Origin: a virus
Strand: one strand, 5' to 3'
Length of the DNA stretch: 64,000 bases
IMG/VR virus record: IMGVR_UViG_3300043353_000042
Span: 1-64,000 of that record
Both the position numbers and the translations under genes were made by a program. The notes beneath the pieces are model-generated. The model was given only the letters and a program-made list of their open reading frames with translations, had not been told where the DNA came from and made no database searches. Shown piece by piece: positions 1 through 64,000 of this stretch (positions within the stretch are counted from its first letter, which is position 1; each line of letters begins with the position of its first letter).

Positions 1-38
1 GGATCAACCCCCGCACCGGTCTGCCCGAATACGATCGC

Positions 39-2132
39 ATGGTCGAGGGCATCGGCGTGCAAGCGGCACCCGATGAAGTGTTGTCGATCGACCCCTCAAC
101 GATCACGTTTCGTGTCGATGCCCTGTTCGAGCAAGGCGGCAGCCTTGGCGATCACACCGGGCGCCAAGTGCGAATATTCATGATCACTCCGGCTGACGCT
201 GGCAACACGGCGGATGTCGCGATCGAGATCTGCGACGTCGTCTTCAGCAGCGGACAAAACCAGATCACGACCGCGGGCCTCTTGGGCCAGACGGACCCGT
301 TTAGCGACCCAAGCTTCTATGTTACGCAGCTGATCGGCCTGACAGTGCTTCGAGACACGGCGACCAACAAGCCGAGCTTGAATCCCGAAAGCGTCTTTTT
401 CCTTGGCACAGTCGAGGGCAACGGCGGCACTCCTGTCACGTTCGACATCACGGGGCAGGGTGTCATTCAGGCGCAGTCGGCCGACGAAGTTACGGTCGAC
501 GCGCTCGGAGATTGGGCAGACAGCACGTCGAACCCGGGCGGGACGGCGCAACAGGTCTTCGAGAAGATCGTCGCGGATCTAACCTCGACGTCGGGCGGTC
601 GGGGCGCAGCGAAGCTCACAGCGCCTGCGCTGCCCAATTGGGCCGACGGCACAACGAACCCGGCCGACATCTTGAGCGACGCTTTGACGAAAGTGGTCGA
701 CGATCTGACCTCGACGACGGGTGATCGCGGTGCGGGCAAGCTGACGGCGGCAGCGCTCGCCGACTGGGCCGACGGCACAACGAATCCAGCTGACACAACA
801 CAGCTGGTCGTCGGCGGCATCGTCGACGCGCTGACTTCGACGTCGGGCGGTCGAGGCGCAGCGAAGCTCACAGCGCCTGCGCTGCCCAATTGGGCCGACG
901 GCACAACGAACCCGGCTACCAGCGTGGCAGCACAGCTCACAAAGATCGTTCACGATCTGGCGAGCGCGGGCGGCGCATCGAAGGTTGAGGCCGACGCAGT
1001 CGCCGGCTACCCGATCAACGTCACCGCCGACAACCTTCAGAATTTCTTGAGCGGGATCCTGCTACGCCTCAATCAGTCGCTTGTTGGGGCCAAGCAGACA
1101 GCCGAAGGCGTGGGCCTGCAGACGCTGAAACAGGTGTACGTCAACCCGACCTATCCGATCTATTCGCTCGCGCACTCGACCAACTCGCTCGGCTCTACGG
1201 CGATTCTAATTGCAGTCGGTGACGGCGGAACGATTCTCGTGCGTAATCAGGGCGCGCAATGGATACAGCGCTTCCCGGACTTCGGCTACACGTCCGGCTT
1301 TAGACAGGTCGTGAACGGCACACTTGGATGGGTGGCCGTCGGCGACGGCGGCTATATTCAGACGAGCTCGGACACCGTCAATTGGACGGCGCGGAAGTTC
1401 ATCGGCAACAACCTGGTGGCCGTAACCTACAAGGCGAATGGGACCGCGACCTACTGCGCAGTGGGCTTAGGCGGCGACATTTGGACGTCGACGAATCTGA
1501 CGACGTGGACACAGCAGACGCTTCCGGGCGGTGCGAGCGACGACGTCGTCGCTGTCTGCGCTGGCATCGTGAAGGGCACGAACTCGTTTTCAACACAGAT
1601 CTTCGTCGCAACGACCGCAACCGGCAAAGTGTATTCGAGTCCGGACGGGGTCACGTGGACGCTGCGCGCCACCATCACAGGCACGACGCCGAAGTTTTTG
1701 GACCGCATGCTGCAGAACAGCAGTCGGTTCGGTTACGTCGCGCTCTTCACGCGCGCCAGCGACACTGAGATCGGTGTCGCGTATTCGGACGACGGGATCA
1801 CTTGGACGTTCTCGACATCGGGCGTAACGAGCGCCTTCGACGAGCCCAGCATCCGGCTTGCCATGCTCGACGAAAGCATCGCGTACCTGTCGACTGAAGA
1901 CAGCGTGGCGACGCCGTATGTGCTGAACGCGGTTCAGGTCGGCGGCAACTCAATCCGTCCGGGCGTTGCGAGTAGCGGGCAAAATATCTACGGGATCGGC
2001 GAGTGCTTGCCCTTCGGAGCGACGAACGTCAACGGCACTCTGTTCGTAGTCGGGTGCGTCGACAGCGGTGACGGCGTGATCTTGAGCGGCGCACCGTTCA
2101 GGCCGACATACAACACGCTGCCCACGACCTGA
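39..2132 (+). CDS. tail fibre / receptor-binding protein with 4 x ~42-aa tandem repeats and an Asp-box propeller-like C-terminal region
   Basis: 697-aa ORF. Repeats WADGTTNPA...LTSTSGGRGAAKLTAPAL. Asp-box-like motifs SSDTVNWT, SSPDGVTWT, YSDDGITWT, TSTNLTTWT. Confidence 0.55.
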   Translation: MVEGIGVQAAPDEVLSIDPSTITFRVDALFEQGGSLGDHTGRQVRIFMITPADAGNTADVAIEICDVVFSSGQNQITTAGLLGQTDPFSDPSFYVTQLIGLTVLRDTATNKPSLNPESVFFLGTVEGNGGTPVTFDITGQGVIQAQSADEVTVDALGDWADSTSNPGGTAQQVFEKIVADLTSTSGGRGAAKLTAPALPNWADGTTNPADILSDALTKVVDDLTSTTGDRGAGKLTAAALADWADGTTNPADTTQLVVGGIVDALTSTSGGRGAAKLTAPALPNWADGTTNPATSVAAQLTKIVHDLASAGGASKVEADAVAGYPINVTADNLQNFLSGILLRLNQSLVGAKQTAEGVGLQTLKQVYVNPTYPIYSLAHSTNSLGSTAILIAVGDGGTILVRNQGAQWIQRFPDFGYTSGFRQVVNGTLGWVAVGDGGYIQTSSDTVNWTARKFIGNNLVAVTYKANGTATYCAVGLGGDIWTSTNLTTWTQQTLPGGASDDVVAVCAGIVKGTNSFSTQIFVATTATGKVYSSPDGVTWTLRATITGTTPKFLDRMLQNSSRFGYVALFTRASDTEIGVAYSDDGITWTFSTSGVTSAFDEPSIRLAMLDESIAYLSTEDSVATPYVLNAVQVGGNSIRPGVASSGQNIYGIGECLPFGATNVNGTLFVVGCVDSGDGVILSGAPFRPTYNTLPTT
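585..916 (+). repeat. 80-bp near-perfect direct repeat (585-664 and 837-916) inside the fibre gene
   Basis: TCGACGTCGGGCGGTCG(G/A)GGCGCAGCGAAGCTCACAGCGCCTGCGCTGCCCAATTGGGCCGACGGCACAACGAACCCGGC occurs twice, 252 bp apart, with 1 mismatch. Confidence 0.9.
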
Positions 2133-2161
2133 CCTGAACTCTTGAAAGGAGCTTTCGGACC

Positions 2162-2647
2162 ATGACCCTGTATGAATCGATCCAGGACATCAACGAGCGG
2201 CTAACCGCCGCTTCGCGGCAGCGGATCGCCAATGCGCGTGATCCGTCGAAGGCTGTCGCGGTCGACGATAAGGCGATCGACGCCGACACCAAGCAGCGCG
2301 TCACGCATTATCGCGACGTCGCAAAGCAGTTTCTGACGGTGTACTTCGATCCGTCGCTCGTGAAGGACGGCGAGTCCGTGCTCGTCGCGCTGTATCGGCT
2401 CGTCGGCGGCGAGCCGCCGTATCAACGGGTCAAGTGCGGGCCGATCATGGACGGGCTCTTAGAGTACGAGATCGCGTTCAGCGACGAAGGCGATCTGATT
2501 CTCATGCGCGACGAGTCGATCGCGTGGGCGTGCAAGGCGCTCGGCTTCACGTCGGAGGTCGTGCCCGGATGGGAAGTGACGACGCTGCCGACCGGTCACC
2601 ACATGCTGTGCAAGAAGCAACAGTCCGCGGAGGTACCCCATGGATGA
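2162..2647 (+). CDS. hypothetical protein
   Basis: 161-aa ORF with GC-rich third positions, starting 30 nt after the fibre stop. No motif recognised. Confidence 0.5.
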   Translation: MTLYESIQDINERLTAASRQRIANARDPSKAVAVDDKAIDADTKQRVTHYRDVAKQFLTVYFDPSLVKDGESVLVALYRLVGGEPPYQRVKCGPIMDGLLEYEIAFSDEGDLILMRDESIAWACKALGFTSEVVPGWEVTTLPTGHHMLCKKQQSAEVPHG

Positions 2648-3065
2648 CGGCGTGTTCGATATGTTGCAAAAGTACGTGCTTCCGCACTGGCCGTTCGTGT
2701 TCATGTCGTTCGCGCTCGGCACGATTGGGCAGTTTTTCAAGAAGCAGGTTTGGACGCTCGACCGTGCGATCAAAGACGGCAAGTTTTGGGCGTTCATGCA
2801 CAGCACGCTCGGCATTCACGCGCCTGTTGTCGGCGCGCTCGCGGGCGCGCTCGGGATGCCAGCGTCGCCGGGCGTGAATGGCTGGCTTGCCCGGGCCCTG
2901 TATCACTTCGTCGCGGGCGCCATGGCGGCGTGGACGGTCGCAGCGTTCAAGCACTTCATGGCGTCGCGCGGCATCGTGCTTGCCGAGTCGATGGTGCCGC
3001 CGCCAAGGATCGATATCGACGAAAAGGCGCTGCCCGTTCCGCCGCCCCCTGCAGGTCGGCCATGA
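2640..3065 (+). CDS. membrane protein, holin candidate
   Basis: 141 aa with three hydrophobic helices (WPFVFMSFALGTIGQFF, APVVGALAGALGM, FVAGAMAAWTVAAF). Start overlaps the previous stop. Confidence 0.4.
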   Translation: MDDGVFDMLQKYVLPHWPFVFMSFALGTIGQFFKKQVWTLDRAIKDGKFWAFMHSTLGIHAPVVGALAGALGMPASPGVNGWLARALYHFVAGAMAAWTVAAFKHFMASRGIVLAESMVPPPRIDIDEKALPVPPPPAGRP

Positions 3066-3451
3066 TGACGACCGTTGTGCTCGCGTGGTTGTCGCGCGCA
3101 TGGGGCGTGATCGTGGCCGCTGCAAAGTGGCTTTGGTCGCATCCCGTCGCGCTCGCGGGTGCAGTCGGCACGGTCGTCGGCGCCGTGCTGATGGTGCGCT
3201 CGAAGAAGAACCAGATCGATCGGCTGTCCGACGCGCTCGAAGTGCAGCGCATACGGGCGAATGTCGCAGGCAACGAGGCCAAGGCCGAAGCGCTCACGGC
3301 GCAGGCAGACCACAGTGCGCAGGAAGTCGCAGCCATACGCACCGACATCGCAGCGAGCAAACGGCGTGCCGCCGAACTCGCTCATGCTACGAACTTAGAG
3401 GGCAAGACCGATGCAGAAGTCGCGAAGTTGTTTTCGGACGCTGGTCTGTGA
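3062..3451 (+). CDS. membrane-anchored coiled-coil protein (spanin-like candidate)
   Basis: Internal ATG of ORF 2750..3451, forming an ATGA overlap with the stop at 3065. N-terminal TM segment followed by an Ala/Glu-rich coiled coil. Confidence 0.4.
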   Translation: MMTTVVLAWLSRAWGVIVAAAKWLWSHPVALAGAVGTVVGAVLMVRSKKNQIDRLSDALEVQRIRANVAGNEAKAEALTAQADHSAQEVAAIRTDIAASKRRAAELAHATNLEGKTDAEVAKLFSDAGL

Positions 3452-3902
3452 ATGCACGATCGTGCTCGTCGTAGGCGCTGTCAGCTCGCCACGGGCGCGC
3501 GCGTGCGAGACGACGACGACTGCACGTCCCGATTCCACCTGCGTCGTGCTCGACCGACAGGGCGCCAAAGGCGTGTGGTTTCAGCTCGCCCTTGCGGACG
3601 AATTGCGCACATCGCATCAGTTGATCCCAGAGCTTCGCTTGCAGCTGGAAAAATACAGCGAAGCCGACAGGAAACAGACCGATGAAGTCGCAGCGTTGCG
3701 AGGGGCGCTGACGTTACGTCAGCTTGCGACCGACCAACTGAAGGCCGAAGTCGACGCGGCGACCAAAGAGGCGCGCGCCGCGCAGGACGACGCTACAGCG
3801 GCCCGACAGGAGCTCGACCGATGGTGGCGCTCGCCGTTCCTGTGGCTAAGCGTAGGCGCGCTCGCAGGCGCGCTCGTAGGCATAGCCATCGCAAATCACT
3901 GA
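3411..3902 (+). CDS. coiled-coil protein with C-terminal TM segment
   Basis: 163-aa ORF overlapping the 3' end of the previous gene. C-terminal FLWLSVGALAGALVGIAIA. Start uncertain. Confidence 0.35.
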   Translation: MQKSRSCFRTLVCECTIVLVVGAVSSPRARACETTTTARPDSTCVVLDRQGAKGVWFQLALADELRTSHQLIPELRLQLEKYSEADRKQTDEVAALRGALTLRQLATDQLKAEVDAATKEARAAQDDATAARQELDRWWRSPFLWLSVGALAGALVGIAIANH

Positions 3903-3996
3903 ACGAATGATCGACGGAGTACTCGACCGCGTAGCTGTATTTTTCTGACTAGCAGCGAGCCGTGAAGCGCGGATGCACAGGGCACCGGGTAGCTAG

Positions 3997-5475
3997 TTGC
4001 CTGTGGCCGTCAAGCTGACCATCTCGAACCGGTTCGTGCACGTGGACGGCGTCGACCTAAAGACGCTGCGCGCGCTCGACGCGGCGTGCTCCTACCGCGT
4101 GGCGGGCTACTGGTTTTCCCCCGCCTACAAGTCGCGGCGATGGGACGGCAAAGAGCACCTTTTCAAGTTCACGCAGAAGAAGGGCTATCACGCGCCGGCT
4201 GGCATGGCCGAAGACATCGCGCGCGTGCTCAAGAAGCGCGGCGTCGACTACCGCGTGAAGTTCGAGACGGGCTTCCACAGCGAGCGCCAGCGCTTCACGT
4301 GGTCGAAGTCGGTCGAGCTCCGGGACTACCAGCGCGAAGCCGTGCGCGGGCTCCTGACCGGTGTCGTGCCCGGGCGTGGCGTGCTGAAGATGCCGATCCG
4401 TTCAGGGAAGACCAAGGTGGTCGCGCGCGCTTTGTACGAGATCGGACGACGCGCGCTCTTCGTCGTGCCGTCTCGGTGGCTTCTGCATCAGACGATCGCG
4501 AGCTTGCACGAGTGCATGCCTGACGCACCGATCGGTCAGATCGGTGACGGCGTGTACGACGTGCAGTTCTTCACGGTCGCGACGATCCAGACGCTCGCGA
4601 CGATGGCGCCTGTGCGTAAGACGGCGCGCAAAGCAGGGCGCGAAGCGCATCCCGACTACGCGACGCTGATGACGAGCTTCGACGTCGGCGTGTTCGACGA
4701 AGCGCATCACGTGCGCGGTGAAGGCGATTGGTATCGCGTCTTCGTCGACCTCGACGCGCGCTTCAAGATTGGCGTGTCGGCAACGGTGTTCTTCGACAAC
4801 ACCAAAGAGCAAGAGTCAGGGATCATCTGGCTGCGCGGTACGTGCGGCGGCATTCGCTACGAGGTGTCGGCCTCGCGGCTGATCAAGGCGGGCTACTTGC
4901 TTCCGCAGCACGTGAAGATGTTCCGCGTGCACGAACCTGACGACGTGCGCAGCGCGCGCTACAGCGCGACGCTCAAGAAGAAGTGCATCACGGAGAACGC
5001 GCATCGCAACGTCATGATCGCGCGCATCGTGCGCGACTACGCGCCGCGTAAGACCATCATCATCGCGCGCGAGCACGCGCACATCAAAGCGATCTGCGAC
5101 GCGCTCGAAGAGCTCGACGTGCGCTTCAGGGTGCTGACTGGCAAGACGCCACACGATCAGCGCATGGACTACGTCGACGAGTTCACGGGCAAGGGCGACC
5201 TGCACGTGCTCGTCGGCAACGTGCTCGGTGAAGGCGTCGACATCCCGGACGTCGAGATCGTCGTGAACGCGGAAGGCGGCAAGGACGAAAAGCAGACGTG
5301 GCAGCGCCAGCGCAATCTGACAATCGTCGAAGGCAGCACGAAGGTTCCCGAGCTCGTCGACTTCTACGACTGCATGTCGAGCGTCTTCGAGAAGCACAGC
5401 AAGGCCCGGCTGAAGGTGTACCGGTCGGAGTCGGAGTTCAGCGCAGAGGTGCTCGAATGTTCCGCCGACGATTAG
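3997..5475 (+). CDS. superfamily-2 DEAD/DEAH-type helicase (type III restriction Res-like)
   Basis: Walker A PIRSGKTKV, motif II FDEAHH, motif III SAT, C-terminal helicase block VLVGNVLGEGVDIPDVEIVV. TTG start. Confidence 0.85.
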   Translation: MPVAVKLTISNRFVHVDGVDLKTLRALDAACSYRVAGYWFSPAYKSRRWDGKEHLFKFTQKKGYHAPAGMAEDIARVLKKRGVDYRVKFETGFHSERQRFTWSKSVELRDYQREAVRGLLTGVVPGRGVLKMPIRSGKTKVVARALYEIGRRALFVVPSRWLLHQTIASLHECMPDAPIGQIGDGVYDVQFFTVATIQTLATMAPVRKTARKAGREAHPDYATLMTSFDVGVFDEAHHVRGEGDWYRVFVDLDARFKIGVSATVFFDNTKEQESGIIWLRGTCGGIRYEVSASRLIKAGYLLPQHVKMFRVHEPDDVRSARYSATLKKKCITENAHRNVMIARIVRDYAPRKTIIIAREHAHIKAICDALEELDVRFRVLTGKTPHDQRMDYVDEFTGKGDLHVLVGNVLGEGVDIPDVEIVVNAEGGKDEKQTWQRQRNLTIVEGSTKVPELVDFYDCMSSVFEKHSKARLKVYRSESEFSAEVLECSADD

Positions 5476-6947
5476 GCAAGAAGGTCGACCGCAAAGAGCG
5501 CAAGAAGGCCGCGCCGGAGCAATACCCGGACGAAGGCCCGTGCCCGCTCGCCGAAGCTTACGGGCAGCTGTCACGGCCTGCGTTCGCTATTTGGATCCGC
5601 ATGTCGGTCGCGCCACGGGCCGAGCTACGCATCGGCCGGGCGAAGCTGTCGCGCTTGCTCGGCTACTCGCGCCGTCAAGGTGACGAGCTCTTGCGCGAGC
5701 TCGAACGCAAGGGCTTCGTGACGTTCATTGCACACGGTCCGTACCGTCGCACGGTGGTCGTGATCACCCGCAAGCCGCTCTTGGAACAGGGTCACAGTTT
5801 CACACGGTTTTCCGCGCTTCTGTTCTCGCCCATTTCAGAGATGCATTTTCGAGAACTGGGATCGCGGAAATCCATGTCGGTGGATCCTCCTAACAGCCAT
5901 GGTTTTATACGTGGGTTCACATCGTTACCCAAAAAAGTCAGTCAGTTACCAGAAAAGTTCACACAGTTACCCGTTTCGCCACGCACTTACCAATGCCCGA
6001 TCGAGTCACTTCATAAATCCATGGCTCCTGACGCTGCGCGCAGAACAGAAACCGGGGTGAAAATGGTCGCTTCAACGCCACGTGTAAAGCGCCGCAAGTT
6101 TGTAGCCGAAGACCGCTATTTCGACGAATCACTTGCGTATAGAGATCTAATTGGATCTATAAGATCTGAAGAATTAGAGAGAAGACGATTACTACGAAGT
6201 AGTAATCGCGCAAGACGCGATGTCCGCAACGCGGCGAACCGTGCCCGGGGAATCGAAGTGCTCGATTGGAACGACCTCGATGTCGTGACGTTCGATCCTC
6301 GACGCTCGAAGCATCGGCTCATGTGCACCTTGCTCGCTCGCAAGCCCCGGGATCCGGAACGGGCGGCGCTCGTGAAGCGACTCGAAACAGAGTTCTGCAG
6401 GCTGTACACGCGCTACCGACGTGCGGCCGAGCGAGCGAGCGGGCGCCCGGTGGTCACTTACGAGGTGACGAAGAAAGAGCGCAAGTATGCGGCGGCGGCC
6501 GGGGCCCTGTGCGTGCAGCGAGGCGTCACACCGCGTCAGCTCATGGAGTTTTGGCATGCGAACCTGAAGCACTTCAGGCGCGCGGCGAACATGCAGGTGC
6601 CGACGCTTTCGTTTTTGTCGGGCCCTGCGAACATCGACACCGTTGCGTGCGGGCTCGTGCTTGACGAGACTGCGCCCGGTGGAGCTCGCATCGGGACGAG
6701 TGATCCGGAAGACAACGGCGCGCGACCAAAGGCCGGCAACAGCTTCAGCGACACGACTCGGCTGGACGCTCGTTTGCGAAAAGGACTCGAAGGGGCCGGA
6801 TTTTCCACGCGCGAGCTGAATGATCGGTACCTGCTGACCGTGCAGAAGAACGCGCTCGGGATTGCCAACGGTCGGGACATATTCATCGGCAAGGGGTCCT
6901 TGCGCGATATGTCTCTGTGGGCAGCGAGAACCCTGTATGCGAAGTGA
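5457..6947 (+). CDS. replication initiator candidate with winged-helix N-terminal domain
   Basis: ATG at 5457 inside ORF 5298..6947. MarR-like LGYSRRQGDELLRELERKGFVTFI. Contains three direct iterons and an AT-rich patch. Lies between helicase and loader genes. Confidence 0.5.
   Translation: MFRRRLGKKVDRKERKKAAPEQYPDEGPCPLAEAYGQLSRPAFAIWIRMSVAPRAELRIGRAKLSRLLGYSRRQGDELLRELERKGFVTFIAHGPYRRTVVVITRKPLLEQGHSFTRFSALLFSPISEMHFRELGSRKSMSVDPPNSHGFIRGFTSLPKKVSQLPEKFTQLPVSPRTYQCPIESLHKSMAPDAARRTETGVKMVASTPRVKRRKFVAEDRYFDESLAYRDLIGSIRSEELERRRLLRSSNRARRDVRNAANRARGIEVLDWNDLDVVTFDPRRSKHRLMCTLLARKPRDPERAALVKRLETEFCRLYTRYRRAAERASGRPVVTYEVTKKERKYAAAAGALCVQRGVTPRQLMEFWHANLKHFRRAANMQVPTLSFLSGPANIDTVACGLVLDETAPGGARIGTSDPEDNGARPKAGNSFSDTTRLDARLRKGLEGAGFSTRELNDRYLLTVQKNALGIANGRDIFIGKGSLRDMSLWAARTLYAK
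5915..5972 (+). repeat. three direct iteron copies inside the initiator gene
   Basis: GTTCACATCGTTACCC (5915), GTCAGTCAGTTACC (5937), GTTCACACAGTTACCC (5957), spaced 20-22 bp. Degenerate copy AGTTTCACACGGTTTTCC near 5800. Confidence 0.75.
6120..6215. other. AT-rich patch with AGATCT repeats, a DNA-unwinding element candidate
   Basis: TATAGAGATCTAATTGGATCTATAAGATCTGAAGAATTAGAGAGAAG stands out from GC-rich surroundings, ~150 bp downstream of the intragenic iterons. Confidence 0.4.
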
Positions 6948-7635
6948 GGTCGAGTGCGATGCGTTTGCGACAGTCACGATCGAACAGCTTGGCGAGGATG
7001 ATCCGCGCTGTCTCTATCGCGTGGCTTGCTACGAGGCGTGCGTGCCGCGCACGTTTTGGGGCGTGGTCGGCAACGATGTCACGTACAACGAAAGTGTCTT
7101 CCGCTCGATCGTGGTGCGCTACAGGCGCCGGCTCAAGCGTGCATTGCGAAGCGGCTACTCGCTTCTGTTCGTCGGCGACAACGGCGTCGGCAAGACGATG
7201 TTCATGTCGTACCTGCTCACGCAAGCGCTCAAGCGCGGATTCACCGCGTACTACACCACGCTTACGCAGCTCGACGCGGACATCAAGCGCGGGTTTCGCG
7301 ATCGCGAGGCAGACCTTCGCTTGCAAGCCATGCTCGAAAGCGACTTCGTTGCGATCGACGAAGTCGGCAAAGAGAGATTCAAGCCCGACAGCTTCACGAC
7401 GTCGCAGTTTGAGTCGTTTCTCAAGAGGCGCTACGACGACGGCGAGCCTGTGCTTCTTGGCTCGAACGCGGCGCATGACGACCTATGCAAGATGTATGGC
7501 GCCACGATCGAGAGCATGATCGACGGGCGCTATCAGGTCGTGTCGCTCGAACCGGGCGACTGCAGGCGCGACCACAAGCGACAGATGAAGCAGGCCATGC
7601 GCTTCGGGGGCAAAATGACCAATGACCGAGCCTAG
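6937..7635 (+). CDS. DnaC/IstB-like AAA+ helicase loader
   Basis: Walker A GDNGVGKT and Walker B FVAIDEVG. ATG at 6937 overlaps the upstream stop. Confidence 0.7.
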   Translation: MRSEVECDAFATVTIEQLGEDDPRCLYRVACYEACVPRTFWGVVGNDVTYNESVFRSIVVRYRRRLKRALRSGYSLLFVGDNGVGKTMFMSYLLTQALKRGFTAYYTTLTQLDADIKRGFRDREADLRLQAMLESDFVAIDEVGKERFKPDSFTTSQFESFLKRRYDDGEPVLLGSNAAHDDLCKMYGATIESMIDGRYQVVSLEPGDCRRDHKRQMKQAMRFGGKMTNDRA

Positions 7636-7849
7636 CGAAACTATAGATCATCCAGCGCACTATGGCGGCGACACAGTCTATGAAGCGATCAAGGTCATTG
7701 AGGCGTGGTCGCTCGGTTTCTGTTTGGGAAACGCCGTCAAGTACATCTGTCGGAATGGCGAGAAGAATGGCACGCGCGCGCTTGATGATCTGAGAAAAGC
7801 ACGTTGGTATCTCGACCGCGAGATCCGAAAATTGGAAGCGGGAAAGTAA
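7622..7849 (+). CDS. DUF3310-like small phage protein
   Basis: HPAHYGG...EAIKVIEAW...GNAVKYICR...DLRKARWYL pattern typical of that family. Confidence 0.6.
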   Translation: MTEPSETIDHPAHYGGDTVYEAIKVIEAWSLGFCLGNAVKYICRNGEKNGTRALDDLRKARWYLDREIRKLEAGK

Positions 7850-7855
7850 CCGCAC

Positions 7856-9295
7856 TTGGACTTCGATGCAGCCTACGAAGACGCCGTACTTGCGGAATCG
7901 CTGCGCGACGAAGCCTTCCTGAAGCGGGCGGCGCGTGTGTGCTCCGAGCACCATTTCGCGACCAAGGAACGTGCGTGGCTGTGGGGCGTCATTCACGCGA
8001 ACTGGACGAAGTACCACGAACGCACGTCGGGGAAGATCGTCGCGTCACGTGCGCGCCGGGACTTCGACAAGGCAGAGAAGCGCAAGCCCTACTTGCTACT
8101 GGCGCGCAAGGTGTTCCGGACGCGCTCGAAGAATCCGCAAGCCGTGCTCGAAGAGCTCGAACGCTTCGTGCGCCACGTGAATGTGCAGCTTGCGATCGAA
8201 GAGTCGGCGACGCTCTTAGAGAAGGGCAAGATCGACGACGCCGAACTGGCCATAGCAAAGGCCTCGCGTTCGGTCGCGCGTACGCGCGCGTACACGCACA
8301 TTCGGTGGATCGAAGAGTTCCCGGAGCGACAGGCGCAGCGCAAGTACGAGCGCGAACATCCTGACGAGTTCACCACGATCCCGCTCGGGTTCCCTCGGAT
8401 CGATAAGACGCTTTCAGGCGGCGGGCGCAAGGGCGAGCTCGCGCTTATCATGGGCACGACGGGCCGGGGCAAGTCGATCTTCCTGACGAACAGCGCACAG
8501 GCGTGTGTCGCGCGTGGCTACAAGGCGATCTATTTCGGCTTCGAGATGCCGGCACGACAGATCGCAGCGCGTCAAGACTCACGTTGGACGGGCCTGCAAT
8601 ACTCGAAGTTCAAGGGTTACGACTTCAAGCCGAGCGAGCTGCGCACCGTGCGCAGGCGCCTGAAGAAGGCTCGAAAGCAGTTTCGTAACCGGCTGCACAT
8701 CGTGTCGATGCCCGTGCGCAGCGCGACGATTCAGGACGTGCGCAACGCGATCGAAGACCTGCGACAGGATCACGGGTTCGAGGCCGATGCGATCTTCTTG
8801 GACAGCGCCGATCACCTGCGCGCGCTCGACACCTACGGTGGCAACTTTCGATTGCAGCAAGCCGAAGTGTATTGGGCCGCGAAGGAGCTCGCCGAAGAAG
8901 ACGGCTACTTCGTCATGAGCTCGACACACGCCGGGCGTGAATGGGCGACCAAGGTGGCGACGGCAGAAGCGTCGAGCGAGGCATACGACAAGAGCCGAAT
9001 CGCGGACATGGTCATGTCGATCAACGACCCGGCCGAGATGAAGCGCAAGGGCCGCAAGACGGTACTTGCAGACGATGACGACGACTTCGAAGACGACGGC
9101 GACGAGATCGGCGAGCCCACCGTCAAGGAAGGCGCGAGGCTGATGGAGCTGTATCTAGGAAAATATCGCGACGGCGACTCGCGTTTCAAAGTGAACGTCG
9201 AGTGCGACTTCGCCTGCATGACGATGAAAGAAGTCAAGGAAGGCGACGCCCATGATGACGACAGCGACGACAGCGACGGCAAAGACGAGAAGTGA
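7856..9295 (+). CDS. DnaB-like replicative helicase with acidic C-terminal tail
   Basis: Walker A GELALIMGTTGRGKS and Walker B-like AIFLDSADHL. DnaB-N-like N-terminus. C-terminus DDDDDFEDDGDE...DDSDDSDGKDEK. Confidence 0.75.
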   Translation: MDFDAAYEDAVLAESLRDEAFLKRAARVCSEHHFATKERAWLWGVIHANWTKYHERTSGKIVASRARRDFDKAEKRKPYLLLARKVFRTRSKNPQAVLEELERFVRHVNVQLAIEESATLLEKGKIDDAELAIAKASRSVARTRAYTHIRWIEEFPERQAQRKYEREHPDEFTTIPLGFPRIDKTLSGGGRKGELALIMGTTGRGKSIFLTNSAQACVARGYKAIYFGFEMPARQIAARQDSRWTGLQYSKFKGYDFKPSELRTVRRRLKKARKQFRNRLHIVSMPVRSATIQDVRNAIEDLRQDHGFEADAIFLDSADHLRALDTYGGNFRLQQAEVYWAAKELAEEDGYFVMSSTHAGREWATKVATAEASSEAYDKSRIADMVMSINDPAEMKRKGRKTVLADDDDDFEDDGDEIGEPTVKEGARLMELYLGKYRDGDSRFKVNVECDFACMTMKEVKEGDAHDDDSDDSDGKDEK

Positions 9296-10097
9296 CATTG
9301 GTGACAGATGGGCATGCGCTTCTGATTGGCTCGCGACAAGCGGGTCGCCTTGGCTCGTGTTTCTGTGCGACGCGTTCGAGGCGATGAAGCTCATGCCTGA
9401 CGGCGTGGTCGACCTCGTCGTGACCGACCCGCCCTATGCCTCGCTCGAAAAGTACCGAGACAGCAAGGCGCGCATTCGCAAGTACGAGCGAGAGAAGGCC
9501 GCGGGCACGCTCACGGGCACGCGCATACCGCGCCTGCGCGAGTGGTTCCCCATCATGCCGAATGAACGCTTCCCGGAGCTCTTAGCCGAGCTCTATCGCG
9601 TGATGGCGCCGGACTCTCACTGCTACATTTTCTGCGACGACGAAACGAGCGACGTGATCAAGGCCGCATGCGTCGCGATGGCGGCCGAGCGTGGCGACAA
9701 AGGCGCTTTCACATGGTGGAAGCGCATCGTGTGGGACAAGCTTCACCGCGGGCAGGGCTACCACTATCCGAATCAACACGAGTTCGTCGTGTTCCTCGAA
9801 AAGGGCAAGCGCAAGCTCACTGGCCACAGTCACACGTCGGTGCTCGCGTGCAAGCGCGTGTCGAAGGGCTCGCTCGGTGGTCGCTTGCCGGGCCCGACCG
9901 AGAAGCCGGTCAGTCTGATCGCGAAGCTGATCGAAAACAGCTCGAAGCCCGACGAGCTCGTCTTCGATCCGTTCTGTGGTCGAGGTGCCACGGGTGTCGC
10001 GGCGCTCTTCGCCAAGCGACAGTTTCTAGGGCTCGACGTGCAGCGCAAGGCCGTGCGGATCTCGCGTGGGCGCCTACGCCACGTCGAAGCCGCGTAA
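9252..10097 (+). CDS. DNA N6-adenine/N4-cytosine methyltransferase (beta class)
   Basis: Motif IV VVTDPPYAS precedes motif I FDPFCGRGATG. Start ambiguous (ATG 9252 or in-frame GTG 9357). Confidence 0.85.
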   Translation: MMTTATTATAKTRSDIGDRWACASDWLATSGSPWLVFLCDAFEAMKLMPDGVVDLVVTDPPYASLEKYRDSKARIRKYEREKAAGTLTGTRIPRLREWFPIMPNERFPELLAELYRVMAPDSHCYIFCDDETSDVIKAACVAMAAERGDKGAFTWWKRIVWDKLHRGQGYHYPNQHEFVVFLEKGKRKLTGHSHTSVLACKRVSKGSLGGRLPGPTEKPVSLIAKLIENSSKPDELVFDPFCGRGATGVAALFAKRQFLGLDVQRKAVRISRGRLRHVEAA

Positions 10098-10116
10098 GCG
10101 AGAGGGCGAGGGCAGA

Positions 10117-10269
10117 ATGAGCACAGACCAACTACCCGAGATTCTTCCGCGAGAACGGCGCCGCCGAACGCGTACGCCGCTCGACGCTGTCGCAGCTCGA
10201 AAGCGCAAGGTGAAGTCTCGAGAGGCAGCGAAGGCCGCGCACGCCTCGCGCAAGAAGCAGCGGCGCTGA
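10117..10269 (+). CDS. small highly basic protein
   Basis: 50 aa, Arg/Lys-rich. GAGGGCGAGGG Shine-Dalgarno-like stretch precedes the ATG at 10117. Confidence 0.4.
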   Translation: MSTDQLPEILPRERRRRTRTPLDAVAARKRKVKSREAAKAAHASRKKQRR

Positions 10270-10270
10270 A

Positions 10271-11317
10271 GTGCGCTTCGACATCGAAGACTATGTGAAC
10301 GCGAATCTAACGAACGCGAAAGCCGTTCAAGCGGGCAACGGCAACGAGATGACCGCTGTGTGCCCGGCTTGCGACCGATACGGCGGATTCTACATCAACA
10401 CCGAAACGGGCGCCTTCGTGTGTTGGAAGTGCGACTTTCGTGCGCACACGGTCGTAGGGCTCGTCGCGCAGGTCGAGGATATTTCGTGGTCCGAGGCGCG
10501 CGGATTCATCTTCACGCGCTCGGTCAAGCTCCGGCGCAAGCAAGACGTGTTCTCGCTGGCCGATCGCGTGCGCGCGCTTCGGCCACACGCGATCGTCGAA
10601 GATGAAGACGAGCCCAATGTCAATGTGGAGCTGCCCGAATACTACGTGCAGATCTACGACCCGAAGCGCGACCCGGAGTGGCAGCTTCCCCGGTACCTGA
10701 AAGAACGTGGCGTGAAGCCGCGCACGGCGCGCGCGTGGGGCCTTGGGTACTGCCGCAAGGGCAGGTATGGCGACCGGCTGGTCATCCCCATCGACTGCCC
10801 GGCTGGCGTCTCCTGGACGGCGCGCGCCATGTCCGACGACGTCTTCGGGCCGAAGTACCTCAATCCGCCCGGGGCCGACCATCGGCGCTTGCTGATCGGC
10901 TGGCACGTGTCGCGCGTGACGGGCGACATCGTGCTGTGCGAAGGGCCGCTCGACGCGGTGCGCCTGTACCAGCACGACCTGCCTGCGCTGGCGCTCGGTG
11001 GCAAGGAACTGCACGACGAACAGCTGTCGATGCTCCGGGCGCTACCTGCCAAGGCCGCGGTGACGATCATGCTCGACCCCGAAGAAGAAGTCGCGCCCTA
11101 TAAACTGGCCGAGCGGCTGTCGTTGCACTTCGAAAGCATCTACATCGCCAAGCTTCCGAAGAAGACCGCCGACGGCAAGAAGCTCGACCCCGGGGAGTCG
11201 ACGCGCGCGCAAGCCCACACGGCCGTGGACGACGCAGTTCAGTGGAGGTCTTCGCGCGGCTCGCGAGTTGCGGCGATTGTCCGACAAGCCGGAAAAACTT
11301 GGCGAAAAAGGCTGTGA
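10271..11317 (+). CDS. DNA primase (zinc ribbon plus TOPRIM)
   Basis: CPACDRYGGFYINTETGAFVCWKCDF zinc ribbon. TOPRIM-like IVLCEGPLDAVRL and IMLDPEEE. Confidence 0.75.
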   Translation: MRFDIEDYVNANLTNAKAVQAGNGNEMTAVCPACDRYGGFYINTETGAFVCWKCDFRAHTVVGLVAQVEDISWSEARGFIFTRSVKLRRKQDVFSLADRVRALRPHAIVEDEDEPNVNVELPEYYVQIYDPKRDPEWQLPRYLKERGVKPRTARAWGLGYCRKGRYGDRLVIPIDCPAGVSWTARAMSDDVFGPKYLNPPGADHRRLLIGWHVSRVTGDIVLCEGPLDAVRLYQHDLPALALGGKELHDEQLSMLRALPAKAAVTIMLDPEEEVAPYKLAERLSLHFESIYIAKLPKKTADGKKLDPGESTRAQAHTAVDDAVQWRSSRGSRVAAIVRQAGKTWRKRL

Positions 11318-11326
11318 GTTGAAGGA

Positions 11327-11346
11327 CTATCGGCGGTTTCCGATAG
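11327..11346 (+). terminator. hairpin after the primase gene
   Basis: CTATCGG-CGGTTT-CCGATAG: 7-bp stem, 6-nt loop, no clear T-tract. Confidence 0.3.
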
Positions 11347-11410
11347 ATGACCTCACGCGCGTACACGATTCAAGACATAGTGAAAATGCCTATGCGTGTA
11401 TCTTGCATTT

Positions 11411-11450
11411 CAGCACGTGTTGAAGCGACTAGGTATTCTCCTATATTGTA
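11411..11450 (+). promoter_or_regulatory. partial promoter-cassette motif (P0) ahead of the AAA+/VWA/sigma operon
   Basis: CAGCACGTGTTGAAGCGACTAGGTATTCTCCTATATT shares the GTTGAAGCGA core (11419-11428). -10 register unclear. Sits in an AT-richer 210-bp gap. Confidence 0.3.
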
Positions 11451-11529
11451 GGGGAAGCACCCAGACGCTTGACCCTCATGTGGCGATTGCGTTATCACGC
11501 GGCCCCCTCTTGAGAGATCGGCCGACACC

Positions 11530-12639
11530 ATGGGAAGCGCAAGGCAGCGTCACGACGATCGTGGTCGCGAGAAAGTGCAGTGCCGCGATTGCTCGCTTTG
11601 GTACCACCGACTCGATCTGCACGTCGCTTCGAGGCACGACGGGATCGATGCATATGCGTTGCGACACGTGGGCGCGCCATTGCTGTCAGAGAGTGCACGA
11701 CGAAAGGTAACGTCGGCGTCCGATGACCGCTCGTTCAAGTTTGGGATCGCGCGCATGGGCATGCGCGACAACGACGAATACTCGGCCCGCTATGTGCCGA
11801 CGCACGACGAAGACTGGACGCTAGGGGAGGTCGAACGCGAAGCGCTCGACGCGCTGGCGCTCGCGATCGAAGACGACGAAAACGTCCTAATTGTGGGACC
11901 ACCGGGGGTCGGCAAGTCGACGCTGGTCAAGGAGCTCGGGGCCATCACGAATACGCCCGTGCGCCGGCTTCCGTTCCGTGGAGACATGCGGGTTAGCGAC
12001 CTGATCGGCGCGAAGTCACTTTCGGTCGACGAGGCAAGCGGACAGTCGGTGACGAAGTACGAGCCCGGAGTGCTGCCCGATGCAGCGAGTCGTGGTCATT
12101 GGCTTCTGATTGACGAGATTGACGCGGGCCCGGCTGAAGTCATGTTCACGCTCTTTCCCGTCTTGGAGGCGAACCGCTCGCTCGTGTTGACGGCGGACAG
12201 GGGCGGTCAAGAAGTTGCTTTTGACCCGCGCTTTCGTTTCATCGGCACAGCCAACACGCTCGGATGGGGCGACGAGTCGGGTTTGTACGCTGGCACGTCG
12301 CCTATGAACGAAGCATTGCTCGACCGCTTCCACACGGTGATTATGCTCGGCTATCCTGATCCGTCGAGCGAAGTGCGTCGGCTCGTTCAGGTGTCGAGCA
12401 TCGCGGGCGGTATCGCTGAGAAGATGGTGGCGGCGGCGACCAAGATTCGCGAGGCGCAGCAACGCGACGCGATGGCGGCGAGCTTCTCACCTCGCCGGCT
12501 AATCATGTGGGCGCGCAAGGCTGTGCGGATGGGCGACCCGGTTCGGGCTGCGCGCTACACGGTGACGAACCGGCTGCCTCGTGACGAAAGCGTCTTTGTG
12601 AACGGGATCATTCAGCGCCACTTCGGAGGCGCGCTCTAG
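11530..12639 (+). CDS. AAA+ ATPase, MoxR/CobS-like
   Basis: Walker A LIVGPPGVGKST, Walker B WLLIDEIDAG. N-terminal Cys/His cluster CRDCSLWYHRLDLHVASRH. Confidence 0.7.
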   Translation: MGSARQRHDDRGREKVQCRDCSLWYHRLDLHVASRHDGIDAYALRHVGAPLLSESARRKVTSASDDRSFKFGIARMGMRDNDEYSARYVPTHDEDWTLGEVEREALDALALAIEDDENVLIVGPPGVGKSTLVKELGAITNTPVRRLPFRGDMRVSDLIGAKSLSVDEASGQSVTKYEPGVLPDAASRGHWLLIDEIDAGPAEVMFTLFPVLEANRSLVLTADRGGQEVAFDPRFRFIGTANTLGWGDESGLYAGTSPMNEALLDRFHTVIMLGYPDPSSEVRRLVQVSSIAGGIAEKMVAAATKIREAQQRDAMAASFSPRRLIMWARKAVRMGDPVRAARYTVTNRLPRDESVFVNGIIQRHFGGAL

Positions 12640-12640
12640 C

Positions 12641-14389
12641 ATGGCCAAAGTCTGTTCCGAGCTCGTCGGGTTGGCTGGTCCGTTCACGCGCATCGCGCGC
12701 GCGATGTCGGCTGAATGGGGCGTGCGCATCGTGCCATCGGGCTCGCGCTGCGACACCGACGGCGAGATGATTCGTATCCCGTTCACGGCCGACTTCTTGC
12801 CGCGCGAAATGCGACAGGCGCTGCACGGCATGCTCGATCACGAAGTGTGTCACGTGGCCGAAGAGCGACGACACCGGAAGATGTCGCGCGCCACACCGGT
12901 CGAGATGCTTCGCGCGGAAACCGACAAGCGTCTTCAGCTGCTATTCAACGTCGTCGAAGACGTGCGGATCGAGAAGCGCTACAGCAGAGAGTACGTCGGC
13001 GTGGCGCAGAATTTGGCCGTGCTGAACCTGCAGGCCGCGGGCGACTGGGCAGCGAAGAACCACGGCGCAGGATGGTGGAAGAAGTTTTCGGCTGCACTGA
13101 TCTTGATTGCGCATGGGCTTGACGCGACGTGGGCCGAAGACGAGTTCGGTGCCTACTTGCGCTTGGTCGGTGACGAGCTCGACCAAATGCGTAGAGGTGT
13201 CGGCGAGTGGGGCGATGCGTCGCTCGACGTGGCGCGACGCATCTTCGACAAGGTGAAGCAGAAGCACGAAGACGCGAAGCCGAAGCCGCCGAAGAGCGAC
13301 GAGAAGAATGACGACGAAGGCGAGGGGGGCGACGGCGACGAAGGCGAAGAGAGTGACGGCAAAGGCGACGAAGAGAACCCCGACGACGAGCCTGATAGCG
13401 CCGACATGCTCGAAGCGATCCGCAAAGGAATCGAAGATTACGTCGTACACGACGCGGTCGCGAATCACCGCTATGTGCCGCACCCGAAGGCTCAAGCGCT
13501 CGACGCAGTCGGTCAGGCCGAATCGAACTTGGGGGTATACACGAGCGCGCGCGCAGAGGTGTTACCGCAGATCCGCGTGCTGCGTCAGAAGCAACGCGCG
13601 CTCGTGTCGGCATGGGCTCGCAGGCGCGTGCGCCCGGGGCTCGACCGTGGCGATATCGACGAGCACGTGCTCGCGGGCGTGCGCACGGGCGAAACCGACC
13701 TATTCTCAGAGTTGACGCGAAAGCGTGTTTTGAACACGGCGATCACGGGGCTCGTCGACTTCTCCGGATCGATGGGCGCCGATAACCGGATGCCGGACAA
13801 CGGCTCCTACTACGCGCTGCGCACGGCGGTCGCGCTGGCGGAGTCGTGGTCGGCGCTGGGAATCGCGAACGAGTGGTTAGGCTTCACAGTGCAAGATCCG
13901 GTGTTGACCGGCATCACGATCGAAGACCTCGCCTCGCATTACTTCTGCAGGCCGCCGCTGCAGCACATCGTGATCAAGGCGTTCGGCGATACGATGCGCG
14001 AGGCGTGCGCGCGCTTCGGCGGCATCAAGGGCAGTGGTAGCAACGTCGACGGCGAAGCTGTGATTTGGGCATGGCGACGGTTGATCGCGCGACGCGAGGC
14101 GCGCAAGATACTCGTCGTCATCAGCGACGGTCAGCCTGCGTCGTGGAATGGCTGCGTGGACAAGCAAGAGTTCGCGGACGATGTCGCCTTGCAAACGCAC
14201 TTGCGCGACGCGGTTCGCATGGTGACCAAGTCGGGTGTCGAGGTCATTGGCATCGGCGCAGGAACCGACTGCCCGCGCGCGTTCTACAACTCCGACACCG
14301 GGGCGAAGTTCGTTTACGTGCGCAGCATCGCGACGCTTGCGATGGACGTCTTCAGGGTCATGAAGCAGCGTGTAACAGATCTGGCATAA
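12641..14389 (+). CDS. VWA-domain protein, CobT-like partner of the AAA+ ATPase
   Basis: MIDAS motif VDFSGSMG, central acidic stretch, C-terminal VWA-like VVISDGQP. Confidence 0.65.
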   Translation: MAKVCSELVGLAGPFTRIARAMSAEWGVRIVPSGSRCDTDGEMIRIPFTADFLPREMRQALHGMLDHEVCHVAEERRHRKMSRATPVEMLRAETDKRLQLLFNVVEDVRIEKRYSREYVGVAQNLAVLNLQAAGDWAAKNHGAGWWKKFSAALILIAHGLDATWAEDEFGAYLRLVGDELDQMRRGVGEWGDASLDVARRIFDKVKQKHEDAKPKPPKSDEKNDDEGEGGDGDEGEESDGKGDEENPDDEPDSADMLEAIRKGIEDYVVHDAVANHRYVPHPKAQALDAVGQAESNLGVYTSARAEVLPQIRVLRQKQRALVSAWARRRVRPGLDRGDIDEHVLAGVRTGETDLFSELTRKRVLNTAITGLVDFSGSMGADNRMPDNGSYYALRTAVALAESWSALGIANEWLGFTVQDPVLTGITIEDLASHYFCRPPLQHIVIKAFGDTMREACARFGGIKGSGSNVDGEAVIWAWRRLIARREARKILVVISDGQPASWNGCVDKQEFADDVALQTHLRDAVRMVTKSGVEVIGIGAGTDCPRAFYNSDTGAKFVYVRSIATLAMDVFRVMKQRVTDLA

Positions 14390-14405
14390 AGGGCCTTTGC
14401 ATTGC

Positions 14406-15137
14406 ATGGACTACCAAGACGCGATCTATCGGAAGGCTGAAGCGATGGTCAGGCCGATCTTGGAGTCGAATGCGAAGCGCTTCGCGCGACAACTCGACAT
14501 GACCTACGCCGAGTCCCTGCAGGAGGCGCGCTACGGGCTCGTGCTCGCGCTGCGCGAATACGACTACAACGCCTCGAAGGGCGGGATCTTCAACTTCGTG
14601 AAGGTGGCCGTGCGTCGCCACTTCTTGAAGGCATGGGCAGTGCATCGGACACAGGCGCGACGTCCGCACGTGCAGGTGACGGCGGAAGATGGCAAGCGCG
14701 TGTCGCTTCCGGTGCCGTTCGTCACGGACAGCGTGCAGGGCCGCGACGTTTTCCGGAGCACGGGCGCAGGCGCGTCTGACTTCATGGACTCGTTCGAGTC
14801 GGCTCTTTCAGCGCCCGATTCGATGCTCATAGAGATCGACGAAAACACAACCACGTCGGCATTCCAGGCCGCGCTTGAAAACGCATTGAGCGAGCGTGAC
14901 AGGCAGGTATTGCTGTGCAAGCACGACCCGCCCCGGGGCTTGCGCATGCTCATGCTGGACGACCTGACCGACGAGCCGACGATTCCGCTGATCGGGCGCT
15001 ACTTAGGTCTGTCGAAGAACGAAGTCGATTGGGCTCTTCGGCGCATTCGTGAGGCCGCACTCTCGCTCATGGGGCGAGATTTCAGCGACCTGACCGACCT
15101 GTCGATAGTTCGGGCCTATGTCGAAAGAAGGCCGTGA
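14406..15137 (+). CDS. sigma-70-family (ECF-like) sigma factor candidate
   Basis: Region-2-like EARYGLVLALREYDYNASKGGIFNFVKVAVRRHF. Region-4-like HTH IPLIGRYLGLSKNEVDWALRRIREAA. Confidence 0.6.
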   Translation: MDYQDAIYRKAEAMVRPILESNAKRFARQLDMTYAESLQEARYGLVLALREYDYNASKGGIFNFVKVAVRRHFLKAWAVHRTQARRPHVQVTAEDGKRVSLPVPFVTDSVQGRDVFRSTGAGASDFMDSFESALSAPDSMLIEIDENTTTSAFQAALENALSERDRQVLLCKHDPPRGLRMLMLDDLTDEPTIPLIGRYLGLSKNEVDWALRRIREAALSLMGRDFSDLTDLSIVRAYVERRP

Positions 15138-16063
15138 CTGACGCGACGACGGTAGATTTCGGGCGAAAGCTGCCCGTGTGCCTGCGCAAGTACGACCGGG
15201 GCAATCCGGAGTGCGACGGGCGCGCGCGTGCGCGGACGCCCGAAGAGCGCATGCCCTGCGTCTACCGTGACCGGTGCGTGGCGCTACAGCGCTTGGTTCG
15301 CGTCAAGGGGCACAAGGCCCGCGACTTGCTCAAGCTCCGGAAGGTGCGCGACACGGACGGCAAGCGCCGGGTGTACGCATTCGCCGTCGGCGAGAGTGAG
15401 GCCTTTCAGTCGTGGCTCGTGCGCGCGATCGATCGGTACGGGATCCGAAACGGGCGAATCACGATTCGTCATCCCGACGAAGACACGCCACGCAAGCCGC
15501 GCAAGATCCGCAACCGGAGCGAAGAGAGCAAGGAAAAGAGCACCCGCGCGCTCGTGAAGGCGCGACAGTTTGCGACGCGTGCGCTCCGAGAAAAAGCGCG
15601 CGAAGATCTCGGCGCAACGCGCACGCTCTTGCAGTGGTTCGTGTCACGCTTGCAGCGTGCGACGCGACGCGCGCTTGCGACTGATCAGGCGAGCGCGGAG
15701 GTTGGTCAGATGTTTTTGATCGATCGGGTCGAGTCGTCTCGTTACGTGACGCTGTACGCCAAGGTGATCAAGCGGGGGCCGAACGGTAGTCGCAAGCGCC
15801 TTTCGAGGCGCCCGATCGCGTGCATCGTGCTCGCTGTGCGCACGCACAGCTTGCAGTTTCGCTTTCCGTTCGACCGTGAATCATTCGAGGCGCTCTTGCC
15901 TGCGCAGGCGATCAAGAAGGTTGTTCCCGCGGAATTCATCGAAGGGAGGTTCCGATCGCGTACGTGTCAGGTGGGCAAGGAAGGAGCTTCGCTTGCCGCG
16001 GAGGTGATTGCGCGTGCACTCAACAAAGGTATTATCCGGCTGCCGAAGGCCCTCGCGCCATAG
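15134..16063 (+). CDS. hypothetical basic protein
   Basis: 309-aa ORF. GTGA overlap with the sigma-like gene. N-terminal Cys cluster. Confidence 0.5.
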   Translation: MTDATTVDFGRKLPVCLRKYDRGNPECDGRARARTPEERMPCVYRDRCVALQRLVRVKGHKARDLLKLRKVRDTDGKRRVYAFAVGESEAFQSWLVRAIDRYGIRNGRITIRHPDEDTPRKPRKIRNRSEESKEKSTRALVKARQFATRALREKAREDLGATRTLLQWFVSRLQRATRRALATDQASAEVGQMFLIDRVESSRYVTLYAKVIKRGPNGSRKRLSRRPIACIVLAVRTHSLQFRFPFDRESFEALLPAQAIKKVVPAEFIEGRFRSRTCQVGKEGASLAAEVIARALNKGIIRLPKALAP

Positions 16064-16149
16064 GCGCTGGTCGTCGTGCCGGCTGCGCGTAGGGCTCTTG
16101 GCCGATCTCGCGTGTCAGCTCGGCACGGCGATTCATTTCGAAGGGCACG

Positions 16150-17049
16150 ATGCGCGTCTGCATTAGCGGAGGCGACGTTGTCGGCCTGATTGCGGCTCAC
16201 CTGTGCCGCGCGCGTGGCCATTCGGTCGTGCTTGTCGAGCGTTCATTGACGCTCGGTCAGTGCGCTTATCTGCCGACGTTCAAATTTCTCGAACGCTCGC
16301 ACGAAGTGCTGACGTTGCTCGATGGGCTCGGAGTCGTCTACGGGGAATACACGCTTGCTGTGGGCTTACTCGAAAAGGGCAAGGTCGAGACGTGCCCGCG
16401 CAAGGTGTCCGACGCCGTGCATCACGCGCACTGGCGCAAGACGCGTCTGACGGCAATGCCCGTGGGCGCGGTCGGGCTCGCCGATCCGGAAGTAGCTTCG
16501 AAGCGCTATGCGGTGTCGTTCGACTGGCACGATCTGGTCAAGCGCCTGTCGGCCGGGCTCACAGTCGCGCGCGAGCTCGGTGCGCTGGCGACTTCGGCGG
16601 ATCTAGTGTTGGAAACATTGCCGCTGTGGGAATCGCGCTTGGTGAGGCAGGAAGGCGCGTGCGACGCCATGGCTGTCGCACTGAATCTATTGCCTGTGCG
16701 CGCTAGCAAGGATCGCTATCTGCGATGGGACGTCATCTACACGCCACACACTCCGGGCAACGCGATCCATCGGCTGTACCACGGCGAAGAAAGCGGCTAC
16801 GTGTGCGAGTTCAGCGGGGTCGTTTCCGAAGACGCGGTGACTTCTGACTTGAACTATCTCTTCCCCGATGGGTGGCACGCAGAAGGCGCCATGGCGACGA
16901 CGTACGGTAAACTTGTCGCCTTGCAAGAGCGCCCGGCATGGGCGCCCAGAGTGCGTCCGGTTGGTCGCATGGCCCAATGGGACGAAACGGTGTCGGCGAC
17001 ACGCGTGATCCGGGAAGTGGTCGAGGGGATCGGCCATGCCCACGCTTGA
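16150..17049 (+). CDS. hypothetical protein with degenerate N-terminal dinucleotide-binding-like motif
   Basis: MRVCISGGDVVGLIAAHLCRARGHSVVLVE resembles a beta-alpha-beta Rossmann start, but GxGxxG is imperfect. Confidence 0.35.
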   Translation: MRVCISGGDVVGLIAAHLCRARGHSVVLVERSLTLGQCAYLPTFKFLERSHEVLTLLDGLGVVYGEYTLAVGLLEKGKVETCPRKVSDAVHHAHWRKTRLTAMPVGAVGLADPEVASKRYAVSFDWHDLVKRLSAGLTVARELGALATSADLVLETLPLWESRLVRQEGACDAMAVALNLLPVRASKDRYLRWDVIYTPHTPGNAIHRLYHGEESGYVCEFSGVVSEDAVTSDLNYLFPDGWHAEGAMATTYGKLVALQERPAWAPRVRPVGRMAQWDETVSATRVIREVVEGIGHAHA

Positions 17050-17350
17050 CGAGCTGCGTCGATGGGCGCGCGGTGAGACGGTTGAGGGGCTTCCACCGAT
17101 CGCGCCGCGTAAGGAGGTCGAGCGCCCGAAGCTCGACCCTACGGGCCGGCTAAGCCGCAAGTACAAGCTGAATGCGGACGCGACCGACGCGCTCTTGCAG
17201 TTCGGCGCGTTTCGCGGGCAAGCGCTGTCGGTGCTCGTTGCCACGGCGCGCGGGCGCAAGTACCTCGCTTGGATCCTCGATAGGGATTTCGACGACGACC
17301 TGAAGTCAGTGTGTCGGTACCAAATGGAGCTACACAAGCGTGTCACATAA
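17036..17350 (+). CDS. hypothetical protein
   Basis: 104-aa ORF overlapping both neighbours. FGAFRGQALS...GRKYLAWIL weakly resembles small domains found near exonuclease/polymerase genes. Confidence 0.4.
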   Translation: MPTLDELRRWARGETVEGLPPIAPRKEVERPKLDPTGRLSRKYKLNADATDALLQFGAFRGQALSVLVATARGRKYLAWILDRDFDDDLKSVCRYQMELHKRVT

Positions 17351-20300
17351 GACCGAAGACTTCGTTCACCTGCACACGCACTCGGACATGTCACAGCTCG
17401 ACGGCTGCGGACGAATCGGCGACTACGTGAAGGTGGCCAAGGCGCGCGGGAATCCGGCGCTTGCGTTCACCGAACACGGGTCGATGCGCGGCTACTTGCA
17501 GCTGCGCAAGGAGGCCGAGAAGCACGAGATCAAACCGATCTACGGAATCGAGTTCTACGTTAGTCGCGACATGCACCGAAAGGGCCTGACCGACGACGAG
17601 AAAAAGACGCTTCTGACAGGGGTGAAGAAGAACGATCGGCGCACGACGCAGCGCGCGTACGAAGAGCGCGAGGGCATTCGCGATCGCTGGCACACGACGT
17701 GTTGGGCGCTCACGCAAGAAGGCATGCTGAACCTGCAGCGGCTGTCGAGCGCAGCCTATGTCGAAGGGTTCTACTACAAGCCGCGGGTCGACCTCGACGC
17801 GCTGTGTCGCTACAACGAGGGGCTTGCGATATCGACCGGCTGTCTGAACGGACCGGCGCACGACGGCTTCTTGCAGGGTCGAAGGCGCGACGCGATCAAC
17901 TTCGTCGACCGCTTGCGCGAAGCCTACGGCGACCGCCTCTATCACGAGATTCAGCCGCACGCGATCGCCGATCAGGCGCGCGTGAACGAGTTCGAGCTGA
18001 CGCTTCGTGAGCGCACGGGCGGCAAGCTTCTCGCCACGCAAGACGCGCACTATGTGAACCCCGAAGACGCCGACGCACACGACCTGCTTTTGTGTATCGG
18101 CACGGGCGCGAAGGTGAGCGACGTCGACCGCTTCCGGTTTGACGGCGACGAATTCTATTTTCGAACACGGGCGCAAATGCGCGACGCCTTCATCCGACAC
18201 CACGGCTACCTGCGAAAGTCGCACATCAGGGAAGCGCTCGACTCGACGATCGAGCTCGCTGAACGCAGCGACGTCAAGATCGAGATCGACTACATGCGGG
18301 CGCTTCTGCCAACGCCCGGCATGCCGAAGAAGTACGACGGGGACGAGTTCGCCTTCTTGAAAGACATTTGCCTCGATGGCTGGACGTGGCGCGGCATCCC
18401 TGCACGCGCTCGCTCATACGCGTACAAGCACGGCATCGGCGCGGGCGATGCGCTCGGACGCTATGCGACGCGGCTGAAGACCGAGCTCACGGCACTGAAG
18501 CGCCAGCGCTTGATTCTGTATTTTCTCGTCGTGCGCGACCTGTACGCGTTCGCGCGCAAAGAACAGATCTTCTGTGGGCCGGGTCGCGGAAGCGCGGGCG
18601 GGTCGCTCGTCGCTTACTTGCTCGGCATCACATCGATCGATCCGATCGAGCATGGCCTTCTGTTCGAGCGCTTCATCAATCCGGATCGCCACGACCTGCC
18701 CGACATCGATATGGACTTCGAAGACTCGCGACGTCGCGAGGTGATCGACTACCTCGTCGGCAAATACGGCAAGGACAAGGTGTGTCAGATCGCGACGGTC
18801 GGCCGGCTGTCCGGCAAGAGCGTCTTGCGCGACGTGTCGCGCGTGCTCGGTGTGCCGTTGCCCGAAGTGAATGCGATCAGCCCATCGATCCTCGAACGGC
18901 CGGACGGGCACCCGCGCGAATACAACACGCTCGAAGACTCGTTCAACGAGTTCGACGCATGCAAAGCGTTCGACAAGCGCTTCCCGAAGGTCCGCAAGTT
19001 CGCCTCGAAGCTCGAAGGCATGGCGAAGACGCTCGGTATCCATGCCGCGGGCGTCGTCGTCAGTCCGACAACGTTGACCGATTTGATCCCGCTCGAAATC
19101 CGTAAGCACAAGGGCGAAGACATCATCGTCAGCGCGATCGACATGAACGAGATCGCATCGGTCGGGCTCGTGAAGCTCGACGTGCTCGGCTTGCGCACGC
19201 TGACCGTGATCCGCGATTGCGTCAACGCAGTGAAGGAACGACACGAAGTCGCGCTCGACATGGAGCGGATCGAGATGAACGATCCGAAGGTGCTCGAACG
19301 TTTCACGGGGCACGACTTCGCGGGCGTGTTTCAGTACGACACCCCATCGGCGTACAAAATATGTGCCGACGTGATCTTCGAAGACTTCGAAGACATCGCA
19401 GCCATGACAGCGCTGAACCGCCCGGGCGCGACGCGGTCTGGCTTGGCCGAGCGCTACCTCGTTCGCAAGAAGGACGCGAGCAAGCGCGACGAGGTCGACT
19501 TTCACCCGATCATCAACGCGATCTGTGCCGACACGCTCGGTGTCATTGTCTATCAGGAGCACGTGATCAAGATCTTCACGGAGCTCGCCGGCTTCTCGCC
19601 CGGTGTCGCTGACGGGCTGCGTAAGGCCATCGGCAAGAAGAAGGCAGAAGAGCTCAAGGCCGCGCGTGTCGACTTCGTAGCGGGCTGCGAGAAGCTGCAC
19701 GGCATAGCGCCGAAGGTCGCGAACAAGATCTTCGGAGCGATCGAAGCGTTCGGCGCATACGGCTTCAACAAGAGCCATGCCACGGCGTACGCGACGATCG
19801 CGTATTGGTGCCAGTTCTTGAAGGTCTACTATCCGACCGAATTTTACTGGGCGCTCCTGCGCAACGAACCCGATCGCGCGCACCTGAAGGCGCTCGCTAA
19901 AGAGGCCAAGCGGGCAGGCATGCAGATCCTGAACCCGCACGTATCGTTCAGCCGTGACGTGTTCTCAATCGATCCGGACGGCAACATTCGCGGGTCGCTC
20001 GTCGACATCAAGGGCGTCGGCAAGGGCGCCGCTGCGACGGTCATGCAGTGTCAGCCGTTCAAGAGCTTTCTCGACTTCGCGCAACGGGTCGATCGGCGCC
20101 GCTGCAATCGCGGCGTGGTCGTCGTGCTGATCAAGGCGGGCGCGTTCGAGGGCTTGATCCCGAATCAGAAGTTTTTCGAAGAACACCTCGACGAGCTGTG
20201 GCGCTCGCTCACCAAGAAGCGCGCACGACGCGAAGCGATCTACGACTTTTGGGCGCGCGCGAAGGAGGCCGAAGACTACACGGCCGAAGAGCGCATGCTC

Positions 20301-21155
20301 GTCGCGGCGAAGGTCAATCCGCTCGCGTTCGGCGAGCACCCGCTCGACGCGTACCGCGAGTTCATGGCCGACCATGTCGGCGTCGAGCTGACGCGCATCG
20401 ACGCGCAGTCGATGGCAGAGCTCGACGGGGAATCGGTGTACGTGGCCGGGCTACTACTCGACGCGCGCGTGCAACAGATCGGTGACTTCCACACGGGTGA
20501 CTTGCCGACCGAGCTCGAACGCAAGCGCATGTTTTGGGGCGCGCGCTATGCCAACGTGAACTTGGAGTGTGACAGCGGCGAGAACTTTCGCGTGCGCTTC
20601 GACTTCGACATCTTCGAGGCGCATCGCGAGCTGATCGAAGCCGACTCGGGTACGCCAATCATCGTGCACGCGACGGTCGACGCGAAGTACAACCGGCTGA
20701 AAGCGCACTTCGCGATTGACCTCGAACGCTACCGCGTGGCTGCGCGCGCTGGCGAGCAAAGCGACTTCTGGAATCGCATCGTCGCGGGCGAGCATCCTGC
20801 GCGCGACTACCCGTGGCCGACACCCGAGCTCGCCAAGAAGCGCCGTTTCAATGGCCGGCTACTGCGCTCCGGAACGGGCATGTTCACGGGCATCGTGACG
20901 CACGTGCGGCGCAAGTTTGACGTGCGCGGTGAAGAGATGGCTTTTTTCGGCCTTTTGGGCGAGCGGGGATTCGTCAACGTGATCTCGTTTGCCTCGCAGT
21001 GGCATGCGATCCGCAAGATCGTGAAGCGAGGTCGCATGCTTACGATGCCGCTTGATAAGTCGACGGATTCCGAAAGAGGAATAGCGTTTTTCTTCAACGG
21101 CGGAAAAGTTCGGCACTTGAAAAAACATTCAGCGGACTGGGCGCCAAGCCCGTAG
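17340..21155 (+). CDS. dnaE: DNA polymerase III alpha subunit
   Basis: 1271 aa. PHP domain FVHLHTHSDMSQLDG. Palm/fingers blocks GPGRGSAGGSLVAYLLGIT, PDIDMDF, LVKLDVLGLRTL, YGFNKSHATAYA. Confidence 0.95.
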   Translation: MSHKTEDFVHLHTHSDMSQLDGCGRIGDYVKVAKARGNPALAFTEHGSMRGYLQLRKEAEKHEIKPIYGIEFYVSRDMHRKGLTDDEKKTLLTGVKKNDRRTTQRAYEEREGIRDRWHTTCWALTQEGMLNLQRLSSAAYVEGFYYKPRVDLDALCRYNEGLAISTGCLNGPAHDGFLQGRRRDAINFVDRLREAYGDRLYHEIQPHAIADQARVNEFELTLRERTGGKLLATQDAHYVNPEDADAHDLLLCIGTGAKVSDVDRFRFDGDEFYFRTRAQMRDAFIRHHGYLRKSHIREALDSTIELAERSDVKIEIDYMRALLPTPGMPKKYDGDEFAFLKDICLDGWTWRGIPARARSYAYKHGIGAGDALGRYATRLKTELTALKRQRLILYFLVVRDLYAFARKEQIFCGPGRGSAGGSLVAYLLGITSIDPIEHGLLFERFINPDRHDLPDIDMDFEDSRRREVIDYLVGKYGKDKVCQIATVGRLSGKSVLRDVSRVLGVPLPEVNAISPSILERPDGHPREYNTLEDSFNEFDACKAFDKRFPKVRKFASKLEGMAKTLGIHAAGVVVSPTTLTDLIPLEIRKHKGEDIIVSAIDMNEIASVGLVKLDVLGLRTLTVIRDCVNAVKERHEVALDMERIEMNDPKVLERFTGHDFAGVFQYDTPSAYKICADVIFEDFEDIAAMTALNRPGATRSGLAERYLVRKKDASKRDEVDFHPIINAICADTLGVIVYQEHVIKIFTELAGFSPGVADGLRKAIGKKKAEELKAARVDFVAGCEKLHGIAPKVANKIFGAIEAFGAYGFNKSHATAYATIAYWCQFLKVYYPTEFYWALLRNEPDRAHLKALAKEAKRAGMQILNPHVSFSRDVFSIDPDGNIRGSLVDIKGVGKGAAATVMQCQPFKSFLDFAQRVDRRRCNRGVVVVLIKAGAFEGLIPNQKFFEEHLDELWRSLTKKRARREAIYDFWARAKEAEDYTAEERMLVAAKVNPLAFGEHPLDAYREFMADHVGVELTRIDAQSMAELDGESVYVAGLLLDARVQQIGDFHTGDLPTELERKRMFWGARYANVNLECDSGENFRVRFDFDIFEAHRELIEADSGTPIIVHATVDAKYNRLKAHFAIDLERYRVAARAGEQSDFWNRIVAGEHPARDYPWPTPELAKKRRFNGRLLRSGTGMFTGIVTHVRRKFDVRGEEMAFFGLLGERGFVNVISFASQWHAIRKIVKRGRMLTMPLDKSTDSERGIAFFFNGGKVRHLKKHSADWAPSP

Positions 21156-21175
21156 TTAGGCAGGGAGACAGGCAA

Positions 21176-21529
21176 ATGGCAGGTATTCATGAAATCGCAA
21201 AAGCAGCCGGACTGAAAGCCGACGTAGTCACAGACGTGTTCGAGGCTGTGTTTCAGCTCGTCCGCTCCGGTGAGTCGGTTCGCGTGTCGGGCTTTGGGTC
21301 GTTCGACAAGAAGACGTTTCCGGGCCGCACGGTGAAATCCCCTGTGATCAACGAGGGTGCGCCGATCACGTTCGGCGAGTCGTATCGCATTGCCTTTCGG
21401 CAAAGCGATCAGGCCAAGCGTCGGCTGAACATGTCGCGCAAGAAGCGCGAGGCGAAGCGGGCCGCGGCGGCGGAAGCGGTCGAGCAAACAAAGCGGAAAA
21501 AGAAGAAGGTCAAGAAGGGTCGCAAATGA
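21176..21529 (+). CDS. HU/IHF-family DNA-binding protein with Lys-rich C-terminal tail
   Basis: VRVSGFGSFDKKTFPGRTVKSPVINEGAPITFGESYRIAFRQS arm motif. Tail KKREAKR...KRKKKKVKKGRK. Confidence 0.8.
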   Translation: MAGIHEIAKAAGLKADVVTDVFEAVFQLVRSGESVRVSGFGSFDKKTFPGRTVKSPVINEGAPITFGESYRIAFRQSDQAKRRLNMSRKKREAKRAAAAEAVEQTKRKKKKVKKGRK

Positions 21530-22176
21530 GCGAACAGACCGAATACGTCGAACGCTTCGCGCGCCAGCGGATCAAGGTGCAAGGCACGGTCGTCGATGTG
21601 TACATCATCGGCGACGGGGCCGAGCTTCCGATCGGTGCCGACCTGTCGGAAGAGATGGATCGCGTGTCGGCACAGCTCGCGTATTGGGGTTCGGTCGCAG
21701 CCGATGCACAGGCCGAGCTGACGCAGGTCGACGCGTGGTATCGGCGTTTTCGCGCGCAGACCTCGACCGAGATGCTGACCAGAGATCCGAAGGCGTCCGA
21801 GTGGAAGGTGCGCAACGCTGTCGAGGGCTCGGACGGCTTCATCAAGCACAAGGACGCTATCGCGCTGGCCGAGAAGAATCTCGGCGTGTGCGAGGCCATG
21901 GTGCGCGCGTTCGAGAAGAAAGCGAATCAGCTGCAGAGCAGGGGCGCGCGCGTGCGCTCGGAACTGAACTCGCAAGGCATGACGACGCCCGAGACGCCGC
22001 GCGAGGTCCGCGGCTGGAATCTCTCGGCGCGTGGCAGCGAGAAGGACGACGACGGGTATGTGTCAGCACCATCGGACGGGGTTCGGCGGCCGTCCACTGC
22101 AGACAAGATTCGCCGCATGGAAGAAATCAACGGTGCGCGCCCCAAAGGCAAGGCATCACGCAGCAAGGAGAGGTGA
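21526..22176 (+). CDS. hypothetical coiled-coil protein
   Basis: 216-aa ORF, ATGA-coupled to the HU-like gene. Sits between HU and SSB-like genes. Confidence 0.5.
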   Translation: MSEQTEYVERFARQRIKVQGTVVDVYIIGDGAELPIGADLSEEMDRVSAQLAYWGSVAADAQAELTQVDAWYRRFRAQTSTEMLTRDPKASEWKVRNAVEGSDGFIKHKDAIALAEKNLGVCEAMVRAFEKKANQLQSRGARVRSELNSQGMTTPETPREVRGWNLSARGSEKDDDGYVSAPSDGVRRPSTADKIRRMEEINGARPKGKASRSKER

Positions 22177-22181
22177 CTAGC

Positions 22182-23918
22182 ATGGGCGTCAACATGGATG
22201 CGATGCGCAAGGGCTACGACGAGCAACAGCGCAGCGGCGGCGACTATCTGAACTTCGAGGCAGGCGAAACGCTCTTGTACGTGCACCCGCCCTGTCGCGA
22301 CAACGACAAGAGCGCGCTGACCAAGGGCAAGAACTACGTCCCGGTCACGGTGCACTACGGCGTCGGCAAGAACAATCGCATGGTGATCGGGCTCGATCCC
22401 GAGACGAACCCGGTCGTCGAACACCCGTTCGTCGTGAAGGTGCTCGAAAAGCGTAAGGTGCAGCTCACGGGCAAGTGCCCGATGAAGAAAGCGCTCGACT
22501 CCGGAAAGACGTTTTCGGACGAAGAAGCCGACGAGTCGCGACCACAGACAAAGTATCTTTGGGGCGTGACGCCGATGGGCTTCCGCAAGAAGTCATCAAG
22601 CGATTGGCAGGAGCACGAGAAGCAGGGCGAGCCCACTGTCGCGATGGTCGGCAAGCAGATCTTCGACGGCATCATGGAGTGCTTTTTCGACAACGGCGAC
22701 ATCAGCGATCCGCGTGCCGCAGTGCTGATCCGTGTCGTCAAGACGGGCAAGAAGCGGCAGACGAAGTACGAAGTCAAAGTCGATCCTGAAACGGCGAAGG
22801 CGCCGCGCAAGCTGCCGAAGGCGGTGCGCGCTGCGATCGCGAAGGCGATGACAGAAGGCGGCGACTGCGATCTGTTTCGGGTCGTTGGAAACATGATCAA
22901 GTCGCCCGACGAGGTGACGGCGATCATCAAGGGCGTCGAGGTTGACGAAGACGGCGACGACGACACGGGAAAGGGCAAGAGCATGGGCAAGAGCGCCAAG
23001 AGCAAGGGCAAGAGCAAGGTCGACGACGACGAAGACGAGGTCGACGACGAAGAAGAGCTCGACGACGAAGACGAACTCGACGACGAAGACGACGACGAAG
23101 ACGACGACGAGCCGAAGGCCAAATCGAAAGACAAGGCCAAGGGCAAGAAGTCGGACGACGAAGACGACGACGAAGACGACGAAGACGACCTCGACGAAGA
23201 CGACGAAGACGACGACGAAGACGACGAGCCGAAGGCCAAATCGAAAGACAAGGCCAAGGGCAAGAAGTCGAAGTCGGATGAAGACGACGACGACGAAGAC
23301 GACGACGAAGAGGCCGACGACGACGACGAAGACGAAGACGACGAAGACGACGACGAAGAACCGAAGGCCAAGTCGAAAGACAAGGCCAAGGGCAAGAAGT
23401 CGAAGTCGGATGAAGACGACGACGAAGACGACGAAGACGAAGAGGCCGACGACGACGAAGACGACGAAGACGACGAGCCGAAAGCCAAGTCGAAGAAGAG
23501 CGACAAGGACAAGGCCGCCGCCAAGGGCAAAAAGTCGAAGTCGGATGAAGACGACGAAGACGAAGACGAAGAGGCCGACGAAGACGACGAAGACGACGAC
23601 GACGAAGACGACGACGAGCCCCCTGCGAAAGCGAAGAAGGGCGGCAAAGACAAAGCCGCTGCGAAGAAGGCCAAGGGCAAGAAGTCGGACGACGACGACG
23701 ATCTGGGCCTCGACGACCTCGATGAAGCACTCGCCGGGCTCGATGGCGACGACGAAGATGATGAAGAAACGCCCGCCCCGAAAAAGGGCGACAAGGGCAA
23801 GAAGAGCGAGGCCAAAGTGAAAGACAAAGGCAAAGCCGAGAAGGTCGAGGCCAAGTCGAAAGACAAGGGCAAGGCCAAGGCGAAAGACACGAAGCCCGCG
23901 AAGAAGGGCAAGAAGTAG
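22182..23918 (+). CDS. gp32-like ssDNA-binding protein candidate with ~330-aa poly-acidic/Lys-rich repeat tail
   Basis: ATG 22182 inside ORF 21684..23918, preceded by AGGAGAGG. N-terminal ~250 aa resemble an OB-fold SSB pattern. Tail has 5 units of D/E runs plus PKAKSKDKAKGKKSKS. Confidence 0.5.
   Translation: MGVNMDAMRKGYDEQQRSGGDYLNFEAGETLLYVHPPCRDNDKSALTKGKNYVPVTVHYGVGKNNRMVIGLDPETNPVVEHPFVVKVLEKRKVQLTGKCPMKKALDSGKTFSDEEADESRPQTKYLWGVTPMGFRKKSSSDWQEHEKQGEPTVAMVGKQIFDGIMECFFDNGDISDPRAAVLIRVVKTGKKRQTKYEVKVDPETAKAPRKLPKAVRAAIAKAMTEGGDCDLFRVVGNMIKSPDEVTAIIKGVEVDEDGDDDTGKGKSMGKSAKSKGKSKVDDDEDEVDDEEELDDEDELDDEDDDEDDDEPKAKSKDKAKGKKSDDEDDDEDDEDDLDEDDEDDDEDDEPKAKSKDKAKGKKSKSDEDDDDEDDDEEADDDDEDEDDEDDDEEPKAKSKDKAKGKKSKSDEDDDEDDEDEEADDDEDDEDDEPKAKSKKSDKDKAAAKGKKSKSDEDDEDEDEEADEDDEDDDDEDDDEPPAKAKKGGKDKAAAKKAKGKKSDDDDDLGLDDLDEALAGLDGDDEDDEETPAPKKGDKGKKSEAKVKDKGKAEKVEAKSKDKGKAKAKDTKPAKKGKK
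23095..23700 (+). repeat. coding tandem repeat, period ~117-141 bp, 5 units
   Basis: GAGCCGAAGGCCAA(A/G)TCGAAAGACAAGGCCAAGGGCAAGAAGTCG recurs at 23109, 23226, 23358; diverged copies at 23475 and 23616. Units separated by GAC/GAA runs. Confidence 0.9.
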
Positions 23919-24000
23919 TAGGTAGTTCCGCAGTGCTCTGTTGACCCTCGAACGATGTCGGGAACCGGGGCCGAGCCAGTACGGGCGGCCCCTTTCTTTT

Positions 24001-25077
24001 ATGGCCAAGAAGACCGCGAAGACCGCGAAGCGCAAGGCTCGACTCGACTCGCCGTCGGACGTGATTGCGGACTACCTCGCCGGCATGAAGGCCGACAAGG
24101 CCGTGACGAGTCCGGTGCGTGTGTTGAGCGATGTCGCGTATCGCAAGCGCGTGCGCGGCGTGTTGTCGACTCACTCGGCTACGCTCGACGCAGCGATCGG
24201 CCGCGGCGGGTTTCCGCTGTCGCGCGTGTCGATCCTGCACGGCAAGGAAGGGTCGGGCAAAACGACGATCGCGCTTCACCTGTGCGTCGAAGCGCAGCGG
24301 CGCGGCGGTGTGGCCGTGTTCCTCGACAAAGAACACAAGATGGATCCCGACTACGCGGCGAAGCTCGGTGTCGACCTGTCGCGGCTCGTGATGCCGCCGA
24401 CGCCGACCCTCGAAGACGTGATCACGTACATCAAGGCCACCATCAGGCGTGCGCGAGAGATTCGGAAGAAGACGAAGCGGGCCGTTCCATTCGTGATCAT
24501 CGTCGACAGCCTGAACGCCTGCAAGGCGTTCGAAACGCTGGAAACGCCGACGGGCAAGAAGCGCTACCCGACCGAGGCGCGCATATGGTCCGAAGAGCTG
24601 CCCGGGATCTGTGAAGCGCTTTCGAGTGAACACGTGGCGCTTGTGTTCGTGTCACAGGTGCGCAAGAAGATGAACGTCATGTTTGGCAGCGATGAAGAGA
24701 TGGCGGGGGGCAACGCGCCCCGGTTCTTCGCATCGCTGATCGTGTACGTGACGCGTGTTGGCACCGAGAAGGACGGCGAGAAAACGAAGGTTGGAAGCTC
24801 GATTGAAACCGAGTGCAAGAAGAATCAGATCGGGCCGCCGTTCCGCAAGGCGCGCTTCGCGATCTACTGGAATCGCGGCGTCGACTACGAGCACAGTCTC
24901 GTGCTGCAGCTCGAAGTGATGGGGCTCGTCAAAAAGGGAAAGCACAGCGCGCTGACCGTAGGCGGCATTGATCTCGGTCAGGGCCACACCGCGGCGGCGA
25001 AGACGATTCGCGAGCGGCCGAAGCTGCGCGCGAAGCTCGTCGAAGTGTTCTACAAGCGCATGGGTTGGGACACATGA
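24001..25077 (+). CDS. recA: RecA recombinase
   Basis: GGFPLSRVSILHGKEGSGKTTIALH (Walker A), AVFLDKEHKMDPDYAAKLGVD, Walker B VIIVDSLNA. ATG 24001 chosen. Confidence 0.85.
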   Translation: MAKKTAKTAKRKARLDSPSDVIADYLAGMKADKAVTSPVRVLSDVAYRKRVRGVLSTHSATLDAAIGRGGFPLSRVSILHGKEGSGKTTIALHLCVEAQRRGGVAVFLDKEHKMDPDYAAKLGVDLSRLVMPPTPTLEDVITYIKATIRRAREIRKKTKRAVPFVIIVDSLNACKAFETLETPTGKKRYPTEARIWSEELPGICEALSSEHVALVFVSQVRKKMNVMFGSDEEMAGGNAPRFFASLIVYVTRVGTEKDGEKTKVGSSIETECKKNQIGPPFRKARFAIYWNRGVDYEHSLVLQLEVMGLVKKGKHSALTVGGIDLGQGHTAAAKTIRERPKLRAKLVEVFYKRMGWDT

Positions 25078-25271
25078 CCAATGGGTCCTGGACATGTCAC
25101 GCAAGGCCGCCCGTTCTGAACGGTAAGCCTTGCGGACACGTCAACAGGTTCCGCAAGGGTCCGCGCGCGAACATTGAGTGTTGTGCAGCGTGTGGCTGCA
25201 CAAAGATCGCATCGGATTTCCGAGCCAGCACGAAGGGCCGCAACACGCGTGCCAAGGCGGCTAGATCGTGA
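25074..25271 (+). CDS. small Cys-rich protein
   Basis: 65 aa, ATGA overlap with the recA stop. Cys at WTCH...PCGH...ECCAACGC. Confidence 0.35.
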   Translation: MTNGSWTCHARPPVLNGKPCGHVNRFRKGPRANIECCAACGCTKIASDFRASTKGRNTRAKAARS

Positions 25272-26392
25272 GCGCCGAAAGCTATCGGTCGTTGCACATC
25301 AGCGACATCCACATGAGTAACTCGCTGCCGCATGCGCGGCAGACCGACAAGCGCGGTGTGACCGACAGGCTTGCCGATCAGATCGGGTTGTGGGATCGCG
25401 TGTTCCGCACGGCCGAGCGCGCGCGCTGCGAGCACATCTTCATTCAGGGCGATCTGTTCGATCACTCGCGCACCGACGCGATCACGCTGACTGAGACGTT
25501 TCGCGCGATTGGTCGAGCTCCGGTGCCGGTGTTCGTCGTGCCGGGCAACCATGACGGCGTGAACACGCGCGGCGAGCGCTTCACGGTCGAGGCGCTGTCG
25601 GAGATCAAGGGCTGCAGCTACATGGAAACGGGCGCGACATTCAGCCCGCGACCATGGCTGACGTTTTGGCCGTTGGAGTTCAGCCCGATCGAGCGGACGC
25701 GCGAGGCGCTGAAGGCGATGGAGCTGAAGCGCGATGTGACGAACGTGCTACTGATGCACAACTCGATCGTTGGCTGCACGCATAGCGGATGGACATGCGA
25801 AGAAGGCCAGGGGCTCGAAGCGTCCGAGCTGACCGACCACTTCGATCACGTGTTGTCCGGACACTTTCACGACCCGCAAGAGTTTGGACGCAACGGGCGT
25901 TATTTGGGCGCACCGATGCATCACCGGTTCGACGACGTCGGGCGACCGGCTGGCTTTTGGGTCATGGAGTGGCGTCGATCTGGTGTGCGTAAAGAAGTGT
26001 TCGTCGACGGCGGGTGCCCGCGCTTCCACACGGTGCGCTTCGCGGACAAGGACGCGCTGACAGGGCTCAAGGCGCGCGCGGGCGACTACGTGCGCGTGGT
26101 CGTTCGGTGCACGCACACGAAGCTCGTGAAGCGTCAGATCGCAGCGGCGCGCTACGTCGACGAGCTCGCTGCGAAGGGGCTTCGCGCCAGCTGGGTTCAC
26201 GATCCTGTCTATCATCACGTGTCGCGCTTGCCGACGAGCAAAGACGGCAAGGTCGAAGTGCTGACGCCTCGCAAGATGGTGCCGAGCTACGTCGAAGCGG
26301 TCGAGGTCGATACGAGTGGGCTCGATCGCAAAGCACTGAAGCGAATCGGTCGCGAAATCTTCGTTGCAGTCGAGGGCGAATGGCGCGGCTAG
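25268..26392 (+). CDS. sbcD: SbcD/Mre11-family nuclease
   Basis: Calcineurin-like phosphoesterase motifs LHISDIHMS, QGDLFD, VPGNHD, LMHNS, SGHFH. Confidence 0.85.
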   Translation: MSAESYRSLHISDIHMSNSLPHARQTDKRGVTDRLADQIGLWDRVFRTAERARCEHIFIQGDLFDHSRTDAITLTETFRAIGRAPVPVFVVPGNHDGVNTRGERFTVEALSEIKGCSYMETGATFSPRPWLTFWPLEFSPIERTREALKAMELKRDVTNVLLMHNSIVGCTHSGWTCEEGQGLEASELTDHFDHVLSGHFHDPQEFGRNGRYLGAPMHHRFDDVGRPAGFWVMEWRRSGVRKEVFVDGGCPRFHTVRFADKDALTGLKARAGDYVRVVVRCTHTKLVKRQIAAARYVDELAAKGLRASWVHDPVYHHVSRLPTSKDGKVEVLTPRKMVPSYVEAVEVDTSGLDRKALKRIGREIFVAVEGEWRG

Positions 26393-28251
26393 TCAGCATG
26401 CAGGCCGAGAACTTCGCGGGCTTCGAGGCGTTCGATATGACGCTCGGCAAGCAGGGGCTCGTGTTCGTGATCGGCGACAACCGCGACACCGAAGCTGCGA
26501 CGTCGAACGGCGCGTGCAAGTCGGGCCTGTTCAAGGCGCTCGGATGGGGCCTGTATGGCGAAGCCATCGACGGCGAGGCGGGCGATCGCGTCATTCGCCG
26601 GGGCACGAAGAGCGCGCGTGTGGTCGTGAACATCATCGACGGCACGGACGCGTACAGCGTCGTGCGTGAGCGATGGAAGCAAAGCCCGAAGCTGTACCTC
26701 GAAAAGAATGGCGAGAACGTGTCGGCGTCGAAGGGCGACTTGCAGCGCGAGGTCAATGCGCTGATCGGCGTCGACTGGGAAGGCTTCCGCAACACGGTGC
26801 TGTACGGGCAGGGCGACCGTGACCGGTTCGTGTATCCGACCACGAAGGACAGTGACCGCAAGCGGATCTTGCATCGCATCCTTGGCACGGGCGTGTTCGA
26901 GTTGTGCCATGCCGAAGCGAAACAGCGACGCCTCGCGATCGAGAAGGAACGCGACGGCGCGCTTGCCGACGTCGAGCGCCTGACGCAGCGCATCGGCGAT
27001 CACGATTTGGTCGCGCTGTGCGCGCGCAAGGACGGCTACATCGACGAAGTTGCAGTGCGCGTGCGCGAGCTCACGGAGGCCGCGCGCGAGCTCGGCGAGA
27101 AGGCCAAGACGGTCGGCGCGACCATCGACGCGCAAGCGCTTCGGGACGAGCTCGACGTGCTCGACAACAAGCTCACGGCCGGGCGCACGGCCATTGCGGA
27201 CGCGAACGACGCCAAGCGAAGGGCCCGGGGAGAGTCACGAGAATGGTCGCAGGTCAAGGCCAATCTGAATGCAGAGCTACGGGCCCAAACGTCGGCGCTG
27301 TCGCAGCTCAAGGGCGAGCGGTGTCCGGTCTGCACGGGCGAGCTGACGAAGGGTCATGCTGCCACGCACAGGGCCGGGCTCTTGGCCCGGGGCGATCAGC
27401 TGATGGCCGAGCTTCGGGCGTCCGAGACGAGCGAACAGGAGGCCGCCAAAGCCGAGCGAGCGATCGAACGTCGCGTCGGTGAGCTCGAAGACGCGCAAGG
27501 GCGCCTGACCGAGCGTCGTGCGCGCGCGAGCGCCGAACTGGACTCGCTCGACGGGGCCAAGGCGCGCGTGCGTGAGCTCGTCGCGCGCTCGACCGAAAAG
27601 GCCAGTGAAGCGCGTGTGCTCCGAGATGCGCCGAACCCCTACCTCGCGCCTTATCTGACGGCGCGAAAGAAGGTTCGCGCGCTGAAGGCCGAGCGACGGG
27701 CCGCGCGCGCGACGGCCGAAGCGAAGACGACCGAGCTTGAACTTCTGACATTTTGGGTGCGCGGGTTCGGACCGACGGGTATACCGTCCTTTGCGCTCGA
27801 CACCGTCATGCCGCTTCTGACTGATCGGGCGAATCACTACTTGCAGACGCTGTCGTGTGGCGACATCGCGATCCACTTCAGTACGCAACGCGAGCTGAAG
27901 GGCGGCGACCTGCGCGACGAGATTGGCATCACGTGGACGATCGAAGGGATCGAAGGCTACCCGCCAAGCGGCGGACAGTGGAAGAAGATGGAGATCGCCA
28001 CGAACTTTGCGCTGATGGATCTCGTGCGGACACGCGAGGGCTCGCACGTGAATATCTTGTGCCTCGACGAGTGTCTTGACGGGCTCGACGCGGAGGGCCG
28101 GCAACGGGTTGTCGAGCTCTTGCAGGCGATGCGCAAGGAGCGGGAAAGCGTCTTCCTGATCTCGCATGACCCCGACCTCGCAGAAGCGTTCGAGCGCACG
28201 CTTATCGTCATCAAGGAAAACGGCGTGTCTCGCTTGGAGCGCGCGATGTGA
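26380..28251 (+). CDS. sbcC: SbcC/Rad50-family ATPase
   Basis: N-terminal P-loop region, long coiled coil with zinc hook CPVC, Walker B/D-loop ILCLDECLDGLD. Start 26380 or 26398. Confidence 0.8.
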   Translation: MARLVSMQAENFAGFEAFDMTLGKQGLVFVIGDNRDTEAATSNGACKSGLFKALGWGLYGEAIDGEAGDRVIRRGTKSARVVVNIIDGTDAYSVVRERWKQSPKLYLEKNGENVSASKGDLQREVNALIGVDWEGFRNTVLYGQGDRDRFVYPTTKDSDRKRILHRILGTGVFELCHAEAKQRRLAIEKERDGALADVERLTQRIGDHDLVALCARKDGYIDEVAVRVRELTEAARELGEKAKTVGATIDAQALRDELDVLDNKLTAGRTAIADANDAKRRARGESREWSQVKANLNAELRAQTSALSQLKGERCPVCTGELTKGHAATHRAGLLARGDQLMAELRASETSEQEAAKAERAIERRVGELEDAQGRLTERRARASAELDSLDGAKARVRELVARSTEKASEARVLRDAPNPYLAPYLTARKKVRALKAERRAARATAEAKTTELELLTFWVRGFGPTGIPSFALDTVMPLLTDRANHYLQTLSCGDIAIHFSTQRELKGGDLRDEIGITWTIEGIEGYPPSGGQWKKMEIATNFALMDLVRTREGSHVNILCLDECLDGLDAEGRQRVVELLQAMRKERESVFLISHDPDLAEAFERTLIVIKENGVSRLERAM

Positions 28252-28257
28252 GGCACG

Positions 28258-29094
28258 GTGAAACGCAAGGACGCGACATCGAAGCGACGCGACGTGCTCG
28301 TGCAGGGTTGGGATATCAGCCTGAACCACGGGGCCGTTGTGCAGTTGCGCGACGGCGAGCTTGATCAGTATTGGTTCTACAGCGACAAGGCAGGCAGCGT
28401 CGCGCGTGGCAAGAAGCACGGATCACGGGTTGAGCTGCCGACGCCGACACGCCAGCCTGACAGGCATATCCGGTCGATCATCCGGCTCGATTGGGTGAGC
28501 CGTTGGATTGAACGCGTGGCGCTCGCGACGGCGCCCGGTTACATCGCGCTCGAAGACTACGCCATCGGCGCAGATCAGGGCGCGCACTATCTTGGCGAGA
28601 TCGGCGGGCAAGCGCGACGGCTCATGTGGGCGCACGGCGTGCGTTACCGTTTGCACGACCCTATAGCCGTCAAGTTGTTTGTCGCACACGACGCCACTGC
28701 ACAGAAAGACTTGGTCGAGACGTGCGTGCACGATCGATGGGGCGTCGACTTCGGCGACTGCAACGCAGTGAGCTCCGGTCGCGGTAAGCCATCGCGCCAG
28801 ACGTCCGAAGATCTCGCCGATGCATTCGGACTAGCCCAAATGGCTTGGACTGAGTATCGGTTGCGTAAGGGCTTGTTGCACCTGTCGTCGCTGCACACGA
28901 AAGAGATCCAGGTGTTCAATCGTGCAACGAAGGCGTTTCCGATCAACGTACTCGGACGAGAGTGGATTCGTAATGCGAGCGAGCATGGCCGGACGAGGTT
29001 GTGTGGCAATGGACGTTGCGCAGTATCTTTGCTCGAAGATCGAAAACTCATAAGCGAACGTACGGTGGTTGCGCTATCTAGAGCGACCCGCTGA
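28258..29094 (+). CDS. RuvC-like Holliday-junction resolvase candidate
   Basis: Acidic residues in RuvC-like context: GWDISLNHG, YIALEDYAIG, SEDLADAFGLAQ. Confidence 0.55.
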   Translation: MKRKDATSKRRDVLVQGWDISLNHGAVVQLRDGELDQYWFYSDKAGSVARGKKHGSRVELPTPTRQPDRHIRSIIRLDWVSRWIERVALATAPGYIALEDYAIGADQGAHYLGEIGGQARRLMWAHGVRYRLHDPIAVKLFVAHDATAQKDLVETCVHDRWGVDFGDCNAVSSGRGKPSRQTSEDLADAFGLAQMAWTEYRLRKGLLHLSSLHTKEIQVFNRATKAFPINVLGREWIRNASEHGRTRLCGNGRCAVSLLEDRKLISERTVVALSRATR

Positions 29095-29135
29095 AGCGAA
29101 CGGGCAAAGAAGATGCTTTTCGGAGGCGCGAGCAA

Positions 29136-29330
29136 ATGAGTGACGAGGTCAAGAGCAAACATCAGCAGTGGGTCGACGACATCCGATCGGCCGAAGGCGC
29201 AGTCGGCGGCATCAAACTATCGCAATGGGAAGAAGAGTTCGTCGAGTCGATCGAAGACCGACTCGGCAAGATGCTTTCACTCACGCCCGATCAGTCGGCC
29301 AAGCTCGAAGAGATTTGGGATCGGATCTAG
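29136..29330 (+). CDS. hypothetical protein
   Basis: 64-aa acidic ORF, preceded by GGAGG. Confidence 0.45.
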   Translation: MSDEVKSKHQQWVDDIRSAEGAVGGIKLSQWEEEFVESIEDRLGKMLSLTPDQSAKLEEIWDRI

Positions 29331-29336
29331 GACGCG

Positions 29337-30263
29337 ATGAAGGTCACGATCATCGACGGCAAGAACTTGCTTTGGCGCAACGCGGACGCGTTTAGCGAGC
29401 TGACTGCGCACGTCGACGGCGAAGAGCTTCGCACGGGCGGCATGTACGGCTTCATGGCCGGGCTCCTGCGCGTTCGATCGAAGTATCGCGCGCCCGTGAT
29501 CGTGGCATGGGAAGGCACCGACAATTTCCGCATGAAGCTGTGGCCCGATTACAAGCGTAAGCGCGTTGAAGACGCGACACCGGCGCAAGCAGAGCTGTCG
29601 CGCGAGGTCACGGCGAGTGAGTTTCGGCTGAACGAGCTCCTGTCGCACGCGGGCGTGCGTCAATACTACGGCGTCGAGTGCGAGGCCGATGACGTGATCG
29701 CAACGCTGGCGACGACGCTGCGACGTAAGAGCTTCGAGGTCACGATCTATACGGGCGACTCGGACTTGCGTCAGCTCGTCGGGCCGGGCGTCACGGTCGC
29801 ATCGCCGGGCTTTCGCAGTGGCGGTGATACACTGTATGACTTCCAAGCCGTGGTCGAGCGCTACGGCGTGCGACCGCGACAGCTGCCCGACCTGAAGGCG
29901 CTCGCGGGCGATAGTAGTGACGGCATCCCGGGCTTACCCGGCATCGGTGAAAAGACGGCGTCGGCGCTGATTGCGACGCTTGGCGGCTTGAAGGGCGTGA
30001 TCGACTGCGCGGGCGCGTTGCCGACTTCGAAGCACGGCGAGCGCTGGCCTGTGGCCGAGCGATTCCGTGGCGTCGTGACGCGCGACGCGAGCAAGGCCGA
30101 ACTCTTCTTGCAGCTGACCCGGGTAAAGACCGACGTGGGCGTGCGCCCGGTTCCGGTGGCGCTCGATCGCGAACAGGTGATTCGACTCTTGCGTGCGTAC
30201 AAGTTTCGCACCCTGTCGAGTGCTGCCGAGCTCTTGGAGATCTTGAGGTTGGGCCGTGATTGA
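29337..30263 (+). CDS. 5'-3' exonuclease / flap endonuclease
   Basis: IIDGKNLLWR, YKRKR, TGDSDLRQL and H3TH LAGDSSDGIPGLPGIGEKTA. Confidence 0.85.
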   Translation: MKVTIIDGKNLLWRNADAFSELTAHVDGEELRTGGMYGFMAGLLRVRSKYRAPVIVAWEGTDNFRMKLWPDYKRKRVEDATPAQAELSREVTASEFRLNELLSHAGVRQYYGVECEADDVIATLATTLRRKSFEVTIYTGDSDLRQLVGPGVTVASPGFRSGGDTLYDFQAVVERYGVRPRQLPDLKALAGDSSDGIPGLPGIGEKTASALIATLGGLKGVIDCAGALPTSKHGERWPVAERFRGVVTRDASKAELFLQLTRVKTDVGVRPVPVALDREQVIRLLRAYKFRTLSSAAELLEILRLGRD

Positions 30264-30855
30264 CGCTGCCGCCAAGGGAAGGCGCCTCGAACAGCTCGCC
30301 CTGTCGTGGCGCAGCTGCACCGATTGCGCGCTGTCAGGTTCGCGTCAGCGCGTTGTGTTCTACCGTGGCAATCCGAGCGCATCGATCGCGATCGTAGGCG
30401 AGGCGCCCGGACACGAAGAAGACGTGCGGGGTATTCCGTTCGTCGGCCCGGCCGGCAAGGTGATCGACGGGCTCTTGCGCGAGGCGAAAGTGTCTTTCGA
30501 CGACGTGTGCTTCGTGAACATGGTCGGCTGTCGACCTCCTGGCAATCGCGCGCCGAAGCGGGCCGAGCTCGTCGCGTGTGAACCGCGCACACTCGACATG
30601 CTCCGCACGGTCGATCCGGCTGTCGTGCTCATGCTCGGTCTGACCGCGGCGAAGCTCGCGGGCGTCACGTCGATCGGGCCATGGCGAGGCATGCCGGTTC
30701 GGGTCGAGCTCGGCAAGCAGCGGTCGTGCAGGGGCGTCGTTACCTATCATCCATCGTTCCTGTTGAGGCAGGGCAATAGCGCGCGCGTGCGACGACACAT
30801 GCTGTCGGACATCAAGGTCGCAAGGGCGATCGCGCGAAAGGATCGAAGCCAGTGA
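30256..30855 (+). CDS. family-4 uracil-DNA glycosylase
   Basis: CTDCAL...IVGEAPGHEEDVRGIPFVGPAGK...NMVGCRPPGNR...HPSFLLR. Confidence 0.85.
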   Translation: MIDAAAKGRRLEQLALSWRSCTDCALSGSRQRVVFYRGNPSASIAIVGEAPGHEEDVRGIPFVGPAGKVIDGLLREAKVSFDDVCFVNMVGCRPPGNRAPKRAELVACEPRTLDMLRTVDPAVVLMLGLTAAKLAGVTSIGPWRGMPVRVELGKQRSCRGVVTYHPSFLLRQGNSARVRRHMLSDIKVARAIARKDRSQ

Positions 30856-31460
30856 CCTACTCTGACGCCGACATCGCTTCCGCACTTGCTCGCGGGCATC
30901 GTGAACAGCAAGCTTGTGATGACGAGGCCGCGCGCGCGTTCGGCGGCAAAGGCGGCAACTGGATCCGTGTCGGACCGATCTACAAGGAACAGCTGCAGCC
31001 TGCCTCGATCGATCTGCGACTCGGGAACGAGTTCGTGCGCTTCAGCGCGTGCGAATGGGTCGACATGCGTGACCGGGCCGTGCCGACGCATCCGGTCAGC
31101 GTGGACATGGGTGGCGACGCGTACTTCGAGCTGAAGCCGAAAGAGCTCGTTCTCGGTACGACGATCGAGCGGGTCGAACTTGGGCCGCGCGTGTGCGCGA
31201 GCATCGAAGGCAAGTCGAGCCTAGGACGCATGGGCCTTGCTGTGCACGTGACGGCGGGCTTCGTTGATCCGGGCTTCAGGGGCCAGATCACACTTGAACT
31301 CTTCAACCTGTCGCCAAGCACGATCCGACTGCGTCCGGGCATGGCGGTGTGTCAGGTAGCGTTTTCGGAGTGCATCACGTGCGCTGCGCGGCCCTACGGT
31401 TCGCCCGGGCTCGGCAGTCGCTACCAGGATCAGACCGGCGCTGTGCCGGTGAAGCCGTGA
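30852..31460 (+). CDS. dcd: dCTP deaminase
   Basis: LQPASIDLRLG and EGKSSLGRMGLAVHVTAGFVDPGFRGQITLELFN. Confidence 0.85.
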   Translation: MTYSDADIASALARGHREQQACDDEAARAFGGKGGNWIRVGPIYKEQLQPASIDLRLGNEFVRFSACEWVDMRDRAVPTHPVSVDMGGDAYFELKPKELVLGTTIERVELGPRVCASIEGKSSLGRMGLAVHVTAGFVDPGFRGQITLELFNLSPSTIRLRPGMAVCQVAFSECITCAARPYGSPGLGSRYQDQTGAVPVKP

Positions 31461-31708
31461 CGACGGGTCGCGTTGGCTGGCTGCGCTTCAACGACAAGCC
31501 CTACATGACGGCGCCCGAACGGGGCGAGTTCAAGCGCCTGCGAGACGGCGGCGCGGTGACGGTCTTCGGAGTCCAAATCTGTGCGGCTGACGGCTGCGAG
31601 AACGAAGTGCCGCGGGACGTGAAGCTGTACTGCAGTCAAGCGTGTTGGCAGAAGGAAGAAGGCCGGACAGATGAAAAAGAAGAAGAAGCGAGCGGGTCAA
31701 TGGATTGA
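31457..31708 (+). CDS. hypothetical Cys-containing protein
   Basis: GTGA overlap with the dcd stop. 83 aa with CAADGCEN...YCSQAC. Confidence 0.35.
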   Translation: MTTGRVGWLRFNDKPYMTAPERGEFKRLRDGGAVTVFGVQICAADGCENEVPRDVKLYCSQACWQKEEGRTDEKEEEASGSMD

Positions 31709-31910
31709 CGACGTGTTGGGCGCGATAGGCCGAAACGTGCAGCTCGAAACGGGCGACGGCTCGTTTCGCGAGGGCCGCTTCACCGGCCTTGCCATGCGCG
31801 AGATCACGATCAACGGCGAGACGCGCGAAGTACCTGCCCGGGTCGAGCTCAATGGCGACCCGAGTGACTACGTCGATTTCGGGCTTATCACGCGCATGAT
31901 CATCGATTGA
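31671..31910 (+). CDS. hypothetical protein
   Basis: 79-aa ORF starting MKKKKKR. Confidence 0.4.
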   Translation: MKKKKKRAGQWIDDVLGAIGRNVQLETGDGSFREGRFTGLAMREITINGETREVPARVELNGDPSDYVDFGLITRMIID

Positions 31911-31930
31911 ATGCATGAAGGGGGCTCGGT

Positions 31931-32326
31931 TTGTCGAAGCTACGCGAAGCAGTTTCAAAGACCCACCTGAAGCGGCTCGCACAGGATGTTGTCGAGCCGA
32001 CGACGGAAGAGCGACGCACGATCCGACGGCACAGGCGCCGGGCGCGTGTCGCTGACGAACCGGTCAAGCTCGGCTCGCACCTGCCCGCCAACGGCAACGG
32101 AGGCGCACAGCATGCCACCGACGAGCCTGACGCCATACGTGAGGCGCGGACGCGCCTGCGCGCCATGATCGCGGCGGCGACCAAGGACGCGCCGAAGCCG
32201 TCAGTCGGGATCGTGCTGGCGATCGTGAACCAAGAGACAGGCAACCACGCGGCGGCGAACGCCCTGATCGACGAGTACGGGCTCGAACGGCTATTCGGTA
32301 TCAAGAAGTTCTGCCCAAATGCTTGA
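31931..32326 (+). CDS. hypothetical protein
   Basis: 131-aa ORF with TTG start. No motif recognised. Confidence 0.4.
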   Translation: MSKLREAVSKTHLKRLAQDVVEPTTEERRTIRRHRRRARVADEPVKLGSHLPANGNGGAQHATDEPDAIREARTRLRAMIAAATKDAPKPSVGIVLAIVNQETGNHAAANALIDEYGLERLFGIKKFCPNA

Positions 32327-32367
32327 CGCGTTGAAGCGAAGTGCTAGAGTTGAAGCGAAGGTAAGGT
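32321..32367 (+). promoter_or_regulatory. degenerate tandem copy of the promoter-cassette core (P1)
   Basis: GCGTTGAAGCGAAGTGCTAGAGTTGAAGCGAAGGTAAGGT then ATG 32368. GTTGAAGCGA occurs at 32330 and 32349. Spacing is atypical. Confidence 0.3.
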
Positions 32368-33321
32368 ATGCGGATTCAACATAGCTATCTGATGTGGGTG
32401 GGCGCAGACAACTACGAGACGATCTCGGAATATATCGACGAGGTGCGCAGACTCGGTGTGTCGAAGCGCCTTCCGGGCTTCGGCATGGCGAACGCCCTGC
32501 AAGCGCAGGGCGCGCTCGTCTACGTCGCACACGACGACGGCGAGGCGTACAGCTGCGACGCGTGCATGGGACAGGTCGAATGCAGCGAGTGCCGCACGTG
32601 GTCGCAGAAGATCGCCAAGTGGCAGGGCGAGGCCGACGCCGTGCGCAATCGGTACGAAGACGATGAAGAGACTCCGCGGGGCAAAGCGAGGATCATCGAG
32701 ATCCGGGAAGCTCGGATCGCGAACGCGCGCGCAGCCATGGCGAAGTGCGAGCTGTGCGAAGGCGAAGGCGCTTTCGAGTGTGGGACGGGCGGCTATGTCG
32801 TGCGCTCCGACCGGTCGCGCATGGACTATCGGACATACAATTATTGGATGCGACAGCCGCACAAGTTCGATGTCGCTCGTGAGGTCACCGAGAAGCACAT
32901 GTGTGAAGAGTGCGGCGGTACAGGCAAGCGTCCGGCTGCGCTCGTGTTCGGTGCGTTCGTTCCTGAAATCGAGGTCGTGGTCAGTGGTCGCGAGCACGAG
33001 ATCGTGCGGGAACAGATCGAGAAATTCGCGAAACGCGTCAGCTTGGCCGCTGTCGCGAAGGAACCCGAGCGCAAGGGCGGTCGACGCGAACCCGGCTACT
33101 ACGCGGTTGCGAAGTCCGGCAAGCCGAGCAAGGGCGCCATCGCAGTCGCAAGGGAACTCGTGACGCTGCGCGCCGTGAAGGGCGAGCCTGAAGTGCTGGG
33201 CGATTTCGTACTGTTCGGAAAGCCAGTCAAGGTCGACGCGCTGAAGCGGTTTCGCGGTGTGAAGCGATTTAGCCTCGTCAAGGTCGACGCCGAAGGCTTT
33301 CGCGCGGAATTGGGCGCCTGA
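32368..33321 (+). CDS. protein with DnaJ-type CxxCxGxG zinc-finger-like repeats
   Basis: CDACMGQVECSEC, CELCEGEGAFEC, CEECGGTGKR. Confidence 0.5.
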   Translation: MRIQHSYLMWVGADNYETISEYIDEVRRLGVSKRLPGFGMANALQAQGALVYVAHDDGEAYSCDACMGQVECSECRTWSQKIAKWQGEADAVRNRYEDDEETPRGKARIIEIREARIANARAAMAKCELCEGEGAFECGTGGYVVRSDRSRMDYRTYNYWMRQPHKFDVAREVTEKHMCEECGGTGKRPAALVFGAFVPEIEVVVSGREHEIVREQIEKFAKRVSLAAVAKEPERKGGRREPGYYAVAKSGKPSKGAIAVARELVTLRAVKGEPEVLGDFVLFGKPVKVDALKRFRGVKRFSLVKVDAEGFRAELGA

Positions 33322-33337
33322 AGGCCGCCAAGATGGT

Positions 33338-33355
33338 CGGGTAAGTGTGTGAACG
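33338..33355 (-). repeat. isolated iteron copy upstream of parB-like gene 1
   Basis: CGGGTAAGTGTGTGAACG, same variant as 47750-47766. Half-site CGTTCACACACTG at about 33524. Confidence 0.6.
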
Positions 33356-33450
33356 AATGCGGCTAGTCCGTATTCGTGCCGTCCTACTTCGCTACGTCGT
33401 GCGGTGAATCACCACGGGTGATTTGCTACGTTCCCAGTCGGCTACTGCGC

Positions 33451-33545
33451 GCAGACTTTGCGAAACACGCAGACTTTGCAGACTCAATGTGTCGAACGTG
33501 TCGTGTCCCCATGACATGGCTCCGCGTTCACACACTGTAGTCTGC
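33451..33545. promoter_or_regulatory. GCAGACT repeats, operator-like (3 direct, 1 inverted)
   Basis: GCAGACTTTGC at 33451 and 33469, GCAGACTC at 33478, inverted AGTCTGC at 33539. Lies in a 459-bp non-coding gap before parB-like 1. Confidence 0.4.
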
Positions 33546-33780
33546 GCAACATTTTATTGCCTTCATGCGAGTTCTGGGTAATCTCTGGACTCTCGTTATT
33601 GAAGGCTCGTGCGTGCGATAGTTGCGAGGGGGCGCAGGACTCTGCGTTCGATCGATGCACACGAACGGTTGACCTCACGGGACTTCAGGGACACGGCAAG
33701 CTATTTGCACTGCGTGACCCTTTCTGCCGAAAAGAGCTTTCGGCAACGCCCGGCTAAACGACCTGGAAAGGCGAAATGAT

Positions 33781-34623
33781 ATGTCTGTGAAGCGTGGGAC
33801 CTTGTTTAGGTTCGATCCGGACGAGCTTATCGTCATCGGACTCGATACAAAGGACGGCCCGGAGCACGAATTGTGGGATGAACGGATTCATCTTCCGCTT
33901 GAAGAGTCGATGGTGATGAACATCATGACGTTTGGCGTGAAAGAGACGGTCACACTCCGTAAGGGGTCAAAGGGATACGAGGTCGTCAATGGTCGGCGTC
34001 GTGTTCTTCACGCTCGCGAGGCGAATAAGCGCCTCAAGAAGACGGGCGAACCACGTGTGCGCGTCCCTGCGACCGTCGAGTCGGGCGACGAAATGCACAT
34101 GGAAAAGCTCACAATTTCGCTAAATGAGATTCGGCGCGACGACGACACGCTCACAAAGGCCGAGAAGTGCATGCGACTGCTTCATCGCAACGGCGGAGAC
34201 TACAAGGACGCAGCCCTCGTCTTCGGAGTGTCGGTCGCGGCGATCAAGAATTGGGCCAAGGTCGCCGAGCTAACTCCGAAGGTGAAGAAGGCCGTAGCGG
34301 CGGGCGAGATAAGTGCTTCGGCGGCGGCGGAGCTTCACGGGCTCGATAAGGACGACCAGATCGCCAAGCTTGACAAGCTCGTCGGCAACGCCAAGGCAAG
34401 CGGACGGAAGAAGACCACGGTATCGAAGGTCAAAAAGGAGACGGGCCATCGGGTCACCGTGTCGAAGCGCGTGCTGTTGAAGATTGTCACCGATCAACAG
34501 CTGGCGACGAGCGTTCATGCAGAGATGCTCTCTGGGATAAAGCTCGCGCTGGGCGTGTACGTCCCGCCCGAGACAACGAAGCTCGGAAAGCTCCTGATAC
34601 AGGCGGGATTCAAGTACGACTGA
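33781..34623 (+). CDS. ParB/KorB-like DNA-binding protein, paralog 1
   Basis: ParB N-terminal arginine patch VVNGRRRVLHAREA. HTH-like VFGVSVAAIKNWAK. Confidence 0.75.
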   Translation: MSVKRGTLFRFDPDELIVIGLDTKDGPEHELWDERIHLPLEESMVMNIMTFGVKETVTLRKGSKGYEVVNGRRRVLHAREANKRLKKTGEPRVRVPATVESGDEMHMEKLTISLNEIRRDDDTLTKAEKCMRLLHRNGGDYKDAALVFGVSVAAIKNWAKVAELTPKVKKAVAAGEISASAAAELHGLDKDDQIAKLDKLVGNAKASGRKKTTVSKVKKETGHRVTVSKRVLLKIVTDQQLATSVHAEMLSGIKLALGVYVPPETTKLGKLLIQAGFKYD

Positions 34624-34716
34624 CCCCTACGGGCGAGGTGAGCAGGCAAAGAAGAAAGAAGCTTTCGTCGCGAAAGCCTCTTTCGGCCGACATCGTCTCA
34701 CCTATGCCTACATCGC

Positions 34717-34751
34717 AAAGGCGTTGCGTTGAAGCGAACCCCTGCTAGTGT
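34717..34751 (+). promoter_or_regulatory. promoter cassette class I (P2)
   Basis: AAAGGCGTTGCGTTGAAGCGAACCCCTGCTAGTGT, 9 nt before GTG 34761. Confidence 0.55.
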
Positions 34752-34760
34752 CTGAGAGCC

Positions 34761-35243
34761 GTGTCAGTCAGCTTCATCGTTGACGTTGAAGTCCCGCGCA
34801 TACCGCGCCTCGAGCCATGTTTGTGCGCACAGATGGCTCCGCTGTGGAGTGCGATCTTTCAGGGCGACAGCGACGATTGGGACTCGTTGCGCGAGCATGC
34901 CAGTCCGGGCTGTGCGAGCTGCAAGGGAACAGGCGCCGAGAGGGTTGAGCACGACGAGCGCCCGCAAGTGAACTTCGCGAACGAGAACGCACACATCGTC
35001 GCGCTCGCGCTTGGAATCGACCTCGACGGCGGGCATGGAAGCATGGAGCTCGCCACCTTGCGCCGTGGACTGATTCGGGCCCGCAACGTGACTACCCCGG
35101 ACGAACTACGGGCTTACGAGTCGACCGGCCGAGTCTTTGTCCGAGGCTATGACCGGGCCGACCTCGACGCGGCGCTGACGCGCTTGCAAGGGCTCGTCGA
35201 AGCGGCGCAGCGAATCGGGGCGACTCGTATTCTGTGGCAGTAG
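34761..35243 (+). CDS. hypothetical protein
   Basis: 160-aa ORF directly behind P2. CASCKGTG motif. Confidence 0.5.
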   Translation: MSVSFIVDVEVPRIPRLEPCLCAQMAPLWSAIFQGDSDDWDSLREHASPGCASCKGTGAERVEHDERPQVNFANENAHIVALALGIDLDGGHGSMELATLRRGLIRARNVTTPDELRAYESTGRVFVRGYDRADLDAALTRLQGLVEAAQRIGATRILWQ

Positions 35244-35280
35244 GGCCGCGGCGCTCGCTGATGGGCGTTACTTGGCCGGC

Positions 35281-35601
35281 ATGCTCAGGACGCTATCTAG
35301 TGCGACATGTCGGATTGTGCACGGGCTGTGGGGCGCGGGCATGGCCGTGCGGCACGACGGCGGCACGTTGAAAGATGCTTTGGCGACATACCGCCTACTC
35401 GTCTCGGAGCACACCGAGGGTTTGACCGTCGCGGAAGCGTTCGCGATCGCGAGCAAGGCGCATGTGTACAAGATCGATCCGTTCGATCTGTGGATGGTGC
35501 TCGACGGCTATCACTGCGACGACCTTGACCATGCGGTGCTGAAGACACTCGAAATGAAGGCGCTGTACGACGCGCCGCCGACGATCGGGTCGGTGAACTG
35601 A
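35281..35601 (+). CDS. hypothetical protein
   Basis: ATG 35281 within ORF 35272..35601. Confidence 0.45.
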   Translation: MLRTLSSATCRIVHGLWGAGMAVRHDGGTLKDALATYRLLVSEHTEGLTVAEAFAIASKAHVYKIDPFDLWMVLDGYHCDDLDHAVLKTLEMKALYDAPPTIGSVN

Positions 35602-35637
35602 AAAAGTTGTTGCGTTGAAGCGCGCGCCTGCTAATCT
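35601..35637 (+). promoter_or_regulatory. promoter cassette class I (P3)
   Basis: AAAAAGTTGTTGCGTTGAAGCGCGCGCCTGCTAATCT. Leader begins GTACCTTGTCAGCAGCAAGG. Confidence 0.6.
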
Positions 35638-35672
35638 GTACCTTGTCAGCAGCAAGGAACGGGTAGCCAAGA

Positions 35673-35999
35673 ATGTCGATACGTATAGCCGATATGATTA
35701 GTGCGCAAATTGGACAGCGCGCGTTCGTGATGATGGGCGCGACGAATTTGCTCGGTGGCGAGAGTCACTTGCAGTTCAAGATCGGCTCAAACGGCAAGAA
35801 GGTTACCCACGTGACGGTGACGCTGACCGGCGACGATCTCTACACCGTGCGCTTCGATCGGGTCACGAAAATAGGCTTCAACGCGAAGACAGGCGCGACG
35901 ACGGGCGGAGTGAAGATGCTTCGCGAGGTCGAGTCAGTGTCAGTGGATCAACTGCGCAACGTGATCTCGGACAATACGGGCATGTACCTGTCGCTGTGA
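35673..35999 (+). CDS. hypothetical protein
   Basis: 108-aa ORF behind P3. Confidence 0.55.
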   Translation: MSIRIADMISAQIGQRAFVMMGATNLLGGESHLQFKIGSNGKKVTHVTVTLTGDDLYTVRFDRVTKIGFNAKTGATTGGVKMLREVESVSVDQLRNVISDNTGMYLSL

Positions 36000-36133
36000 A
36001 CCAAAGCAGACCAACCGCGGAAAGTTTCTTCCGAGTCTGGCTTGCGAAATCTCGATCTTCGGGCCATCGATAAGCCTTGTGGCGCGTAACCTAGCCCGCA
36101 CACACGATGGAAGAACCCGAGGAGTCGGTAATC

Positions 36134-36994
36134 ATGGCAGCTGCAATTATGCCGGTAAAACGTGGAAATCTGTATCAGTTCGATCCCAACGAGCCAGTGA
36201 TTGTCGGACTCGACACAAAGGACGGGCCCGAACACGAGCTTTGGGACGAGCGGATCCGGCTGCCGCTCGAAGAATCCATGGTGCTAAACATCATGGCGGT
36301 CGGCGTCAAAGAGACTGTGATCTTGCGCCTCAACAAGGGGGCCTCGCGTTACGAGGTCGTCGACGGCCGTGGTCGCATTCGCCACGCTCGCGAGGCGAAT
36401 AAGCGCCTAAAGAAGCTAGGCGAAGAGCTCGTGTATGTGCCGGCGCTTCTCGAACAGGGCGACGAAACGCACATGGCCGGGCTCGCGATCTCGCTGAATG
36501 AGATTCGACGCGACGACGACACGCTCACAAAGGCCGAGAAGTGCATGCGGCTCTTGCAGCGCAATGGCGGCGATCACAAGGCCGCGGCGATCGTCTTCGG
36601 CGTGTCGGTCGCGGCGATCAAGAATTGGGCCAAGGTTGCCGAGCTGACGCCGAAGGTCAAGCGAGCGGTCGCGAACGGCGAGATCAGCGCGTCAGCGGCG
36701 GCCGAGCTGCACGGACTCGAAAAGGAGGCGCAGATCGCCAAGCTCGATAAGCTCGTCGGGCACGCCAAGGCGAACGGGCGCAAGAAGGCGACCACGGCGA
36801 GCGCGAAGAAGGAGACGGGCAAGCGTACCGCGGTGCCGAAGCGCGTCTTGCTGAAGCTCGTAGGCGACGAAGAGCTGTCTTCGGGCGTGCCGCCTGAAGT
36901 CATTTTCGGGATCAAGCTCGCGCTCGGCTCACACCTGCCCGGGGAAACGTCGAAACTTGGAAAGTTGCTTGTGCAGGCGGGTTTCAAATACTAG
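36134..36994 (+). CDS. ParB/KorB-like DNA-binding protein, paralog 2
   Basis: Largely collinear with paralog 1, with long identical DNA stretches. Arginine patch altered to VVDGRGRIRHAREA. GGAG lies 8 nt before ATG 36134. Confidence 0.75.
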   Translation: MAAAIMPVKRGNLYQFDPNEPVIVGLDTKDGPEHELWDERIRLPLEESMVLNIMAVGVKETVILRLNKGASRYEVVDGRGRIRHAREANKRLKKLGEELVYVPALLEQGDETHMAGLAISLNEIRRDDDTLTKAEKCMRLLQRNGGDHKAAAIVFGVSVAAIKNWAKVAELTPKVKRAVANGEISASAAAELHGLEKEAQIAKLDKLVGHAKANGRKKATTASAKKETGKRTAVPKRVLLKLVGDEELSSGVPPEVIFGIKLALGSHLPGETSKLGKLLVQAGFKY

Positions 36995-37006
36995 AACGGT
37001 TCGCGC

Positions 37007-37063
37007 CTCGCGAGGATAGCGGCGTCTTGCTGCCCCCCTGCAGGTGGTCGCTATCCTCGCGGG
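37007..37063 (+). terminator. 13-bp perfect-stem hairpin after parB-like 2
   Basis: CGCGAGGATAGCG (37009-37021) pairs with CGCTATCCTCGCG (37049-37061), 27-nt loop. Confidence 0.45.
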
Positions 37064-37081
37064 GCACGAATCAGGAAAGGG

Positions 37082-37113
37082 TAGGGCGAGGTGCTTTGCG
37101 GCATCTCGCCCTA
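37082..37113 (+). terminator. 9-bp perfect-stem hairpin before the ligase gene
   Basis: TAGGGCGAG (37082-37090) pairs with CTCGCCCTA (37105-37113). Confidence 0.35.
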
Positions 37114-37136
37114 GCCATTTGTGAGGGGCCCGAACG

Positions 37137-38060
37137 ATGACGACCACAACGCGCTTTCGCCCCATGCTCGCGCCGTCCAAGTCGATCGATCCGGCCACGC
37201 TGACCTACCCCGTTTTCGCGAGTCCCAAGTACGACGGGATCCGCTGCGTCATACGCGACGGGCGCGCCATGTCCCGGTCGCTCAAGCCGATCCCGAACAA
37301 GCACATACGTGGCGCGCTCGAAGCCCTCGGACCGGACGCGGAGGGCCTCGACGGGGAAATCATGCTGCCGTATCCGGCGAAGTTCCCCGCGGTCAGTAGC
37401 GCGGTCATGGCGTTCGACATGCCGCCCCCTGCAGACTGGTTTTTCGTCGTGTTCGATCGCGTGCCTTTGCTCGCGACCGAGCCGTTTTCGTCGCGCTCGA
37501 ACGACGTCAAGCGCACCGTCGAAAAGCACGCATGGCCGCACATCGTCGTGTGTGAACAGCTATGGATCGACGCGCGCGAAACGCTCGACGACTACGAGGC
37601 GAAGGCGGTCGAGGCCGGGCACGAAGGGGTCATGTTGCGCGCGTTCAATGGCCCCTACAAGTTCGGGCGGGCCACGGAGCGGGAAGGGTACCTGTTCAAG
37701 CTGAAGCGCTTCACAGACAGCGAGGCAGAGATCGTCGGTGTGCTCGAAATGCAGCACAACAACAACGTGGCCTTCGTCGGCGAGCTCGGACAGACGAAGC
37801 GGCGCACGCTGAAGGAAGGCAAGGTCGACGGCGGCGTGATGGGCAAGCTCGTCGTGCGCGACCTGAAGAGCGGCGTCGAGTTCAAGATCGGCACGGGCTT
37901 CGACGCGAAGCAGCGCGCGCTCTGGTGGCGCTGTCGCGACATCCTAATCGGCCGGGTCGTGCGCTACCGCTATCAGGAGCACGGCCAGAAGGACAAGCCG
38001 AGGATCGCGAGCTTCCAAGGCTTCCGAGATCGGCGCGACATGGGTCCGGTCGGCGAGTGA
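37137..38060 (+). CDS. ATP-dependent DNA ligase
   Basis: Adenylation motif I SPKYDGIRC (KxDG), motif IV EGVMLR, motif V LFKLKRF. OB-fold C-terminus. Confidence 0.85.
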   Translation: MTTTTRFRPMLAPSKSIDPATLTYPVFASPKYDGIRCVIRDGRAMSRSLKPIPNKHIRGALEALGPDAEGLDGEIMLPYPAKFPAVSSAVMAFDMPPPADWFFVVFDRVPLLATEPFSSRSNDVKRTVEKHAWPHIVVCEQLWIDARETLDDYEAKAVEAGHEGVMLRAFNGPYKFGRATEREGYLFKLKRFTDSEAEIVGVLEMQHNNNVAFVGELGQTKRRTLKEGKVDGGVMGKLVVRDLKSGVEFKIGTGFDAKQRALWWRCRDILIGRVVRYRYQEHGQKDKPRIASFQGFRDRRDMGPVGE

Positions 38061-38226
38061 CTTGGCACGATTCTCCGGCCCCGGGCTGCCCGGTAGGGAC
38101 GCCCAGATAGCTAGCGTTTGGCGCGTACGCTGGACGCGTACATTCGCGCTAAATAATGCTCGAAAAGTTGTTGCGTTGAAGCGAAACGATGCTAATCTAT
38201 ATCTTGTCAGCAACGAACAACGGAGC
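38058..38226 (+). repeat. long repeat LR1 (stop codon, hairpin, GCGTAC palindromes, A/T patch, promoter, leader)
   Basis: About 169 bp, near-identical to 39652-39820. First ~130 bp also match 41625-41754. Begins at the TGA of the ligase gene. Confidence 0.9.
38162..38198 (+). promoter_or_regulatory. promoter cassette class I (P4)
   Basis: GAAAAGTTGTTGCGTTGAAGCGAAACGATGCTAATCT. Leader ATATCTTGTCAGCAACGAACAACGGAGC. Confidence 0.6.
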
Positions 38227-38232
38227 AATCGG

Positions 38233-38412
38233 GTGAACACAAGCGCGCATCGGTACTGGCTACTAACTGCTGACAACAAGGTCTTTTTGACCGCAAGCAC
38301 GCTCGAATGGGCTCGCCGCAAGGTGGCCGCGTTCGCCTTCTGCGCAGCGCTCCGGATCGAAGATCGCGACTGCACAGAACGCCTTGAAGAACGCGGAATC
38401 GTCGTAGTCTGA
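38233..38412 (+). CDS. hypothetical small protein
   Basis: GTG 38233, 8 nt after GGAGC in the conserved leader. 59 aa. Confidence 0.4.
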   Translation: MNTSAHRYWLLTADNKVFLTASTLEWARRKVAAFAFCAALRIEDRDCTERLEERGIVVV

Positions 38413-38432
38413 ACGGCGAACGGAAGTCGCTT

Positions 38433-38738
38433 TCAGAACCAGATGTATTCCTTTTCAGGGTCGCCGCCCGGTCGGCGGCGGCCCGACCCGATGTGCTTAT
38501 GCCAGCCTTCGTGCGGATCGCCTTTGCCGTCCCACAGCACAGCGGCACACAGACAGATGGCCAAATTGGGGTAGCAGTAGGCGTCGTGATAGTCGTCGGC
38601 GCCCACGTTGCCGATGCACAGGCGCACATTGAACATCTGTGGGACGACGGTCACTTCGTAGCCGTCTTCAAGTTCGCGGGCATACAAGATGCCAGGTCGT
38701 GGATTCAACGTACCGGGGTTCGTGTCGGTGTCGCTCAT
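38433..38738 (-). CDS. hypothetical protein (lone minus-strand gene in a plus-strand block)
   Basis: 101-aa ORF of normal composition, convergent with 38233..38412. Confidence 0.5.
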   Translation of the reverse strand: MSDTDTNPGTLNPRPGILYARELEDGYEVTVVPQMFNVRLCIGNVGADDYHDAYCYPNLAICLCAAVLWDGKGDPHEGWHKHIGSGRRRPGGDPEKEYIWF

Positions 38739-38779
38739 GGCGCCGCACGATAGCCGGCAAGGGTAGGATAGGGGAAGTC

Positions 38780-38974
38780 ATGAAGCAGGTTCGTAAGTTC
38801 GTTTCGCTCACAGTGGTTCGCGTCAGGCTCCGATTGGCCGATCTCTTGCTCGACGGCCTAGTTGCGGCCTTCGGTGAGTCGTGGCCGACGGTCATGCAAC
38901 GCGCGTTTATCGAGATGGAACGCAAAAATGCGGGCCTATCCGATGGCTTGAGCGTGGCGCCCGAGGCCAACTAA
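38780..38974 (+). CDS. hypothetical small protein
   Basis: ATG 38780 within ORF 38639..38974. 64 aa. Confidence 0.4.
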   Translation: MKQVRKFVSLTVVRVRLRLADLLLDGLVAAFGESWPTVMQRAFIEMERKNAGLSDGLSVAPEAN

Positions 38975-38975
38975 A

Positions 38976-39011
38976 GAAAGTTGTTGCGTTGAAGCGAACG
39001 CCTGCTAGTCT
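38976..39011 (+). promoter_or_regulatory. promoter cassette class I (P5)
   Basis: GAAAGTTGTTGCGTTGAAGCGAACGCCTGCTAGTCT. Followed by a ~150-nt leader carrying two structured elements. Confidence 0.6.
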
Positions 39012-39017
39012 GTCAGT

Positions 39018-39080
39018 TGTCGGAAGCGAAATGGCAGCGGCGGCCCGCACAGGAGCCCAATGCATGCAGCGCTTCCGACA
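39018..39080 (+). promoter_or_regulatory. 5'-leader RNA element copy A (11-bp closing stem, 38-nt invariant core)
   Basis: TGTCGGAAGCG (39018-39028) pairs with CGCTTCCGACA (39070-39080). Core AATGGCAGCGGCGGCCCGCACAGGAGCCCAATGCATGC at 39030-39067. Confidence 0.6.
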
Positions 39081-39137
39081 GCGACCGGGAATGGCAGCGG
39101 CGGCCCGCACAGGAGCCCAATGCATGCGCCCGGTCGC
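39081..39137 (+). promoter_or_regulatory. 5'-leader RNA element copy B (9-bp closing stem, same core)
   Basis: GCGACCGGG (39081-39089) pairs with CCCGGTCGC (39129-39137). Identical core at 39090-39127. Confidence 0.6.
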
Positions 39138-39169
39138 CTCGCGGCTGCACGACAGGAGAACAGACGAAG

Positions 39170-39457
39170 ATGACGCTCGAAGCACAAGCGACGGCCTTCT
39201 GTGAGGCGCTCAATGCGCGCTCGAACGCGCTCGCGGTCAAGCTCGGTCGCAAGCCGACCTACCGTAACTTTGGGTTCGAGCTCGGTCGCAAGTACGCGCG
39301 GATCTTTTGGTCGACCGACAGTGGTCAGAGGTCAGCGCTCGCGTTCGTCGACGCCGACGGCGTCGTGCGTCGTTCGGATAGCTGGAAAGCGGCCGGGCGC
39401 ATCCTAGGCCAACGTGACGCCGAAGCGGTCATCGCGCTCGTAGTCGGCCCGGTATGA
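39170..39457 (+). CDS. hypothetical protein
   Basis: ATG 39170 preceded by AGGAG. 95 aa. Confidence 0.5.
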   Translation: MTLEAQATAFCEALNARSNALAVKLGRKPTYRNFGFELGRKYARIFWSTDSGQRSALAFVDADGVVRRSDSWKAAGRILGQRDAEAVIALVVGPV

Positions 39458-39464
39458 TCCGGGC

Positions 39465-39653
39465 ATGGCCTGGAAGATCATCGAGATCGGGCTCGCGCGG
39501 GCGATGCTAGGGCTCGGGTGCCTCGGAAGCGTCGCGACGGTAGTCTGGGTCGTTGAGCGCGAGCTTCGGCGTCGTGCGCGCCTACGTCGCGATCGCGAGT
39601 GGTATCGCGCGCCCCCGAAAAGGCTGCCCAATCCCAAGAAGTGGCTGAACTGA
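39465..39653 (+). CDS. small membrane protein
   Basis: 62 aa. Hydrophobic LGLGCLGSVATVVWVV followed by an Arg-rich tail. Confidence 0.45.
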   Translation: MAWKIIEIGLARAMLGLGCLGSVATVVWVVERELRRRARLRRDREWYRAPPKRLPNPKKWLN

Positions 39654-39820
39654 CTTGGCACGATTCTCCGGGCCCGGGCTGCCCGGGGACGATGCCCAGA
39701 TAGCTAGCGTTTGGCGCGTACGCTGGATGCGTACATTCGCGCTAAATAATGCTCGAAAAGTTGTTGCGTTGAAGCGAAACGGTGCTAATCTATATCTTGT
39801 CAGCAACGAACAACGGAGCA
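39652..39820 (+). repeat. long repeat LR2
   Basis: Starts at the TGA of 39465..39653. Differs from LR1 at a few positions, e.g. CCCGGGCTGCCCGGGG versus CCGGGCTGCCCGGTAGGG. Confidence 0.9.
39755..39791 (+). promoter_or_regulatory. promoter cassette class I (P6)
   Basis: GAAAAGTTGTTGCGTTGAAGCGAAACGGTGCTAATCT. Confidence 0.6.
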
Positions 39821-39825
39821 CGGAA

Positions 39826-40080
39826 ATGGCGAGCGCGGTCGAGGCAATGGGCGAAGTGTACGGTTACTTGAACGATGGCAACGTCGCGGGCGCGCAAGCC
39901 GCGGTGTGCGCAATCGAGTCCGAAAGCAGCGCGCTTCCGAGCTGCGTATTCGAGCGCGTGCTTCGGGACGCGGTCAAGGCGGGTTGCCTCCTGCCCTTCT
40001 ATGCCGACTTCTGCGAGCGCGCTTACGGTCGCAAGGCGTTCGCGGGCATGCTCGCCGGGCTGACCGCACAAGCGGCCTGA
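39826..40080 (+). CDS. hypothetical protein
   Basis: ATG 39826 after leader GGAGCACGGAA. 84 aa. Confidence 0.5.
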   Translation: MASAVEAMGEVYGYLNDGNVAGAQAAVCAIESESSALPSCVFERVLRDAVKAGCLLPFYADFCERAYGRKAFAGMLAGLTAQAA

Positions 40081-40158
40081 AACAGGCGCACAGGCGCGAG
40101 CCAACGGGCCCGGGATCGCCTACACAGCGTCCGGGCTTTTCTGCATGTGCGACCGCTA

Positions 40159-40194
40159 GAAAGTTGTTGCGTTGAAGCGAACGGCTGCTAGTAT
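40159..40194 (+). promoter_or_regulatory. promoter cassette class I (P7), leaderless type
   Basis: GAAAGTTGTTGCGTTGAAGCGAACGGCTGCTAGTAT, then ATGGGT, then ATG 40201. Confidence 0.6.
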
Positions 40195-40200
40195 ATGGGT

Positions 40201-40440
40201 ATGGCAATCGACAAGACGACGCCCTACACGGTTCACGGCGTGCTCGCAGGCGCCTACGCGCGCGACATCAGCGCGACCAAGCTGCTGACGCATGCCTCGC
40301 AGGATGAAAGCGCGACGGCGGTGTGCAAGAAGGTCAAACAGTACAATCTGTGCGACATGGTCGAAGACGGCCCGGTCACGTGCCCGGTATGCCTACAGCG
40401 GATCGCGGCCCGTGGCCTGACGCGCAAAGTGTGCGAGTAA
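40201..40440 (+). CDS. hypothetical protein with CPVC motif
   Basis: ATG lies 6 nt after the -10-like hexamer. An in-frame ATG at 40195 is also possible. Confidence 0.5.
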   Translation: MAIDKTTPYTVHGVLAGAYARDISATKLLTHASQDESATAVCKKVKQYNLCDMVEDGPVTCPVCLQRIAARGLTRKVCE

Positions 40441-40449
40441 AGTACGGTC

Positions 40450-40486
40450 GAAAAGTTGTTGCGTTGAAGCGAAACCGCGTTAGAGT
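40450..40486 (+). promoter_or_regulatory. promoter cassette class I (P8), leaderless type
   Basis: GAAAAGTTGTTGCGTTGAAGCGAAACCGCGTTAGAGT, then ATACAC, then ATG 40493. Confidence 0.6.
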
Positions 40487-40492
40487 ATACAC

Positions 40493-40858
40493 ATGACGAC
40501 GACGAACAAAGTAGGCGACAGCGTAGTGTGCAACGGCCACCTTGGCACGATCAGTGCCGTGACCGATTACGGCATGGTCGAAGTGCAGCTCGAAGGCGGC
40601 ACGGTGTGCGTTGACCCGAGCGACTTGCAGCCGGGCAGCGTGTGGGACGTGATGGTCAAGTGCGCGCGTTCGGACATGCGGCTTGCGCGCAAGGAGGGCT
40701 CGATCCTGATTGCGCAGACACGTCGCGGCACGGTCGAGCTCACCTACAGCGAACGCGCCTACGAGATCAACGTCGACGGTCGTGGCGTCGGTCGTGCGTC
40801 GACGGTGAAAGCCGCTGAAGCCATGATCGCGCCCCTGTACCAGGTCGAGATCGGCTGA
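40493..40858 (+). CDS. hypothetical protein
   Basis: 121-aa ORF starting 6 nt after the P8 hexamer. Confidence 0.55.
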   Translation: MTTTNKVGDSVVCNGHLGTISAVTDYGMVEVQLEGGTVCVDPSDLQPGSVWDVMVKCARSDMRLARKEGSILIAQTRRGTVELTYSERAYEINVDGRGVGRASTVKAAEAMIAPLYQVEIG

Positions 40859-40905
40859 TACCGTCCCGCCAAGTCGGCGGAACGATTGAGCAAAGGGTGA
40901 TCGAT

Positions 40906-40942
40906 AAAAAGTTGTTGCGTTGAAGCGAAAGGCTGCTAGTCT
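40906..40942 (+). promoter_or_regulatory. promoter cassette class I (P9)
   Basis: AAAAAGTTGTTGCGTTGAAGCGAAAGGCTGCTAGTCT. Leader carries RNA element copy C. Confidence 0.6.
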
Positions 40943-40950
40943 GTGATGTG

Positions 40951-41009
40951 TCGGACGGGGAATGGCAGCGGCGGCCCGCACAGGAGCCCAATGCATGCGC
41001 CCCGTCGGA
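40951..41009 (+). promoter_or_regulatory. 5'-leader RNA element copy C (7+2-bp closing stem, same core)
   Basis: GACGGGG (40954-40960) pairs with CCCCGTC (41000-41006). Identical core at 40961-40998. Confidence 0.55.
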
Positions 41010-41038
41010 GCGAGCGGAAAGCAACTTCAGGGTAGAAG

Positions 41039-41398
41039 ATGGCATCGAAGAAGAAAGAAACCACAGACCTAAGCGTGAAGATCCTTGCCGGGATCCGCGC
41101 TGACCTGAACGCCACACGTGACGAACTCAAGCGCACAGGCGATGCGCTTCGCGCGGAGGTCGCACAGGTGAGTGAGCGGTTCGAACGGAGCGAGCATCGT
41201 CAGACAGACGCCGATGTGCGCGTCGCAACCGAGCTGACCGAGCTTGCAGGCGCGACGCACACTCTGATCGATGCGATCAAGTCGCTCGGCGCGGACATGC
41301 GCGAAGTCAAAGCGATCGTGTCGGACATTCGCGACGATCGTGCGCGCATGAACGCGCTCGAAGCTCGCATACAGCGCCTCGAAGCGAAGGCATCGTGA
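41039..41398 (+). CDS. coiled-coil protein
   Basis: 119-aa ORF with heptad-like Leu/Ala/Arg/Glu composition. Confidence 0.5.
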   Translation: MASKKKETTDLSVKILAGIRADLNATRDELKRTGDALRAEVAQVSERFERSEHRQTDADVRVATELTELAGATHTLIDAIKSLGADMREVKAIVSDIRDDRARMNALEARIQRLEAKAS

Positions 41399-41429
41399 CC
41401 GAGCGTGTGCCACGGAGTAGGGTGTCGGG

Positions 41430-41627
41430 ATGAAAGACGACAGGCAAGGCATCCGTGTGCCCGGTACGGACTTGGTGACCTACGGCTTTTCAGAGGCAGA
41501 GGTCTTATCGTGGCGTGCATGGACGTGCGAAAAGCACCGCGCTCACGGCTTCGATGCGAATCCAAATTCGCTCGGCTGTCCGTTCTGCGCACAGGAGGCG
41601 CGTACGCCGCCGCTGATCGGCGAGTGA
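41430..41627 (+). CDS. small protein with CPFC motif
   Basis: 65-aa ORF. Its stop TGA is the first base triplet of LR3. Confidence 0.45.
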   Translation: MKDDRQGIRVPGTDLVTYGFSEAEVLSWRAWTCEKHRAHGFDANPNSLGCPFCAQEARTPPLIGE

Positions 41628-41765
41628 CTTGGCACGATTCTCCGGCCCCGGGCTGCCCGGTAGGGACGCCCAGATAGCTAGCGTTTGGCGCGTACGCTGG
41701 ACGCGTACATTCGCGCTAAATAATGCTCGAAAAGTTGTTGCGTTGAAGCGAAACCCTGCTATTGT
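41625..41765 (+). repeat. long repeat LR3
   Basis: Identical to LR1 through GAAGCGAAAC, then diverges into a leaderless-type -10 region. Confidence 0.9.
41729..41765 (+). promoter_or_regulatory. promoter cassette class I (P10), leaderless type
   Basis: GAAAAGTTGTTGCGTTGAAGCGAAACCCTGCTATTGT, then ATGGGT, then ATG 41772. Confidence 0.6.
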
Positions 41766-41771
41766 ATGGGT

Positions 41772-42005
41772 ATGACGACGACGAGCACGGTTGACGCGAT
41801 TCGCAACAGCTACAAGGCGCTCATGACCGCGTGCCTGAAGAACCACAGCGACAAGCCCGCGGACTTCAACCGGAAAGTAGAAGGCCTGATGCATGAACTT
41901 GCGGACGGCGAACCGTACGAGATGACTGCGAAGTTCTACCTCCGCGCCGCTCAAGAAGTCGCCTACTACCAATATAACGTGAACTTCCGCAACGTTAGCT
42001 TGTGA
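41772..42005 (+). CDS. hypothetical protein
   Basis: ATG 6 nt after the hexamer. Alternative in-frame ATG at 41766. Confidence 0.5.
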   Translation: MTTTSTVDAIRNSYKALMTACLKNHSDKPADFNRKVEGLMHELADGEPYEMTAKFYLRAAQEVAYYQYNVNFRNVSL

Positions 42006-42034
42006 CCGGGGCCGTGCCAAACAGAGGAACGAAG

Positions 42035-42322
42035 ATGACGAACGCAGCTAAGACCATGAAACCGACCGAGATTTTCTACCTGTGCCGCAAGGGCGCGCCG
42101 GGTAGCGCTATGAAGCTCGATCGCGAGCCTACGGCGGCCGACCTTGAGTGCCTCGCGACGGCCGGGTTAGAGCTCGCAACCATCGGAGATTGCTTCAAAA
42201 AGACGATACGGTGCCCGGTCAATGGGGACGGCTACTGGTATACGCGCCGTGAGTTGCTCGACAGCGCTGGCGAGTGCGTAGGCTCGTTCGAGGTCGAGCA
42301 AGGCCCGCGCGGCGAGCTGTGA
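42035..42322 (+). CDS. hypothetical protein
   Basis: ATG 42035 preceded by GAGGAACGAAG. 95 aa. Confidence 0.5.
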   Translation: MTNAAKTMKPTEIFYLCRKGAPGSAMKLDREPTAADLECLATAGLELATIGDCFKKTIRCPVNGDGYWYTRRELLDSAGECVGSFEVEQGPRGEL

Positions 42323-42540
42323 TGCCCGCTGGCGCTCGCTGGCGCCCCTAGCCGGGCCGCTGACGCTCCTGCCCCTGCGCGCGCCCTGTGGTGTCCTGCG
42401 CACGGGCCCTGCGAGCGCTGGCGACCCTCGCCGATCGGCCCTCGCCGATCTGGCCCGCGCCGCTCGAACCCCGCGCCGTTCGACCCGCGCCGATACATGT
42501 GGGCTGTGTGCGCCTGCAGTGCGACCCGAAAAGCGTGCTC
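42323..42540. repeat. very GC-rich non-coding patch made of short tandem duplications
   Basis: GCTGGCGCTC/GCTGGCGCCC; CCCTCGCCGATCGG/CCCTCGCCGATCTGG; CCGCGCCGCTCGAA/CCCCGCGCCGTTCGA/CCCGCGCCGAT. Confidence 0.7.
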
Positions 42541-42577
42541 GAAAAGTTGTTGCGTTGAAGCGAAACGGCGCTAGGAT
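42541..42577 (+). promoter_or_regulatory. promoter cassette class I (P11), leaderless type
   Basis: GAAAAGTTGTTGCGTTGAAGCGAAACGGCGCTAGGAT, then ATGCCC, then ATG 42584. Confidence 0.6.
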
Positions 42578-42583
42578 ATGCCC

Positions 42584-42961
42584 ATGCACAACGGTTACCG
42601 ATTCGCGCAACTAAGCATCGGCGAGAGTCTGACGAGCCCTACCGTGTGCGAGTGCTGCGAGCGCGAGGATCTCAAGCGCACCGTCAAGCTCGTGAGCCCC
42701 GAAGGTCGTGCCGTGTGGTTCGGTACCGGTTGTGCGGCGCGCGCCATGGGCATCGCGCCGAAGCTCGTGCGCGCCGCTAAGCGGGACGCCGAAGCGACCG
42801 CGGTAGCCGAGCAAGATGCGATCGTGCGCGCGCAACGTGCGAGCGTTGACGCGGCTTGGCAAGCGTTCCTCGACGCAACGGCCGGAGTAGGCGAGCGGTT
42901 CAGCCAAATCGAGCGACTAGGCGGCTACAAGGTCGCGCGCGCACTGTTCGAAAAACGCTGA
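42584..42961 (+). CDS. hypothetical protein (CECC motif; C-terminal WQAFLD...GERF.QIERLGG module)
   Basis: ATG 6 nt after the hexamer. C-terminus resembles the product of 58159..58335 (-). Confidence 0.55.
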   Translation: MHNGYRFAQLSIGESLTSPTVCECCEREDLKRTVKLVSPEGRAVWFGTGCAARAMGIAPKLVRAAKRDAEATAVAEQDAIVRAQRASVDAAWQAFLDATAGVGERFSQIERLGGYKVARALFEKR

Positions 42962-42996
42962 TCTGAGTGCATCCGGAACTCTTACGCACGACTAGC

Positions 42997-43034
42997 GAAA
43001 AAGCTGTTGCGTTGAAGCGAAACGCTGCTAGTCT
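42997..43034 (+). promoter_or_regulatory. promoter cassette class I (P12)
   Basis: GAAAAAGCTGTTGCGTTGAAGCGAAACGCTGCTAGTCT. Leader GTGAGTTGTCAGCAACGC...CCGGAGCAAACGAAC then ATG. Confidence 0.6.
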
Positions 43035-43075
43035 GTGAGTTGTCAGCAACGCATCGCACTCCGGAGCAAACGAAC

Positions 43076-43444
43076 ATGACCAACCTCGCAGCCATCATCG
43101 TCGAAACCTTCACCATGGGCACGCTCACAGGCGATGTGTTCGTCGAACTACAAAACATCTTTCAGAACGTCGCGTCCGACATGGGCGCTACCTCAATCTC
43201 GCACATCAGCGTGCGCGCCCTGCAGATCCTCACGGATCGGGGCTTCGTGCAGACCTCGTACGACTACAAGGGCCATGCCAACGGCGTCATTCCGAGCGAG
43301 CGCGCGCAGGCGTACATGTATCTTGAGCTCGCGAGCGGCGGTCGCTGCATGGAGCCGCGCGACGCTTTCGACGCTCGCTTAGTCGTGCGTCGCCCGATGT
43401 GGTGCGAAGGAGCGAGCGGCCTAGGCGTGTCGGCGAGCGCCTGA
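43076..43444 (+). CDS. hypothetical protein
   Basis: ATG 43076 after GGAGCAAACGAAC. 122 aa. Confidence 0.55.
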   Translation: MTNLAAIIVETFTMGTLTGDVFVELQNIFQNVASDMGATSISHISVRALQILTDRGFVQTSYDYKGHANGVIPSERAQAYMYLELASGGRCMEPRDAFDARLVVRRPMWCEGASGLGVSASA

Positions 43445-43458
43445 TCGGCGAGTGAAAC

Positions 43459-43476
43459 CGGGCCCTTCGGGGCCCG
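43459..43476 (+). terminator. GC hairpin with TTCG loop
   Basis: CGGGCCC-TTCG-GGGCCCG, 7-bp stem, 15 nt after the stop at 43444. No T-tract. Confidence 0.45.
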
Positions 43477-43489
43477 CATCACGTCTAGT

Positions 43490-43527
43490 GAAAAAGTTGT
43501 TGCGTTGAAGCGAACCGGTGCTAGTCT
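43490..43527 (+). promoter_or_regulatory. promoter cassette class I (P13)
   Basis: GAAAAAGTTGTTGCGTTGAAGCGAACCGGTGCTAGTCT. Leader GTGAGTTGTCGGAAGCGAAACACGGAGCAAACGAAG then ATG. Confidence 0.6.
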
Positions 43528-43563
43528 GTGAGTTGTCGGAAGCGAAACACGGAGCAAACGAAG

Positions 43564-43800
43564 ATGACCTCGAACAACACCGCGACGAACGCACAGAGCA
43601 ACCTTCGCGCACCCTTCGCGGTGAGCGAGTCCGGCCGCTGGCACACGGCCGACGGTATCGAGGTGTGCGAGGGCCCGGCATGGCACGGCCGCTCGCCTGC
43701 GCGCCGCTACGTGGCGCAGCGTCTGATCGGTGGCCGCTGCGCATGGGGCGCGACCCGCGAAGCCGCTGCCGACGCTGTGCGCGCCTTGGCGGCCGAGTGA
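43564..43800 (+). CDS. hypothetical protein
   Basis: ATG 43564 after GGAGCAAACGAAG. 78 aa. Confidence 0.5.
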   Translation: MTSNNTATNAQSNLRAPFAVSESGRWHTADGIEVCEGPAWHGRSPARRYVAQRLIGGRCAWGATREAAADAVRALAAE

Positions 43801-43841
43801 AGCGCGCTTACCATGCGCGCTAACTGTGGAGGCGGAGCCCG

Positions 43842-44114
43842 ATGAAGACCGACATTGAAGAAGCAATTGCTACCGTACGCGATTGGCAATACGACGACGA
43901 CATCATGGTCGGTGACGCAGCCGTAGTGCTGTCAGCGGAGGTTGTCGCCTGTCATGCCGTCATGGCGCAGCTCTCGGCGTCCCTCACGAACTTGTGTGCG
44001 GCGGCCGAGAACTACCGCGATAGTGATTGTTCGCGCCAGCCTACAAGGGAGCTGAACGCCGCGCTTGCGGCGAGCCGGGCGATCGTGCCTGTGGCGCGCC
44101 CCTTGGTCGAATGA
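43842..44114 (+). CDS. hypothetical protein
   Basis: 90-aa ORF preceded by GGAGGCGGAG. Confidence 0.5.
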   Translation: MKTDIEEAIATVRDWQYDDDIMVGDAAVVLSAEVVACHAVMAQLSASLTNLCAAAENYRDSDCSRQPTRELNAALAASRAIVPVARPLVE

Positions 44115-44159
44115 TCGAGCGAGTTCAAGGAAGTACCGCGCATCGGCAAGAAAGTTGTT

Positions 44160-44195
44160 GCGTTGAAGCGAAACGCTGCTAGTCTTTACTTTGTC
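44160..44195 (+). promoter_or_regulatory. promoter cassette class I (P14)
   Basis: GAAAGTTGTTGCGTTGAAGCGAAACGCTGCTAGTCT. Leader TTACTTTGTCAGCAACGCAGCCCCGGAG. Confidence 0.6.
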
Positions 44196-44222
44196 AGCAA
44201 CGCAGCCCCGGAGTAACCGACC

Positions 44223-44603
44223 ATGACCATGAAGACCGACATCGCGATTACGGACATCATCAGCAAGACCGCCAAGCTTATCGCGAGCTTGCCGAACCAT
44301 GTGACGATGTCGGACTCGCGCGCGATGGCCTTCGGCGACACGTCGAGCGCTCTTACGCTGTGCGCGCTGTATCTCGCGGACTTCGTGACCACGAACGACA
44401 AAGCAGCGGCGCGCAAGTATCTTGCGATGGCGGTCAAGGTTTCGGACGCTGTGAGCTCGCTTGCGGCCTTCCGTGGCCGTGAATCGAAGGTCGTAGGCGA
44501 CACGCTCGTGATGGCGCAGCGCTCGCTTGTCGAGGCGCACAAGCTCTTTCAGGCGCATATCGACGCGCTCTTGAGCGCTTCGCGCGCGACGGTTCAGGCC
44601 TGA
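44223..44603 (+). CDS. hypothetical protein
   Basis: 126-aa ORF. GGAG lies 9 nt upstream of the ATG. Confidence 0.5.
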   Translation: MTMKTDIAITDIISKTAKLIASLPNHVTMSDSRAMAFGDTSSALTLCALYLADFVTTNDKAAARKYLAMAVKVSDAVSSLAAFRGRESKVVGDTLVMAQRSLVEAHKLFQAHIDALLSASRATVQA

Positions 44604-45062
44604 TCAATCGTCCCGATCGGGACGCCAGACTTTCAGGCGCGCCAGCGTAAGTGCGGTGATCACATCGTTCGGATGCTCGGTTTGCTGGCGAGCGTATTCG
44701 GCGGCATAGAACTTGCGCGCGCGATCGACGTACTCAGGCAAGCGCTTCGAACCGGGGTAGGCGCGCATGACCTCGGTTTGCGCGAACAGGTCGATCGACT
44801 CGTTCGCGATCAGCAACACGGTATTTTGCAGCGACAGGATCTGCGCGTGTTGCGTTTTCGTCTGGTCCTGCGCGTCTTTGGCGATGGTCGTACAGTCCGC
44901 GGTTATCTTCGTGACTTCGTCGGTGCTAGGTCGCGTCCGAAACCAAGTCGCGGTCGTCGTCCATGCTGTCGCCGCTGCGATCGTGATCACGGGCACGAAC
45001 AGTTTCGCGAGTGCTTTCCAGCGTTTGACCGTGTCGCTTGGGACGTGAATCGACTCCGACAT
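44604..45062 (-). CDS. membrane-anchored protein
   Basis: ATG at 45062 within ORF 44604..45182. TM segment LFVPVITIAAATAWTTTATWF. Convergent with 44223..44603 with zero spacing. Confidence 0.5.
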   Translation of the reverse strand: MSESIHVPSDTVKRWKALAKLFVPVITIAAATAWTTTATWFRTRPSTDEVTKITADCTTIAKDAQDQTKTQHAQILSLQNTVLLIANESIDLFAQTEVMRAYPGSKRLPEYVDRARKFYAAEYARQQTEHPNDVITALTLARLKVWRPDRDD

Positions 45063-45300
45063 GTGCGCCTCGTCGTGAAGCTCGCAAAAGTGACTTTCAG
45101 ACGTACCCCGGCGCACACGGCTTCGCTGACGCGCACTGACGGCTTCAGGCCGGTCGAGCCCGACGGATCGGCGCCTTCGCACGGGCCCTAGTGAGTGCAG
45201 GCGCTACGCAGGCGCCCGGGCGCGCGCATGGGCCTTCGCGGTCGATTGGGCGTCGCGTTTTCGTTGCTCGTCGCGACGATTCGGGCGAAAAGCATCTTTG

Positions 45301-45552
45301 ATGAAGCTGGACGACCTACGCGCGCGCCTCCGCGCGGACAAGCGCGCGATCACGAAGCCCAAAGAGCGGCCGAAGCCGAAGCGCCGTTACCGGTGCAGCA
45401 AGTGTCGCAAGCCGCGCGAGCCTGCGAACCTGACCGATCCCGATGTCGCGGAAATCATCAGGGAATCGAGCGGCACGCGTCCGACGCATGCCTACCGGTG
45501 TCGCGAGTGTCGGATCATTTGGCTCGCTTGTCCGGTGGTCGGTGCGAAATGA
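45301..45552 (+). CDS. MKL(D/E)(D/E)LR zinc-ribbon paralog 1
   Basis: MKLDDLRARL..., CSKC...CREC. Confidence 0.5.
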   Translation: MKLDDLRARLRADKRAITKPKERPKPKRRYRCSKCRKPREPANLTDPDVAEIIRESSGTRPTHAYRCRECRIIWLACPVVGAK

Positions 45553-45833
45553 AGCTCGAAGAACTTCGCCAGCGCCTGCGAGAACCGAAGCGCCGGAAGC
45601 CGGTCCCGAAGCTACGCAAGCGCCGGAAGCGCGCCGCTGCGAGTCCCCCGCAGCCGCCAATGCACCAAAACTGCCGATCGAGCGCTACGCCGCTCACTGC
45701 GAGCAAGAATCCGCGCGATTGGCTTACGAAAACGCTCGTCGCGCTGTGCGACAAGTGCGGCAAGTCGTTCACGCCCGATCTCAAGGTCGGCTACGTGCCC
45801 TCGACGTGCGCGAAGTGCGCGTCGTATCTGTGA
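45549..45833 (+). CDS. MKLEELR zinc-ribbon paralog 2
   Basis: ATGA overlap with paralog 1. CDKC...CAKC. Confidence 0.5.
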   Translation: MKLEELRQRLREPKRRKPVPKLRKRRKRAAASPPQPPMHQNCRSSATPLTASKNPRDWLTKTLVALCDKCGKSFTPDLKVGYVPSTCAKCASYL

Positions 45834-45841
45834 GGTGCGAA

Positions 45842-46210
45842 ATGAAGCTCGAAGACCTCCGCAAGCTGTACGAAGCGCCCGAACTGCCGAAACAGCCGAA
45901 AATGGAGGCGATCACAGGAACCGACCTCGCACATGGCCCGGACAGTGCCGCAATGATGCTTCGGTGCATAGAGTGCGACCTCGTGATGACGATCACGGAT
46001 CCTGCGAGCCCGACGCTTGTCCGCGCCCACTGTCCTAGATGCGACACAGGCTGCAGCATGTGCAAGCGGCTACGCGACGCTGACGGCAACACGCTCCGGA
46101 TACGCGCAACAGGCACCGAGAAGCGTAGGGTGTGTGACCAGTGTAGCTACGACTACTACGACATCCTAGCTGACCGTTTCACGTCGGTGAAAATCGGCGA
46201 TGAAGCTTGA
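45842..46210 (+). CDS. MKLEDLR zinc-ribbon paralog 3
   Basis: CIEC...CPRC...CSMC...CDQCSYDYYDILADRF. Confidence 0.5.
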   Translation: MKLEDLRKLYEAPELPKQPKMEAITGTDLAHGPDSAAMMLRCIECDLVMTITDPASPTLVRAHCPRCDTGCSMCKRLRDADGNTLRIRATGTEKRRVCDQCSYDYYDILADRFTSVKIGDEA

Positions 46211-46640
46211 AGACCTTCGCGCGCTGTTTTTCGACCACGATCTAGACGACGACCCGCAAGTGGAGGGGCAGGGGCCGCTTTGCGTGTGCTGTCGGCGGAC
46301 CACGACCGACATGCTCGAACATCCGAGGCACGGAGCGACATGCCTGCCTTGTCGCGAGCACTGCTACGACATCCTTGCTGACCGCTTCGATCACGTCGAG
46401 GTCACCGAAGCGCTCATATCCGCTTCGACGTGCGAGCGCTGTGGGCACAGCCTACGCCTACGCATGCGCAAAAGCTCCGGGTTCCGACATCGTTGTGGTC
46501 GAGCCGTGTGCGTGTTTCACAACGTAGGCAAAATCTCGCCCATATCACACGCGCTGCGGAAGTCGTTTTCGGTCACGCACTTTCCCGCATGGAATACTAG
46601 CGGTTCACGTACTTACCCGCGGCCCCAAACCACACCCTAA
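46200..46640 (+). CDS. MKLEDLR zinc-ribbon paralog 4
   Basis: CVCC...CLPCREHCYDILADRF...CERC. The 3' end runs into the first iteron (46602), so the true stop or function of the tail is uncertain. Confidence 0.4.
   Translation: MKLEDLRALFFDHDLDDDPQVEGQGPLCVCCRRTTTDMLEHPRHGATCLPCREHCYDILADRFDHVEVTEALISASTCERCGHSLRLRMRKSSGFRHRCGRAVCVFHNVGKISPISHALRKSFSVTHFPAWNTSGSRTYPRPQTTP
46602..46619 (+). repeat. iteron copy (variant)
   Basis: GGTTCACGTACTTACCCG. Confidence 0.6.
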
Positions 46641-47227
46641 AGAGCGGACCTCACCGAATGCATGTCAGCATGCGGAAAGGCAAAGATGCTTAGGCGCTTC
46701 CCCGCAAGTGGAGGGGATTGGCCCAACACAGGTCAGAACGTACCCCCTAGCAACACAGCCAAATCATGTCCCACACACGTACAGTATGCATAAGAGCCAT
46801 TTCGGAAACGCACACGCAAGCGCACCCATGAAGGCCCTAATCCGCCAGAACAACCCTATCAAGCAGATTCCCGAGCACCACATACAGTAAGAGGGTAAGC
46901 GTGCTCGTCTGTCCCCCTGTACATGCACACGCGCTAGCGTATGCAACGCCATGCATCTATGGGCAATGCGTCAGCGCTATCAGCCCGGTTGCGATAGTGT
47001 ATCCGTGCCTGCATGCGTGGGCGTGCGCGCGCGCGTATGTATAGGGGCCATGCTGAACTGTTTGAGTGTGCACACCGAGCAATGGCCACGGATTCGCGAA
47101 CGTGCACACGCCCGGTCACTGCGCCTTCACTTCGCCCGCCTCGCCCCCCGCGGCACCGGCCTCTTGCCCCGCCCTGCCTTCCCCGCCACAGACCGATGGC
47201 TCCGGACAGCAGGGCTGACCTGCCCAT

Positions 47228-47384
47228 CGGTCAGGTAGTTACCCTACCTCGTTCACATAGTTACCCGGTGCTGGGTAACTGTTAGAACGATAGCGGGTAA
47301 GTGTTAGACTAACAGTCAGGTAGTTACCCGGCCATGGTATGCACACGGGTAACTGTGTGAATGATGTCGGGTAACTGTATGACG
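47228..47384. repeat. iteron cluster A: 7 copies in mixed orientation
   Basis: Forward copies at 47228-44, 47250-68, 47314-31. Reverse copies at 47271-90, 47294-310, 47346-63, 47368-84. Copies 47250-68 and 47271-90 form a 41-bp imperfect palindrome. Confidence 0.85.
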
Positions 47385-47578
47385 CCCCTACCCCCCACCC
47401 CACTGGTGAGGGCTCCCTATGACATCTGGCGACCTGTCGGCGAGTGATGGCGGACCCAACAAGCGGACGCTTCTGTCAGCATGGTCATATGGGCGGAATG
47501 TCGCCCGCCATAGACATCGGTCGAAAGCGTGTTGCATCACTTCGCCGCCCTGTCGCTGCGACCGGATTGCCGAACTGT

Positions 47579-47594
47579 CGGGTAACTGTTTGAC
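47579..47594 (-). repeat. iteron copy
   Basis: CGGGTAACTGTTTGAC. Confidence 0.7.
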
Positions 47595-47749
47595 ACCCGA
47601 AAGCGCTCACCGCTGCATGGTCCGCTTGTCCGCGCTACCGCGCGATAGCTTGACCATGCCCCCGGTTATTTCCCGGGCCCCCGGGGCCGTGTTCGGAAAT
47701 CCGAAGGGCAAGGGCCGGGAAGTAAAATATTCGGGCCCGAAGCGATGAC

Positions 47750-47766
47750 CGGGTAAGTGTGTGAAC
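47750..47766 (-). repeat. iteron copy (variant)
   Basis: CGGGTAAGTGTGTGAAC. Confidence 0.65.
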
Positions 47767-47824
47767 CCTTCCGGACGCAATACCCTGGACAGCTCGGCAC
47801 GTCGACGGTTCGGTCAAGCAGGAC

Positions 47825-47967
47825 CGTTCAGACAGTTACCCGTGTACCGTCCCCGGGTTCGTTCAAGTAGTTACCCGGGCGACCGTTCAGACAGTTACCC
47901 GGTCAATACCCGGGACAGCTTCGTAGCGACGAGGTTCGGGCGGGCGGTCGTTCACGTAGTTACCCGG
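47825..47967 (+). repeat. iteron cluster B: 4 direct copies
   Basis: CGTTCAGACAGTTACCCG (47825), CGTTCAAGTAGTTACCCGG (47860), CGTTCAGACAGTTACCCGG (47884), CGTTCACGTAGTTACCCGG (47949). Confidence 0.9.
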
Positions 47968-48089
47968 TGATGGGCATCGCTCTTTCGCCTTTCTACTCGT
48001 CGTCGTCTTCGTCGTCTCGGTCTTCGAAGGGCTCGCTCGCGAGGTCGCGGGCAACGAGCCAAAGCAGGAACGCATACAGGAGCAAGCGG

Positions 48090-48500
48090 TCAATTGACAT
48101 CGGTCGGCGATGGCACTTCGTCGGTGATGTAGTCTTCTTCGAAAATCGTTCGTAGGCCCGTCGCGCGTTCGAGGTCAGTCGCTATCGTGGCGAACTGGTC
48201 ACGGATCTCGCCAGCCGTGCGACTCAGCGAGTGAAGAAAGGCGAGCGTCATCTTCACGCGGTCGAGGTTGTTGAGGTTCAGCGCCACGACCACCTTGCCG
48301 GTGTCCGAATCAAACTCCATGCCCGACCAGTCAGGGAACACGGGAAACCAAGCGGTTTGTTCCCGTTCGATGACGAGCGCGAGCCCTCCTGCGTTGAGCT
48401 TTGCGAAGATGCGCTTGATCGCTTCGCTCATGTTTGCATCGCATTCGGCAACGTGCGGCGCGTGTCGTCTCTTTCGCTTGCGTCGTTTCTTCTTACTCAT
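48090..48500 (-). CDS. hypothetical protein with poly-basic N-terminus
   Basis: ATG at 48500 (MSKKKRRKRKRRH...). An iteron sits 15 nt upstream. Confidence 0.5.
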   Translation of the reverse strand: MSKKKRRKRKRRHAPHVAECDANMSEAIKRIFAKLNAGGLALVIEREQTAWFPVFPDWSGMEFDSDTGKVVVALNLNNLDRVKMTLAFLHSLSRTAGEIRDQFATIATDLERATGLRTIFEEDYITDEVPSPTDVN

Positions 48501-48514
48501 GGTCGCCCCCTGTG

Positions 48515-48532
48515 CGTTCAAACAGTTACCCG
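48515..48532 (+). repeat. iteron copy immediately upstream of minus-strand gene 48090..48500
   Basis: CGTTCAAACAGTTACCCG. Confidence 0.75.
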
Positions 48533-48853
48533 ATTGTTGCGGCGCGCGAGAAAGATCACGCCCGCGAGAATCCAGCCGAGCCCGAAGCCTTGTAAGTTGC
48601 TCGCGGTCGGCCAGACGTAGTGAAAGAACAACGGCGAGCCCGTCAGCGCGACGAACACGGCCCGCCATCGAACCGCGCCCCATATGCGGCGAGGCACGAC
48701 GACGATTGCGCCGTCAGGTGTTTCGCTTAGCTCGGTCACGTGTCCGAAGCGTGAGGCGACAAGCACTGCGACGTCGCGCACGATGTTGTAAGGCGCGGTC
48801 GAGTACAGCGTGTACAGCTTCATTTTGTCGTCGTCGTTTGTTGGTTCATTCAT
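48518..48853 (-). CDS. membrane protein
   Basis: ATG at 48853. C-terminal hydrophobic segments AVFVALTGSPLFF and GFGLGWILAGVIFLA. Confidence 0.45.
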   Translation of the reverse strand: MNEPTNDDDKMKLYTLYSTAPYNIVRDVAVLVASRFGHVTELSETPDGAIVVVPRRIWGAVRWRAVFVALTGSPLFFHYVWPTASNLQGFGLGWILAGVIFLARRNNRVTV

Positions 48854-49157
48854 CTTCGTCGGGCTTTCGGCGTCCATGCGCGGGATCGCGGGTGGCAAGC
48901 AACAGCAGGAAGGGCAGGGGCGGCTGTCGCTCGGTCACTCGATAGCGCGACCCGTCCGGCCGTTCGATGAACACGCGATCCTGAATCCCGTTGTCGGCCT
49001 GGCCGCCCGATGAAGCGGACGGCTGTACGACTTCGAGATCGCAAAGGCGATCGCGCGCAGCGCGCAAGGCGTCTTCTTCGCTGTCGTGCTCGGTCAGTGG
49101 GTAGTCAGCGCCTTCGAAGGTGTCGTGCCCGATCAGCTTCCATCGGCCGGTGCTCAT
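48846..49157 (-). CDS. hypothetical protein
   Basis: 103-aa ORF overlapping its neighbours by a few nt. Confidence 0.5.
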   Translation of the reverse strand: MSTGRWKLIGHDTFEGADYPLTEHDSEEDALRAARDRLCDLEVVQPSASSGGQADNGIQDRVFIERPDGSRYRVTERQPPLPFLLLLATRDPAHGRRKPDEDE

Positions 49158-49492
49158 GATTTAGGCCCATCGCTCGCGAGCCATGCTTCAACATATTCTG
49201 CCGCGGCCTTCATGAAAGCGGCTTTGAATGGCGCGCACAGGTCGTGCGGAAGCGCTGCGCCGAACGTCTTCACATAGGTCGCTTGTGTCGATTCGAAGAA
49301 TCGGTCGGTGACCGTTTCCATTCCTTGATCGCGTAGCGTCCTTCGAGTCGCATCGCGCATGCCGGGCAGTTCGAGCACGAAGCCGATTTGTGTGCTCGCG
49401 ATCTCGTTCGCGAGCTGATCGAGAAGTCCGACGCGCATCGCTTCATGCATCACTGCGGCGTCCATTTGGGTTCGCTGTTTGGGCATGACCAC
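49154..49492 (-). CDS. hypothetical protein
   Basis: 112-aa ORF, ATGA-coupled to the downstream gene. Confidence 0.5.
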   Translation of the reverse strand: MVMPKQRTQMDAAVMHEAMRVGLLDQLANEIASTQIGFVLELPGMRDATRRTLRDQGMETVTDRFFESTQATYVKTFGAALPHDLCAPFKAAFMKAAAEYVEAWLASDGPKS

Positions 49493-49559
49493 TTAGATTT
49501 CCTTTCGTTCAGTCGTGCGGCGCATGGTAGATACGCGGTTTCAAGGAGGCCAAGAGCCA

Positions 49560-49898
49560 ATGAAAAACCGCATGGGAAACGGGAAGACGTCTCGGAGTGC
49601 ATTTATCCGATCGCAGCCTGCGTCGCTGTCTGCGGACGATGTGGTGTCGGCTGGCAAGGAGGCGGGACTCGAATTCAAGCGCGACATGGTGCACAAGGTT
49701 CGGTGGCAACAGAGGCAGCATGAGAAGGTCCACGGCAAGTCGAAGACGGTGAAGCCGAAGATAGTGCGCGCGTTGAAGGGCGGCGGCCTTCAGGAGCTTG
49801 ACGGCCTCGTCGAGGCCTTGCGACAAGTCGTGCGCGCGGAGGTACGAAACGAAGTGCGGCGCATCATGAGCGTGGGCGCTATCGCTGCGACCGCGTGA
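49560..49898 (+). CDS. small basic protein, possible DNA-binding regulator
   Basis: ATG 49560 preceded by AAGGAGG. Divergent from 49492(-). Lys/Arg-rich. Confidence 0.45.
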   Translation: MKNRMGNGKTSRSAFIRSQPASLSADDVVSAGKEAGLEFKRDMVHKVRWQQRQHEKVHGKSKTVKPKIVRALKGGGLQELDGLVEALRQVVRAEVRNEVRRIMSVGAIAATA

Positions 49899-49942
49899 GC
49901 AAAGTTGCTTCGGACCGGACAGGTGGCCCTGTCCGGTCGTTG

Positions 49943-50401
49943 CTACTCGCGGCCGTCACGCTTTGTCGTCGCAGGATCGTTGGGGTCCCACTCGACGAAG
50001 CGCGGTCTGATGACGCCGTCGGGCCATGCGACGAGCTCGGTGAATATTGTCCACGGCCGAACCCAGATCTGTTGCGTCACGTGGGACACGTATACAGCGA
50101 AGAGCTCGTCGCGCTCTTCTGAACCGCGACCGACCATCAGAAGCGTGTACGTGCCGCCCTTGTAGTGCCGAAACGACTTCATCGTCGTGTGTCCACCGAG
50201 CGATTTCGTCGCGCCCATCAGCGCGAACGCTTCCGAGCGCATTCGCTGCACACGCATGGGCAGGAGAGCGAGCCCGGTCATGTCGATGCGTCCGTTTTCT
50301 GCGTCGATGGCGTGGTGATAGCCGGCTTGTTCGAGTCGGGTTCGGATGTCTTCGTGTGTTGAGGGCAGCACTTCGAGCATTGCGAGTGTGTGTGTCGTCA
50401 T
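49943..50401 (-). CDS. protein with DUF1653-like C-terminal domain
   Basis: FRHYKGGTYTLLMVG...LFAVYVSHVTQQIWVRPWTIF. Confidence 0.55.
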   Translation of the reverse strand: MTTHTLAMLEVLPSTHEDIRTRLEQAGYHHAIDAENGRIDMTGLALLPMRVQRMRSEAFALMGATKSLGGHTTMKSFRHYKGGTYTLLMVGRGSEERDELFAVYVSHVTQQIWVRPWTIFTELVAWPDGVIRPRFVEWDPNDPATTKRDGRE

Positions 50402-50904
50402 GGTTTTGTCTCTTCTTCGTCGGCTTTCTGCAGCACGACGCGTGCGCAGGTCAGGATCAGCTGTGACCACTCTTCCGGGCCGACGATTTGGCCGCCGTGA
50501 GCCATGAGCATCTCGATCATTTCTCGTTCGTAGTGGCTGATCGCGCGGTGAAGTTGCGAACGTTCTTCCATGGTCAGAAAGACGCGGCACGCCGCAACCA
50601 TCAGCGTGATCTCTTCAGGCGTCGTTGTGCGTGGACCTATCGTGTCGTCCACGATCCGCACGCATGAATCGCACTGGTGTTGCGGGTGGCCTGTCACGGT
50701 CTGCGGGCAGTGCCATGAAAGCCCGTCGTTGTCGATCCACGAAAAGCCCGACGGCAGCGATCCGAACGTCGGGCCGAGCTCGTAGCCGCTGGCGTCATCG
50801 TGGAATCGATGGCAGCGCCCGCAATACTTCTGATCGGCGTCCTTCGGGTTGTGACTCGTGAGTCCGCACGTTTTGCAGCGAATGAAAGTTGCTTTGTCCA
50901 ACAT
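50398..50904 (-). CDS. Cys-rich hypothetical protein
   Basis: CKTCG...CGRCH zinc-ribbon-like. Alternative start at 50952. Confidence 0.5.
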   Translation of the reverse strand: MLDKATFIRCKTCGLTSHNPKDADQKYCGRCHRFHDDASGYELGPTFGSLPSGFSWIDNDGLSWHCPQTVTGHPQHQCDSCVRIVDDTIGPRTTTPEEITLMVAACRVFLTMEERSQLHRAISHYEREMIEMLMAHGGQIVGPEEWSQLILTCARVVLQKADEEETKP

Positions 50905-50950
50905 GGCTAGTTGCTTGTCCTTTGCCGACGGCGTCCCGTACCCTTGATGC

Positions 50951-51214
50951 ATGCGGCGAATTCTCTTCTTCCTCGTCTCGAAGGACGGTCGTCGTCGCTT
51001 CGCGGTCGAGCACTGGCGCGACTACGGCGTCGTGTGCACAGACTTGGTTACGACGAACGGATCCGCCCGGACACTCGCTGATTTCGTGTGGTCGCACTTG
51101 CACGCCGAGAAGTTCTCGGTCGAGGCAGTCCAGGCGGTCGGGCCGCCCGACATGCGCTCAGAAGCAACTTTGCGAGATTGGCTCGTCTTGCAGGCCGTAG
51201 GCAAGACGTCGTGA
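50951..51214 (+). CDS. hypothetical protein
   Basis: 87-aa ORF with GC-rich third positions. Competing minus-strand ORFs are Arg-rich artefacts. Confidence 0.45.
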   Translation: MRRILFFLVSKDGRRRFAVEHWRDYGVVCTDLVTTNGSARTLADFVWSHLHAEKFSVEAVQAVGPPDMRSEATLRDWLVLQAVGKTS

Positions 51215-51690
51215 CGAAATGGAAGAAGGGCGTGTCTGATCTCTTGGAGATCAGGGTGTATCCCTTCACACAAGCCTTCAACATTGACATGTTTTCGTCG
51301 CATGTCTTGCATCGCACGTCGCGTCTGTTCATCCAACGAGGGACGATCGGTGAAAGATGTTTCATCGCGGTGACTGCGCTCGACCCCGAAACGAAGGCGC
51401 CCGGTACGGCGCTGGCGATCCTCGTGCCTATGTGGCAGCTCGGGACGCGCGACGCCATTTATGCGGAGGTGCGCGAGTTCCTTGCGTACAGCCAAGGGAT
51501 CGCGGTGAGTTCGGCCACGGAGACGGAACATGGCCTGACCGTCAGCGTCGAGTGGAACGGACAAAGGACCGCCTTTGCTGCGATGAAGATCCGCGGTGTC
51601 GCGGGTCGGTTTGTGCTCGCGCAATGGGAACGGGTCGGCGCGGGCGTTGCGCTGCCGCTCTTGCCGACAGTGCCGGGGAATCTGCAGTAG
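51211..51690 (+). CDS. hypothetical protein
   Basis: GTGA overlap with the previous gene. 159 aa. Confidence 0.45.
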   Translation: MTKWKKGVSDLLEIRVYPFTQAFNIDMFSSHVLHRTSRLFIQRGTIGERCFIAVTALDPETKAPGTALAILVPMWQLGTRDAIYAEVREFLAYSQGIAVSSATETEHGLTVSVEWNGQRTAFAAMKIRGVAGRFVLAQWERVGAGVALPLLPTVPGNLQ

Positions 51691-51693
51691 CGG

Positions 51694-51972
51694 TCAGGTG
51701 TCGGGCGTCGTCGTCGTCGTCGTCGTCGTGACCCTGTTGCTTTGCTTGATCAGGTCTTCGAGGCTGCCGACCTTCGACGGCTTGCCACAGACGATCGTGA
51801 CCTGGATCGTAAACGCGTTGTCGTCGACGACCATCAGGGCACTGTGTCGGCTCGACGTGCCGGCGAGCTTCGCGACGTCCGCTTCACCGACGAGCCTTTT
51901 CAGCTTCCGAAGGTAGGCGGCTTGTGCGAACCGGAACGCGATGTCTTGAGCGTCTTCGAACGTTGTTGTCAT
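51694..51972 (-). CDS. hypothetical protein ending in Thr8
   Basis: ATG at 51972. The C-terminal TTTTTTTT is encoded by a (GTC)8 run on the plus strand. Confidence 0.4.
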   Translation of the reverse strand: MTTTFEDAQDIAFRFAQAAYLRKLKRLVGEADVAKLAGTSSRHSALMVVDDNAFTIQVTIVCGKPSKVGSLEDLIKQSNRVTTTTTTTTPDT

Positions 51973-52061
51973 CTCTTGGCCTGCGCCCGGTATCGCATGG
52001 GTCGCAGCCGGGTCGCAAGTATCTTTCAGCCGTTGAGCAGGGTCCGCGGTAGCTAGGTGAC

Positions 52062-52457
52062 ATGACATGGAAGCCACCGAAAAAGCGACCGCTGAAGGGC
52101 CTGAAGATTGCCGCCAACGACCAGCATGGCAGCGACCTCGAAGAACTGCAGGCAGCGGTCAGCGAAGCCGATCTCAAGAATTGGTTTGTCTACCATGCGC
52201 CGCGTGAAGGCCAGGCCGGACGCTACGAGCTTCTGCGCGCGCAGGGGCATGTGCTCGCCACATTGATCTACGAGCTAACGCCGCCCGGGCCCGATCAGTC
52301 CGTGGCAATTCGAAAAGTGCGAGAAGCGATCATGACGGCGAATGCAGCGATCGCATGCGAGCACGAAGTGCAGACCTCGCATTACCATCGTAAGGTCGAA
52401 GCAGCGAAGGTCGATCGCATGACGAAACAGATCTTCGGTGAGGATCCGAAGAAGTGA
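52062..52457 (+). CDS. hypothetical protein (motif ...YHAP...TANAAIACE)
   Basis: 131-aa ORF. Pattern resembles a widespread small phage protein family that I cannot name with confidence. Confidence 0.5.
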   Translation: MTWKPPKKRPLKGLKIAANDQHGSDLEELQAAVSEADLKNWFVYHAPREGQAGRYELLRAQGHVLATLIYELTPPGPDQSVAIRKVREAIMTANAAIACEHEVQTSHYHRKVEAAKVDRMTKQIFGEDPKK

Positions 52458-53212
52458 CTTTGCGCGCACTCGCAGCGGACGTCGTCGCGACCTACGACCG
52501 GCGCCTATTCGACGAAGTCTGCATGCTCGCGTTCGGTCGCGCCGTCGAGAAGATGCGCAAGGCGCTTGGGATGTCCGAAGCGTTCGTGCCCGTGGCCCCG
52601 TCCGAAGTCGACGCCTTGCCTCTTGAGTTACAGGCGATGCAGCACATCACATCGGTGCTCGGTGTGCTTCCGACTGGCGCCGCTCGTCACCGCGTGCTTG
52701 TCGTCGTGGCGCTGGCGCTCGCGCCTGACTGCTTTTCAGAGCGCGAATACGGCGAGCTTCTGCGTCGAGCGAAGGGGCGCGTGATGGTCAGCGTTCGGCG
52801 GCTGTGCTCGGTAGCTTCGAGCATGACCTCGCCGAAAGCAGACGCCGTGATCAACTGGATTTCCGAAGGCATGGTGCGCGTGCATTTTGATGCGTCGAGC
52901 CCTTTCGCCAACGTGCCGAAGCATCTTCGCAAGCGAACCAATTGCGTTTTCGAACTCGCTTACAACATGCCGTTGCCGATCAGCGATCTGAAGATCGATC
53001 AGGAGGGGATCAGCGGCACGCTGTCGTTTGGCGGTTACGGCTGGCTGTTCTGCAAGGTCCAGTGGCCCGCGGTCTTTTGCGTCACGCAAGGGGATCGCGT
53101 TGGCGTGTGGCTCAACGATGCGCCCGAAGATATGCAGCGCGAGATACTGCGCGTGGCGGGCGAAGAAGCGAACAAGAAGCTCGCGAGGTCGCGGCTTCGT
53201 CTCGTCAAATGA
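52454..53212 (+). CDS. hypothetical protein
   Basis: 252-aa ORF, GTGA-coupled to the previous gene. Confidence 0.5.
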   Translation: MTLRALAADVVATYDRRLFDEVCMLAFGRAVEKMRKALGMSEAFVPVAPSEVDALPLELQAMQHITSVLGVLPTGAARHRVLVVVALALAPDCFSEREYGELLRRAKGRVMVSVRRLCSVASSMTSPKADAVINWISEGMVRVHFDASSPFANVPKHLRKRTNCVFELAYNMPLPISDLKIDQEGISGTLSFGGYGWLFCKVQWPAVFCVTQGDRVGVWLNDAPEDMQREILRVAGEEANKKLARSRLRLVK

Positions 53213-53224
53213 AAGGGACGCACC

Positions 53225-53509
53225 ATGGCAGACAACACGGTTTTTCAAGAAGTGCAGGCCGCGCTACTGAATAGCGAGTGCGACCCGTTCGAAGCAGGTG
53301 AGCAGGGCCTGTGCGCGCTCTATTCATTCGTCGGCACCGAACTCCAAGGTTCGCCCCTTTCCGCTGCGCTCGAACGCGCGTTGCGCGATATGCATTTGCC
53401 GCTGACGTGTGGCGCTGACGGCGGCGAGACGAACGAGCACGTTCGAAAAGATGTTCGCAAGCGTGCGCTTCGCGTTGGCGTCGACGAGAGCGAACGGAAG
53501 CGAAAATGA
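53225..53509 (+). CDS. hypothetical protein
   Basis: 94-aa ORF. Confidence 0.45.
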   Translation: MADNTVFQEVQAALLNSECDPFEAGEQGLCALYSFVGTELQGSPLSAALERALRDMHLPLTCGADGGETNEHVRKDVRKRALRVGVDESERKRK

Positions 53510-53913
53510 AGGTCGATCTTTCTGGTCGGCGTCAATGCGCCTATCTCGCTTGCAGTAGACTGTTTGAGCCGCACGATCCTCGCCAGCGCTTCTGCGACGG
53601 CAAATGTCGGCGTCGCGACCGAACGGTTAGAGAAGGCGGGATTCCTGCATATCTGCGACCCGATCCCGTGACCTGCGCCCGACGGAGTTGCGGGATCCAG
53701 TTTCGGCCCCGCGGGCCGGGGACTGAGCTCTGCTCACAGTGTCGACAAGACGTGAATCCGCGACACGTGACGGTGTACCTCGATGCGCGCGAGCGCGATC
53801 GCTTACTGCAGGAGTCATCTCGGCTCGGACGCAGCGTGTCATGGTGCACGAGGCAGTACATCAAGCACGGTTTGGCCGTGCTGCACTCGGAAGACAAGGT
53901 CGTGGCGGCGTGA
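53506..53913 (+). CDS. zinc-ribbon plus ribbon-helix-helix-like protein
   Basis: C..C...QRFCDGKC and C..C...CSQC. C-terminal VTVYLDARERDRLLQESSRLGRSVSWCTRQYI is RHH-like. Confidence 0.5.
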   Translation: MKVDLSGRRQCAYLACSRLFEPHDPRQRFCDGKCRRRDRTVREGGIPAYLRPDPVTCARRSCGIQFRPRGPGTELCSQCRQDVNPRHVTVYLDARERDRLLQESSRLGRSVSWCTRQYIKHGLAVLHSEDKVVAA

Positions 53914-54536
53914 ATGATCGGGACATATACGCGGGCAATTTGAAGCTCACAACCGATGAAGGCGATCATCGTTTTGCGGGCGAGCTCCGGCCCGGCGCCG
54001 TTGTCATCTACACGGGCAAAGCGCTTCGTGCGATGGGGTTGCGAACCGGCGACGCCGGGCAAGCGCGATTCGTGATTTCAGCCTGTTCGTGCGAGCTGTG
54101 TCAGCTTGGTCGTCACGTTTGCGTTGAGCGGCCCAATGGTCGCCATGTTGCTCGTGCAGCCGTGCGCGTGTTGGCAGCTGGCGAGCACTACCTCGACGAA
54201 GGCGCGCCGGATCAAACCTCGAAGGACATGGGCGACATTGGCAAGGGGCTACGGCGCGCGATCAAGCGCAACACGAAGATCAGTGTCGCGAAGCCCTCGC
54301 ACGTCGCCAAGAACTGGCGCGACTGTCGTGCGTTCGTGCGCGCGCTGCGAGCTCGTGAATACCTCGTCGACGATCGCCCTGTGATGTCCGAGGGGATATA
54401 CTGGTATCTGTACGAGCTTTGGCAGGACGGCACGCGCGCGGGCGCACTCGCCTACAAGAATCATGTCGCCCAACACGGTCAAGCAAAAGGCACTTCGTCG
54501 CATCGAAAAGGCCGTCGGCGCCACGATGCCGCGTGA
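53910..54536 (+). CDS. hypothetical protein
   Basis: GTGA overlap with the previous gene. 208 aa. Confidence 0.45.
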   Translation: MNDRDIYAGNLKLTTDEGDHRFAGELRPGAVVIYTGKALRAMGLRTGDAGQARFVISACSCELCQLGRHVCVERPNGRHVARAAVRVLAAGEHYLDEGAPDQTSKDMGDIGKGLRRAIKRNTKISVAKPSHVAKNWRDCRAFVRALRAREYLVDDRPVMSEGIYWYLYELWQDGTRAGALAYKNHVAQHGQAKGTSSHRKGRRRHDAA

Positions 54537-54660
54537 GGTCTATACGTCCATGAGTTTGCTTCGGTCGGTCGATATCGACGAACTGGCCGACTGGCTCGAA
54601 GCTGTGGCCAGCGGCAAGCCGCGCGATTCGGTATTGCCTATGGATGACTTCGAAGCCTGA
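54463..54660 (+). CDS. hypothetical protein
   Basis: 65-aa ORF. Confidence 0.4.
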   Translation: MSPNTVKQKALRRIEKAVGATMPREVYTSMSLLRSVDIDELADWLEAVASGKPRDSVLPMDDFEA

Positions 54661-55117
54661 TCCGCGAACCGTGACCGTGTTGCGCGTGCGACGCGCAATC
54701 GCGAAGCGCGTGCTCGGTGGCGGAAGTGTCTTGTGCCCATGCTGTCGCCGATGGGCGCGCATGCGCCGGGGCACGATCTCGCCGTCGATGGCGCGCACCA
54801 TCTTGAAGGCGTACGAAGCGAGCCCTCGTGAGCCGTTCCAATGCCGACAGGTCGACGCGCGCGATCACAACGGCGACTACGCCAAGCTCCGGTATTGGGG
54901 CCTCCTGAAGCGCGCCGAGAAGACCGGATGGTGGCAGCTGACGCGCCTAGGACGAGCATTCGCCCGGGGCGAGGTCGAGGTGCCTGCGAATGCACTGACG
55001 TACAAGGCGAAGCTCTTCGCGCTCGTCGGTGACCCGGTTTCGATCGCGGACTGTTTGGGCCGGTCGCGCGACTTCGAAGAGATGGTCGCGGGGTCCAAGC
55101 TGTCTGCAAAAGCCTGA
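54644..55117 (+). CDS. hypothetical protein (CPCC motif)
   Basis: 157-aa ORF. Confidence 0.5.
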   Translation: MTSKPDPRTVTVLRVRRAIAKRVLGGGSVLCPCCRRWARMRRGTISPSMARTILKAYEASPREPFQCRQVDARDHNGDYAKLRYWGLLKRAEKTGWWQLTRLGRAFARGEVEVPANALTYKAKLFALVGDPVSIADCLGRSRDFEEMVAGSKLSAKA

Positions 55118-55271
55118 TCACCGAGAACAGATTCGCAGGAGTATCGAGTCGGCGCGCCGCTGAAATATATGGGAATGTCCGTCAAAGTATGTCGACCGTG
55201 AGTGAGATCGCATCGGTTGGGGCAGCCCCGCTCACCTGTGCAAGTGATCCGGTCGGCTAAGCTCGGAACGC

Positions 55272-55640
55272 GTGTCGCGTCGCACGAATCTGAATGGTGA
55301 CATTACGCTCGCGGTCGCAGCGATTGCGGCCGAGTTCGGCGTCGACGCCGACACTGCGCCGCCTTCGGTTGCGGGCATCCTGCGAGCCTTCAGTGCGGCC
55401 CACTACAATGCGGGCGTGCGCGACACGATGGTGCGGTTCGCCAAGAACAAGGCTCACAGGCTGAACGAGCCCGTGCCTTCGTCGACTGATCCGACTCCGT
55501 CGGTCGGGATTCATGGTCGGCGCGCGCGGTCGAGCCGACCACCGGCGGCCGACACCGTGCCATTGAGCAAGCGTCCGACACCGCTTGTTCCGCCGCCGCA
55601 CGGCGTCAGCGACGACGAAGCCGACAAGCGCAAGCGTTAG
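55272..55640 (+). CDS. hypothetical protein
   Basis: 122-aa ORF with GTG start. Pro/Ser-rich C-terminal half. Confidence 0.35.
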   Translation: MSRRTNLNGDITLAVAAIAAEFGVDADTAPPSVAGILRAFSAAHYNAGVRDTMVRFAKNKAHRLNEPVPSSTDPTPSVGIHGRRARSSRPPAADTVPLSKRPTPLVPPPHGVSDDEADKRKR

Positions 55641-55887
55641 ATTCAGCGACGGGCCGCGGCTCGCGGTATTCCTGATCGTGATCGACATCGAACGTCAGTT
55701 CCGCTTGTACGAGCGGAGGTGCGGCGAGTGCGGGCGCTTTTGGGCCTGCGAATTTGAACACGTCGGCGTTTGCCCGATGTGCGCGCAACGCTTGGTCAAC
55801 GAGGCCAATCGCGAGCGCGCAAAATTGCAAAGGGCCGTGAACGCGCTTCGTGGCGCGCGCACACGGAAGAAGAACCATGTCAGTTAG
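55585..55887 (+). CDS. zinc-ribbon protein (start uncertain)
   Basis: CGECGRFWACEFEHVGVCPMC. Possible GTG start near 55678. Confidence 0.35.
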   Translation: MFRRRTASATTKPTSASVRFSDGPRLAVFLIVIDIERQFRLYERRCGECGRFWACEFEHVGVCPMCAQRLVNEANRERAKLQRAVNALRGARTRKKNHVS

Positions 55888-56089
55888 AAAACCAAGCTGT
55901 GAGTGTTGCGGCCGAGTGCGTCGTGACTTCGTGACCGTCGCGAAGTGCGAGCACTGCCGAAAGCATGTTTGCGCCGAAGCGTATTGTCGGATTCCGCATG
56001 ATGCGAAGACGTGCGGCGACGCGCTTCGGAACTTCAGCGAGCGACGAAAAGCGGTCGAGGTTGTCGAGTGCTCGCCCAACGCTTCGTAG
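55877..56089 (+). CDS. Cys-rich small protein
   Basis: ATG 55877. CECCG...CEHC...C...C. Confidence 0.4.
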   Translation: MSVRKPSCECCGRVRRDFVTVAKCEHCRKHVCAEAYCRIPHDAKTCGDALRNFSERRKAVEVVECSPNAS

Positions 56090-56280
56090 CGCTGTGCGAT
56101 GCGCCCGGCTGCAAGGCGAAGACGCGCGCGCTCGTGATCTTCCGCATGAAGCCGGCGCTTGCCGGCTTACAACATCCGATCGCGCTTGAGCCGTTGAAAG
56201 TTGTTTTGCCTGATGGGTGGTCGTGGGGATGGGTGAGCGAGAAGTCAGCGACGCAAATCTTCTGTAGGCGCCACGGGTGA
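56068..56280 (+). CDS. hypothetical small protein
   Basis: GTG 56068 in ORF 56011..56280. Confidence 0.35.
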   Translation: MLAQRFVALCDAPGCKAKTRALVIFRMKPALAGLQHPIALEPLKVVLPDGWSWGWVSEKSATQIFCRRHG

Positions 56281-56286
56281 AAGGAA

Positions 56287-56586
56287 ATGACCATGTCAAC
56301 AAGAAACGAAGAACTCTTTCAGGTGCAGCTCGGCTTACTGGTCGAGGCAGGCGGCCGAGTGCAAACGGCGGTCGGCAAGGTGTTTCATTGGGGCCTAAGC
56401 GCCACCGACGTCGCAAGCGGTCAGTCGAACCGTGAGGCCCTCTTGCACGACCTCGACGACCTGAAGGTCGCGGTCAGGCGCATCGAAACCGTGCTTGCTC
56501 CGACCAGCGTGACGTTCAACCCGGCGAGCGGGCTTCCGACGCCCGAAGCCACGGCCGTCGAAGTGGCGCCCGCCAATGGGCAGTAG
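56287..56586 (+). CDS. hypothetical protein
   Basis: 99-aa ORF preceded by GAAAGGAA. Confidence 0.45.
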   Translation: MTMSTRNEELFQVQLGLLVEAGGRVQTAVGKVFHWGLSATDVASGQSNREALLHDLDDLKVAVRRIETVLAPTSVTFNPASGLPTPEATAVEVAPANGQ

Positions 56587-56821
56587 GCGCCCGCAAAGCG
56601 CCTCCGAACAGGACACGCGGACTGTGGCCGAATTGACGGGCGACACCGAACCGCCACAGGTCGACGAGACTGCGCGTCAGCGGGTCGCCTTGCTGACGGG
56701 CAAGGCCGCACTCGACGCGCGCGAAGCCAAATATCGGCAGCTCGTCGTGCTGTACGGTGGCAACCGGCGAGCCAAGCGCCGGGCCCGTGCCGAAGTACGA
56801 AAACGCGGCACAGCGGGTTAG
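56576..56821 (+). CDS. hypothetical protein
   Basis: 81-aa ORF. Confidence 0.4.
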   Translation: MGSRRPQSASEQDTRTVAELTGDTEPPQVDETARQRVALLTGKAALDAREAKYRQLVVLYGGNRRAKRRARAEVRKRGTAG

Positions 56822-56926
56822 CGGCCCGCTGCCGTGCGGTCGTCGTGCGAGATCTGAGTCACAAGCCATCAGGCGCAACGCCGACGGTCGACAGCATACA
56901 CTGAAGGCAACAAGGAGGCGCATCAC

Positions 56927-57094
56927 ATGCACATCGATACGACCGTGGCCGGAACCTGCATCGTTGCACTCGCGATCGTCGCGCACGCTTGGCACGGGCG
57001 CATGCTCGGCAGTCCGCGCGTATTGAGCGTGATCGGATGGGTCGTCAACGTTCTCGCGTTGCTGGCGCTCGCAGCTTGTTGGATTCGGCACTAG
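56927..57094 (+). CDS. 55-aa two-TM membrane protein (below the ORF-track cutoff)
   Basis: AAGGAGG 7 nt upstream of the ATG. Sequence MHIDTTVAGTCIVALAIVAHAWHGRMLGSPRVLSVIGWVVNVLALLALAACWIRH. Confidence 0.4.
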   Translation: MHIDTTVAGTCIVALAIVAHAWHGRMLGSPRVLSVIGWVVNVLALLALAACWIRH

Positions 57095-57218
57095 AGTTTC
57101 TCATATCGCCCCGGGGCTTGAGACTTTCGGCGGTGTCGTGCGCGTTCCTTCCGACGCGCGGCGATCACAACCGAAGCGACAACGCCCCGGACTGTCTCGT
57201 CCCGGGGCGCCTGTTGTT

Positions 57219-57620
57219 TCAGCCTGCGTTCTCGCACTCGGGTCCGAGTCCGAGCTCGATAGACCGAGGCACGGTCAGCTTGCGGCCACAGCGCCCGCAA
57301 CGACCTTCGTGATGCACGCTGGCGTTGGTGAGCGTGTCAGCGAGGATCCGGCCGAAGGCCCATGCGAAGGCGCGCGCGCTCGGTGCTTCTTCGCCGATGT
57401 GCGACTTCGCGCTGTGCTTGAAGCGCGTGCCACCGAAGACGGTACCCAAGAAGGTGAAGTCGTTCTCGTTGTCCGAGCCGGTCAGCACCGACACGAAGTG
57501 CAGGGTCGAGCCGCCGTCGACTTCCTTCGCGCGGATCTTGTAAGTGAACCGCGTGCCCGTCTTGGCGGACACGATTGTGAAGGTGGCGTTTCCTGCGAGA
57601 ATGAATCGGCGTACATCCAT
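57219..57620 (-). CDS. DUF6011-like protein
   Basis: C-terminal GRCGRCGRKLTVPRSIELGLGPEC. Leaderless start 6 nt after the M1 hexamer. Confidence 0.6.
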   Translation of the reverse strand: MDVRRFILAGNATFTIVSAKTGTRFTYKIRAKEVDGGSTLHFVSVLTGSDNENDFTFLGTVFGGTRFKHSAKSHIGEEAPSARAFAWAFGRILADTLTNASVHHEGRCGRCGRKLTVPRSIELGLGPECENAG

Positions 57621-57626
57621 GCTAAT

Positions 57627-57664
57627 AAACTAGCATGCGTTCGCTTCAACGCAACAACTTTTTG
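57627..57664 (-). promoter_or_regulatory. promoter cassette class I on minus strand (M1), leaderless type
   Basis: Minus-strand reading: AAAAAGTTGTTGCGTTGAAGCGAACGCATGCTAGTTT, then ATTAGC, then ATG. Confidence 0.6.
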
Positions 57665-57665
57665 C

Positions 57666-57959
57666 CTAGTCTTCCATGCGGCACAGGTCGAACCAAATTC
57701 CGATGGAGATCCAAGGGCGACCTTCGGGCGGCGCAGTCCACAGGCCAGCCTTGTCGGCGCGAACGAGGATCGTTTCTCGGTCGAGGTGCGGATAGTGTCG
57801 GGCGCAGTGCTTCGCCACAAAGGCGGCCGGGTCGACTGGTGGCACGGTCGTGTCGGCGGGGGCGAAGCCATCGCGCGACAGCCATTCGGTCAGGGCTTCG
57901 GCGTGGTCGGAGATCAGGTAACCGCGAAGGATGCACTCAAGGGCGACGTTCGGATCCAT
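57666..57959 (-). CDS. hypothetical protein
   Basis: 97-aa ORF. Confidence 0.5.
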   Translation of the reverse strand: MDPNVALECILRGYLISDHAEALTEWLSRDGFAPADTTVPPVDPAAFVAKHCARHYPHLDRETILVRADKAGLWTAPPEGRPWISIGIWFDLCRMED

Positions 57960-57980
57960 GGGCGCGCTTCTTACCAGGTT

Positions 57981-58145
57981 TCACGCGCCGGATGATAGAT
58001 GGCCTCGTGTCGTCAGCTCGTTCCGGATGTCGGCAATCAGCCCGGTATAGTACCGACGCAAGTTCGGGTGATCGAAAAACTCCAAAAGAACAAGAAGCTT
58101 CTCGGTCGGCGTGTCGCGAATGTGGGCGTACAGCTTTGCAGGCAC
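57981..58145 (-). CDS. possible 54-aa ORF (below the track cutoff)
   Basis: GTG start. Sequence VPAKLYAHIRDTPTEKLLVLLEFFDHPNLRRYYTGLIADIRNELTTRGHLSSGA. Fills an otherwise empty gap. No clear Shine-Dalgarno sequence. Confidence 0.25.
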   Translation of the reverse strand: MPAKLYAHIRDTPTEKLLVLLEFFDHPNLRRYYTGLIADIRNELTTRGHLSSGA

Positions 58146-58158
58146 AGGATCAAGACTT

Positions 58159-58335
58159 CTACGACGAGGTCGTTTGTTCTTCGCGCTTCCAACGCTCGCG
58201 GGCTTTCGCCATGCCGCCGAGCGCGCGGATTTGGTCGTATCGTTCGCCCGGACCTACTGCGCGGTCGAGAAAGGCTTGCCACTCCGAGTCGAGCGTTCCG
58301 TGTGCGGCGTGCATCGGGACGGTCGGCTTTTCCAT
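58159..58335 (-). CDS. small protein with WQAFLD...GERY.QIRALGG module
   Basis: ATG 58335 downstream of M2. Resembles the C-terminus of the 42584..42961 product. Confidence 0.45.
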   Translation of the reverse strand: MEKPTVPMHAAHGTLDSEWQAFLDRAVGPGERYDQIRALGGMAKARERWKREEQTTSS

Positions 58336-58343
58336 GGGAAGCG

Positions 58344-58375
58344 ACCTTATCCGGTTCGCTTCAACGTGCAAAAGA
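58344..58375 (-). promoter_or_regulatory. promoter cassette class II (M2)
   Basis: Minus-strand reading: CTTTTGCACGTTGAAGCGAACCGGATAAGGT, then 8 nt, then ATG. Confidence 0.45.
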
Positions 58376-58398
58376 TATGAGTGAAGCAACTTCGCGAA

Positions 58399-58872
58399 TT
58401 ACTCGCCGAAGTCGGGCGTCACGGCTCGATGGTGCTCGTACTTTACGCCGTCGATGTCGAGCGTAAGGTGTGGATCTGTTAGGCCGTTTCCACCAGTGAA
58501 CGTGAAGCCGAGATCCTTTGTCTCACCTTTCGCGATATCGACGAAGTGATCGACAAAAGCGGGGCCTGGATCTTCGTCTTCGAAGATCGTGTCGAGGTTG
58601 TCGGAGTCGCGATCAGGCCTGTACTTCTGATCATCTGTATTCAACAGGTATACATCAGCGGCCTTCAGCCGAACTGACTTCGGGCCGTTGTTGTGACAGC
58701 TCAAGCGGACGGCGATCACGATCGCGACGCTATCTTCGTCAGGCGCTTCCCACTGCTTCAGCTCGACGATCGTACATGCGAAAGCATCTTTCGCGGTCTT
58801 CGGTGGCTTGGCGTGCGCGGCGCTCGCGGTCAGGAGTAGAGCGGCGACCAGCGTGGCGAAAATCGGCTTCAT
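58399..58872 (-). CDS. secreted protein (cleavable signal peptide)
   Basis: MKPIFATLVAALLLTASAAHA followed by a beta-rich sequence. Confidence 0.6.
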   Translation of the reverse strand: MKPIFATLVAALLLTASAAHAKPPKTAKDAFACTIVELKQWEAPDEDSVAIVIAVRLSCHNNGPKSVRLKAADVYLLNTDDQKYRPDRDSDNLDTIFEDEDPGPAFVDHFVDIAKGETKDLGFTFTGGNGLTDPHLTLDIDGVKYEHHRAVTPDFGE

Positions 58873-59231
58873 TTGAGCCAGACTTGTGACGACGTCGTCT
58901 CGCCGCCGCTGTCGATTTGCTCGAACGTGGTCGACCCATCGGTCTTAGGCGTCCAGGTCTGTGTGGTCGAGCCGCACTTGCCGTCACACGGCTCGCACAC
59001 GACGACGAGTTGTCCGTCTTCGCACATGACCTGCACTTGCTCACGGCTGCAATCGGCGTTTCGCCAATCCCACAGCGCGACCGGGGACACGGCGTCGGCG
59101 CTGTCTGTGCGCACTTCGTAGAGTGCGTCGATGTCGTAGGGGCATTTCGCGTTGCTCTGGGCGTCGTTAGTGCCCGGACATCCAGAGAGACACGCCACCA
59201 AGAGAACCAACGTTGCTAACTTCGTTTTCAT
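58869..59231 (-). CDS. lipoprotein
   Basis: MKTKLATLVLLVACLSGC lipobox. Several paired Cys residues. Confidence 0.65.
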   Translation of the reverse strand: MKTKLATLVLLVACLSGCPGTNDAQSNAKCPYDIDALYEVRTDSADAVSPVALWDWRNADCSREQVQVMCEDGQLVVVCEPCDGKCGSTTQTWTPKTDGSTTFEQIDSGGETTSSQVWLK

Positions 59232-59256
59232 ACTGCTTTCGTCACGCCTTTCATTA

Positions 59257-59292
59257 TCAAGTATCGGTGCTTCGCTTCAACTTCTCAAGTTG
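59257..59292 (-). promoter_or_regulatory. divergent promoter-cassette copy (M3)
   Basis: Minus-strand reading: CTTGAGAAGTTGAAGCGAAGCACCGATACTTG. Leader with GAAAGG precedes ATG 59231. Confidence 0.35.
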
Positions 59293-59310
59293 ACCGTTAT
59301 CGATTCGTGG

Positions 59311-59547
59311 TCAGATGTAGTCGCGTTCCGTGCGGAGTGATGCCGCACTGTCGGCGCGGCCCTCGTACTCTTCATCACGAAGCCATGCGTCGATCAGATT
59401 GCTCGCTTCGTCGCGTAATGCTTCGATCATTTGGTCCGACGGTTCGAGCGTGCCGGTTTCAACGAGGATTGTGCGTGTCTGCGTCAGTGTAGGGCGCTTG
59501 GGGTACACGCGGTCACACAGGGCCGCGACCGTCTGGCTGAAAGTCAC
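59311..59547 (-). CDS. hypothetical protein
   Basis: GTGA overlap with the upstream gene. 78 aa. Confidence 0.45.
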   Translation of the reverse strand: MTFSQTVAALCDRVYPKRPTLTQTRTILVETGTLEPSDQMIEALRDEASNLIDAWLRDEEYEGRADSAASLRTERDYI

Positions 59548-59789
59548 GACTTCACCTCGACGAGGTAGGCGCCGATTCCCGCGCGCTGGCTCGGGACGCA
59601 GTAGCCGCCGCGGTCTTCGGCTGTGCCCACGTAGCCGCCGATATGCTCGGTGCCGTCTTCGTCGAGCGCGACTTCCCACGTGCGGCCGAAGTCGCTGTCG
59701 CGCATTGCGATCACGGTGCCGACGCGGTCGGCCGAGCAAATGGGATTCCAAAATATCACGCGGTCACCAATGTTTGGTTTCGTTTTCAT
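59544..59789 (-). CDS. hypothetical protein
   Basis: 81-aa ORF. ATG lies 6 nt after the M4 hexamer. Confidence 0.55.
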   Translation of the reverse strand: MKTKPNIGDRVIFWNPICSADRVGTVIAMRDSDFGRTWEVALDEDGTEHIGGYVGTAEDRGGYCVPSQRAGIGAYLVEVKS

Positions 59790-60060
59790 GCAGTGAATCT
59801 AGCTGAATCGCTTCAACGTGCAAGTTTTTTGTGCAAACTTCTTCGAGTTCTCGTAACTGTTCGAAATCTGCCGGGTCGGCGTCGGCGCGCAGCGTCGGGC
59901 CTTCGTCGAGCGAAGGGCCCGGGCCGACGCGCCAATGCGTTCGGGTGCCGTCTTCGTTCGGACCCCAACCCAAGAGACACGCGCCCGATACGGGGGCGCT
60001 GGCGCGAACACAAGTCATCTCTCGCAAGCGTGCCCGGATTCGTTCGCGCCGTTCGTTCAT
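59764..60060 (-). CDS. hypothetical protein (5' extent uncertain; 3' end overlaps M4)
   Basis: ATG 60060 within ORF 59764..60468. Reads through the M4 cassette. Confidence 0.35.
   Translation of the reverse strand: MNERRERIRARLREMTCVRASAPVSGACLLGWGPNEDGTRTHWRVGPGPSLDEGPTLRADADPADFEQLRELEEVCTKNLHVEAIQLDSLHENETKHW
59796..59830 (-). promoter_or_regulatory. promoter cassette class II (M4), leaderless type
   Basis: Minus-strand reading: AAAAAACTTGCACGTTGAAGCGATTCAGCTAGATT, then CACTGC, then ATG. Confidence 0.55.
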
Positions 60061-60269
60061 CAGGTGTAGGCCTTCTTCGCGAATCGCAGTCGCGCGCGGA
60101 AAGCCGCGGCGCACTGCGAGAACCAACTTCACGCGTGATCGACGTCTTTCCCCAGGTACCGAGACGTCGACCGGTGCGCCTAGCGCATCTCGATTGTATC
60201 GGTCCGACGCCGTAAGCCGCGATGGGTTCCGTTCGCCCGCTCGCAACGGCACACGTGTCGTTGGCGCGA

Positions 60270-60518
60270 CTACCGAAAAAAGTCGAGCAAATCGCCATGG
60301 CCCGGCGCCTGCACGACGCAGTACGGAGTGCGGCGATTGCCACATTGGCAGGGCGGGGCGAGCAAACCTCGCAACATTCGGTACGCGAACGGAAGGGAAG
60401 TCGTGAGCACCGCTCCGCAGAACCTGCACGGATGGCTGAATGGCTCGATGTCGTAGCGAGTCGCCCATCGCGCGGCGTCCATGCCGACAACGACTAGAAA
60501 GTGCTCGCGGTCCAACAT
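60270..60518 (-). CDS. Cys-containing hypothetical protein
   Basis: ATG 60518 within ORF 60270..60560. CRFCG...CQCG. Confidence 0.4.
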   Translation of the reverse strand: MLDREHFLVVVGMDAARWATRYDIEPFSHPCRFCGAVLTTSLPFAYRMLRGLLAPPCQCGNRRTPYCVVQAPGHGDLLDFFR

Positions 60519-60522
60519 TGCT

Positions 60523-60732
60523 TTAGCGTAGCCGGTAAGCAACTTCGTGAGCGAGCACAACCGAGTGAGCGCCGGTCTGCAAGTTGACGCAAGCGAAGAC
60601 GAATCCGGCGACGTTCTCGTCCACGTGCTGCACGCGGTGAGTCGCGCATGCGCCGCCGTTGACGGCGATGACTTGGCCGGCCTTGATCGGGCCGAAGTTT
60701 GGGTCGAGCGGATAGAATCGGAGTTGTTCCAT
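60523..60732 (-). CDS. hypothetical protein
   Basis: 69-aa ORF. ATG lies 6 nt after the M5 hexamer. Confidence 0.55.
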   Translation of the reverse strand: MEQLRFYPLDPNFGPIKAGQVIAVNGGACATHRVQHVDENVAGFVFACVNLQTGAHSVVLAHEVAYRLR

Positions 60733-60738
60733 GCATTG

Positions 60739-60773
60739 AATCTAGCTCGTTCGCTTCAACGTGCAATGTTTTT
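60739..60773 (-). promoter_or_regulatory. promoter cassette class II (M5), leaderless type
   Basis: Minus-strand reading: AAAAACATTGCACGTTGAAGCGAACGAGCTAGATT, then CAATGC, then ATG. Confidence 0.55.
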
Positions 60774-60841
60774 CGATATAGAGTTATCCGACGATGGCGG
60801 ATCGCCAGCGATGGTCAGCGCATCCGGCTACCTACCAAAGC

Positions 60842-61171
60842 ATGAGCAACGGGCCAAAGTTCGCCATCGTCGAAGCGCGCATCAATGCGCGAAACCGGTC
60901 AGCGGTCGAAGACTTCGCCAGATTGGCGGGCATCTCGACCGAGCGGAAACTCAAACCGGCCGAGTCGAAGCGCTTCGCCCGGCTACAGACGCAGCTCATG
61001 CGCACCGGTGTGGTCGTACCGCTGACAAAGCAGGTCGTCACCCAACACGCGCGCGTTCTGTATCACTCGCTGCCATGGTGGAAGAAGCTTTCGCTTCGGG
61101 CGCGCTACTACCTGCGTTCGGTGCGCAACCGGGTTGAGGTGCTTCGGCTTCGTATCCGGTTGCGCTCATGA
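60842..61171 (+). CDS. hypothetical protein, possible regulator
   Basis: ATG 60842, divergent from M5. 109 aa, basic C-terminus. Confidence 0.45.
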   Translation: MSNGPKFAIVEARINARNRSAVEDFARLAGISTERKLKPAESKRFARLQTQLMRTGVVVPLTKQVVTQHARVLYHSLPWWKKLSLRARYYLRSVRNRVEVLRLRIRLRS

Positions 61172-61461
61172 ACGACGAGCATGACGAGCCACTTGGCCGG
61201 CGCTTGCTCGGTTTCCTCCTGCATCGGCCTCGACGAACGCTCGTACTTGCGATCGCGACGGGCATGGCGGTCGCACAGGGGCTTGTCGACCGGAAGCGGA
61301 AGGACGTTCTGTTGACGCTGTCGCGCGAGCACGCGCTTTGCGATCGCGCGGCGACCGTCATTCTTGAACATTGGGCGCGCTACTCGAAGATCGGCGGCGT
61401 CGACGAGGCCGACTTCGCTCAAATGCTCGACCAGATCACCGCGATCGCGAGAGAACAATGA
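61168..61461 (+). CDS. hypothetical protein
   Basis: 97 aa, ATGA-coupled. One hydrophobic segment LVLAIATGMAVAQGL. Confidence 0.45.
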   Translation: MNDEHDEPLGRRLLGFLLHRPRRTLVLAIATGMAVAQGLVDRKRKDVLLTLSREHALCDRAATVILEHWARYSKIGGVDEADFAQMLDQITAIAREQ

Positions 61462-61985
61462 TTCGGCAAGCACACATCGAAGGCGAGAATCGCTTTTGGC
61501 TCCTGCGCGATTGGACCCATGGCGACCGGTGTGCGAAAACGCTTACTTTCGTGATGCTGAACCCGTCCACAGCCGACGGCAAACTAGACGATCCCACGAT
61601 CAGAAAGTGCGTTGGTTTTGCCACGAAGCTCGGATATGGGCGCATGTACGTCGTGAACCTGTTTTCGAAGCGCGCGACTGACCCGATCGAGCTTCGCTTC
61701 GGCGTCGGTCGGTGGATGACGAACCTGATGTGCCTCCGCACGCGCCTGCTGACCTCCGAGCGGGTCGTATTCGCATGGGGAGCATCGGTCATGCAGGCGC
61801 AACCTGACCCGCGTGGCCGGGCGCTGCGAGGCCTTGCCGACATCGTCGGCGAGAACAAGATCGCTCCGATGTGTTTGGGCATCTCGAAGAGCGGGCATCC
61901 GCGGCACCCGCTGATGCTGCCCTACAGCACGCGCCTCGAACTGTGGAAGGGCTACAACGAGCCCGAGTGGGCCTTCTTGAAATAG
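61458..61985 (+). CDS. DUF1643-like protein
   Basis: FVMLNPSTADGKLDDPTIRKCVGFA...GYGRMYVVNLF...VVFAWGA...GHPRHPLMLP. Confidence 0.6.
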   Translation: MIRQAHIEGENRFWLLRDWTHGDRCAKTLTFVMLNPSTADGKLDDPTIRKCVGFATKLGYGRMYVVNLFSKRATDPIELRFGVGRWMTNLMCLRTRLLTSERVVFAWGASVMQAQPDPRGRALRGLADIVGENKIAPMCLGISKSGHPRHPLMLPYSTRLELWKGYNEPEWAFLK

Positions 61986-61995
61986 CCTAAGGGGC

Positions 61996-62595
61996 ATGAC
62001 GCCTACACAGATTTGGGTGCTCGTCGCGACGATCGCAGGGTTTGTCGCGATCGGCGTGATTGGCGTTTGGCAAGCCGTGCACATCCCGTGGCCATCAGGC
62101 GCGCGCGCAACGCGCAAGTCTGCGCTCGGTTGCGAAGTGACGGTGATCGACGCGCCGGGCGATGACGGTCAGCGCCTCTTGCTACTCGACGCATGCACCA
62201 CGGCGACAGTCGCGATCTTCACCGCGTGGCATGTGTGGCGGCCGAACGACACCGCCGCTGCGCAAGTCTTCCCAACGATCGGCGTGCACTTCATCGACGA
62301 CACGATGATGGACGATATCGAGCACTCGCTTTTTGGTGGCGAGAAAATCGCTTCGTACTTGAGCGATGCGTCGTCGAAGTTCAAGAAGATTCCCCTCGCG
62401 GTCATTCGCAAGTCGCTCGCAGCCGAGATGATCGGGACGGGACAGCCGCTCATGCACGAGATGCTTCACGCGCTCCTGAACAACTTCATGCCTGGTGCTC
62501 CGGGGATCCACGACCACACAAACGTTGCGTGGGACGTCGTCCAGAATGCAGCGCTCACGACGTACCGTGATCTCTACGCGCCGAAGAACAGCTGA
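61996..62595 (+). CDS. membrane-anchored HExxH metallopeptidase-like protein
   Basis: N-terminal TM IWVLVATIAGFVAIGVIGVW. PLMHEMLHAL contains HExxH. Confidence 0.5.
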   Translation: MTPTQIWVLVATIAGFVAIGVIGVWQAVHIPWPSGARATRKSALGCEVTVIDAPGDDGQRLLLLDACTTATVAIFTAWHVWRPNDTAAAQVFPTIGVHFIDDTMMDDIEHSLFGGEKIASYLSDASSKFKKIPLAVIRKSLAAEMIGTGQPLMHEMLHALLNNFMPGAPGIHDHTNVAWDVVQNAALTTYRDLYAPKNS

Positions 62596-62706
62596 CCCAC
62601 GCGGACGGCTCGTGTAGTCTTGGCCTCGCACCGATCCAAGGGCGCCGTTCGCGAATGGTTCGCGGGCGGCGTTTCTCTTTCAGCGGTTCGGCTGTCGCCT
62701 GCGTAC

Positions 62707-62976
62707 ATGATCGGCATGAACGCGGCGCGCAAAGAAAAGCCGATTCCCGACTACCTTCGCGAGCTGTCGGAACAGCTGCCGATCACGCTCGACCTGAAGG
62801 AAACAGCCGAGGTGATGAAAATGCACGAGCGCTCGGTGCAGCGCCTGATCGCATCGGGTGAGTTGAAAGCGACCCGCTCGCGGCTAAGCGGCGGGTCACG
62901 TTTGATCATCACTCGCAGCGAGGTCGTGCGCTGGTTCATGTCGCGCGATTCGCGCGGGGCAGCGAACAGCAACTGA
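62707..62976 (+). CDS. excisionase-type HTH DNA-binding protein
   Basis: LDLKETAEVMKMHERSVQRLIASGELKA...IITRSEVVRWF. Lies adjacent to the integrase. Confidence 0.55.
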   Translation: MIGMNAARKEKPIPDYLRELSEQLPITLDLKETAEVMKMHERSVQRLIASGELKATRSRLSGGSRLIITRSEVVRWFMSRDSRGAANSN

Positions 62977-63981
62977 TCACTTCCTGGCCTTCACGAGATC
63001 GATGATCTTCTGCACTTGCTCTTCGATCTGCATTGCAGCTTCGATCGATTTCACTTCGGGCTTGATGCCCTTGACGAGGCCTGCATAGTGCTTCTCTTGC
63101 ACGGCTTGCGAGTGACCGAGTTGTTTTGCCGAATGGAACGACGCAGCGGCGCCATAGATGCCCGGGGCATTCGTCAGGTAGGTCGAGCACGTTGAGCGCG
63201 CCATCTGGTATGTGAACTTAGCCGGCGCTCGGAACTGCTTGTCGTCGTCAGTGTCGTCGTCGCCGAAGCCATCTCGCAGGCGCTGGTTCGCCGCTTGCGC
63301 TTCGTCGTAGGTAACGCCAAAGACCGACCCCTTGCCGTTTGCTTTGCGGTGTAGCGTGAGCATCAGTTCACGCAACATCGGCGACACTTCGAAGCTGACG
63401 AAGCGCGCACGCTTCGTCTTCGTGTTTTCGGCCTGCAGTTTAATTTGGCCGACGACGACGCCGTCGAAGTCTTCATGGTCGAGGTCGACGTGCGTGCGCC
63501 ACTCGACTAGGCACAGCTCGTCGAGCCGCATGCCGGTCAGAAACGCGGCTGCGACGAATGGGGCGATCGCTACATAGCGCGCAGTCGAGCCCCCTGTTTC
63601 GTTTCGCGTCTTCTCGTTGCGGGTCAGCGCATAGACGAGTGAGTCGTGATGCATAGCGCATTCGAGCGTGTGCGCGATCTCTTTGCGCGACATGAACTCG
63701 GGATACTCGAAGGGCACTTCGTACTTCTTCAACGCGACGATCAGATCGTCGAGGTGCAACTTCGGCAAACGTTCGGCTGAGATCAGCCACGTCAACAAGG
63801 TTCCTGCGACGCGTAGGTCGCTGTTGACGGTGATGGTCGCACGACGTTTTGGCAGCTCAACGACCTCGCCTCGCTTCTTGCCCGGTGCGCATTGCTTCTT
63901 CGGCAGCTTCATTGCCCATGCTCGAAACGAGAGAAGCTCGGCTCGGGTGATCTTGTCGGGCGTGACGCGCTCCTCCTTCAC
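62977..63981 (-). CDS. int: tyrosine recombinase / phage integrase
   Basis: Box I LTGMRLDELCLVEW. C-terminal MARSTCSTYL...LGHSQAVQEKHY with the catalytic Tyr context. The 5' end is close to the window edge. Confidence 0.85.
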   Translation of the reverse strand: MKEERVTPDKITRAELLSFRAWAMKLPKKQCAPGKKRGEVVELPKRRATITVNSDLRVAGTLLTWLISAERLPKLHLDDLIVALKKYEVPFEYPEFMSRKEIAHTLECAMHHDSLVYALTRNEKTRNETGGSTARYVAIAPFVAAAFLTGMRLDELCLVEWRTHVDLDHEDFDGVVVGQIKLQAENTKTKRARFVSFEVSPMLRELMLTLHRKANGKGSVFGVTYDEAQAANQRLRDGFGDDDTDDDKQFRAPAKFTYQMARSTCSTYLTNAPGIYGAAASFHSAKQLGHSQAVQEKHYAGLVKGIKPEVKSIEAAMQIEEQVQKIIDLVKARK

Positions 63982-64000
63982 CCATCGGTTGAAGTTGCGC

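Follow-up and report, generated by a model that had tools for sequence, protein, structure and literature searches.

A putative replication origin within the gene of its predicted initiator, and a distant field of the same motif, in an uncultured high-GC phage

A gene in the replication operon of an uncultured phage carries a short run of direct repeats and, downstream of them, unusually AT-rich DNA. Do these elements mark the place where replication begins, or do they merely reflect the peptide that they encode? The window analysed here is the whole stretch of 64,000 nt (IMG/VR record IMGVR_UViG_3300043353_000042, positions 1-64,000), with a mean GC content of 61.7%; the phage genome is ~107 kb long and has 62% GC. 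The original prediction read the locus as a lambda-like origin, with three iterons and an AT-rich patch inside the gene of an iteron-binding initiator. Our analysis indicates that the region at ~5.9-6.2 kb is probably, if by no means certainly, a replication origin contained in the gene that encodes its initiator, an arrangement of the type described for lambda, SPP1 and pSK41. As judged from sequence comparisons, the layout is of a known type and the protein family has no detectable homology to those initiators.

The gene and its neighbours are as follows.
3997-5475, plus strand: SF2 (ResIII/Helicase_C) helicase gene, the 3' end of which overlaps the start of the initiator gene; synteny is kept in relatives
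5457-6947, plus strand: candidate initiator (replisome-organiser) gene, 496 aa
6937-7635, plus strand: IstB/DnaC-like helicase-loader gene, the ATG of which overlaps the stop codon of the initiator gene; also called in relatives
7856-9295, plus strand: DnaB-like replicative helicase gene
9252-10097: N6/N4 DNA methyltransferase gene, between the DnaB-like helicase and primase genes
10271-11317, plus strand: DnaG-like primase gene

The flanking helicase and DnaC-like genes of the original prediction are thus present, as the SF2 helicase on one side and the IstB/DnaC-like loader and DnaB-like helicase on the other. The order SF2 helicase, ORF 5457-6947, IstB-like loader, DnaB-like helicase and methylase is conserved in the relatives examined, in all of which the loader and helicase genes lie downstream of the initiator gene. 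Pol III alpha, primase and DnaB are all encoded by the phage itself, which also carries recombination functions (UvsX-like, SbcCD). DNA similarity to known phages did not exceed chance-level fragments, and Rfam and tRNA scans of the window gave no match at the gathering score and a single chance-level match at a relaxed threshold. GC skew showed no origin signal in the window and is uninformative for this purpose because it tracks the direction of transcription. No TTATCCACA-like DnaA box was found within one mismatch near the initiator gene; such boxes are present in many iteron origins, not in all.

The N-terminal winged helix predicted for the 496-aa product is supported by an AlphaFold model, which places the domain at aa 28-110, in line with the domain pattern of alignment A1. 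It is followed by a disordered linker (aa 112-215, nt 5790-6101), variable in the same alignment, and by an all-alpha C-terminal domain (aa 218-496). Searches of the protein against Pfam and PHROG, and by tblastn against INPHARED phages and PLSDB plasmids, returned no match, and a sequence profile search of the PDB yielded winged-helix matches only, all with E>0.1. Fold matches were weak (E 0.003-1) and all generic winged-helix, the N-domains of staphylococcal RepA initiators among them. The C-terminal domain modelled alone (pLDDT 76) had no meaningful fold match in the PDB, and the full model gave only weak HTH or RepA-like matches in a viral structure library. All 37 homologues that were found are metagenomic, unnamed and without a Pfam family. 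The family appears not to have been described previously, with no solved structure and no relative found among cultured phages or plasmids.

The repeats are located in the linker-coding DNA, between the winged-helix and C-terminal domains.
5914-5995, plus strand: four direct iterons, starting at 5914, 5935, 5956 and 5976, with the core (A/C)(G/C)TTACC
5797-5816, plus strand: outlying degenerate iteron-like copy, GTTTCACACGGTTTTCCGCG, 5.3 bits, kept in relatives

The iteron motif is 18-20 bp long. The sequence GTTCACAnnGTTACC matches exactly at 5915 and 5957 and, with up to two mismatches, has 14 matches in the window versus 0.69 expected from shuffles. A weight matrix trained only on the distant non-coding copies described below was then run over the window; it scored at least 0 at 21 of the 64,000 plus-strand positions, five of which are 5797 (5.3 bits), 5914 (15.0 bits), 5935 (1.9 bits), 5956 (26.0 bits) and 5976 (2.2 bits). 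The three iterons originally placed at 5915, 5937 and 5957 were all recovered with this matrix, but the count had been short by one, a fourth in-phase copy lying at 5976; two of the four in-gene copies, those at 5935 (the predicted 5937 site) and 5976, are weak, at ~2 bits. The degenerate copy expected near 5800 also proved real, being the site at 5797 among the 21; its status is ambiguous because a conserved protein segment coincides with it. The spacing of 21, 21 and 20 bp bears out the two helical turns that had been proposed and keeps the copies in phase, and the reading frame yields the anticipated repetitive peptide, F-T-S-L-P-K-K-V-S-Q-L-P-E-K-F-T-Q-L-P.

The codons at the repeats are uncommon ones. 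In 19 other genes of the phage, TTA accounts for 1.2% of Leu codons and AGA for 1.5% of Arg codons, yet TTA is found at all three repeat cores. It is retained there in nearly all of the 10 close sequences (TTG at the third repeat in two), among which the codons and amino acids between the repeats vary. The repeats are kept in the homologous genes of close relatives, and matrix matches in the relatives' loci fall almost exclusively at the position of the iteron array. A 14-nt inverted repeat, kept only loosely in relatives, surrounds the array (5895-5908 / 6013-6026).

Two further elements follow, the first of them ~115 bp beyond the last iteron.
6111-6185, unstranded: AT-rich patch, candidate DNA-unwinding element, with GATCT at 6144, 6154 and 6163
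6186-6208, unstranded: perfect 10-bp palindrome around a 3-nt centre, CGATTACTAC-GAA-GTAGTAATCG, bordering the AT-rich patch on its right

What had been noticed as the most AT-rich patch of the gene, with AGATCT repeats, in fact has the lowest GC content of the entire window, the most AT-rich 40- and 60-mer of the 64 kb (30-33% GC) lying within 6111-6200. GC3 is 0.05-0.15 in codons 221-250, compared with ~0.8 elsewhere, and when the patch peptide was resampled with the phage's own codon usage, none of 200,000 sequences was equally AT-rich. The segment is populated by AGA, TTA, CTA and ATA codons, and 10 relatives retain the rare-codon run codon by codon. For codons 124-205 and 232-261, synonymous codon identity amounts to 0.73-0.82, versus ~0.5-0.6 elsewhere, and the comparison of synonymous sites suggested with the original prediction thereby locates constraint exactly at the repeats and the AT-rich/palindrome segment. 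On this codon evidence, selection at both is on the DNA rather than on the peptide. We do not claim GATC-based methylation control: three sites within 20 bp are notable, but GATC occurs 8.3 times per kb genome-wide and forms other clusters.

Nine of ten close relatives have the palindrome, in which TTA and AGT change in concert, to TTG and AGC; in the palindrome alignment, 96.7% of cells are paired and two pairs show compensatory change. A hairpin of different sequence occupies the aligned position in L006, and the hairpins listed for L009 and L010 were not placed on the alignment. The AT-rich patch and palindrome form the most conserved module of the locus, kept even in L217, whose repeats are degenerate. 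[quoted passage not shown]

Among more distant relatives, L004, L005 (22-bp period), L009 and L011 have their own 15-30-bp repeats in the same region of the gene. GC troughs like that of the AT-rich patch occupy the corresponding part of the gene in L001, L003, L004, L006, L009, L011, L013, L014, L015 and L217. The gene is split at the repeat/AT-rich point in L004, L010, L014 and L015, and in some relatives the C-terminal domain is present as a separate gene. One relative, whose repeat is a different one (TCGGACTTTCCCAG), has a second array at a distance of ~41 kb from its gene. The two-array layout is conserved in the L005 lineage, in which no obvious AT-rich neighbour was seen at either array. 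A search of the L001 lineage found no second repeat array, and the L004 contig stops short of the position at which one would be expected.

In the phage studied here, too, the motif occurs far from the gene.
46570-47968, both orientations: distant non-coding motif field, about 15-16 copies, between convergent genes
48515-48534, plus strand: single strong motif copy, 33 bits, 15 bp upstream of the start codon of the minus-strand gene 48090-48500
33336-33355, minus strand: single strong motif copy, 30 bits, intergenic, upstream of the ParB-like gene 33781-34623

The field spans ~1.4 kb at a distance of 41 kb from the in-gene array, contains both direct and inverted site pairs and includes a conserved non-coding core at 47398-47510. 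It has neither an AT-rich stretch (minimum 42-45% GC) nor an independent palindrome. In the relative L191 the field is syntenic and conserved, and it is conserved also in L202. The window further encodes two ParB-like HTH proteins (33781-34623 and 36107-36994).

The size of this field raises the question of whether the roles should be reversed, with the true origin at 46.6-48.0 kb and the in-gene repeats secondary, acting in operon autoregulation or handcuffing. About 16 sites stand there against four, in non-coding DNA between convergent genes and in direct and inverted pairs such as occur in plasmid origins and operators, and both the field (L191, L202) and, in the L005 lineage, the two-array layout are conserved. 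However, the AT-rich stretch and independent palindrome that the field lacks are both found beside the in-gene array, where the window's most AT-rich DNA and the palindrome are under synonymous-site constraint and survive in L217 despite its degenerate repeats, and we consider such a reversal unlikely. Since the window encodes ParB-like proteins, one of them with a strong motif copy upstream of its gene (33781-34623), another binder is also conceivable. A ParB-like HTH protein, for example, might recognize the motif, in which case the sites would be centromere-like or silencing elements and the in-gene cluster one of several loading sites; dispersed sites with one large cluster are reminiscent of the dispersed centromere sites of some plasmid-prophages. 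This seems quite improbable to us, given that the motif is asymmetric and not of the palindromic parS type, that no ParA-like ATPase was found among the ORFs scanned, and that the repeats cluster at the domain junction of the winged-helix protein even in lineages where they differ in sequence, two-turn phasing and an AT-rich neighbour being origin features.

Two further readings concern the gene itself. The AT-rich patch and palindrome could act in transcription or at the RNA level, as a promoter within the gene that serves the loader and helicase genes or yields a product consisting of the C-terminal domain only, as an antisense terminator or as an mRNA hairpin, with the repeats as operators. 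Some relatives indeed have a separate C-domain gene, a minus-strand terminator-like signal was flagged at the palindrome, and the region as single-stranded DNA folds better than shuffles (z = -3.5), but no sigma-70-like promoter was found in 5300-7000, the T-run after the hairpin is poor, and an origin better accounts for four helically phased direct repeats and so extreme an AT patch within a replication operon. We regard this reading as very unlikely, and it would be compatible with an origin because, in lambda, transcription through the origin is part of origin activation. Finally, the repeats might have no DNA function and represent an FTxLP peptide repeat in a low-complexity linker, the AT-richness being due to a mosaic junction or to a Lys/Arg/Glu-rich peptide. 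In favour of this, the linker varies among relatives and disorder is predicted for it. Against it, non-coding DNA contains ~16 copies of the motif, in both orientations, relatives retain the rare synonymous codons but not the inter-repeat amino acids, and GC3, a largely synonymous measure, falls to 0.05; this explanation is strongly disfavoured, with a probability close to nil.

For the preferred reading, an origin inside the initiator gene, we infer which protein binds the repeats, that the DNA unwinds, how the helicase is recruited and what the distant field does. Position and precedent suggest that the 496-aa protein binds the iterons. It would contact all four through its N-terminal winged-helix domain and, as the iterons are spaced two helical turns apart, they would lie on one face of the DNA. 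The resulting nucleoprotein complex could destabilize the AT-rich patch at 6111-6185, bounded by the conserved palindrome, and the conserved all-alpha C-terminal domain would recruit the DnaC-like loader and DnaB-like helicase encoded downstream, after which the phage's primase and Pol III alpha would take over. The same protein might also occupy the distant ~16-site field, most likely as a second, non-firing binding region; the analogous SPP1 oriR, P4 crr and P1 incA point to possible roles as fork barrier, initiator sink or regulatory site.

The proposal that the in-gene origin and the distant field, devoid of an unwinding element, constitute a single control circuit is a tentative one, and we consider it doubtful. 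Across lineages, the sequence of the distant field co-varies with the origin repeats. If such a circuit exists, the field could soak up initiator, pair with the origin or act as a programmed barrier to forks, and could time a switch from origin-dependent to recombination-dependent replication in these ~100-116-kb uncultured phages. In that case, the core at 47398-47510 and the GATCT-rich unwinding element might also play a part, and the latter could be readable by the phage's methyltransferase.

With these predictions, an unnamed protein family that heads the replication module of ~100-116-kb uncultured phages gains a putative function and a testable DNA target. The locus would represent an independent case of an origin within the linker-coding DNA of its initiator, with unusually clear signs of dual coding (rare codons and a covarying palindrome), and this recurrence suggests that the origin-in-linker layout arises repeatedly. 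The 5.7-6.3 kb region together with the gene is a candidate minimal replicon for a high-GC host.

Several known systems share parts of this arrangement. In the plasmid pSK41, four Rep boxes lie in the dispensable central linker region and the C-terminal domain of Rep recruits host replication proteins (PMC5703833). Common to Rep and the protein described here are an N-terminal winged helix (with DNA binding predicted in our case), four boxes in the centre of the rep gene and an origin-encoded linker. Nevertheless, Pfam gave no match to the RepA_N domain (PF06970), and although Foldseek listed RepA structures (4pql, 4pt7, 5kbj) among the top PDB matches of the N-domain, they scored E 0.18-0.4, no better than MarR/ArsR. 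The C-terminal domain lacks a structural match, and the gene belongs to a phage, not to a Firmicute plasmid.

A single initiator with two separated clusters of the same repeat is known from P4 alpha (ori and crr) and P1 RepA (oriR and incA), where the origin contains one cluster and the second either is needed in cis or sets the copy number. Those clusters are at most a few kb apart, compared with 41 kb here, and the proteins are different.

In lambda, gene O contains the iterons, and an AT-rich tract and then a palindrome come after them (PMC7466680). The lambda record is annotated in the same order, with a palindrome of 28 bp. In both phages, the central part of the initiator gene, which codes for an interdomain linker, contains four iterons at intervals of about two helical turns; an AT-rich tract and a palindrome come next, and an overlapping loader gene lies immediately downstream. 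The lambda-like architecture of the original prediction therefore holds in the order of its elements, and all computational tests capable of refuting it turned out in its favour, but the likeness does not extend to the protein: no Phage_rep_O (PF04492) Pfam match was obtained even at E<=1, where lambda O itself scores 5.7e-36, and hhalign of alignment A1 against lambda O gave a probability of 0.2%. Moreover, the iterons and AT-rich tract abut in lambda and are ~115 bp apart here, the loader is IstB/DnaC-like rather than lambda P, the phage carries its own DnaB, primase and Pol III alpha, and lambda has no large second site field.

Because of the much larger motif field 41 kb away, SPP1 is a closer analogue than lambda. 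There, gp38 recognizes repeats both in oriL, which lies within gene 38, and in the distant oriR, and the loader and DnaB genes come next (PMC6316719); it has been proposed that the distant site halts forks and sets off the change from theta to concatemeric replication (PMC6316719, PMC3485210). Repeats in the organiser gene and in a distant region, and the order organiser, loader, DnaB helicase, are shared by the two phages. The proteins show no detectable relationship, with an hhalign probability of 0.6% against SPP1 G38P and with the Phg_2220_C domain matched by G38P and not by the protein described here. An AT-rich element accompanies oriR in SPP1 but is missing from the distant field described here, which contains many more sites, in both orientations. 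This phage could thus offer a second system, beside SPP1, for studying the role of a distant initiator-binding region.

The window (61.7% GC) appears to belong to a large phage genome, with genes for a DnaE-type Pol III alpha (17340-21155), CobS/CobT-like proteins, a UvsX-like recombinase, SbcCD, a ligase, a 5'-3' exonuclease, a UDG-superfamily protein and a dCTP-deaminase-like protein. DNA-level comparison of the window revealed no close cultured phage, and the Pol III alpha is only ~33% identical at best to those of known phages. The candidate initiator is encoded on a 107,690 bp contig, in a replication operon where its ORF overlaps the genes at both ends:

3997-5475, SF2 helicase
5457-6947 (+), candidate initiator, 496 aa
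6937-7635, IstB/DnaC-like loader
7856-9295, DnaB-like helicase
9252-10097, N6/N4 methyltransferase
10271-11317, DnaG-like primase

This gene order is the same in the seven relatives whose contigs were compared. The candidate initiator has 37 homologs, all metagenomic, unnamed and without Pfam domains; no homolog was found in cultured phages and plasmids. In the alignment, the N-domain (aa 1 to ~115) and the C-domain (from ~aa 205) are conserved, and the stretch between them is hypervariable. In the AlphaFold model, aa 28-110 form a winged helix-turn-helix (pLDDT 80-90), aa 112-215, corresponding to the repeat region (nt 5790-6101), are disordered (pLDDT ~30), and the C-domain is all-alpha.

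Inside the gene, GTTCACAnnGTTACC occurs without mismatch at 5915 and 5957, and with up to two mismatches it has 14 matches in the window versus 0.69 expected. We trained a weight matrix only on the non-coding copies located ~41 kb away, leaving out the in-gene copies; it scores at least 0 at just 21 of the 64,000 plus-strand positions, five of which lie in the gene. The elements in the gene are:

5797, outlying degenerate motif copy
5914, 5935, 5956 and 5976, four in-phase copies (spacing 21, 21 and 20 bp; two strong, two weak)
6111-6185, AT-rich patch, 30-33% GC
6186-6208, perfect 10-bp palindrome with a 3-nt center, at the end of the patch

The matrix thus recovers the three in-gene copies and the degenerate one of the original prediction, whose count has to be raised by the fourth in-phase copy at 5976. 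The predicted AT-rich patch is borne out, and nowhere else in the window is the DNA as AT-rich. Within it, GATCT occurs at 6144, 6154 and 6163 (9-10 bp apart, 6144-6167), with GATC kept in the patch among relatives; GATC is frequent genome-wide (8.3 per kb), and the methyltransferase gene shares the operon with the patch. Additionally, a 14-nt inverted repeat (5895-5908 / 6013-6026, 13/14 complementary), loosely conserved in relatives, flanks the four-copy array.

On the evidence of codon choice and its conservation, selection in these segments acts on the DNA rather than the peptide. Across 19 other phage genes, Leu is encoded by TTA in 1.2% of cases and Arg by AGA in 1.5%; despite this rarity, the repeat cores use TTA at all three Leu positions. 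The 23 codons of 6141-6209 include four AGA, two TTA, two CTA, one ATA and two TCT, with G or C at the third position in 2 of 23, and resampling the encoded peptide 200,000 times under phage codon usage never gave a sequence as AT-rich. In a codon alignment of the window gene and nine relatives (~60-86% protein identity), the core CA(G/C) TTA CCN is conserved at almost all repeat positions, with freely variable codons between cores (for example, AAA AAA / GCT TCA / ACT TTG / ATT TCA); the fourth copy, CG(C/A) ACT TAC CAA, is almost invariant, and AGA AGA CGA TTA CTA CGA AGT AGT AAT is conserved codon for codon. Synonymous-codon identity reaches 0.73-0.82 in codons 124-205 and 232-261 versus ~0.5-0.6 across most of the gene, and is high in codons 124-205 even though amino-acid conservation is lowest there. 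In the palindrome, TTA occurs with AGT in six sequences and TTG with AGC in three relatives (L214, L216 and L001), a second compensatory pair is present in L003, and 96.7% of the alignment cells are paired; this pattern would suit a symmetric protein site as well as a hairpin.

We then compared fifteen IMG/VR loci of relatives (contigs up to 116 kb, GC 35% to 62%). Among close relatives, matches to the window-derived matrix are almost confined to the middle of the homologous gene, with one to four copies ~21 bp apart in 8 of 9 full-length genes and, in 6-21 kb of flanking DNA, none except one marginal site in L213. Distant relatives carry other repeats at the same gene position:

L004, TCACACACTTGCACGAATTCG, four at 21 bp, diverged from the window motif
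L005, TCGGACTTTCCCAG, four or five at 22 bp
L009, a 15-bp unit containing GATC, five copies
L011, a 30-bp unit, two copies

The original prediction had staked itself on the repeats being conserved in homologous genes; they are conserved in close relatives and replaced in place in distant ones, and the objection of non-conservation therefore does not hold. Most lineages have pronounced AT-rich troughs at the start of the C-domain. In L217 (62% identity), the repeats are only degenerate, with the AT-rich run and palindrome intact, and in L006 (31% identity) the aligned position is occupied by a 10/11-bp hairpin with another sequence, directly after a block of AT-rich repeats (7% GC). In L004, L010, L014 and L015, the gene falls into separate N-domain and C-domain ORFs at the repeat region, and nine database homologs (~300 aa) consist of the C-domain only. 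In L004 (38% GC), the N-domain ORF (9995-10609) overlaps the C-domain ORF (10486-11508), in another frame, exactly over the four 21-bp repeats, which could be a frameshift inside the array, real or an assembly error.

The same motif occurs ~16 times within 46570-48534, in both orientations and partly at 20-22 bp spacing, mostly in a 1.4-kb stretch without a credible ORF flanked by convergently transcribed genes. This field is syntenic and conserved, with at least 13 sites, in L191 (same contig as L003), and is conserved in L202 as well. The L005 lineage, with its different repeat, has an intergenic near-copy of its four-repeat array ~41 kb away from the gene, as far as the two sites lie apart in the window. 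Both sites therefore switch repeat together, an indication that a single protein determines the specificity. Side observations are as follows:

45298-46640 (+), four tandem small paralogous genes directly upstream of the field, each product starting MKLE(D/E)LR, with CxxC pairs that suggest zinc ribbons
47398-47510, conserved non-coding core inside the distant field (L191 ~4555-4685 minus strand; L202 88-220), 79-87% identical to relatives whose neighboring genes are less conserved, with conspicuous blocks CCCCACTnGTGAGGGCTCCCT and TGATGGCGGACCCAACAAGCGGACGCT and a possible stem with a few compensatory pairs in only three sequences; no Rfam family
47985-48100 (-), likely unlisted 38-aa ORF MSIDRLLLYAFLLWLVARDLASEPFEDRDDEDDDE at the end of a minus-strand operon, read by eye as a hydrophobic helix with an acidic tail
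48515-48534, single strong copy between two operon genes, 15 bp ahead of the start codon (ATG) of minus-strand gene 48090-48500, where the protein that binds the motif could act as a repressor
L005 10373-10394 and L050 ~2794-2830 (minus strand), short hairpin-forming units GACACgtttactGTGTC and GACACgaaagttGTGTC preceding the two L005-lineage arrays, with conserved stem and different loop
33781-34623 and 36107-36994 (+), two paralogous ParB-like proteins (HTH_ParB and DUF7119); no ParA-like partner among the ORFs scanned

On balance, the likeliest reading, with moderate confidence, is that 5.9-6.2 kb is an origin inside its own initiator gene, the distant field serving the same protein as a further binding region. 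Foremost among the alternatives, the distant field itself could be the firing origin; it contains most of the copies and lacks both an AT-rich patch (minimum 42-45% GC) and a separate palindrome. Next, a ParB-like protein could bind the motif, a single strong copy of which (33336-33355) lies upstream of the first ParB-like gene.

The AT-rich and palindromic segment could, after these, act in transcription or on RNA. The last alternative, that DNA function is absent altogether, is in practice excluded by the data.

In layout, the arrangement matches three characterized systems, lambda, SPP1 and pSK41. In lambda, four iterons are annotated inside O, an AT-rich tract and a 28-bp palindrome come after them, and the next gene is P (lambda record; PMC7466680). 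SPP1 gp38 binds direct repeats of oriL inside gene 38 and the distant intergenic oriR, its gene being followed by those for the loader gp39 and DnaB-type gp40, and forks colliding with gp38 at oriR are proposed to bring about the change from theta to concatemeric replication (PMC6316719, PMC3485210). In pSK41, Rep uses its winged-helix N-domain to bind four boxes in the middle of rep, a stretch that encodes a dispensable linker (PMC5703833). Profile alignments to lambda O and SPP1 G38P gave nothing significant, and the C-domain had no match in the fold search; fold searches gave only weak winged-helix matches, which included, in the PDB, staphylococcal RepA initiator N-domains among MarR/ArsR regulators and, in the viral library, some proteins named RepA-like initiators. 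The arrangement is of a well-known kind; its novelty lies in the protein family, the phage group and a second site of this size and form.

Follow-up and report, generated by a model that had tools for sequence, protein, structure and literature searches.

A predicted gp32-type single-stranded DNA-binding protein with an expanded, charge-patterned tail in an uncultured phage lineage

Gene content and organization of the locus

The DNA analysed here (hereafter, the window) comprises positions 1 to 64,000 of the IMG/VR virus record IMGVR_UViG_3300043353_000042, 64,000 nucleotides in all. A complete gene for a gp32-like SSB (single-stranded DNA-binding protein) lies within it among replication and recombination genes, with the following features.

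17340-21155, plus strand: DnaE-type DNA polymerase III alpha of the replication module (PF07733, PF17657, PF02811, PF14579)
21176-21529, plus strand: HU/IHF-like DNA-binding protein whose C-terminal tail is rich in K/R (PF00216, E 3.5e-8)
21526-22176, plus strand: orf216, a conserved 216-residue open reading frame immediately upstream of the SSB gene (homolog in the same position in 22 of 22 loci)
22165-22173, plus strand: Shine-Dalgarno-like AAGGAGAGG, 8 nt 5' of the SSB ATG (read directly from the sequence)
22182-23918, plus strand: SSB gene, gp32-like, complete coding sequence of 578 residues plus stop (homologs found)
22182-22241, plus strand: N-terminal segment, residues 1-20 (AF2 helix 5-18 with conserved M8-R9-K10, then G19-G20)
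22242-22949, plus strand: predicted core ssDNA-binding domain with gp32 fold, residues 21-256 (AF2, Foldseek, hhalign, PHROG 1192)
22950-23687, plus strand: disordered charge-block linker, residues 257-502 (AF2 pLDDT below 50, block map, composition)
23061-23698, plus strand: tandem DNA repeat array coding the acid/lysine units (Tandem Repeats Finder)
23688-23744, plus strand: conserved tip motif DDDDDLGLDDLDEALAGLD, residues 503-521 (AF2 helix 510-520, family conservation)
23772-23915, plus strand: lysine-rich C-terminal extension, residues 531-578 (block map; without equivalent in classical gp32)
24001-25077, plus strand: RecA/UvsX-like recombinase immediately downstream of the SSB gene (PF00154, E 1.7e-49; phrog_97, E 1.5e-53)

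The SSB gene runs from an ATG at 22182 to a stop codon at 23916-23918 and encodes a folded N-terminal domain of about 256 residues followed by a 322-residue tail, the border being drawn from the fit of residues 1-256 to the family profile of the N-terminal domain, with residues 257-578 assigned to the tail. That the tail might be a separate gene called wrongly, or arise from a frameshift, was rejected: the SSB frame is continuous, and the family conserves both the tip motif and the lysine-rich end that follow in frame. Open reading frames in other frames and strands over the repeat, such as a poly-Ser frame at 22355-23911 on the minus strand, were discarded as by-products of the repeat. Around the SSB gene, a scan for sigma-70 promoters found none and a scan for terminators returned background levels only. 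A hairpin with a U-tract at 23967-23999 is terminator-like in appearance, and its folding energy is unremarkable (z -0.97). A tRNA scan of the window found none.

Across 22 related loci, with SSB identities as low as 36%, the genes keep the order DnaE-HU-orf216-SSB-RecA-SbcD-SbcC-RuvC. No deposited phage exceeds about 34% identity to the DnaE of the window. The recombinase gene follows in all 19 related loci whose DNA reaches beyond the SSB gene, and the HU-like gene, whose product here ends in RKKREAKR...KRKKKKVKKGRK, is present in 18 of the 22. The sequence-only reading of this DNA had set the SSB gene between the HU-like and RecA genes; RecA does adjoin it downstream, but orf216 intervenes before the HU-like gene. 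The product of orf216 is a candidate partner of the SSB. It has no match in Pfam or NCBIfam, and its homolog in one related locus (L001) also bears a tail of acid/lysine blocks. T4 gp59, a protein of 217 residues encoded upstream of gene 32, prompted the idea that orf216 might specify a gp59-like helicase loader, which was rejected at the sequence level (hhalign probability 0.15%).

Structure of the N-terminal domain

The AlphaFold (AF2) model of the N-terminal domain has a pLDDT of 89.4 and a pTM of 0.84. Searched against the PDB with Foldseek, this model matches RB69 gp32 (2a1k_A, E 7.6e-8, TM 0.54/0.62 over 247 columns) and T4 gp32 (1gpc, E 3.6e-7; 8gme, E 1.8e-6). At E <= 1e-3 the PDB yields six matches, every one a gp32 chain (2a1k and 2atq from RB69; 1gpc and 8gme from T4), and no non-gp32 fold appears below E 0.08. 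A search of BFVD yields 70 matches at E <= 1e-3, many of them named as phage ssDNA-binding proteins, and PHROG 1192, annotated as single strand DNA binding protein, matches the SSB at E 1.7e-6. With RB69 and T4 gp32 as the sole significant PDB matches, the resemblance of this domain to gp32-type OB-fold SSBs that had been noted earlier is borne out: the predicted structure contains the fold, from which ssDNA binding can be expected.

At the sequence level, neither the full SSB nor its N-terminal domain matches any Pfam family at E <= 1, including gp32 (PF08804), an NCBIfam search of the SSB found nothing, and searches of PDB-chain sequences with the N-terminal domain returned nothing meaningful, whether the query was the one sequence or a profile of the family. 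Alignment of the SSB family with gp32 by hhalign reaches a probability of only 10-12% (11.6%, with E 0.0026, against an alignment of gp32 proteins); at that probability, it places the family C99-P-V-x opposite C87-P-V-C90 of gp32, W127 opposite W116 and GKQIFDGIM opposite GKKIWDKIN. The kinship with gp32 is hence visible mainly at the structure level, and sequence homology is marginal. Residues C38, H58, H81 and C99 vary little or not at all within the family and could form a Zn site. The position of the gp32 CxxC motif is occupied by CPMK in the window protein and by CPVC or CAVC in several family members. Since the window SSB is devoid of the second Cys, its Zn site may differ from that of gp32 (H64, C77, C87 and C90) or be absent. 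By analogy, the first 20 residues are a candidate counterpart to the cooperativity (B) domain of gp32, and the N-terminal consensus of the family (...KMRxxYExQQKGGDF) resembles that of the gp32 family (MFKRK...LKGGxGF).

Organization of the C-terminal tail

The tail is composed of D108 K71 E50 A29 G20 S19 P9 L8 V4 T3 M1, with zero arginine, zero aromatic residues and a net charge of -87, and the polyampholyte of the sequence-only reading is better described as a strong polyanion with short lysine blocks. Runs of D/E alternate with PKAKSKDKAKGKK-type blocks to give 14 alternating charge blocks, the maximum in the family, and charge segregation exceeds that of composition-matched shuffles at z = 19. 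Six acidic blocks span residues 281-310, 325-349, 366-393, 410-432, 455-480 and 503-530, the first five of which are 23-30 residues long and carry -22 to -27 each. Five basic blocks of P-K-A-K type begin at residues 311, 350, 394, 433 and 480 and contribute +4/+5 each; an initial block (262-279) and the K-rich end (531-578), which closes the protein with ...KPAKKGKK, make up the further basic parts. At the DNA level, Tandem Repeats Finder reports periods of 117, 132 and 141 bp (scores 506, 571 and 337), and unit starts at about 23109, 23226, 23358, 23475 and 23616 match the sequence, in agreement with the five-unit tandem repeat of 117-141 bp previously described. The DNA copies of the basic block at 23089, 23206 and 23338 are 90-95% identical, and tail codons are homogenised, with GAC at 93% and GAA at 76%, versus 79% and 46% in neighbouring genes.

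The AF2 model predicts disorder (pLDDT below 50) throughout the tail with the exception of a helix at residues 510-520 (LDDLDEALAGL), its sole predicted structure. This helix lies in the conserved tip motif, so that the tail is not featureless. The motif is found at a score >= 8 in 76 of 179 family tails, at a median distance of 13 residues from the C-terminus, and resembles the C-termini of classical gp32 proteins, ...D(L/I)D(D/E/S)LL(N/A)(G/D)L. The tip-related DLGLDDLDEALAGL contains a 3-residue insertion relative to the gp32 tip and is internal, with at least 48 residues after it. Given that the gp32 tip is terminal and that the one described here is followed by a lysine-rich extension, partner binding may differ. 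The presence of a conserved, gp32-like tip helix points, by analogy, to the ordinary roles of a gp32-style C-terminal domain in autoinhibition and partner recruitment, and not to exotic ones.

Conservation of the tail across the family

The SSB belongs to a family of 442 clusters at 50% identity from uncultured phages, all of it unannotated and without a model in Pfam or NCBIfam. A tblastn search with the N-terminal domain and a distant member (P0170) found no match in 50,697 deposited phage records, and the family is therefore without a cultured representative in those records. The exact SSB protein is absent from a collection of 15 billion proteins, no relative turned up in scans of GTDB species-representative genomes, and a 20-mer at the domain/tail junction has 0 viral matches and 15 metagenome matches, none of them coding the SSB.

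Charged tails are the rule in this family, with a median length of 164 residues and a range of 11 to 395 (n=179). The tail in the window is the second longest of these 179 and the most acidic; it is not peculiar to this gene but carries to its extreme a feature of the whole family. It is indeed unusual for the tail to exceed the folded domain in length, classical gp32 proteins measuring 291-308 residues in total. An acidic block comes first in 172/179 tails and a basic block comes last in 155/179, and in every case the frame stays open into the tip and lysine end downstream. In four related phages, the N-terminal domains are 87-89% identical and the tails about 54% identical. These four tails measure 284-322 residues (within about 6%) and present 6-7 basic blocks at similar positions, a fraction of charged residues of 0.67-0.74, a net charge per residue of -0.24 to -0.27 and a kappa of about 0.56-0.60 (z 17-19 versus shuffles). 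The suggestion that the tail might prove hypervariable noise among relatives holds for its sequence, but not for block number, charge fraction, net charge per residue, patterning and tip, all of which are kept.

Discussion

The results presented here make it probable that the window encodes a replication and recombination SSB, remotely related in structure to T4 gp32, that follows a three-part plan and uses its tail for autoinhibition and recruitment. By analogy with gp32, a short, basic N-terminal helix would mediate cooperative binding to the neighbouring monomer on ssDNA. The OB core, for which a gp32 fold is predicted by the structural model, would bind ssDNA. The disordered, acidic C-terminal domain would end its linker in an amphipathic acidic helix, LDDLDEALAGL, the putative equivalent of DLDDLLxGL in gp32. 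As such, the expanded gp32-type tail is an extreme form of a known design and not a new kind of system.

In the proposed mechanism, the linker between core and tip would have grown by tandem duplication to about 250 residues, arranged as five acidic runs of roughly 25 residues with lysine-only blocks of 12-20 between them. In the free protein, the polyanionic tail would, by analogy with gp32, fold back on the cationic DNA-binding cleft, blocking the binding of duplex DNA and RNA and making ssDNA binding salt-gated. Cooperative binding to ssDNA would then expel the tails, generating a long anionic brush around the filament. This brush, with a contour length of about 100 nm, would hold out the tip helix at long range and may recruit and exchange the RecA/UvsX-like recombinase, DnaE, a DnaB-type helicase, the product of orf216, and SbcCD. 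Partial neutralisation of the tail would come from the lysine blocks and the lysine end, which may limit repulsion between tails, make weak contacts with nucleic acid, or both. In gp32, the acidic C-domain has been found to bind the core on its ssDNA-binding surface or close to it, and a deletion of residues 292-296 within the tip weakens the effect of this domain (PMC5892887). Binding of the Dda helicase involves a C-terminal amphipathic helix of gp32 with V258, L262 and F265 (PMC11551737). Neither the lysine blocks nor the need for roughly 250 extra residues is accounted for by the gp32 analogy.

Comparison with T4 and RB69 gp32 (PF08804; 1gpc, 2a1k, 8gme) reveals a common core fold in the AF2 model, a predicted common plan of N-terminal helix, core and disordered acidic C-terminal domain, and a similar acidic amphipathic tip (LDDLDEALAGL here, DLDDLL[NA]GL in gp32). 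Residues aligned with C87-P and W116 of gp32 are conserved, within the weak hhalign alignment (10-12%), and in both cases the gene lies among replication and recombination genes and adjoins a RecA/UvsX-type recombinase. The differences reside in the size and charge of the C-terminal domain (322 residues and net -87, versus about 48-50 residues in gp32), the lysine blocks in the tail, the internal position of the tip, which precedes a 48-residue lysine-rich end and in gp32 forms the very C-terminus, the replacement of CxxC by CPMK at the gp32 Zn site, and the replicase of the module, which is of DnaE type and not a family-B polymerase. Among gp32-fold SSBs of the Herelleviridae and other cultured phages (Lb338-1, 408 residues; BFVD matches of 320-480 residues), the fold is shared, tails are likewise much longer than that of T4 and the gene is near a UvsX-like recombinase, but the tail of the Lactobacillus phage Lb338-1 SSB is Q/P/A-rich, without acid/lysine blocks or an LDDL-type tip.

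The E. coli-type SSB is built on a similar logic: its core binds DNA, its disordered linker varies, and its acidic/hydrophobic tip is conserved and recruits partners. Its core is an OB tetramer, whereas the core described here is of gp32 type, with no match to PF00436, and its tip (DDDIPF) is C-terminal, whereas the tip of the window protein has another sequence and is internal. Gly, Gln and Pro abound in the E. coli linker, which lacks charge blocks. This linker extends over 56 residues (PMC7145534), and has been shown to tune cooperativity and condensation (bioRxiv 10.1101/797431; PMC7145534; PMC12143593). Long D/E runs on a DNA-binding domain are also seen in eukaryotic tails such as that of HMGB1, which autoinhibit through intramolecular electrostatics and speed target search (PMC10250230). 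These proteins are evolutionarily unrelated duplex-DNA binders with single acidic runs of about 30 residues, without a five-fold repeat with lysine blocks.

Several alternatives to a gp32-style tail can be considered. Tail growth might be mostly neutral, with a flexible acidic spacer and the tip being sufficient and any extra length, which GAC/GAA-rich DNA would have gained through slippage during replication or through unequal recombination, being tolerated instead of selected. The slippage-prone tandem repeats with units 90-95% identical, the homogenised codons, the continuous distribution of tail lengths from 11 to 395 residues and the much faster divergence of the tail than of the core (about 54% versus 87-89% identity) are all in line with such a process. 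Nevertheless, four related phages maintain block number and spacing, length and charge parameters despite sequence turnover, nearly all family tails begin acidic and most finish basic, and the frame into the tip and lysine end is preserved in every case, making a mostly neutral origin unlikely.

A second alternative holds that the charge-block tail drives electrostatic complex coacervation with lysine-rich partners such as the K-tailed HU-like protein, its own lysine blocks and DNA, gathering the enzymes of replication and recombination in a compartment that has no membrane, as described for E. coli SSB, which condenses via its disordered linker and tip (bioRxiv 10.1101/797431; PMC12143593), and for RPA. 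The strong and conserved charge segregation of the tail, its multivalency, the lysine/arginine-rich end of the neighbouring HU-like protein and the acid/lysine block tail of the orf216 homolog in L001 would all fit a condensate scaffold. On the other hand, a net charge per residue of -0.27 defines a strong polyelectrolyte that is expected to be expanded and self-repelling, and self-coacervation is hence unlikely without abundant polycations. Furthermore, the basic residues of the tail are all lysine, the usual stickers (arginine and aromatics) being absent, HU is missing from 4/22 related loci, and a scan of the other proteins in the window found none with extensive charge blocks. A scaffolding role is accordingly given little credence. 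We hold a broader variant to be just as doubtful, in which tails of -87 arrayed on ssDNA would constitute a polyanionic brush that mimics nucleic acid, seeds a charge-driven compartment with lysine-tailed phage proteins (the HU-like protein and others) and/or sequesters host and defence proteins, with block period and patterning as a functional code. If true, no earlier viral SSB would have had a block-copolymer module as its chief innovation.

The least plausible alternative, and a very improbable one, is that the poly-D/E tail is itself a DNA mimic or decoy, imitating the phosphate backbone to soak up host DNA-binding proteins (nucleoid proteins, restriction or defence nucleases, RecBCD-like enzymes) or chaperoning basic DNA-binding proteins in the fashion of histone chaperones. 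The phage DNA mimics Ocr and ArdA are folded scaffolds with carboxylates at fixed, B-DNA-like spacing, whereas this tail is predicted to be disordered (pLDDT below 50 except at helix 510-520). Acidic runs of 23-30 residues with -22 to -27 each, a very basic HU-like protein encoded two genes upstream and the electrostatic competition of D/E repeats with DNA for DNA-binding domains (PMC10250230) speak for mimicry, but no defence or anti-defence context is seen in the window, and the location of the tail on a bona fide SSB core, in a replication/recombination module and with a gp32-like tip, argues for a role within replication.

The interpretation of this protein as a gp32-type SSB with an expanded autoinhibitory and recruiting tail assigns a function to a large and wholly unannotated protein family, which is part of a widespread lineage of uncultured phages with a DnaE-based replication module. 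The gp32 protein is in practical use as a reagent for isothermal amplification and for enhancing PCR, and a protein that joins the gp32 fold to an extreme polyanionic tail may offer useful solubility and reduced duplex binding. The family also constitutes a natural experiment, in which a gp32-like tip is set about 70 to 400 residues of charge-patterned linker away from the core, and allows one to ask how tail length and patterning tune autoinhibition, cooperativity, recruitment and condensation.

The SSB gene and its charge-block tail

The sequence-only reading of this region described an SSB-like protein with a repetitive poly-acidic and lysine-rich tail, a description confirmed by the ORF, its composition, block map, tandem repeats and charge segregation; the start positions it gave for the repeat units were also correct on checking the sequence.

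22182..23918, + strand: SSB ORF, 578 aa (ATG at 22182, stop at 23916-23918)
8 nt upstream of the SSB ATG: Shine-Dalgarno-like AAGGAGAGG

The preceding gene stops at 22176. Residues 1-256 of the SSB form a conserved, nearly neutral domain (+3), whereas the tail (residues 257-578; D108, K71, E50, A29, G20, S19, P9, L8, V4, T3, M1) lacks both arginine and aromatic residues and carries a net charge of -87, making it a strong polyanion punctuated by lysine instead of a balanced polyampholyte. Its six acidic blocks, the first five spanning 23-30 residues at -22 to -27 each, alternate with five basic ones (+4/+5 each) starting P-K-A-K or P-P-A-K, with an additional basic block at the tail start and a lysine-rich stretch over the last 48 residues. 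Tandem Repeats Finder delineates DNA arrays with periods of 117, 132 and 141 bp over 23061-23698, and the DNA copies of the basic blocks share 90-95% identity. Charge segregation in the tail lies at z = 19 above same-composition shuffles (kappa ~0.56).

Long ORFs in other frames and on the opposite strand (22355..24633; 292-568 aa, with poly-Ser, poly-Val/Phe and poly-Arg/Leu translations) were rejected as genes, being by-products of a GAC/GAA repeat without stop codons. The gap from the SSB stop to the RecA ATG (24001) contains a GC-rich hairpin, GGGGCCG-N12-CGGCCCC and then UUUCUUUU (23967..23999, + strand), with a terminator-like shape and a dG of -20 kcal/mol, yet no better than shuffles (z -0.97).

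Fold of the N-terminal domain

Sequence methods are almost blind to the SSB N-domain, which has no match in Pfam at E <= 1, none in NCBIfam and none in sequence searches of the PDB, leaving PHROG 1192 'single strand DNA binding protein' as the only sequence-based match (E 1.7e-6, residues 107-207). An AlphaFold2 model built from 26 family sequences has high confidence (pLDDT 89.4, pTM 0.84), and Foldseek returns six significant PDB matches, all of them chains of gp32 structures: the RB69 core 2a1k (best match, E 7.6e-8, TM 0.54/0.62 over 247 columns), 2atq, T4 1gpc and the T4 gp32-Dda complex 8gme. The nearest unrelated PDB fold is at E 0.085. Predicted viral structures give 70 matches at E <= 1e-3, of which many bear the name phage ssDNA-binding protein. 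Profile-profile comparison with T4 gp32 and a gp32 family alignment yields a weak match (probability 10-12%), but one that is consistent in the residues aligned, pairing the family C99-P-V-x with the gp32 zinc ligands C87-P-V-C90, W127 with gp32 W116, and GKQIFDGIM with GKKIWDKIN. There is a resemblance at the N-termini too, where both proteins have a helix and then KGG-x-F. The gp32-type N-domain proposed earlier is hence borne out by the AlphaFold2 model, to which only gp32 chains are significantly similar in the PDB. As modeled, this is a gp32-fold SSB domain, belonging by predicted fold to the gp32 structural superfamily, although the protein falls outside the Pfam gp32 family by sequence. 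A zinc site, a gp32-type N-terminal motif and a gp32-type tip are candidate features of the protein.

Family and gene neighborhood

The SSB belongs to a large, unannotated family within a fixed replication-recombination module. A word-indexed search yielded 25 homologs, all unnamed metagenome proteins, and an exhaustive profile search 442 clusters (50% identity) at E <= 1e-3, 140 of them at E <= 1e-30. IMG/VR contains 20 loci of the family, and the viral contigs that bear them reach 116 kb in length; no member was detectable by tblastn in deposited phage genomes, nor any relative by pattern-based scans of GTDB species-representative genomes. The order DnaE, HU-like, orf216, SSB, RecA/UvsX-like, SbcD, SbcC, RuvC-like runs across all 22 related loci, with the HU-like gene present in 18, and is kept down to 36% SSB identity. 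The earlier placement of the gene between HU-like and RecA genes thus holds on the RecA side, while on the HU side a conserved 216-aa ORF intervenes.

This ORF, orf216 (21526..22176, + strand), has counterparts of ~170-216 aa immediately ahead of the SSB gene in 22/22 related loci, with the conserved core ...DM-DRVAAQMAYWG...DAxYRxWRA...EWKVK...KANxLQSKGAxxRxE...TGMxTP. It has no match in Pfam or NCBIfam, matches only PHROGs of unknown function and shows no similarity to T4 gp59; its product may be a mediator or loader acting with the SSB. In a more distant phage (L001:9000-9960, + strand), the 320-aa homolog of orf216 has its own acid/lysine block tail, reading …DEDDDDFEADE…EEAPKRRAKKASKKAGKK…DDEDEPPPVRRGKKKAKK…, so charge-block tails are not exclusive to the SSB in this lineage. 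The HU/IHF-like protein (21176..21529, + strand) bears an unusual K/R-rich C-terminal extension, RKKREAKRAAAAEAVEQTKRKKKKVKKGRK. In another related locus (L003; JGI 3300031257, 104-kb contig), the DnaE (1990 aa) and RecA (636 aa) genes both have inteins (PF14890), that of RecA including an HNH domain.

The window also encodes further replication proteins (a DnaB-type helicase, a flap endonuclease, a primase-like protein and the ligase listed below), proteins of DNA modification and nucleotide metabolism (an N6/N4 methylase, UDG, dCTP deaminase) and the following:

11530..14389, + strand: MoxR/CbbQ-type AAA+ ATPase and CobT-like VWA protein (CobS/CobT-like pair), inside the replication module
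33781..34623 and 36107..36994, + strand: two paralogous ParB-HTH / DUF7119 proteins, 1.5 kb apart
37137..38060: ATP-dependent DNA ligase, just after the ParB-HTH / DUF7119 pair
62977..63981, - strand: integrase-like ORF at the window edge (phrog_1, E 7.6e-10)

The integrase-like ORF points to a temperate or integrative lifestyle, although GTDB representative genomes yielded no prophage copy. The window is the replication region of a large, uncultured and probably temperate phage.

The tail across the family

Across 179 complete family members, tail length has a median of 164 aa (5th-95th percentile 70-284), 172 tails start acidic, 155 end basic, and 78 contain three or more blocks of each charge. 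Given these family-wide lengths and block counts, charged tails are the family rule, and the window SSB is an extreme case of it: its 322-aa tail ranks second in length, has the family maximum of 14 alternating blocks, and carries the most negative net charge of the 25 longest-tailed members listed. In one sub-clade (P0022-P0024, L018, L021, L022, L023), the tail contains a cysteine-rich insert, CFGKDCxDDxECxACExxxxCxxxC, duplicated in L021, possibly a small metal-binding module that takes the place of some of the charged linker.

In three IMG/VR phages (L004-L006), the N-domain shares 87-89% identity with that of the window, whereas the tail is only ~54% identical, with 50-84 gap columns. Tail length is nonetheless kept (284-308 aa), as are one initial basic block, the tip motif, the long lysine-rich end and, in nearly unchanged positions, four to five basic blocks initiated by P-K. 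Furthermore, physical parameters barely differ among the four tails: 0.67-0.74 of residues are charged, net charge per residue is -0.24 to -0.27 and kappa 0.56-0.60. Repeat units are more alike within one genome than between genomes, which suggests homogenization within the array. Neutral expansion is a rival explanation for such a tail. A pattern of this kind usually marks a disordered region under selection for bulk properties and not for sequence, although it is no proof of a need for the full length.

The tip motif and a model of tail function

In the full-length AlphaFold2 model, residues 257-578 are disordered except for a helix at 510-520, LDDLDEALAGL. This tip motif is recovered by a motif profile in 76/179 tails (score >= 8) and lies a median of 13 residues short of the C-terminus, usually with a D/E run before it and a short K/R-rich end after it. 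Classical gp32 proteins have strikingly similar conserved C-terminal tips, such as DDGDLDDLLAGL and DEDLDELLNGL (T4, DDTDLDDLLNDL). In T4 gp32, the acidic C-domain binds the core at or close to its DNA-binding surface, and deletion of tip residues 292-296 gives an intermediate phenotype (PMC5892887). Another amphipathic helix in this domain (V258, L262, F265) docks on the Dda helicase (PMC11551737). In light of these similar tips and the published work on T4, helix 510-520 is most simply read as an equivalent partner-binding and autoinhibitory element.

With the gp32 fold (as modeled), disordered charge-block tail, conserved helix motif, synteny and charge parameters established, we infer by analogy that the SSB works like gp32. 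It would bind ssDNA, with cooperativity provided by its N-terminal segment. In the free protein, the tail would fold back electrostatically on the DNA-binding cleft; filament formation would expel it, displaying the tip to recruit enzymes of the replication-recombination module, and the lysine blocks and lysine end may have a moderating or nucleic-acid-contacting role. Alternatively, the tail could be a condensate scaffold; its strong net negative charge and lack of arginine and aromatics disfavor self-coacervation, though not coacervation with polycations. A role as DNA mimic or decoy is a further rival to the gp32-like mechanism.

The total length of classical gp32 proteins is uniformly 291-308 aa, and a long-tailed example from a cultured phage, the gp32-fold SSB of Lb338-1, has a Q/P/A-rich tail instead. 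The window C-terminal domain differs from those of all characterized SSBs in its size (322 aa, -87), in its periodic acid/lysine block pattern and in its tip, which is internal and followed by a lysine-rich extension rather than terminal. Nothing in evidence requires a new principle. The window SSB is a useful natural extreme for the study of SSB tails, and a clean annotation, as gp32-type SSB, is now available for a large dark family.

Follow-up and report, generated by a model that had tools for sequence, protein, structure and literature searches.

Repeated promoter cassettes with a conserved, separable box in an uncultivated phage: putative operators for one phage regulator

A stem-loop terminator is the defining feature of the PeSL cassettes of T4-type phages (Arbiol et al. 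2010, PMC2839356; Comeau et al. 2014, PMC4122927). Mycobacteriophage L5 and other cluster A phages carry more than 20 short asymmetric sites per genome, oriented with transcription and in some cases within early promoters (PMC9283540), and the C1 operators of phage P1 comprise 22 dispersed asymmetric 17-bp sites (PMC8546580). The DNA described here, a stretch of 64 kb hereafter called the window, comes from an uncultivated phage of ~108 kb and 62% G+C that is not T4-like. Like the T4-type phages with their early promoters and PeSL cassettes, it has strong sigma70-like promoters by the dozen, nearly identical and each preceded by an A/T-rich block, ahead of small orphan genes in hyperplastic regions where modules are gained or lost at the cassettes (PMC2839356, PMC4122927). 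Unlike PeSLs, the cassettes contain no stem-loop (z-scores near 0); they possess instead an extra conserved element, a non-palindromic box of 10-11 bp, and half of their transcripts are predicted to be leaderless rather than Shine-Dalgarno-bearing. As in L5 and cluster A, the asymmetric sites exceed 20 and follow transcription, and those phages offer a precedent for a monomeric repressor that silences many units (PMC9283540). The present sites, however, all lie within promoters, with no free-standing intergenic stoperator; their sequence is unrelated, their operator role is putative, and an L5-like repressor was not recognised in this phage. P1 is likewise large (~100 kb), with ParB-type and tyrosine-recombinase genes, and its operators control separate lytic operons, as those here putatively do (PMC8546580). 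The box is nevertheless shorter than a P1 operator and has a nearly fixed place in a promoter of stereotyped form, the signs of a temperate lifestyle are only suggestive, and homologs of C1, Coi and Lxc were not detected in this phage. By analogy, the multi-operator arrangement of early promoters would resemble the L5 and P1 C1 systems, in an array that is T4-PeSL-like without the stem-loop.

T4 MotA-dependent middle promoters have no -35 element, and their box is situated 12 +/- 1 bp from the -10. The cassettes likewise combine an invariant element near -30 with a sigma70 -10, but they also conserve a -35 TTG and an UP-like tract, and their box register ranges from 8 to 16 bp. The promoter sets of SPO1 gp28, phiEco32 gp36 and T4 gp55 diverge from the host consensus. 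Like those phages, this one encodes its own divergent sigma factor; unlike those sets, its principal cassettes (class I) fit the primary-sigma consensus at all contact positions, and its late genes lack the cassette, none having been found in 12 kb of tail genes of a relative.

Cassette copies and promoter architecture

The class-I motif, TTGCGTTGAAGCG-N7-GCTANNNT (at most one mismatch), has 14 copies in the window, 13 on the + strand (34724-44185) and one on the - strand (57627-57654). Chance expectation is zero, as no match arose in 100 dinucleotide-preserving shuffles, and the promoter-like repeat noticed in an earlier sequence-only reading is thus real. With a PWM derived from them, the copies reach 49-64 bits and the rest of the window no more than 12 bits. 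That reading also correctly placed TTGCGT 16 nt upstream of the TAnnnT hexamer, but overstated the invariant stretch at ~24 consecutive nt: 14 nt (GTTGCGTTGAAGCG) are invariant in 14/14 copies and 22 nt (AAAGTTGTTGCGTTGAAGCGAA) are identical in 11. Its last + strand core, given as 44172, belongs at 44162-44171, and its core at 35614 does mark a cassette, although one with a single mismatch. The class-I copies are as follows.

34715..34751, + strand: -10 TAGTGT; gene 34761-35243, GTG 9 nt past the hexamer (in the ortholog, L004 9523(-), ATG 7 nt past it)
35601..35637, + strand: core GTTGAAGCGC, -10 TAATCT, UTR type; leads to 35673-35999, then a ParB-like gene (36107-36994) and a DNA ligase (37137-38060)
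38162..38198, + strand: -10 TAATCT, UTR type, GGAG Shine-Dalgarno; a conserved non-coding element of ~110 nt precedes it
38975..39011, + strand: -10 TAGTCT; two tandem conserved hairpins at the predicted transcript start
39755..39791, + strand: -10 TAATCT, UTR type; leads to 39826-40080
40158..40194, + strand: -10 TAGTAT; predicted leaderless, ATG 40201, gene 40201-40440
40450..40486, + strand: -10 GTTAGAGT; predicted leaderless, ATG 40493, gene 40493-40858
40906..40942, + strand: -10 TAGTCT; one conserved hairpin opens the predicted transcript, then gene 41039-41398
41729..41765, + strand: -10 TATTGT; predicted leaderless, ATG 41772, gene 41772-42005
42541..42577, + strand: -10 TAGGAT; predicted leaderless, ATG 42584, gene 42584-42961
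42998..43034, + strand: -10 TAGTCT, UTR type; leads to 43073-43444
43491..43527, + strand: -10 TAGTCT, UTR type; leads to 43564-43800
44149..44185, + strand: -10 TAGTCT, UTR type; leads to 44223-44603
57627..57663, - strand: -10 TAGTTT; predicted leaderless, ATG 57620, gene 57219-57620 (DUF6011)

Every class-I copy combines an A-tract (-43..-39) and a -35 TTGCGT with, after a spacer of 16 bp, a TAnnnT -10 preceded by G-14/C-13. Outside the box, conservation falls on the positions that a primary sigma holoenzyme contacts, namely the UP-like A-tract, TTG, G-14, T-12, A-11 and T-7, and by the E. coli paradigm, which may not be that of the host, the cassette reads as a complete primary-sigma (sigma70-type) promoter. 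Among 58 class-I copies from the window and its relatives, an ATG stands exactly 6 nt past the -10 hexamer in 30 and 7 nt past it in 2 more, opening GC3-rich ORFs 69-133 codons long. This recurrent 6-nt spacing fixes the predicted start site and implies leaderless mRNAs, such that about half of class-I transcripts would begin with the A of the ATG; the remainder are predicted to carry a short 5' leader shared among copies. Together with a TTG-to-TAnnnT distance held at 16 bp by compensating indels, the ATG spacing bears out the proposal that the cassette is a promoter with real -10 and -35 elements.

The box as a separable module

The box, GTTGAAGCGA(A), is invariant, non-palindromic and 10-11 bp long, and in class I it lies inside the spacer. 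Beyond class I, exact copies of the 10-nt core occur at 11419, 32330 and 32349 (+) and at 58356, 59272, 59808 and 60751 (-), each in a promoter-like context; these amount to six promoter-like sites missing from the earlier core list. One core copy falls within a coding region (6067, -) and is accounted for by protein conservation, and the other 20 of the 21 exact boxes occupy promoter-like intergenic sites in the orientation of the downstream gene. Four IMG/VR contigs of related phages contain the same cassette, in dozens of copies. The variant promoters of the window are the following.

11419..11447, + strand: TTGAAG of the box as -35, N16, TATATT; upstream of cobS-cobT-sigma
32323..32358, + strand: TTGACG-N16-TAGAGT, box shifted +3; gene 32368-33321, a CxxCxGxG-rich protein; a second box (32349-32358) overlaps -10/+1; the ortholog (L014 2609) has TTGACA-N16-TAGAGT and the box
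58344..58371, - strand: TTGCAC-N16-TAAGGT, box shifted +2 (away from the -35) relative to class I; ATG 8 nt past the hexamer
59253..59281, - strand: TTGAAG of the box as -35, N16, GATAAT, spacing as read from the sequence; leads to 58869-59231
59796..59823, - strand: TTGCAC-N16-TAGATT, box +2; predicted leaderless, ATG 59789, gene 59544-59789
60739..60766, - strand: TTGCAC-N16-TAGATT, box +2; predicted leaderless, ATG 60732, gene 60523-60732

The box thus takes five different registers. Three of them, all in the spacer, retain TTG-N16-TAnnnT: class I (TTGC|GTTG...), the TTGCAC type (2 nt more before the box, 2 fewer after) and the 32330 type (+3/-3). In two promoters the TTGAAG within the box doubles as the -35. 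From this TTGAAG to TAnnnT the distance is 8, 9, 11 or 16 bp according to the promoter, whereas the TTG further upstream keeps a constant 16 bp. In nine orthologous cassette pairs, the box is identical at 98/99 positions (a value somewhat inflated by anchoring the pairs on the box), TTGC at 36/36, GC at 17/18, and TA and T-7 at 100%; identity is 47% in N5, 48% at -10..-8, 39% at -6..-1 and 28% upstream. The box is a second, separable promoter module, and its extra conservation, 98/99 identity against 47% in N5, is real and under selection. The suggestion that the cassette is conserved beyond sigma70 needs is accordingly upheld for the box, but not for the positions outside it, which primary sigma contacts. 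Nearly every good TTG-N16-18-TAnnnT site in the 64 kb has the box, the one box-free candidate being at 33557, and no other abundant promoter class was found there.

The gene array and the phage sigma factor

34715..46210, + strand: hyperplastic array of ~25 genes, mostly orphans, interspersed with the 13 + strand cassettes
14397-15137, + strand: divergent sigma70-family protein, 243 aa from ATG 14406, with sigma2-like and sigma4-like folded parts

Relative to related phages, the array has gained or lost whole modules, at the cassettes. The downstream genes are not all tiny and uncharacterised, as had been supposed, since the 35614 copy precedes the ParB-like gene and the ATP-dependent DNA ligase; the supposed regulon of ~20 mini-genes is about the right size, but extends to these two and probably to a cobS-cobT-sigma-DnaE unit.

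The product of 14397-15137, formerly delimited as 14406-15137 and called sigma-like, is a genuine sigma70-family member. Its profile search matches only RpoD/SigA/SigB (best E 0.0018), its AF2 model has a pLDDT of 81, sigma-factor chains or models make up 49 of the 50 Foldseek matches listed, and its JGI name also assigns it as sigma. The protein is conserved in all relatives and has T/A at the equivalents of W433/W434, and its two folded parts show no distinct sigma3-like domain between them. Its sigma4 recognition helix (S203, N205, D208, W209, A210, R215) is invariant across the family and departs from the residues with which sigma70 recognises TTGACA, making a new -35 specificity plausible. 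The box upstream of cobS-cobT-sigma is kept in distant relatives, even where sigma is only 48-68% identical, down to 48-51% in some. Such a box, along with an invariant sigma4 helix, is also what sigma autoregulation predicts.

Proposed regulation through the box

The favoured reading, of about even confidence, is that the cassettes are host-RNAP early promoters, each with a putative asymmetric operator for one phage regulator. Each cassette would be a strong promoter for the primary-sigma holoenzyme, most likely that of the host, and would start a separate transcript before nearly every small early gene module. The box would serve as operator for a single DNA-binding protein, sequence-specific and encoded by the phage, that governs all non-late promoters jointly. 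Because the box register varies, this protein would most likely be a repressor acting by occlusion, possibly in the prophage or when early transcription gives way to late. No repressor candidate emerged when ~70 ORFs were scanned with Pfam and PHROG, the yield in this respect being only ParB-like HTH proteins, one Xis-like HTH protein and the sigma factor. The near absence of box-free promoters in the window could mean that promoters cannot work without the box, which would then be an activator or sigma element and not a site for a repressor.

The first such alternative, judged unlikely, is that RNAP bearing the phage sigma reads the cassettes, with the box as a -35-like element and GCTAnnnT as the -10. 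This would make class I a middle regulon, with positive autoregulation through the box before cobS-cobT-sigma. The sigma's family membership, its presence in all relatives, its unusual sigma4 helix, the persistence of the box before a diverging sigma operon and the scarcity of box-free promoters all agree with this. However, a beta-flap-docked sigma4 cannot serve box-to--10 distances of 8, 9, 11 and 16 bp, and the -10 pattern (T-12, A-11, T-7, G-14) is a primary-sigma signature in need of residues and a G-14-reading sigma3-like domain that the phage protein does not display. The first genes, moreover, need transcription before any phage sigma has been made, and the 64 kb contain no further abundant class of promoter. 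Promoter geometry hence argues against the phage sigma as class-I reader, and it more probably serves the late genes, which carry no cassette. The earlier proposal of a dedicated factor survives in one of its two forms: a separate GTTGAAGCGAA-binding protein is favoured over the phage sigma because W433/W434 are absent, a sigma3-like domain is not evident and the box register moves.

It is improbable that the box instead binds a phage activator redirecting host RNAP, MotA/AsiA-like or otherwise directed to the -30 region, which would make class I middle rather than early. An invariant element centred at about -25 to -30 beside a good -10 does recall T4 middle promoters, the box is in virtually all promoters, and some L002 copies that have lost the -35 TTG (TAGC variants) still have the box, together with a TGn extended -10. 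Sigma appropriation, though, has no need of the conserved, correctly spaced -35 TTG and UP-like A-tract, an activator would be turned about the helix by box shifts of 2-3 bp, or of at least 5 where box and -35 overlap, and the Pfam/PHROG scans gave no MotA or AsiA match.

Equally improbable is that no dedicated factor exists, the whole cassette, spacer included, being optimised for host polymerase, like the over-conserved early promoters of T4, and kept uniform by recombination among copies. Hyperplastic regions of T4-type phages do contain ~50 strong sigma70 early cassettes that are nearly identical (PMC2839356), the array is a mosaic whose modules come and go at cassettes, and long flanks common to some copies mark recent duplication. 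Homogenisation should nonetheless also level N5 and the inner -10 (47-48%, versus 99% for the box), and the box stays intact across different -35 hexamers and registers, unlike a spacer selected for shape only. Known RNAP-spacer contacts do not dictate 10-11 bp of sequence. A non-transcriptional signal (a mobile repeat, nick site, Chi-like recombination signal, or replication or packaging site) is very improbable, for although the box is asymmetric, flips orientation between the two window arms and contains a GAAGCG that we take to resemble some Gram-positive Chi sequences, every non-coding copy sits co-oriented between TTG and TAnnnT at promoter spacing, often 6 nt from an ATG, and neither terminal inverted repeats or target duplications at the repeat nor a stable hairpin in the cassette was found.

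Gene modules also come and go at boundaries marked by the repeated cassettes. Integrase-like and Xis-like genes, together with two ParB-like ones, suggest a possibly temperate lifestyle, which, if true, would require the silencing of ~20 strong promoters.

Geometry and predicted start sites of the repeated cassette

The pattern TTGCGTTGAAGCG-N7-GCTANNNT (at most one mismatch) occurs 14 times in the window, 13 times on the plus strand at 34.7-44.2 kb and once on the minus strand at 57.6 kb, and has no match in shuffled sequence, which confirms the repeat noticed in the sequence-only reading. Scored with a position weight matrix, these class-I copies reach 49-64 bits, against less than 12 bits for the rest of the window, and all point the same way as the next ORF. 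A run of 14 consecutive bases, GTTGCGTTGAAGCG, is invariant in 14/14 copies, and 11 of them agree over the whole 22-nt AAAGTTGTTGCGTTGAAGCGAA. The spacer of the cassette holds a non-palindromic element of 10-11 bp, the box (GTTGAAGCGA; probe form GTTGAAGCGAA), of which the 64 kb contains 21 exact occurrences and one variant. Inside promoters lie 20 of the 21 exact boxes, each co-oriented with the gene downstream; the lone coding-region core, at 6067 (-), is kept by a relative as protein sequence. The core positions listed earlier hold except for 44172, which is correctly 44162; the copy at 35614 is present, with one core mismatch, and so is not exact. That list lacked six further promoter-like sites with exact cores:

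11419: one exact core
32330 with 32349: two exact cores in one site
58356, 59272, 59808, 60751 (-): one exact core each

A second repeated promoter class was sought in the window and not found, the only other repeat family being the iteron cluster at 47-48.5 kb, and a literature search with the core sequence returned unrelated primers only.

TTGCGT-N16-TAnnnT is present in all 14 class-I copies, and in the TTGCAC and TTGACG variants the 16-bp spacing is preserved by compensating indels. Across 58 class-I copies (14 from the window and 44 from related contigs), AAAAA at -43 to -39 is 90-100% conserved, G-14 100% and C-13 90%; T-15 is found in most window copies. Outside the box, the conserved positions are the A-tract (-43 to -39), TTG (-34 to -32), G-14/C-13, T-12, A-11 and T-7, which we take to be contacts of the alpha-CTD, sigma region 4.2, region 3.0 and regions 2.3-2.4 of the sigma70 holoenzyme. 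Class I thereby shows the marks of a primary-sigma promoter, namely -35 TTGnnn and -10 TAnnnT elements 16-18 bp apart, a UP-like A-tract near -40 and the G-14 of an extended -10.

An ATG lies exactly 6 nt past TAnnnT in 30 of the 58 copies and 7 nt past it in two others, where fewer than one would be expected by chance (estimated from base composition), and in the window the ATGs so placed open ORFs of 69-133 codons with the coding GC3 signature of the genome. A single economical reading remains, in which TAnnnT serves as the -10 hexamer and the A of the ATG is the predicted transcription start, so that the mRNA would be leaderless. The remaining copies have TTGTC(A/G)G as their common start region, and their leader, of 30-40 nt, includes a GGAG Shine-Dalgarno sequence. 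The proposal that the cassette is a promoter is strongly supported by the 16-bp geometry, the ATG spacing and the co-orientation.

The cassette contains no stable hairpin: seven cassettes were folded, with z-scores of -0.2 to +1.1 and no common helix. A terminator scan returned a result under shuffled expectation, and Rfam gave no family at gathering thresholds, with only chance-level matches near the cassettes. A separate conserved RNA hairpin of ~55 nt, with the core GGCAGCGGCGGCCCGCACAGGAGCCCAAUGCAUGC, stands at the extreme 5' end of the transcripts of two class-I promoters. The sequence of its outer stem varies while the pairing stays, with compensatory changes in 5 of 18 pairs (7 copies), and it has no Rfam match.

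Copies of the 5' hairpin
Window: 39017-39077, 39078-39136, 40948-41010
Related contig L002: 4226-4300, 5224-5298
Related contig L004: 3620-3695(-)
Related contig L005: 12480-12554(-)

On contig L004, two cassettes, at 8306(-) and 3127(-), are followed by a conserved GGAC(A/T)TAGGGGCCTCGAC and no start codon; the transcripts may be a small non-coding RNA.

The box as a separable module

The TTG-to-TAnnnT spacer is 16 bp in class I, the TTGCAC type and the 32323 type alike and the box sits at varying offsets within it, so the promoter frame is constant and the box slides inside. Five registers occur, with box-to-hexamer distances of 8, 9, 11 or 16 bp.

Placement of the box within its promoters
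Class I: TTGC then GTTGAAGCGA (box begins 4 nt into the -35 hexamer); 8 nt to TAnnnT
58371, 59823, 60766 (-), three minus-strand promoters: TTGCAC then GTTGAAGCGA; just 6 nt to TAnnnT
32323 promoter: TTGACGC then GTTGAAGCGA; 5 nt to TAnnnT
11419: the box's own TTGAAG, 16 bp from TATATT
59281: the box's own TTGAAG, 16 bp from GATAAT

In a relative, the 32323 promoter has an ortholog with the sequence TTGACA-N16-TAGAGT and an unaltered box. Nine orthologous cassette pairs, window versus relatives, were compared by region.

Identity by region in nine orthologous cassette pairs
Box (-30 to -20): 98/99
TTGC (-34 to -31): 36/36
G-14/C-13: 17/18
N5, between box and G-14/C-13 (-19 to -15): 47%
Inner -10 positions (-10 to -8): 48%
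-6 to -1: 39%
Upstream flank: 28%

Identity of 98/99 in the box against 47% in N5 argues that the box is kept by selection at each copy and not by recent copying. Upstream of cobS, the box is retained even where the sigma of the relatives is only 48-51% identical.

Several further observations concern the region around the start of the array:

32368-33321: 317-aa protein with several CxxC / CxxCxGxG (DnaJ-type zinc-finger-like) motifs
33321-33781: 460-bp non-coding stretch with GCAGACTTTGC repeats
33557: box-free TTGCCT-N16-TAATCT site
33781-34623 and 36107-36994: ParB-like HTH paralogs

The 317-aa protein has no family match and no PDB match; its promoter, alone among those of the window, contains two boxes, against one in the ortholog from a relative. 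The ParB-like paralogs are 75-80% identical in DNA along parts of their genes, and relatives have a single copy. The non-coding stretch precedes the upstream copy of this duplicated gene and contains the 33557 site; if that site is active, the promoter frame functions without the box.

Candidate factors for the cassette and the box

The 246-codon ORF at 14397-15137 (+), put forward earlier as a phage sigma-like protein, carries a JGI name of sigma-70 family protein and has no match in Pfam or PHROG. A profile of 25 homologs matched only RpoD, SigA, SigB and SigH chains in the PDB (best E-value 0.0018, with the region 2.2 motif aligned), and sigma chains account for 49 of the 50 Foldseek matches listed for its AlphaFold model (pLDDT 81). 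The sigma-like call is therefore correct. Whether this protein reads class I is a separate matter. As in phages with promoters dependent on their own sigma, the phage encodes one; however, class I agrees throughout with primary-sigma contacts, and in the phage sigma T and A replace the W433 and W434 of sigma70. Nor is a separate folded sigma3-like domain evident in the model. A sigma4 docked on the flap could not accommodate the four distances at which the box stands from the -10. Furthermore, some promoter class must act before any phage protein exists, and the 64 kb holds no other abundant class; 12 kb of tail genes in a relative contain no cassette. Together, these points argue for a host primary-sigma holoenzyme, which probably reads class I, and for a separate DNA-binding protein at the box, for which the chances appear slightly better than even. 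The idea of a dedicated recognition factor is thus better supported as a box-binding protein than as the phage sigma.

The box behaves like the multi-copy asymmetric repressor operators of mycobacteriophage L5, a phage with over 20 asymmetric 13-mer sites oriented with transcription (PMC9283540), and resembles the 22 dispersed asymmetric 17-bp sites of phage P1 (PMC8546580). Like those operators, it is short and non-palindromic, follows the direction of transcription, numbers some 20 copies or more in a genome and is conserved independently of the promoter elements that it overlaps. The sequences are unrelated, and while L5 stoperators are free-standing intergenic sites that halt elongation, all non-coding boxes here lie within promoter-like sites. 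The varying register of the box favours a predicted binder that would act by occlusion, as a repressor, rather than as a geometry-dependent activator. If the phage can be temperate, it could plausibly need such a repressor, and possible temperate genes include an integrase-like gene, whose product measures 518 aa in the matching contig, the adjacent Xis-like HTH_17 gene and the two ParB-like genes. Among ~70 ORFs, many of them orphans, no Pfam or PHROG family match to a repressor of the L5 gp71 or P1 C1 kind was found. Two loci near the end of the window suggest a temperate or mobile module:

61371-61985: DUF1643 gene
62620-64000 (10712-12538 on the matching contig L015): Xis-like HTH_17 protein, at 62620-62976, beside a divergent integrase-like gene, cut by the window end

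Directly 3' of the sigma gene, and overlapping it, lies a 309-aa protein:

15134-16063: 309-aa protein, N-terminus Cys-rich and of low confidence

It is better conserved than sigma (77-90% identity vs 60-80%) and has no sequence or fold match in the PDB. It is unlikely that GTTGAAGCGA is the recognition element of a new phage transcription system, in which the orphan two-domain sigma, possibly together with its 309-aa neighbour, highly conserved and a fold orphan, or else a new factor of the sigma-appropriation type would act at an element centred on -25 and switch on a leaderless early mRNA regulon in a host that may be Gram-negative.

Middle promoters of the T4 MotA type, with a box 12 +/- 1 from the -10 and no -35, differ from the distances of the box here and from its conserved -35 TTG, and the Pfam and PHROG scans gave no MotA or AsiA match. 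Single-subunit RNA polymerases of the T7 or N4 kind read a contiguous ~20-bp block through +1 or a hairpin; here a variable N5 splits the conservation, the TAnnnT pattern is present and a hairpin is absent, so T7-like and N4-like promoters were rejected on geometry, and no gene for such a polymerase was found among the window ORFs scanned. Also rejected were a sigma54 promoter, because GG is absent at -24, an ECF-type promoter (TGAAGC-N16-xTGxGT), because its start would fall downstream of the conserved ATGs, and, on geometry, a nick or Chi-like site.

Array evolution and genome setting

The array at 34.7-46.2 kb consists mostly of orphan genes. Compared with relatives it is colinear yet mosaic; homology blocks start at cassettes, whole promoter-gene modules are present or missing, and some cassette copies have longer flanks in common. 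This mosaicism matches the T4-type PeSL pattern (PMC2839356, PMC4122927). Recombination between cassettes, which shuffles PeSL modules, may operate here too. In PeSLs, an early promoter that is strong, sigma70-like and preceded by an A/T-rich block stands ahead of ORFans in hyperplastic regions (PMC2839356), all of which the cassettes share, but the stable stem-loop (terminator/attenuator) within or beside the promoter is absent here. Since this stem-loop is defining, the cassette is not filed as a PeSL. Other elements were observed in and around the array:

38058-38165, 39651-39758, 41625-41732: ~110-nt conserved non-coding element
46500-48550: ~2-kb non-coding region at a strand switch, in which a ~17-nt iteron, GTTCA-N-A-Y-AGTTACCCGG, recurs at least 14 times, in either orientation
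approx. 52062-52457 (+): gene placed from the identical contig L015 (67-462), product matching Pfam Acb2_Tad1_hairpin

The ~110-nt element begins directly after a stop codon, extends into the cassette and folds no better than shuffles (z = -1.0). Plus-oriented iterons lie, for example, at 47817-47844, 47876-47903, 47941-47968 and 48507-48534, and inverted ones at 47230-47600 and 47750; the region may serve as an origin, a centromere or a terminus, and the two ParB-like proteins may bind it. Acb2_Tad1_hairpin is a family of anti-CBASS / anti-Thoeris sponges, so by this match the small-gene region includes an anti-defence gene.

The window has 62% G+C, contains no tRNA genes and belongs to a 107,690-bp JGI metagenome contig (100%-identical protein). 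Its replication module comprises UvsW-like and DnaB-like helicases, primase, CobS/CobT-like ATPases, DnaE, RecA, SbcCD, a flap nuclease, UDG, dCTP deaminase and ligase. No close relatives were found among ~50,000 deposited phage genomes (megablast, tblastn), and DnaE is only ~33% identical to known phage proteins; 185,579 GTDB genomes yielded neither relatives of the sigma nor a match to the 21-mer motif. Distant synteny exists with Stenotrophomonas phages of 108-109 kb, in which no comparable repeat was found. Four genes lie elsewhere in the window:

39-2132: 697-aa ORF, 38% identical to the gene ending the tail region of a relative, with three tandem 126-nt repeats (68-80% identity) at 492-916
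3062-3902: likely lysis genes; the first product has a coiled coil and, at its N-terminus, two TM segments, and the second, of 163 aa, has a lipobox-like signal (PRARAC) at the N-terminus and one TM segment at the C-terminus
21684-23918: long ORF in which Asp/Glu-rich and Lys-rich repeats (periods 12 and 105-126 nt, AT skew 0.5) extend over ~1 kb; an SSB-like PHROG weakly matches part of the ORF

The only pointers to the host, namely the u-spanin-like layout of the 163-aa protein and the Stenotrophomonas phage synteny, hint at a Gram-negative one.

The cassette appears to be a fresh variation on known phage regulatory architectures, from an uncultivated lineage and with unusual mass use of leaderless starts, and overturns no current view of phage transcription. 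If the model holds, ~20 near-identical strong promoters that differ only in leader presence and have one embedded control box in common would form a clean natural system. It would be useful for regulator discovery, since a single probe fits every site, would open a route to the study of mass leaderless translation by a phage, and would supply high-GC hosts with a ready set of strong promoter parts under common regulation. It would also represent a second case, beyond the T4-like phages, of promoter cassettes bordering mobile early-gene modules, one of them an Acb2/Tad1-like anti-defence gene.
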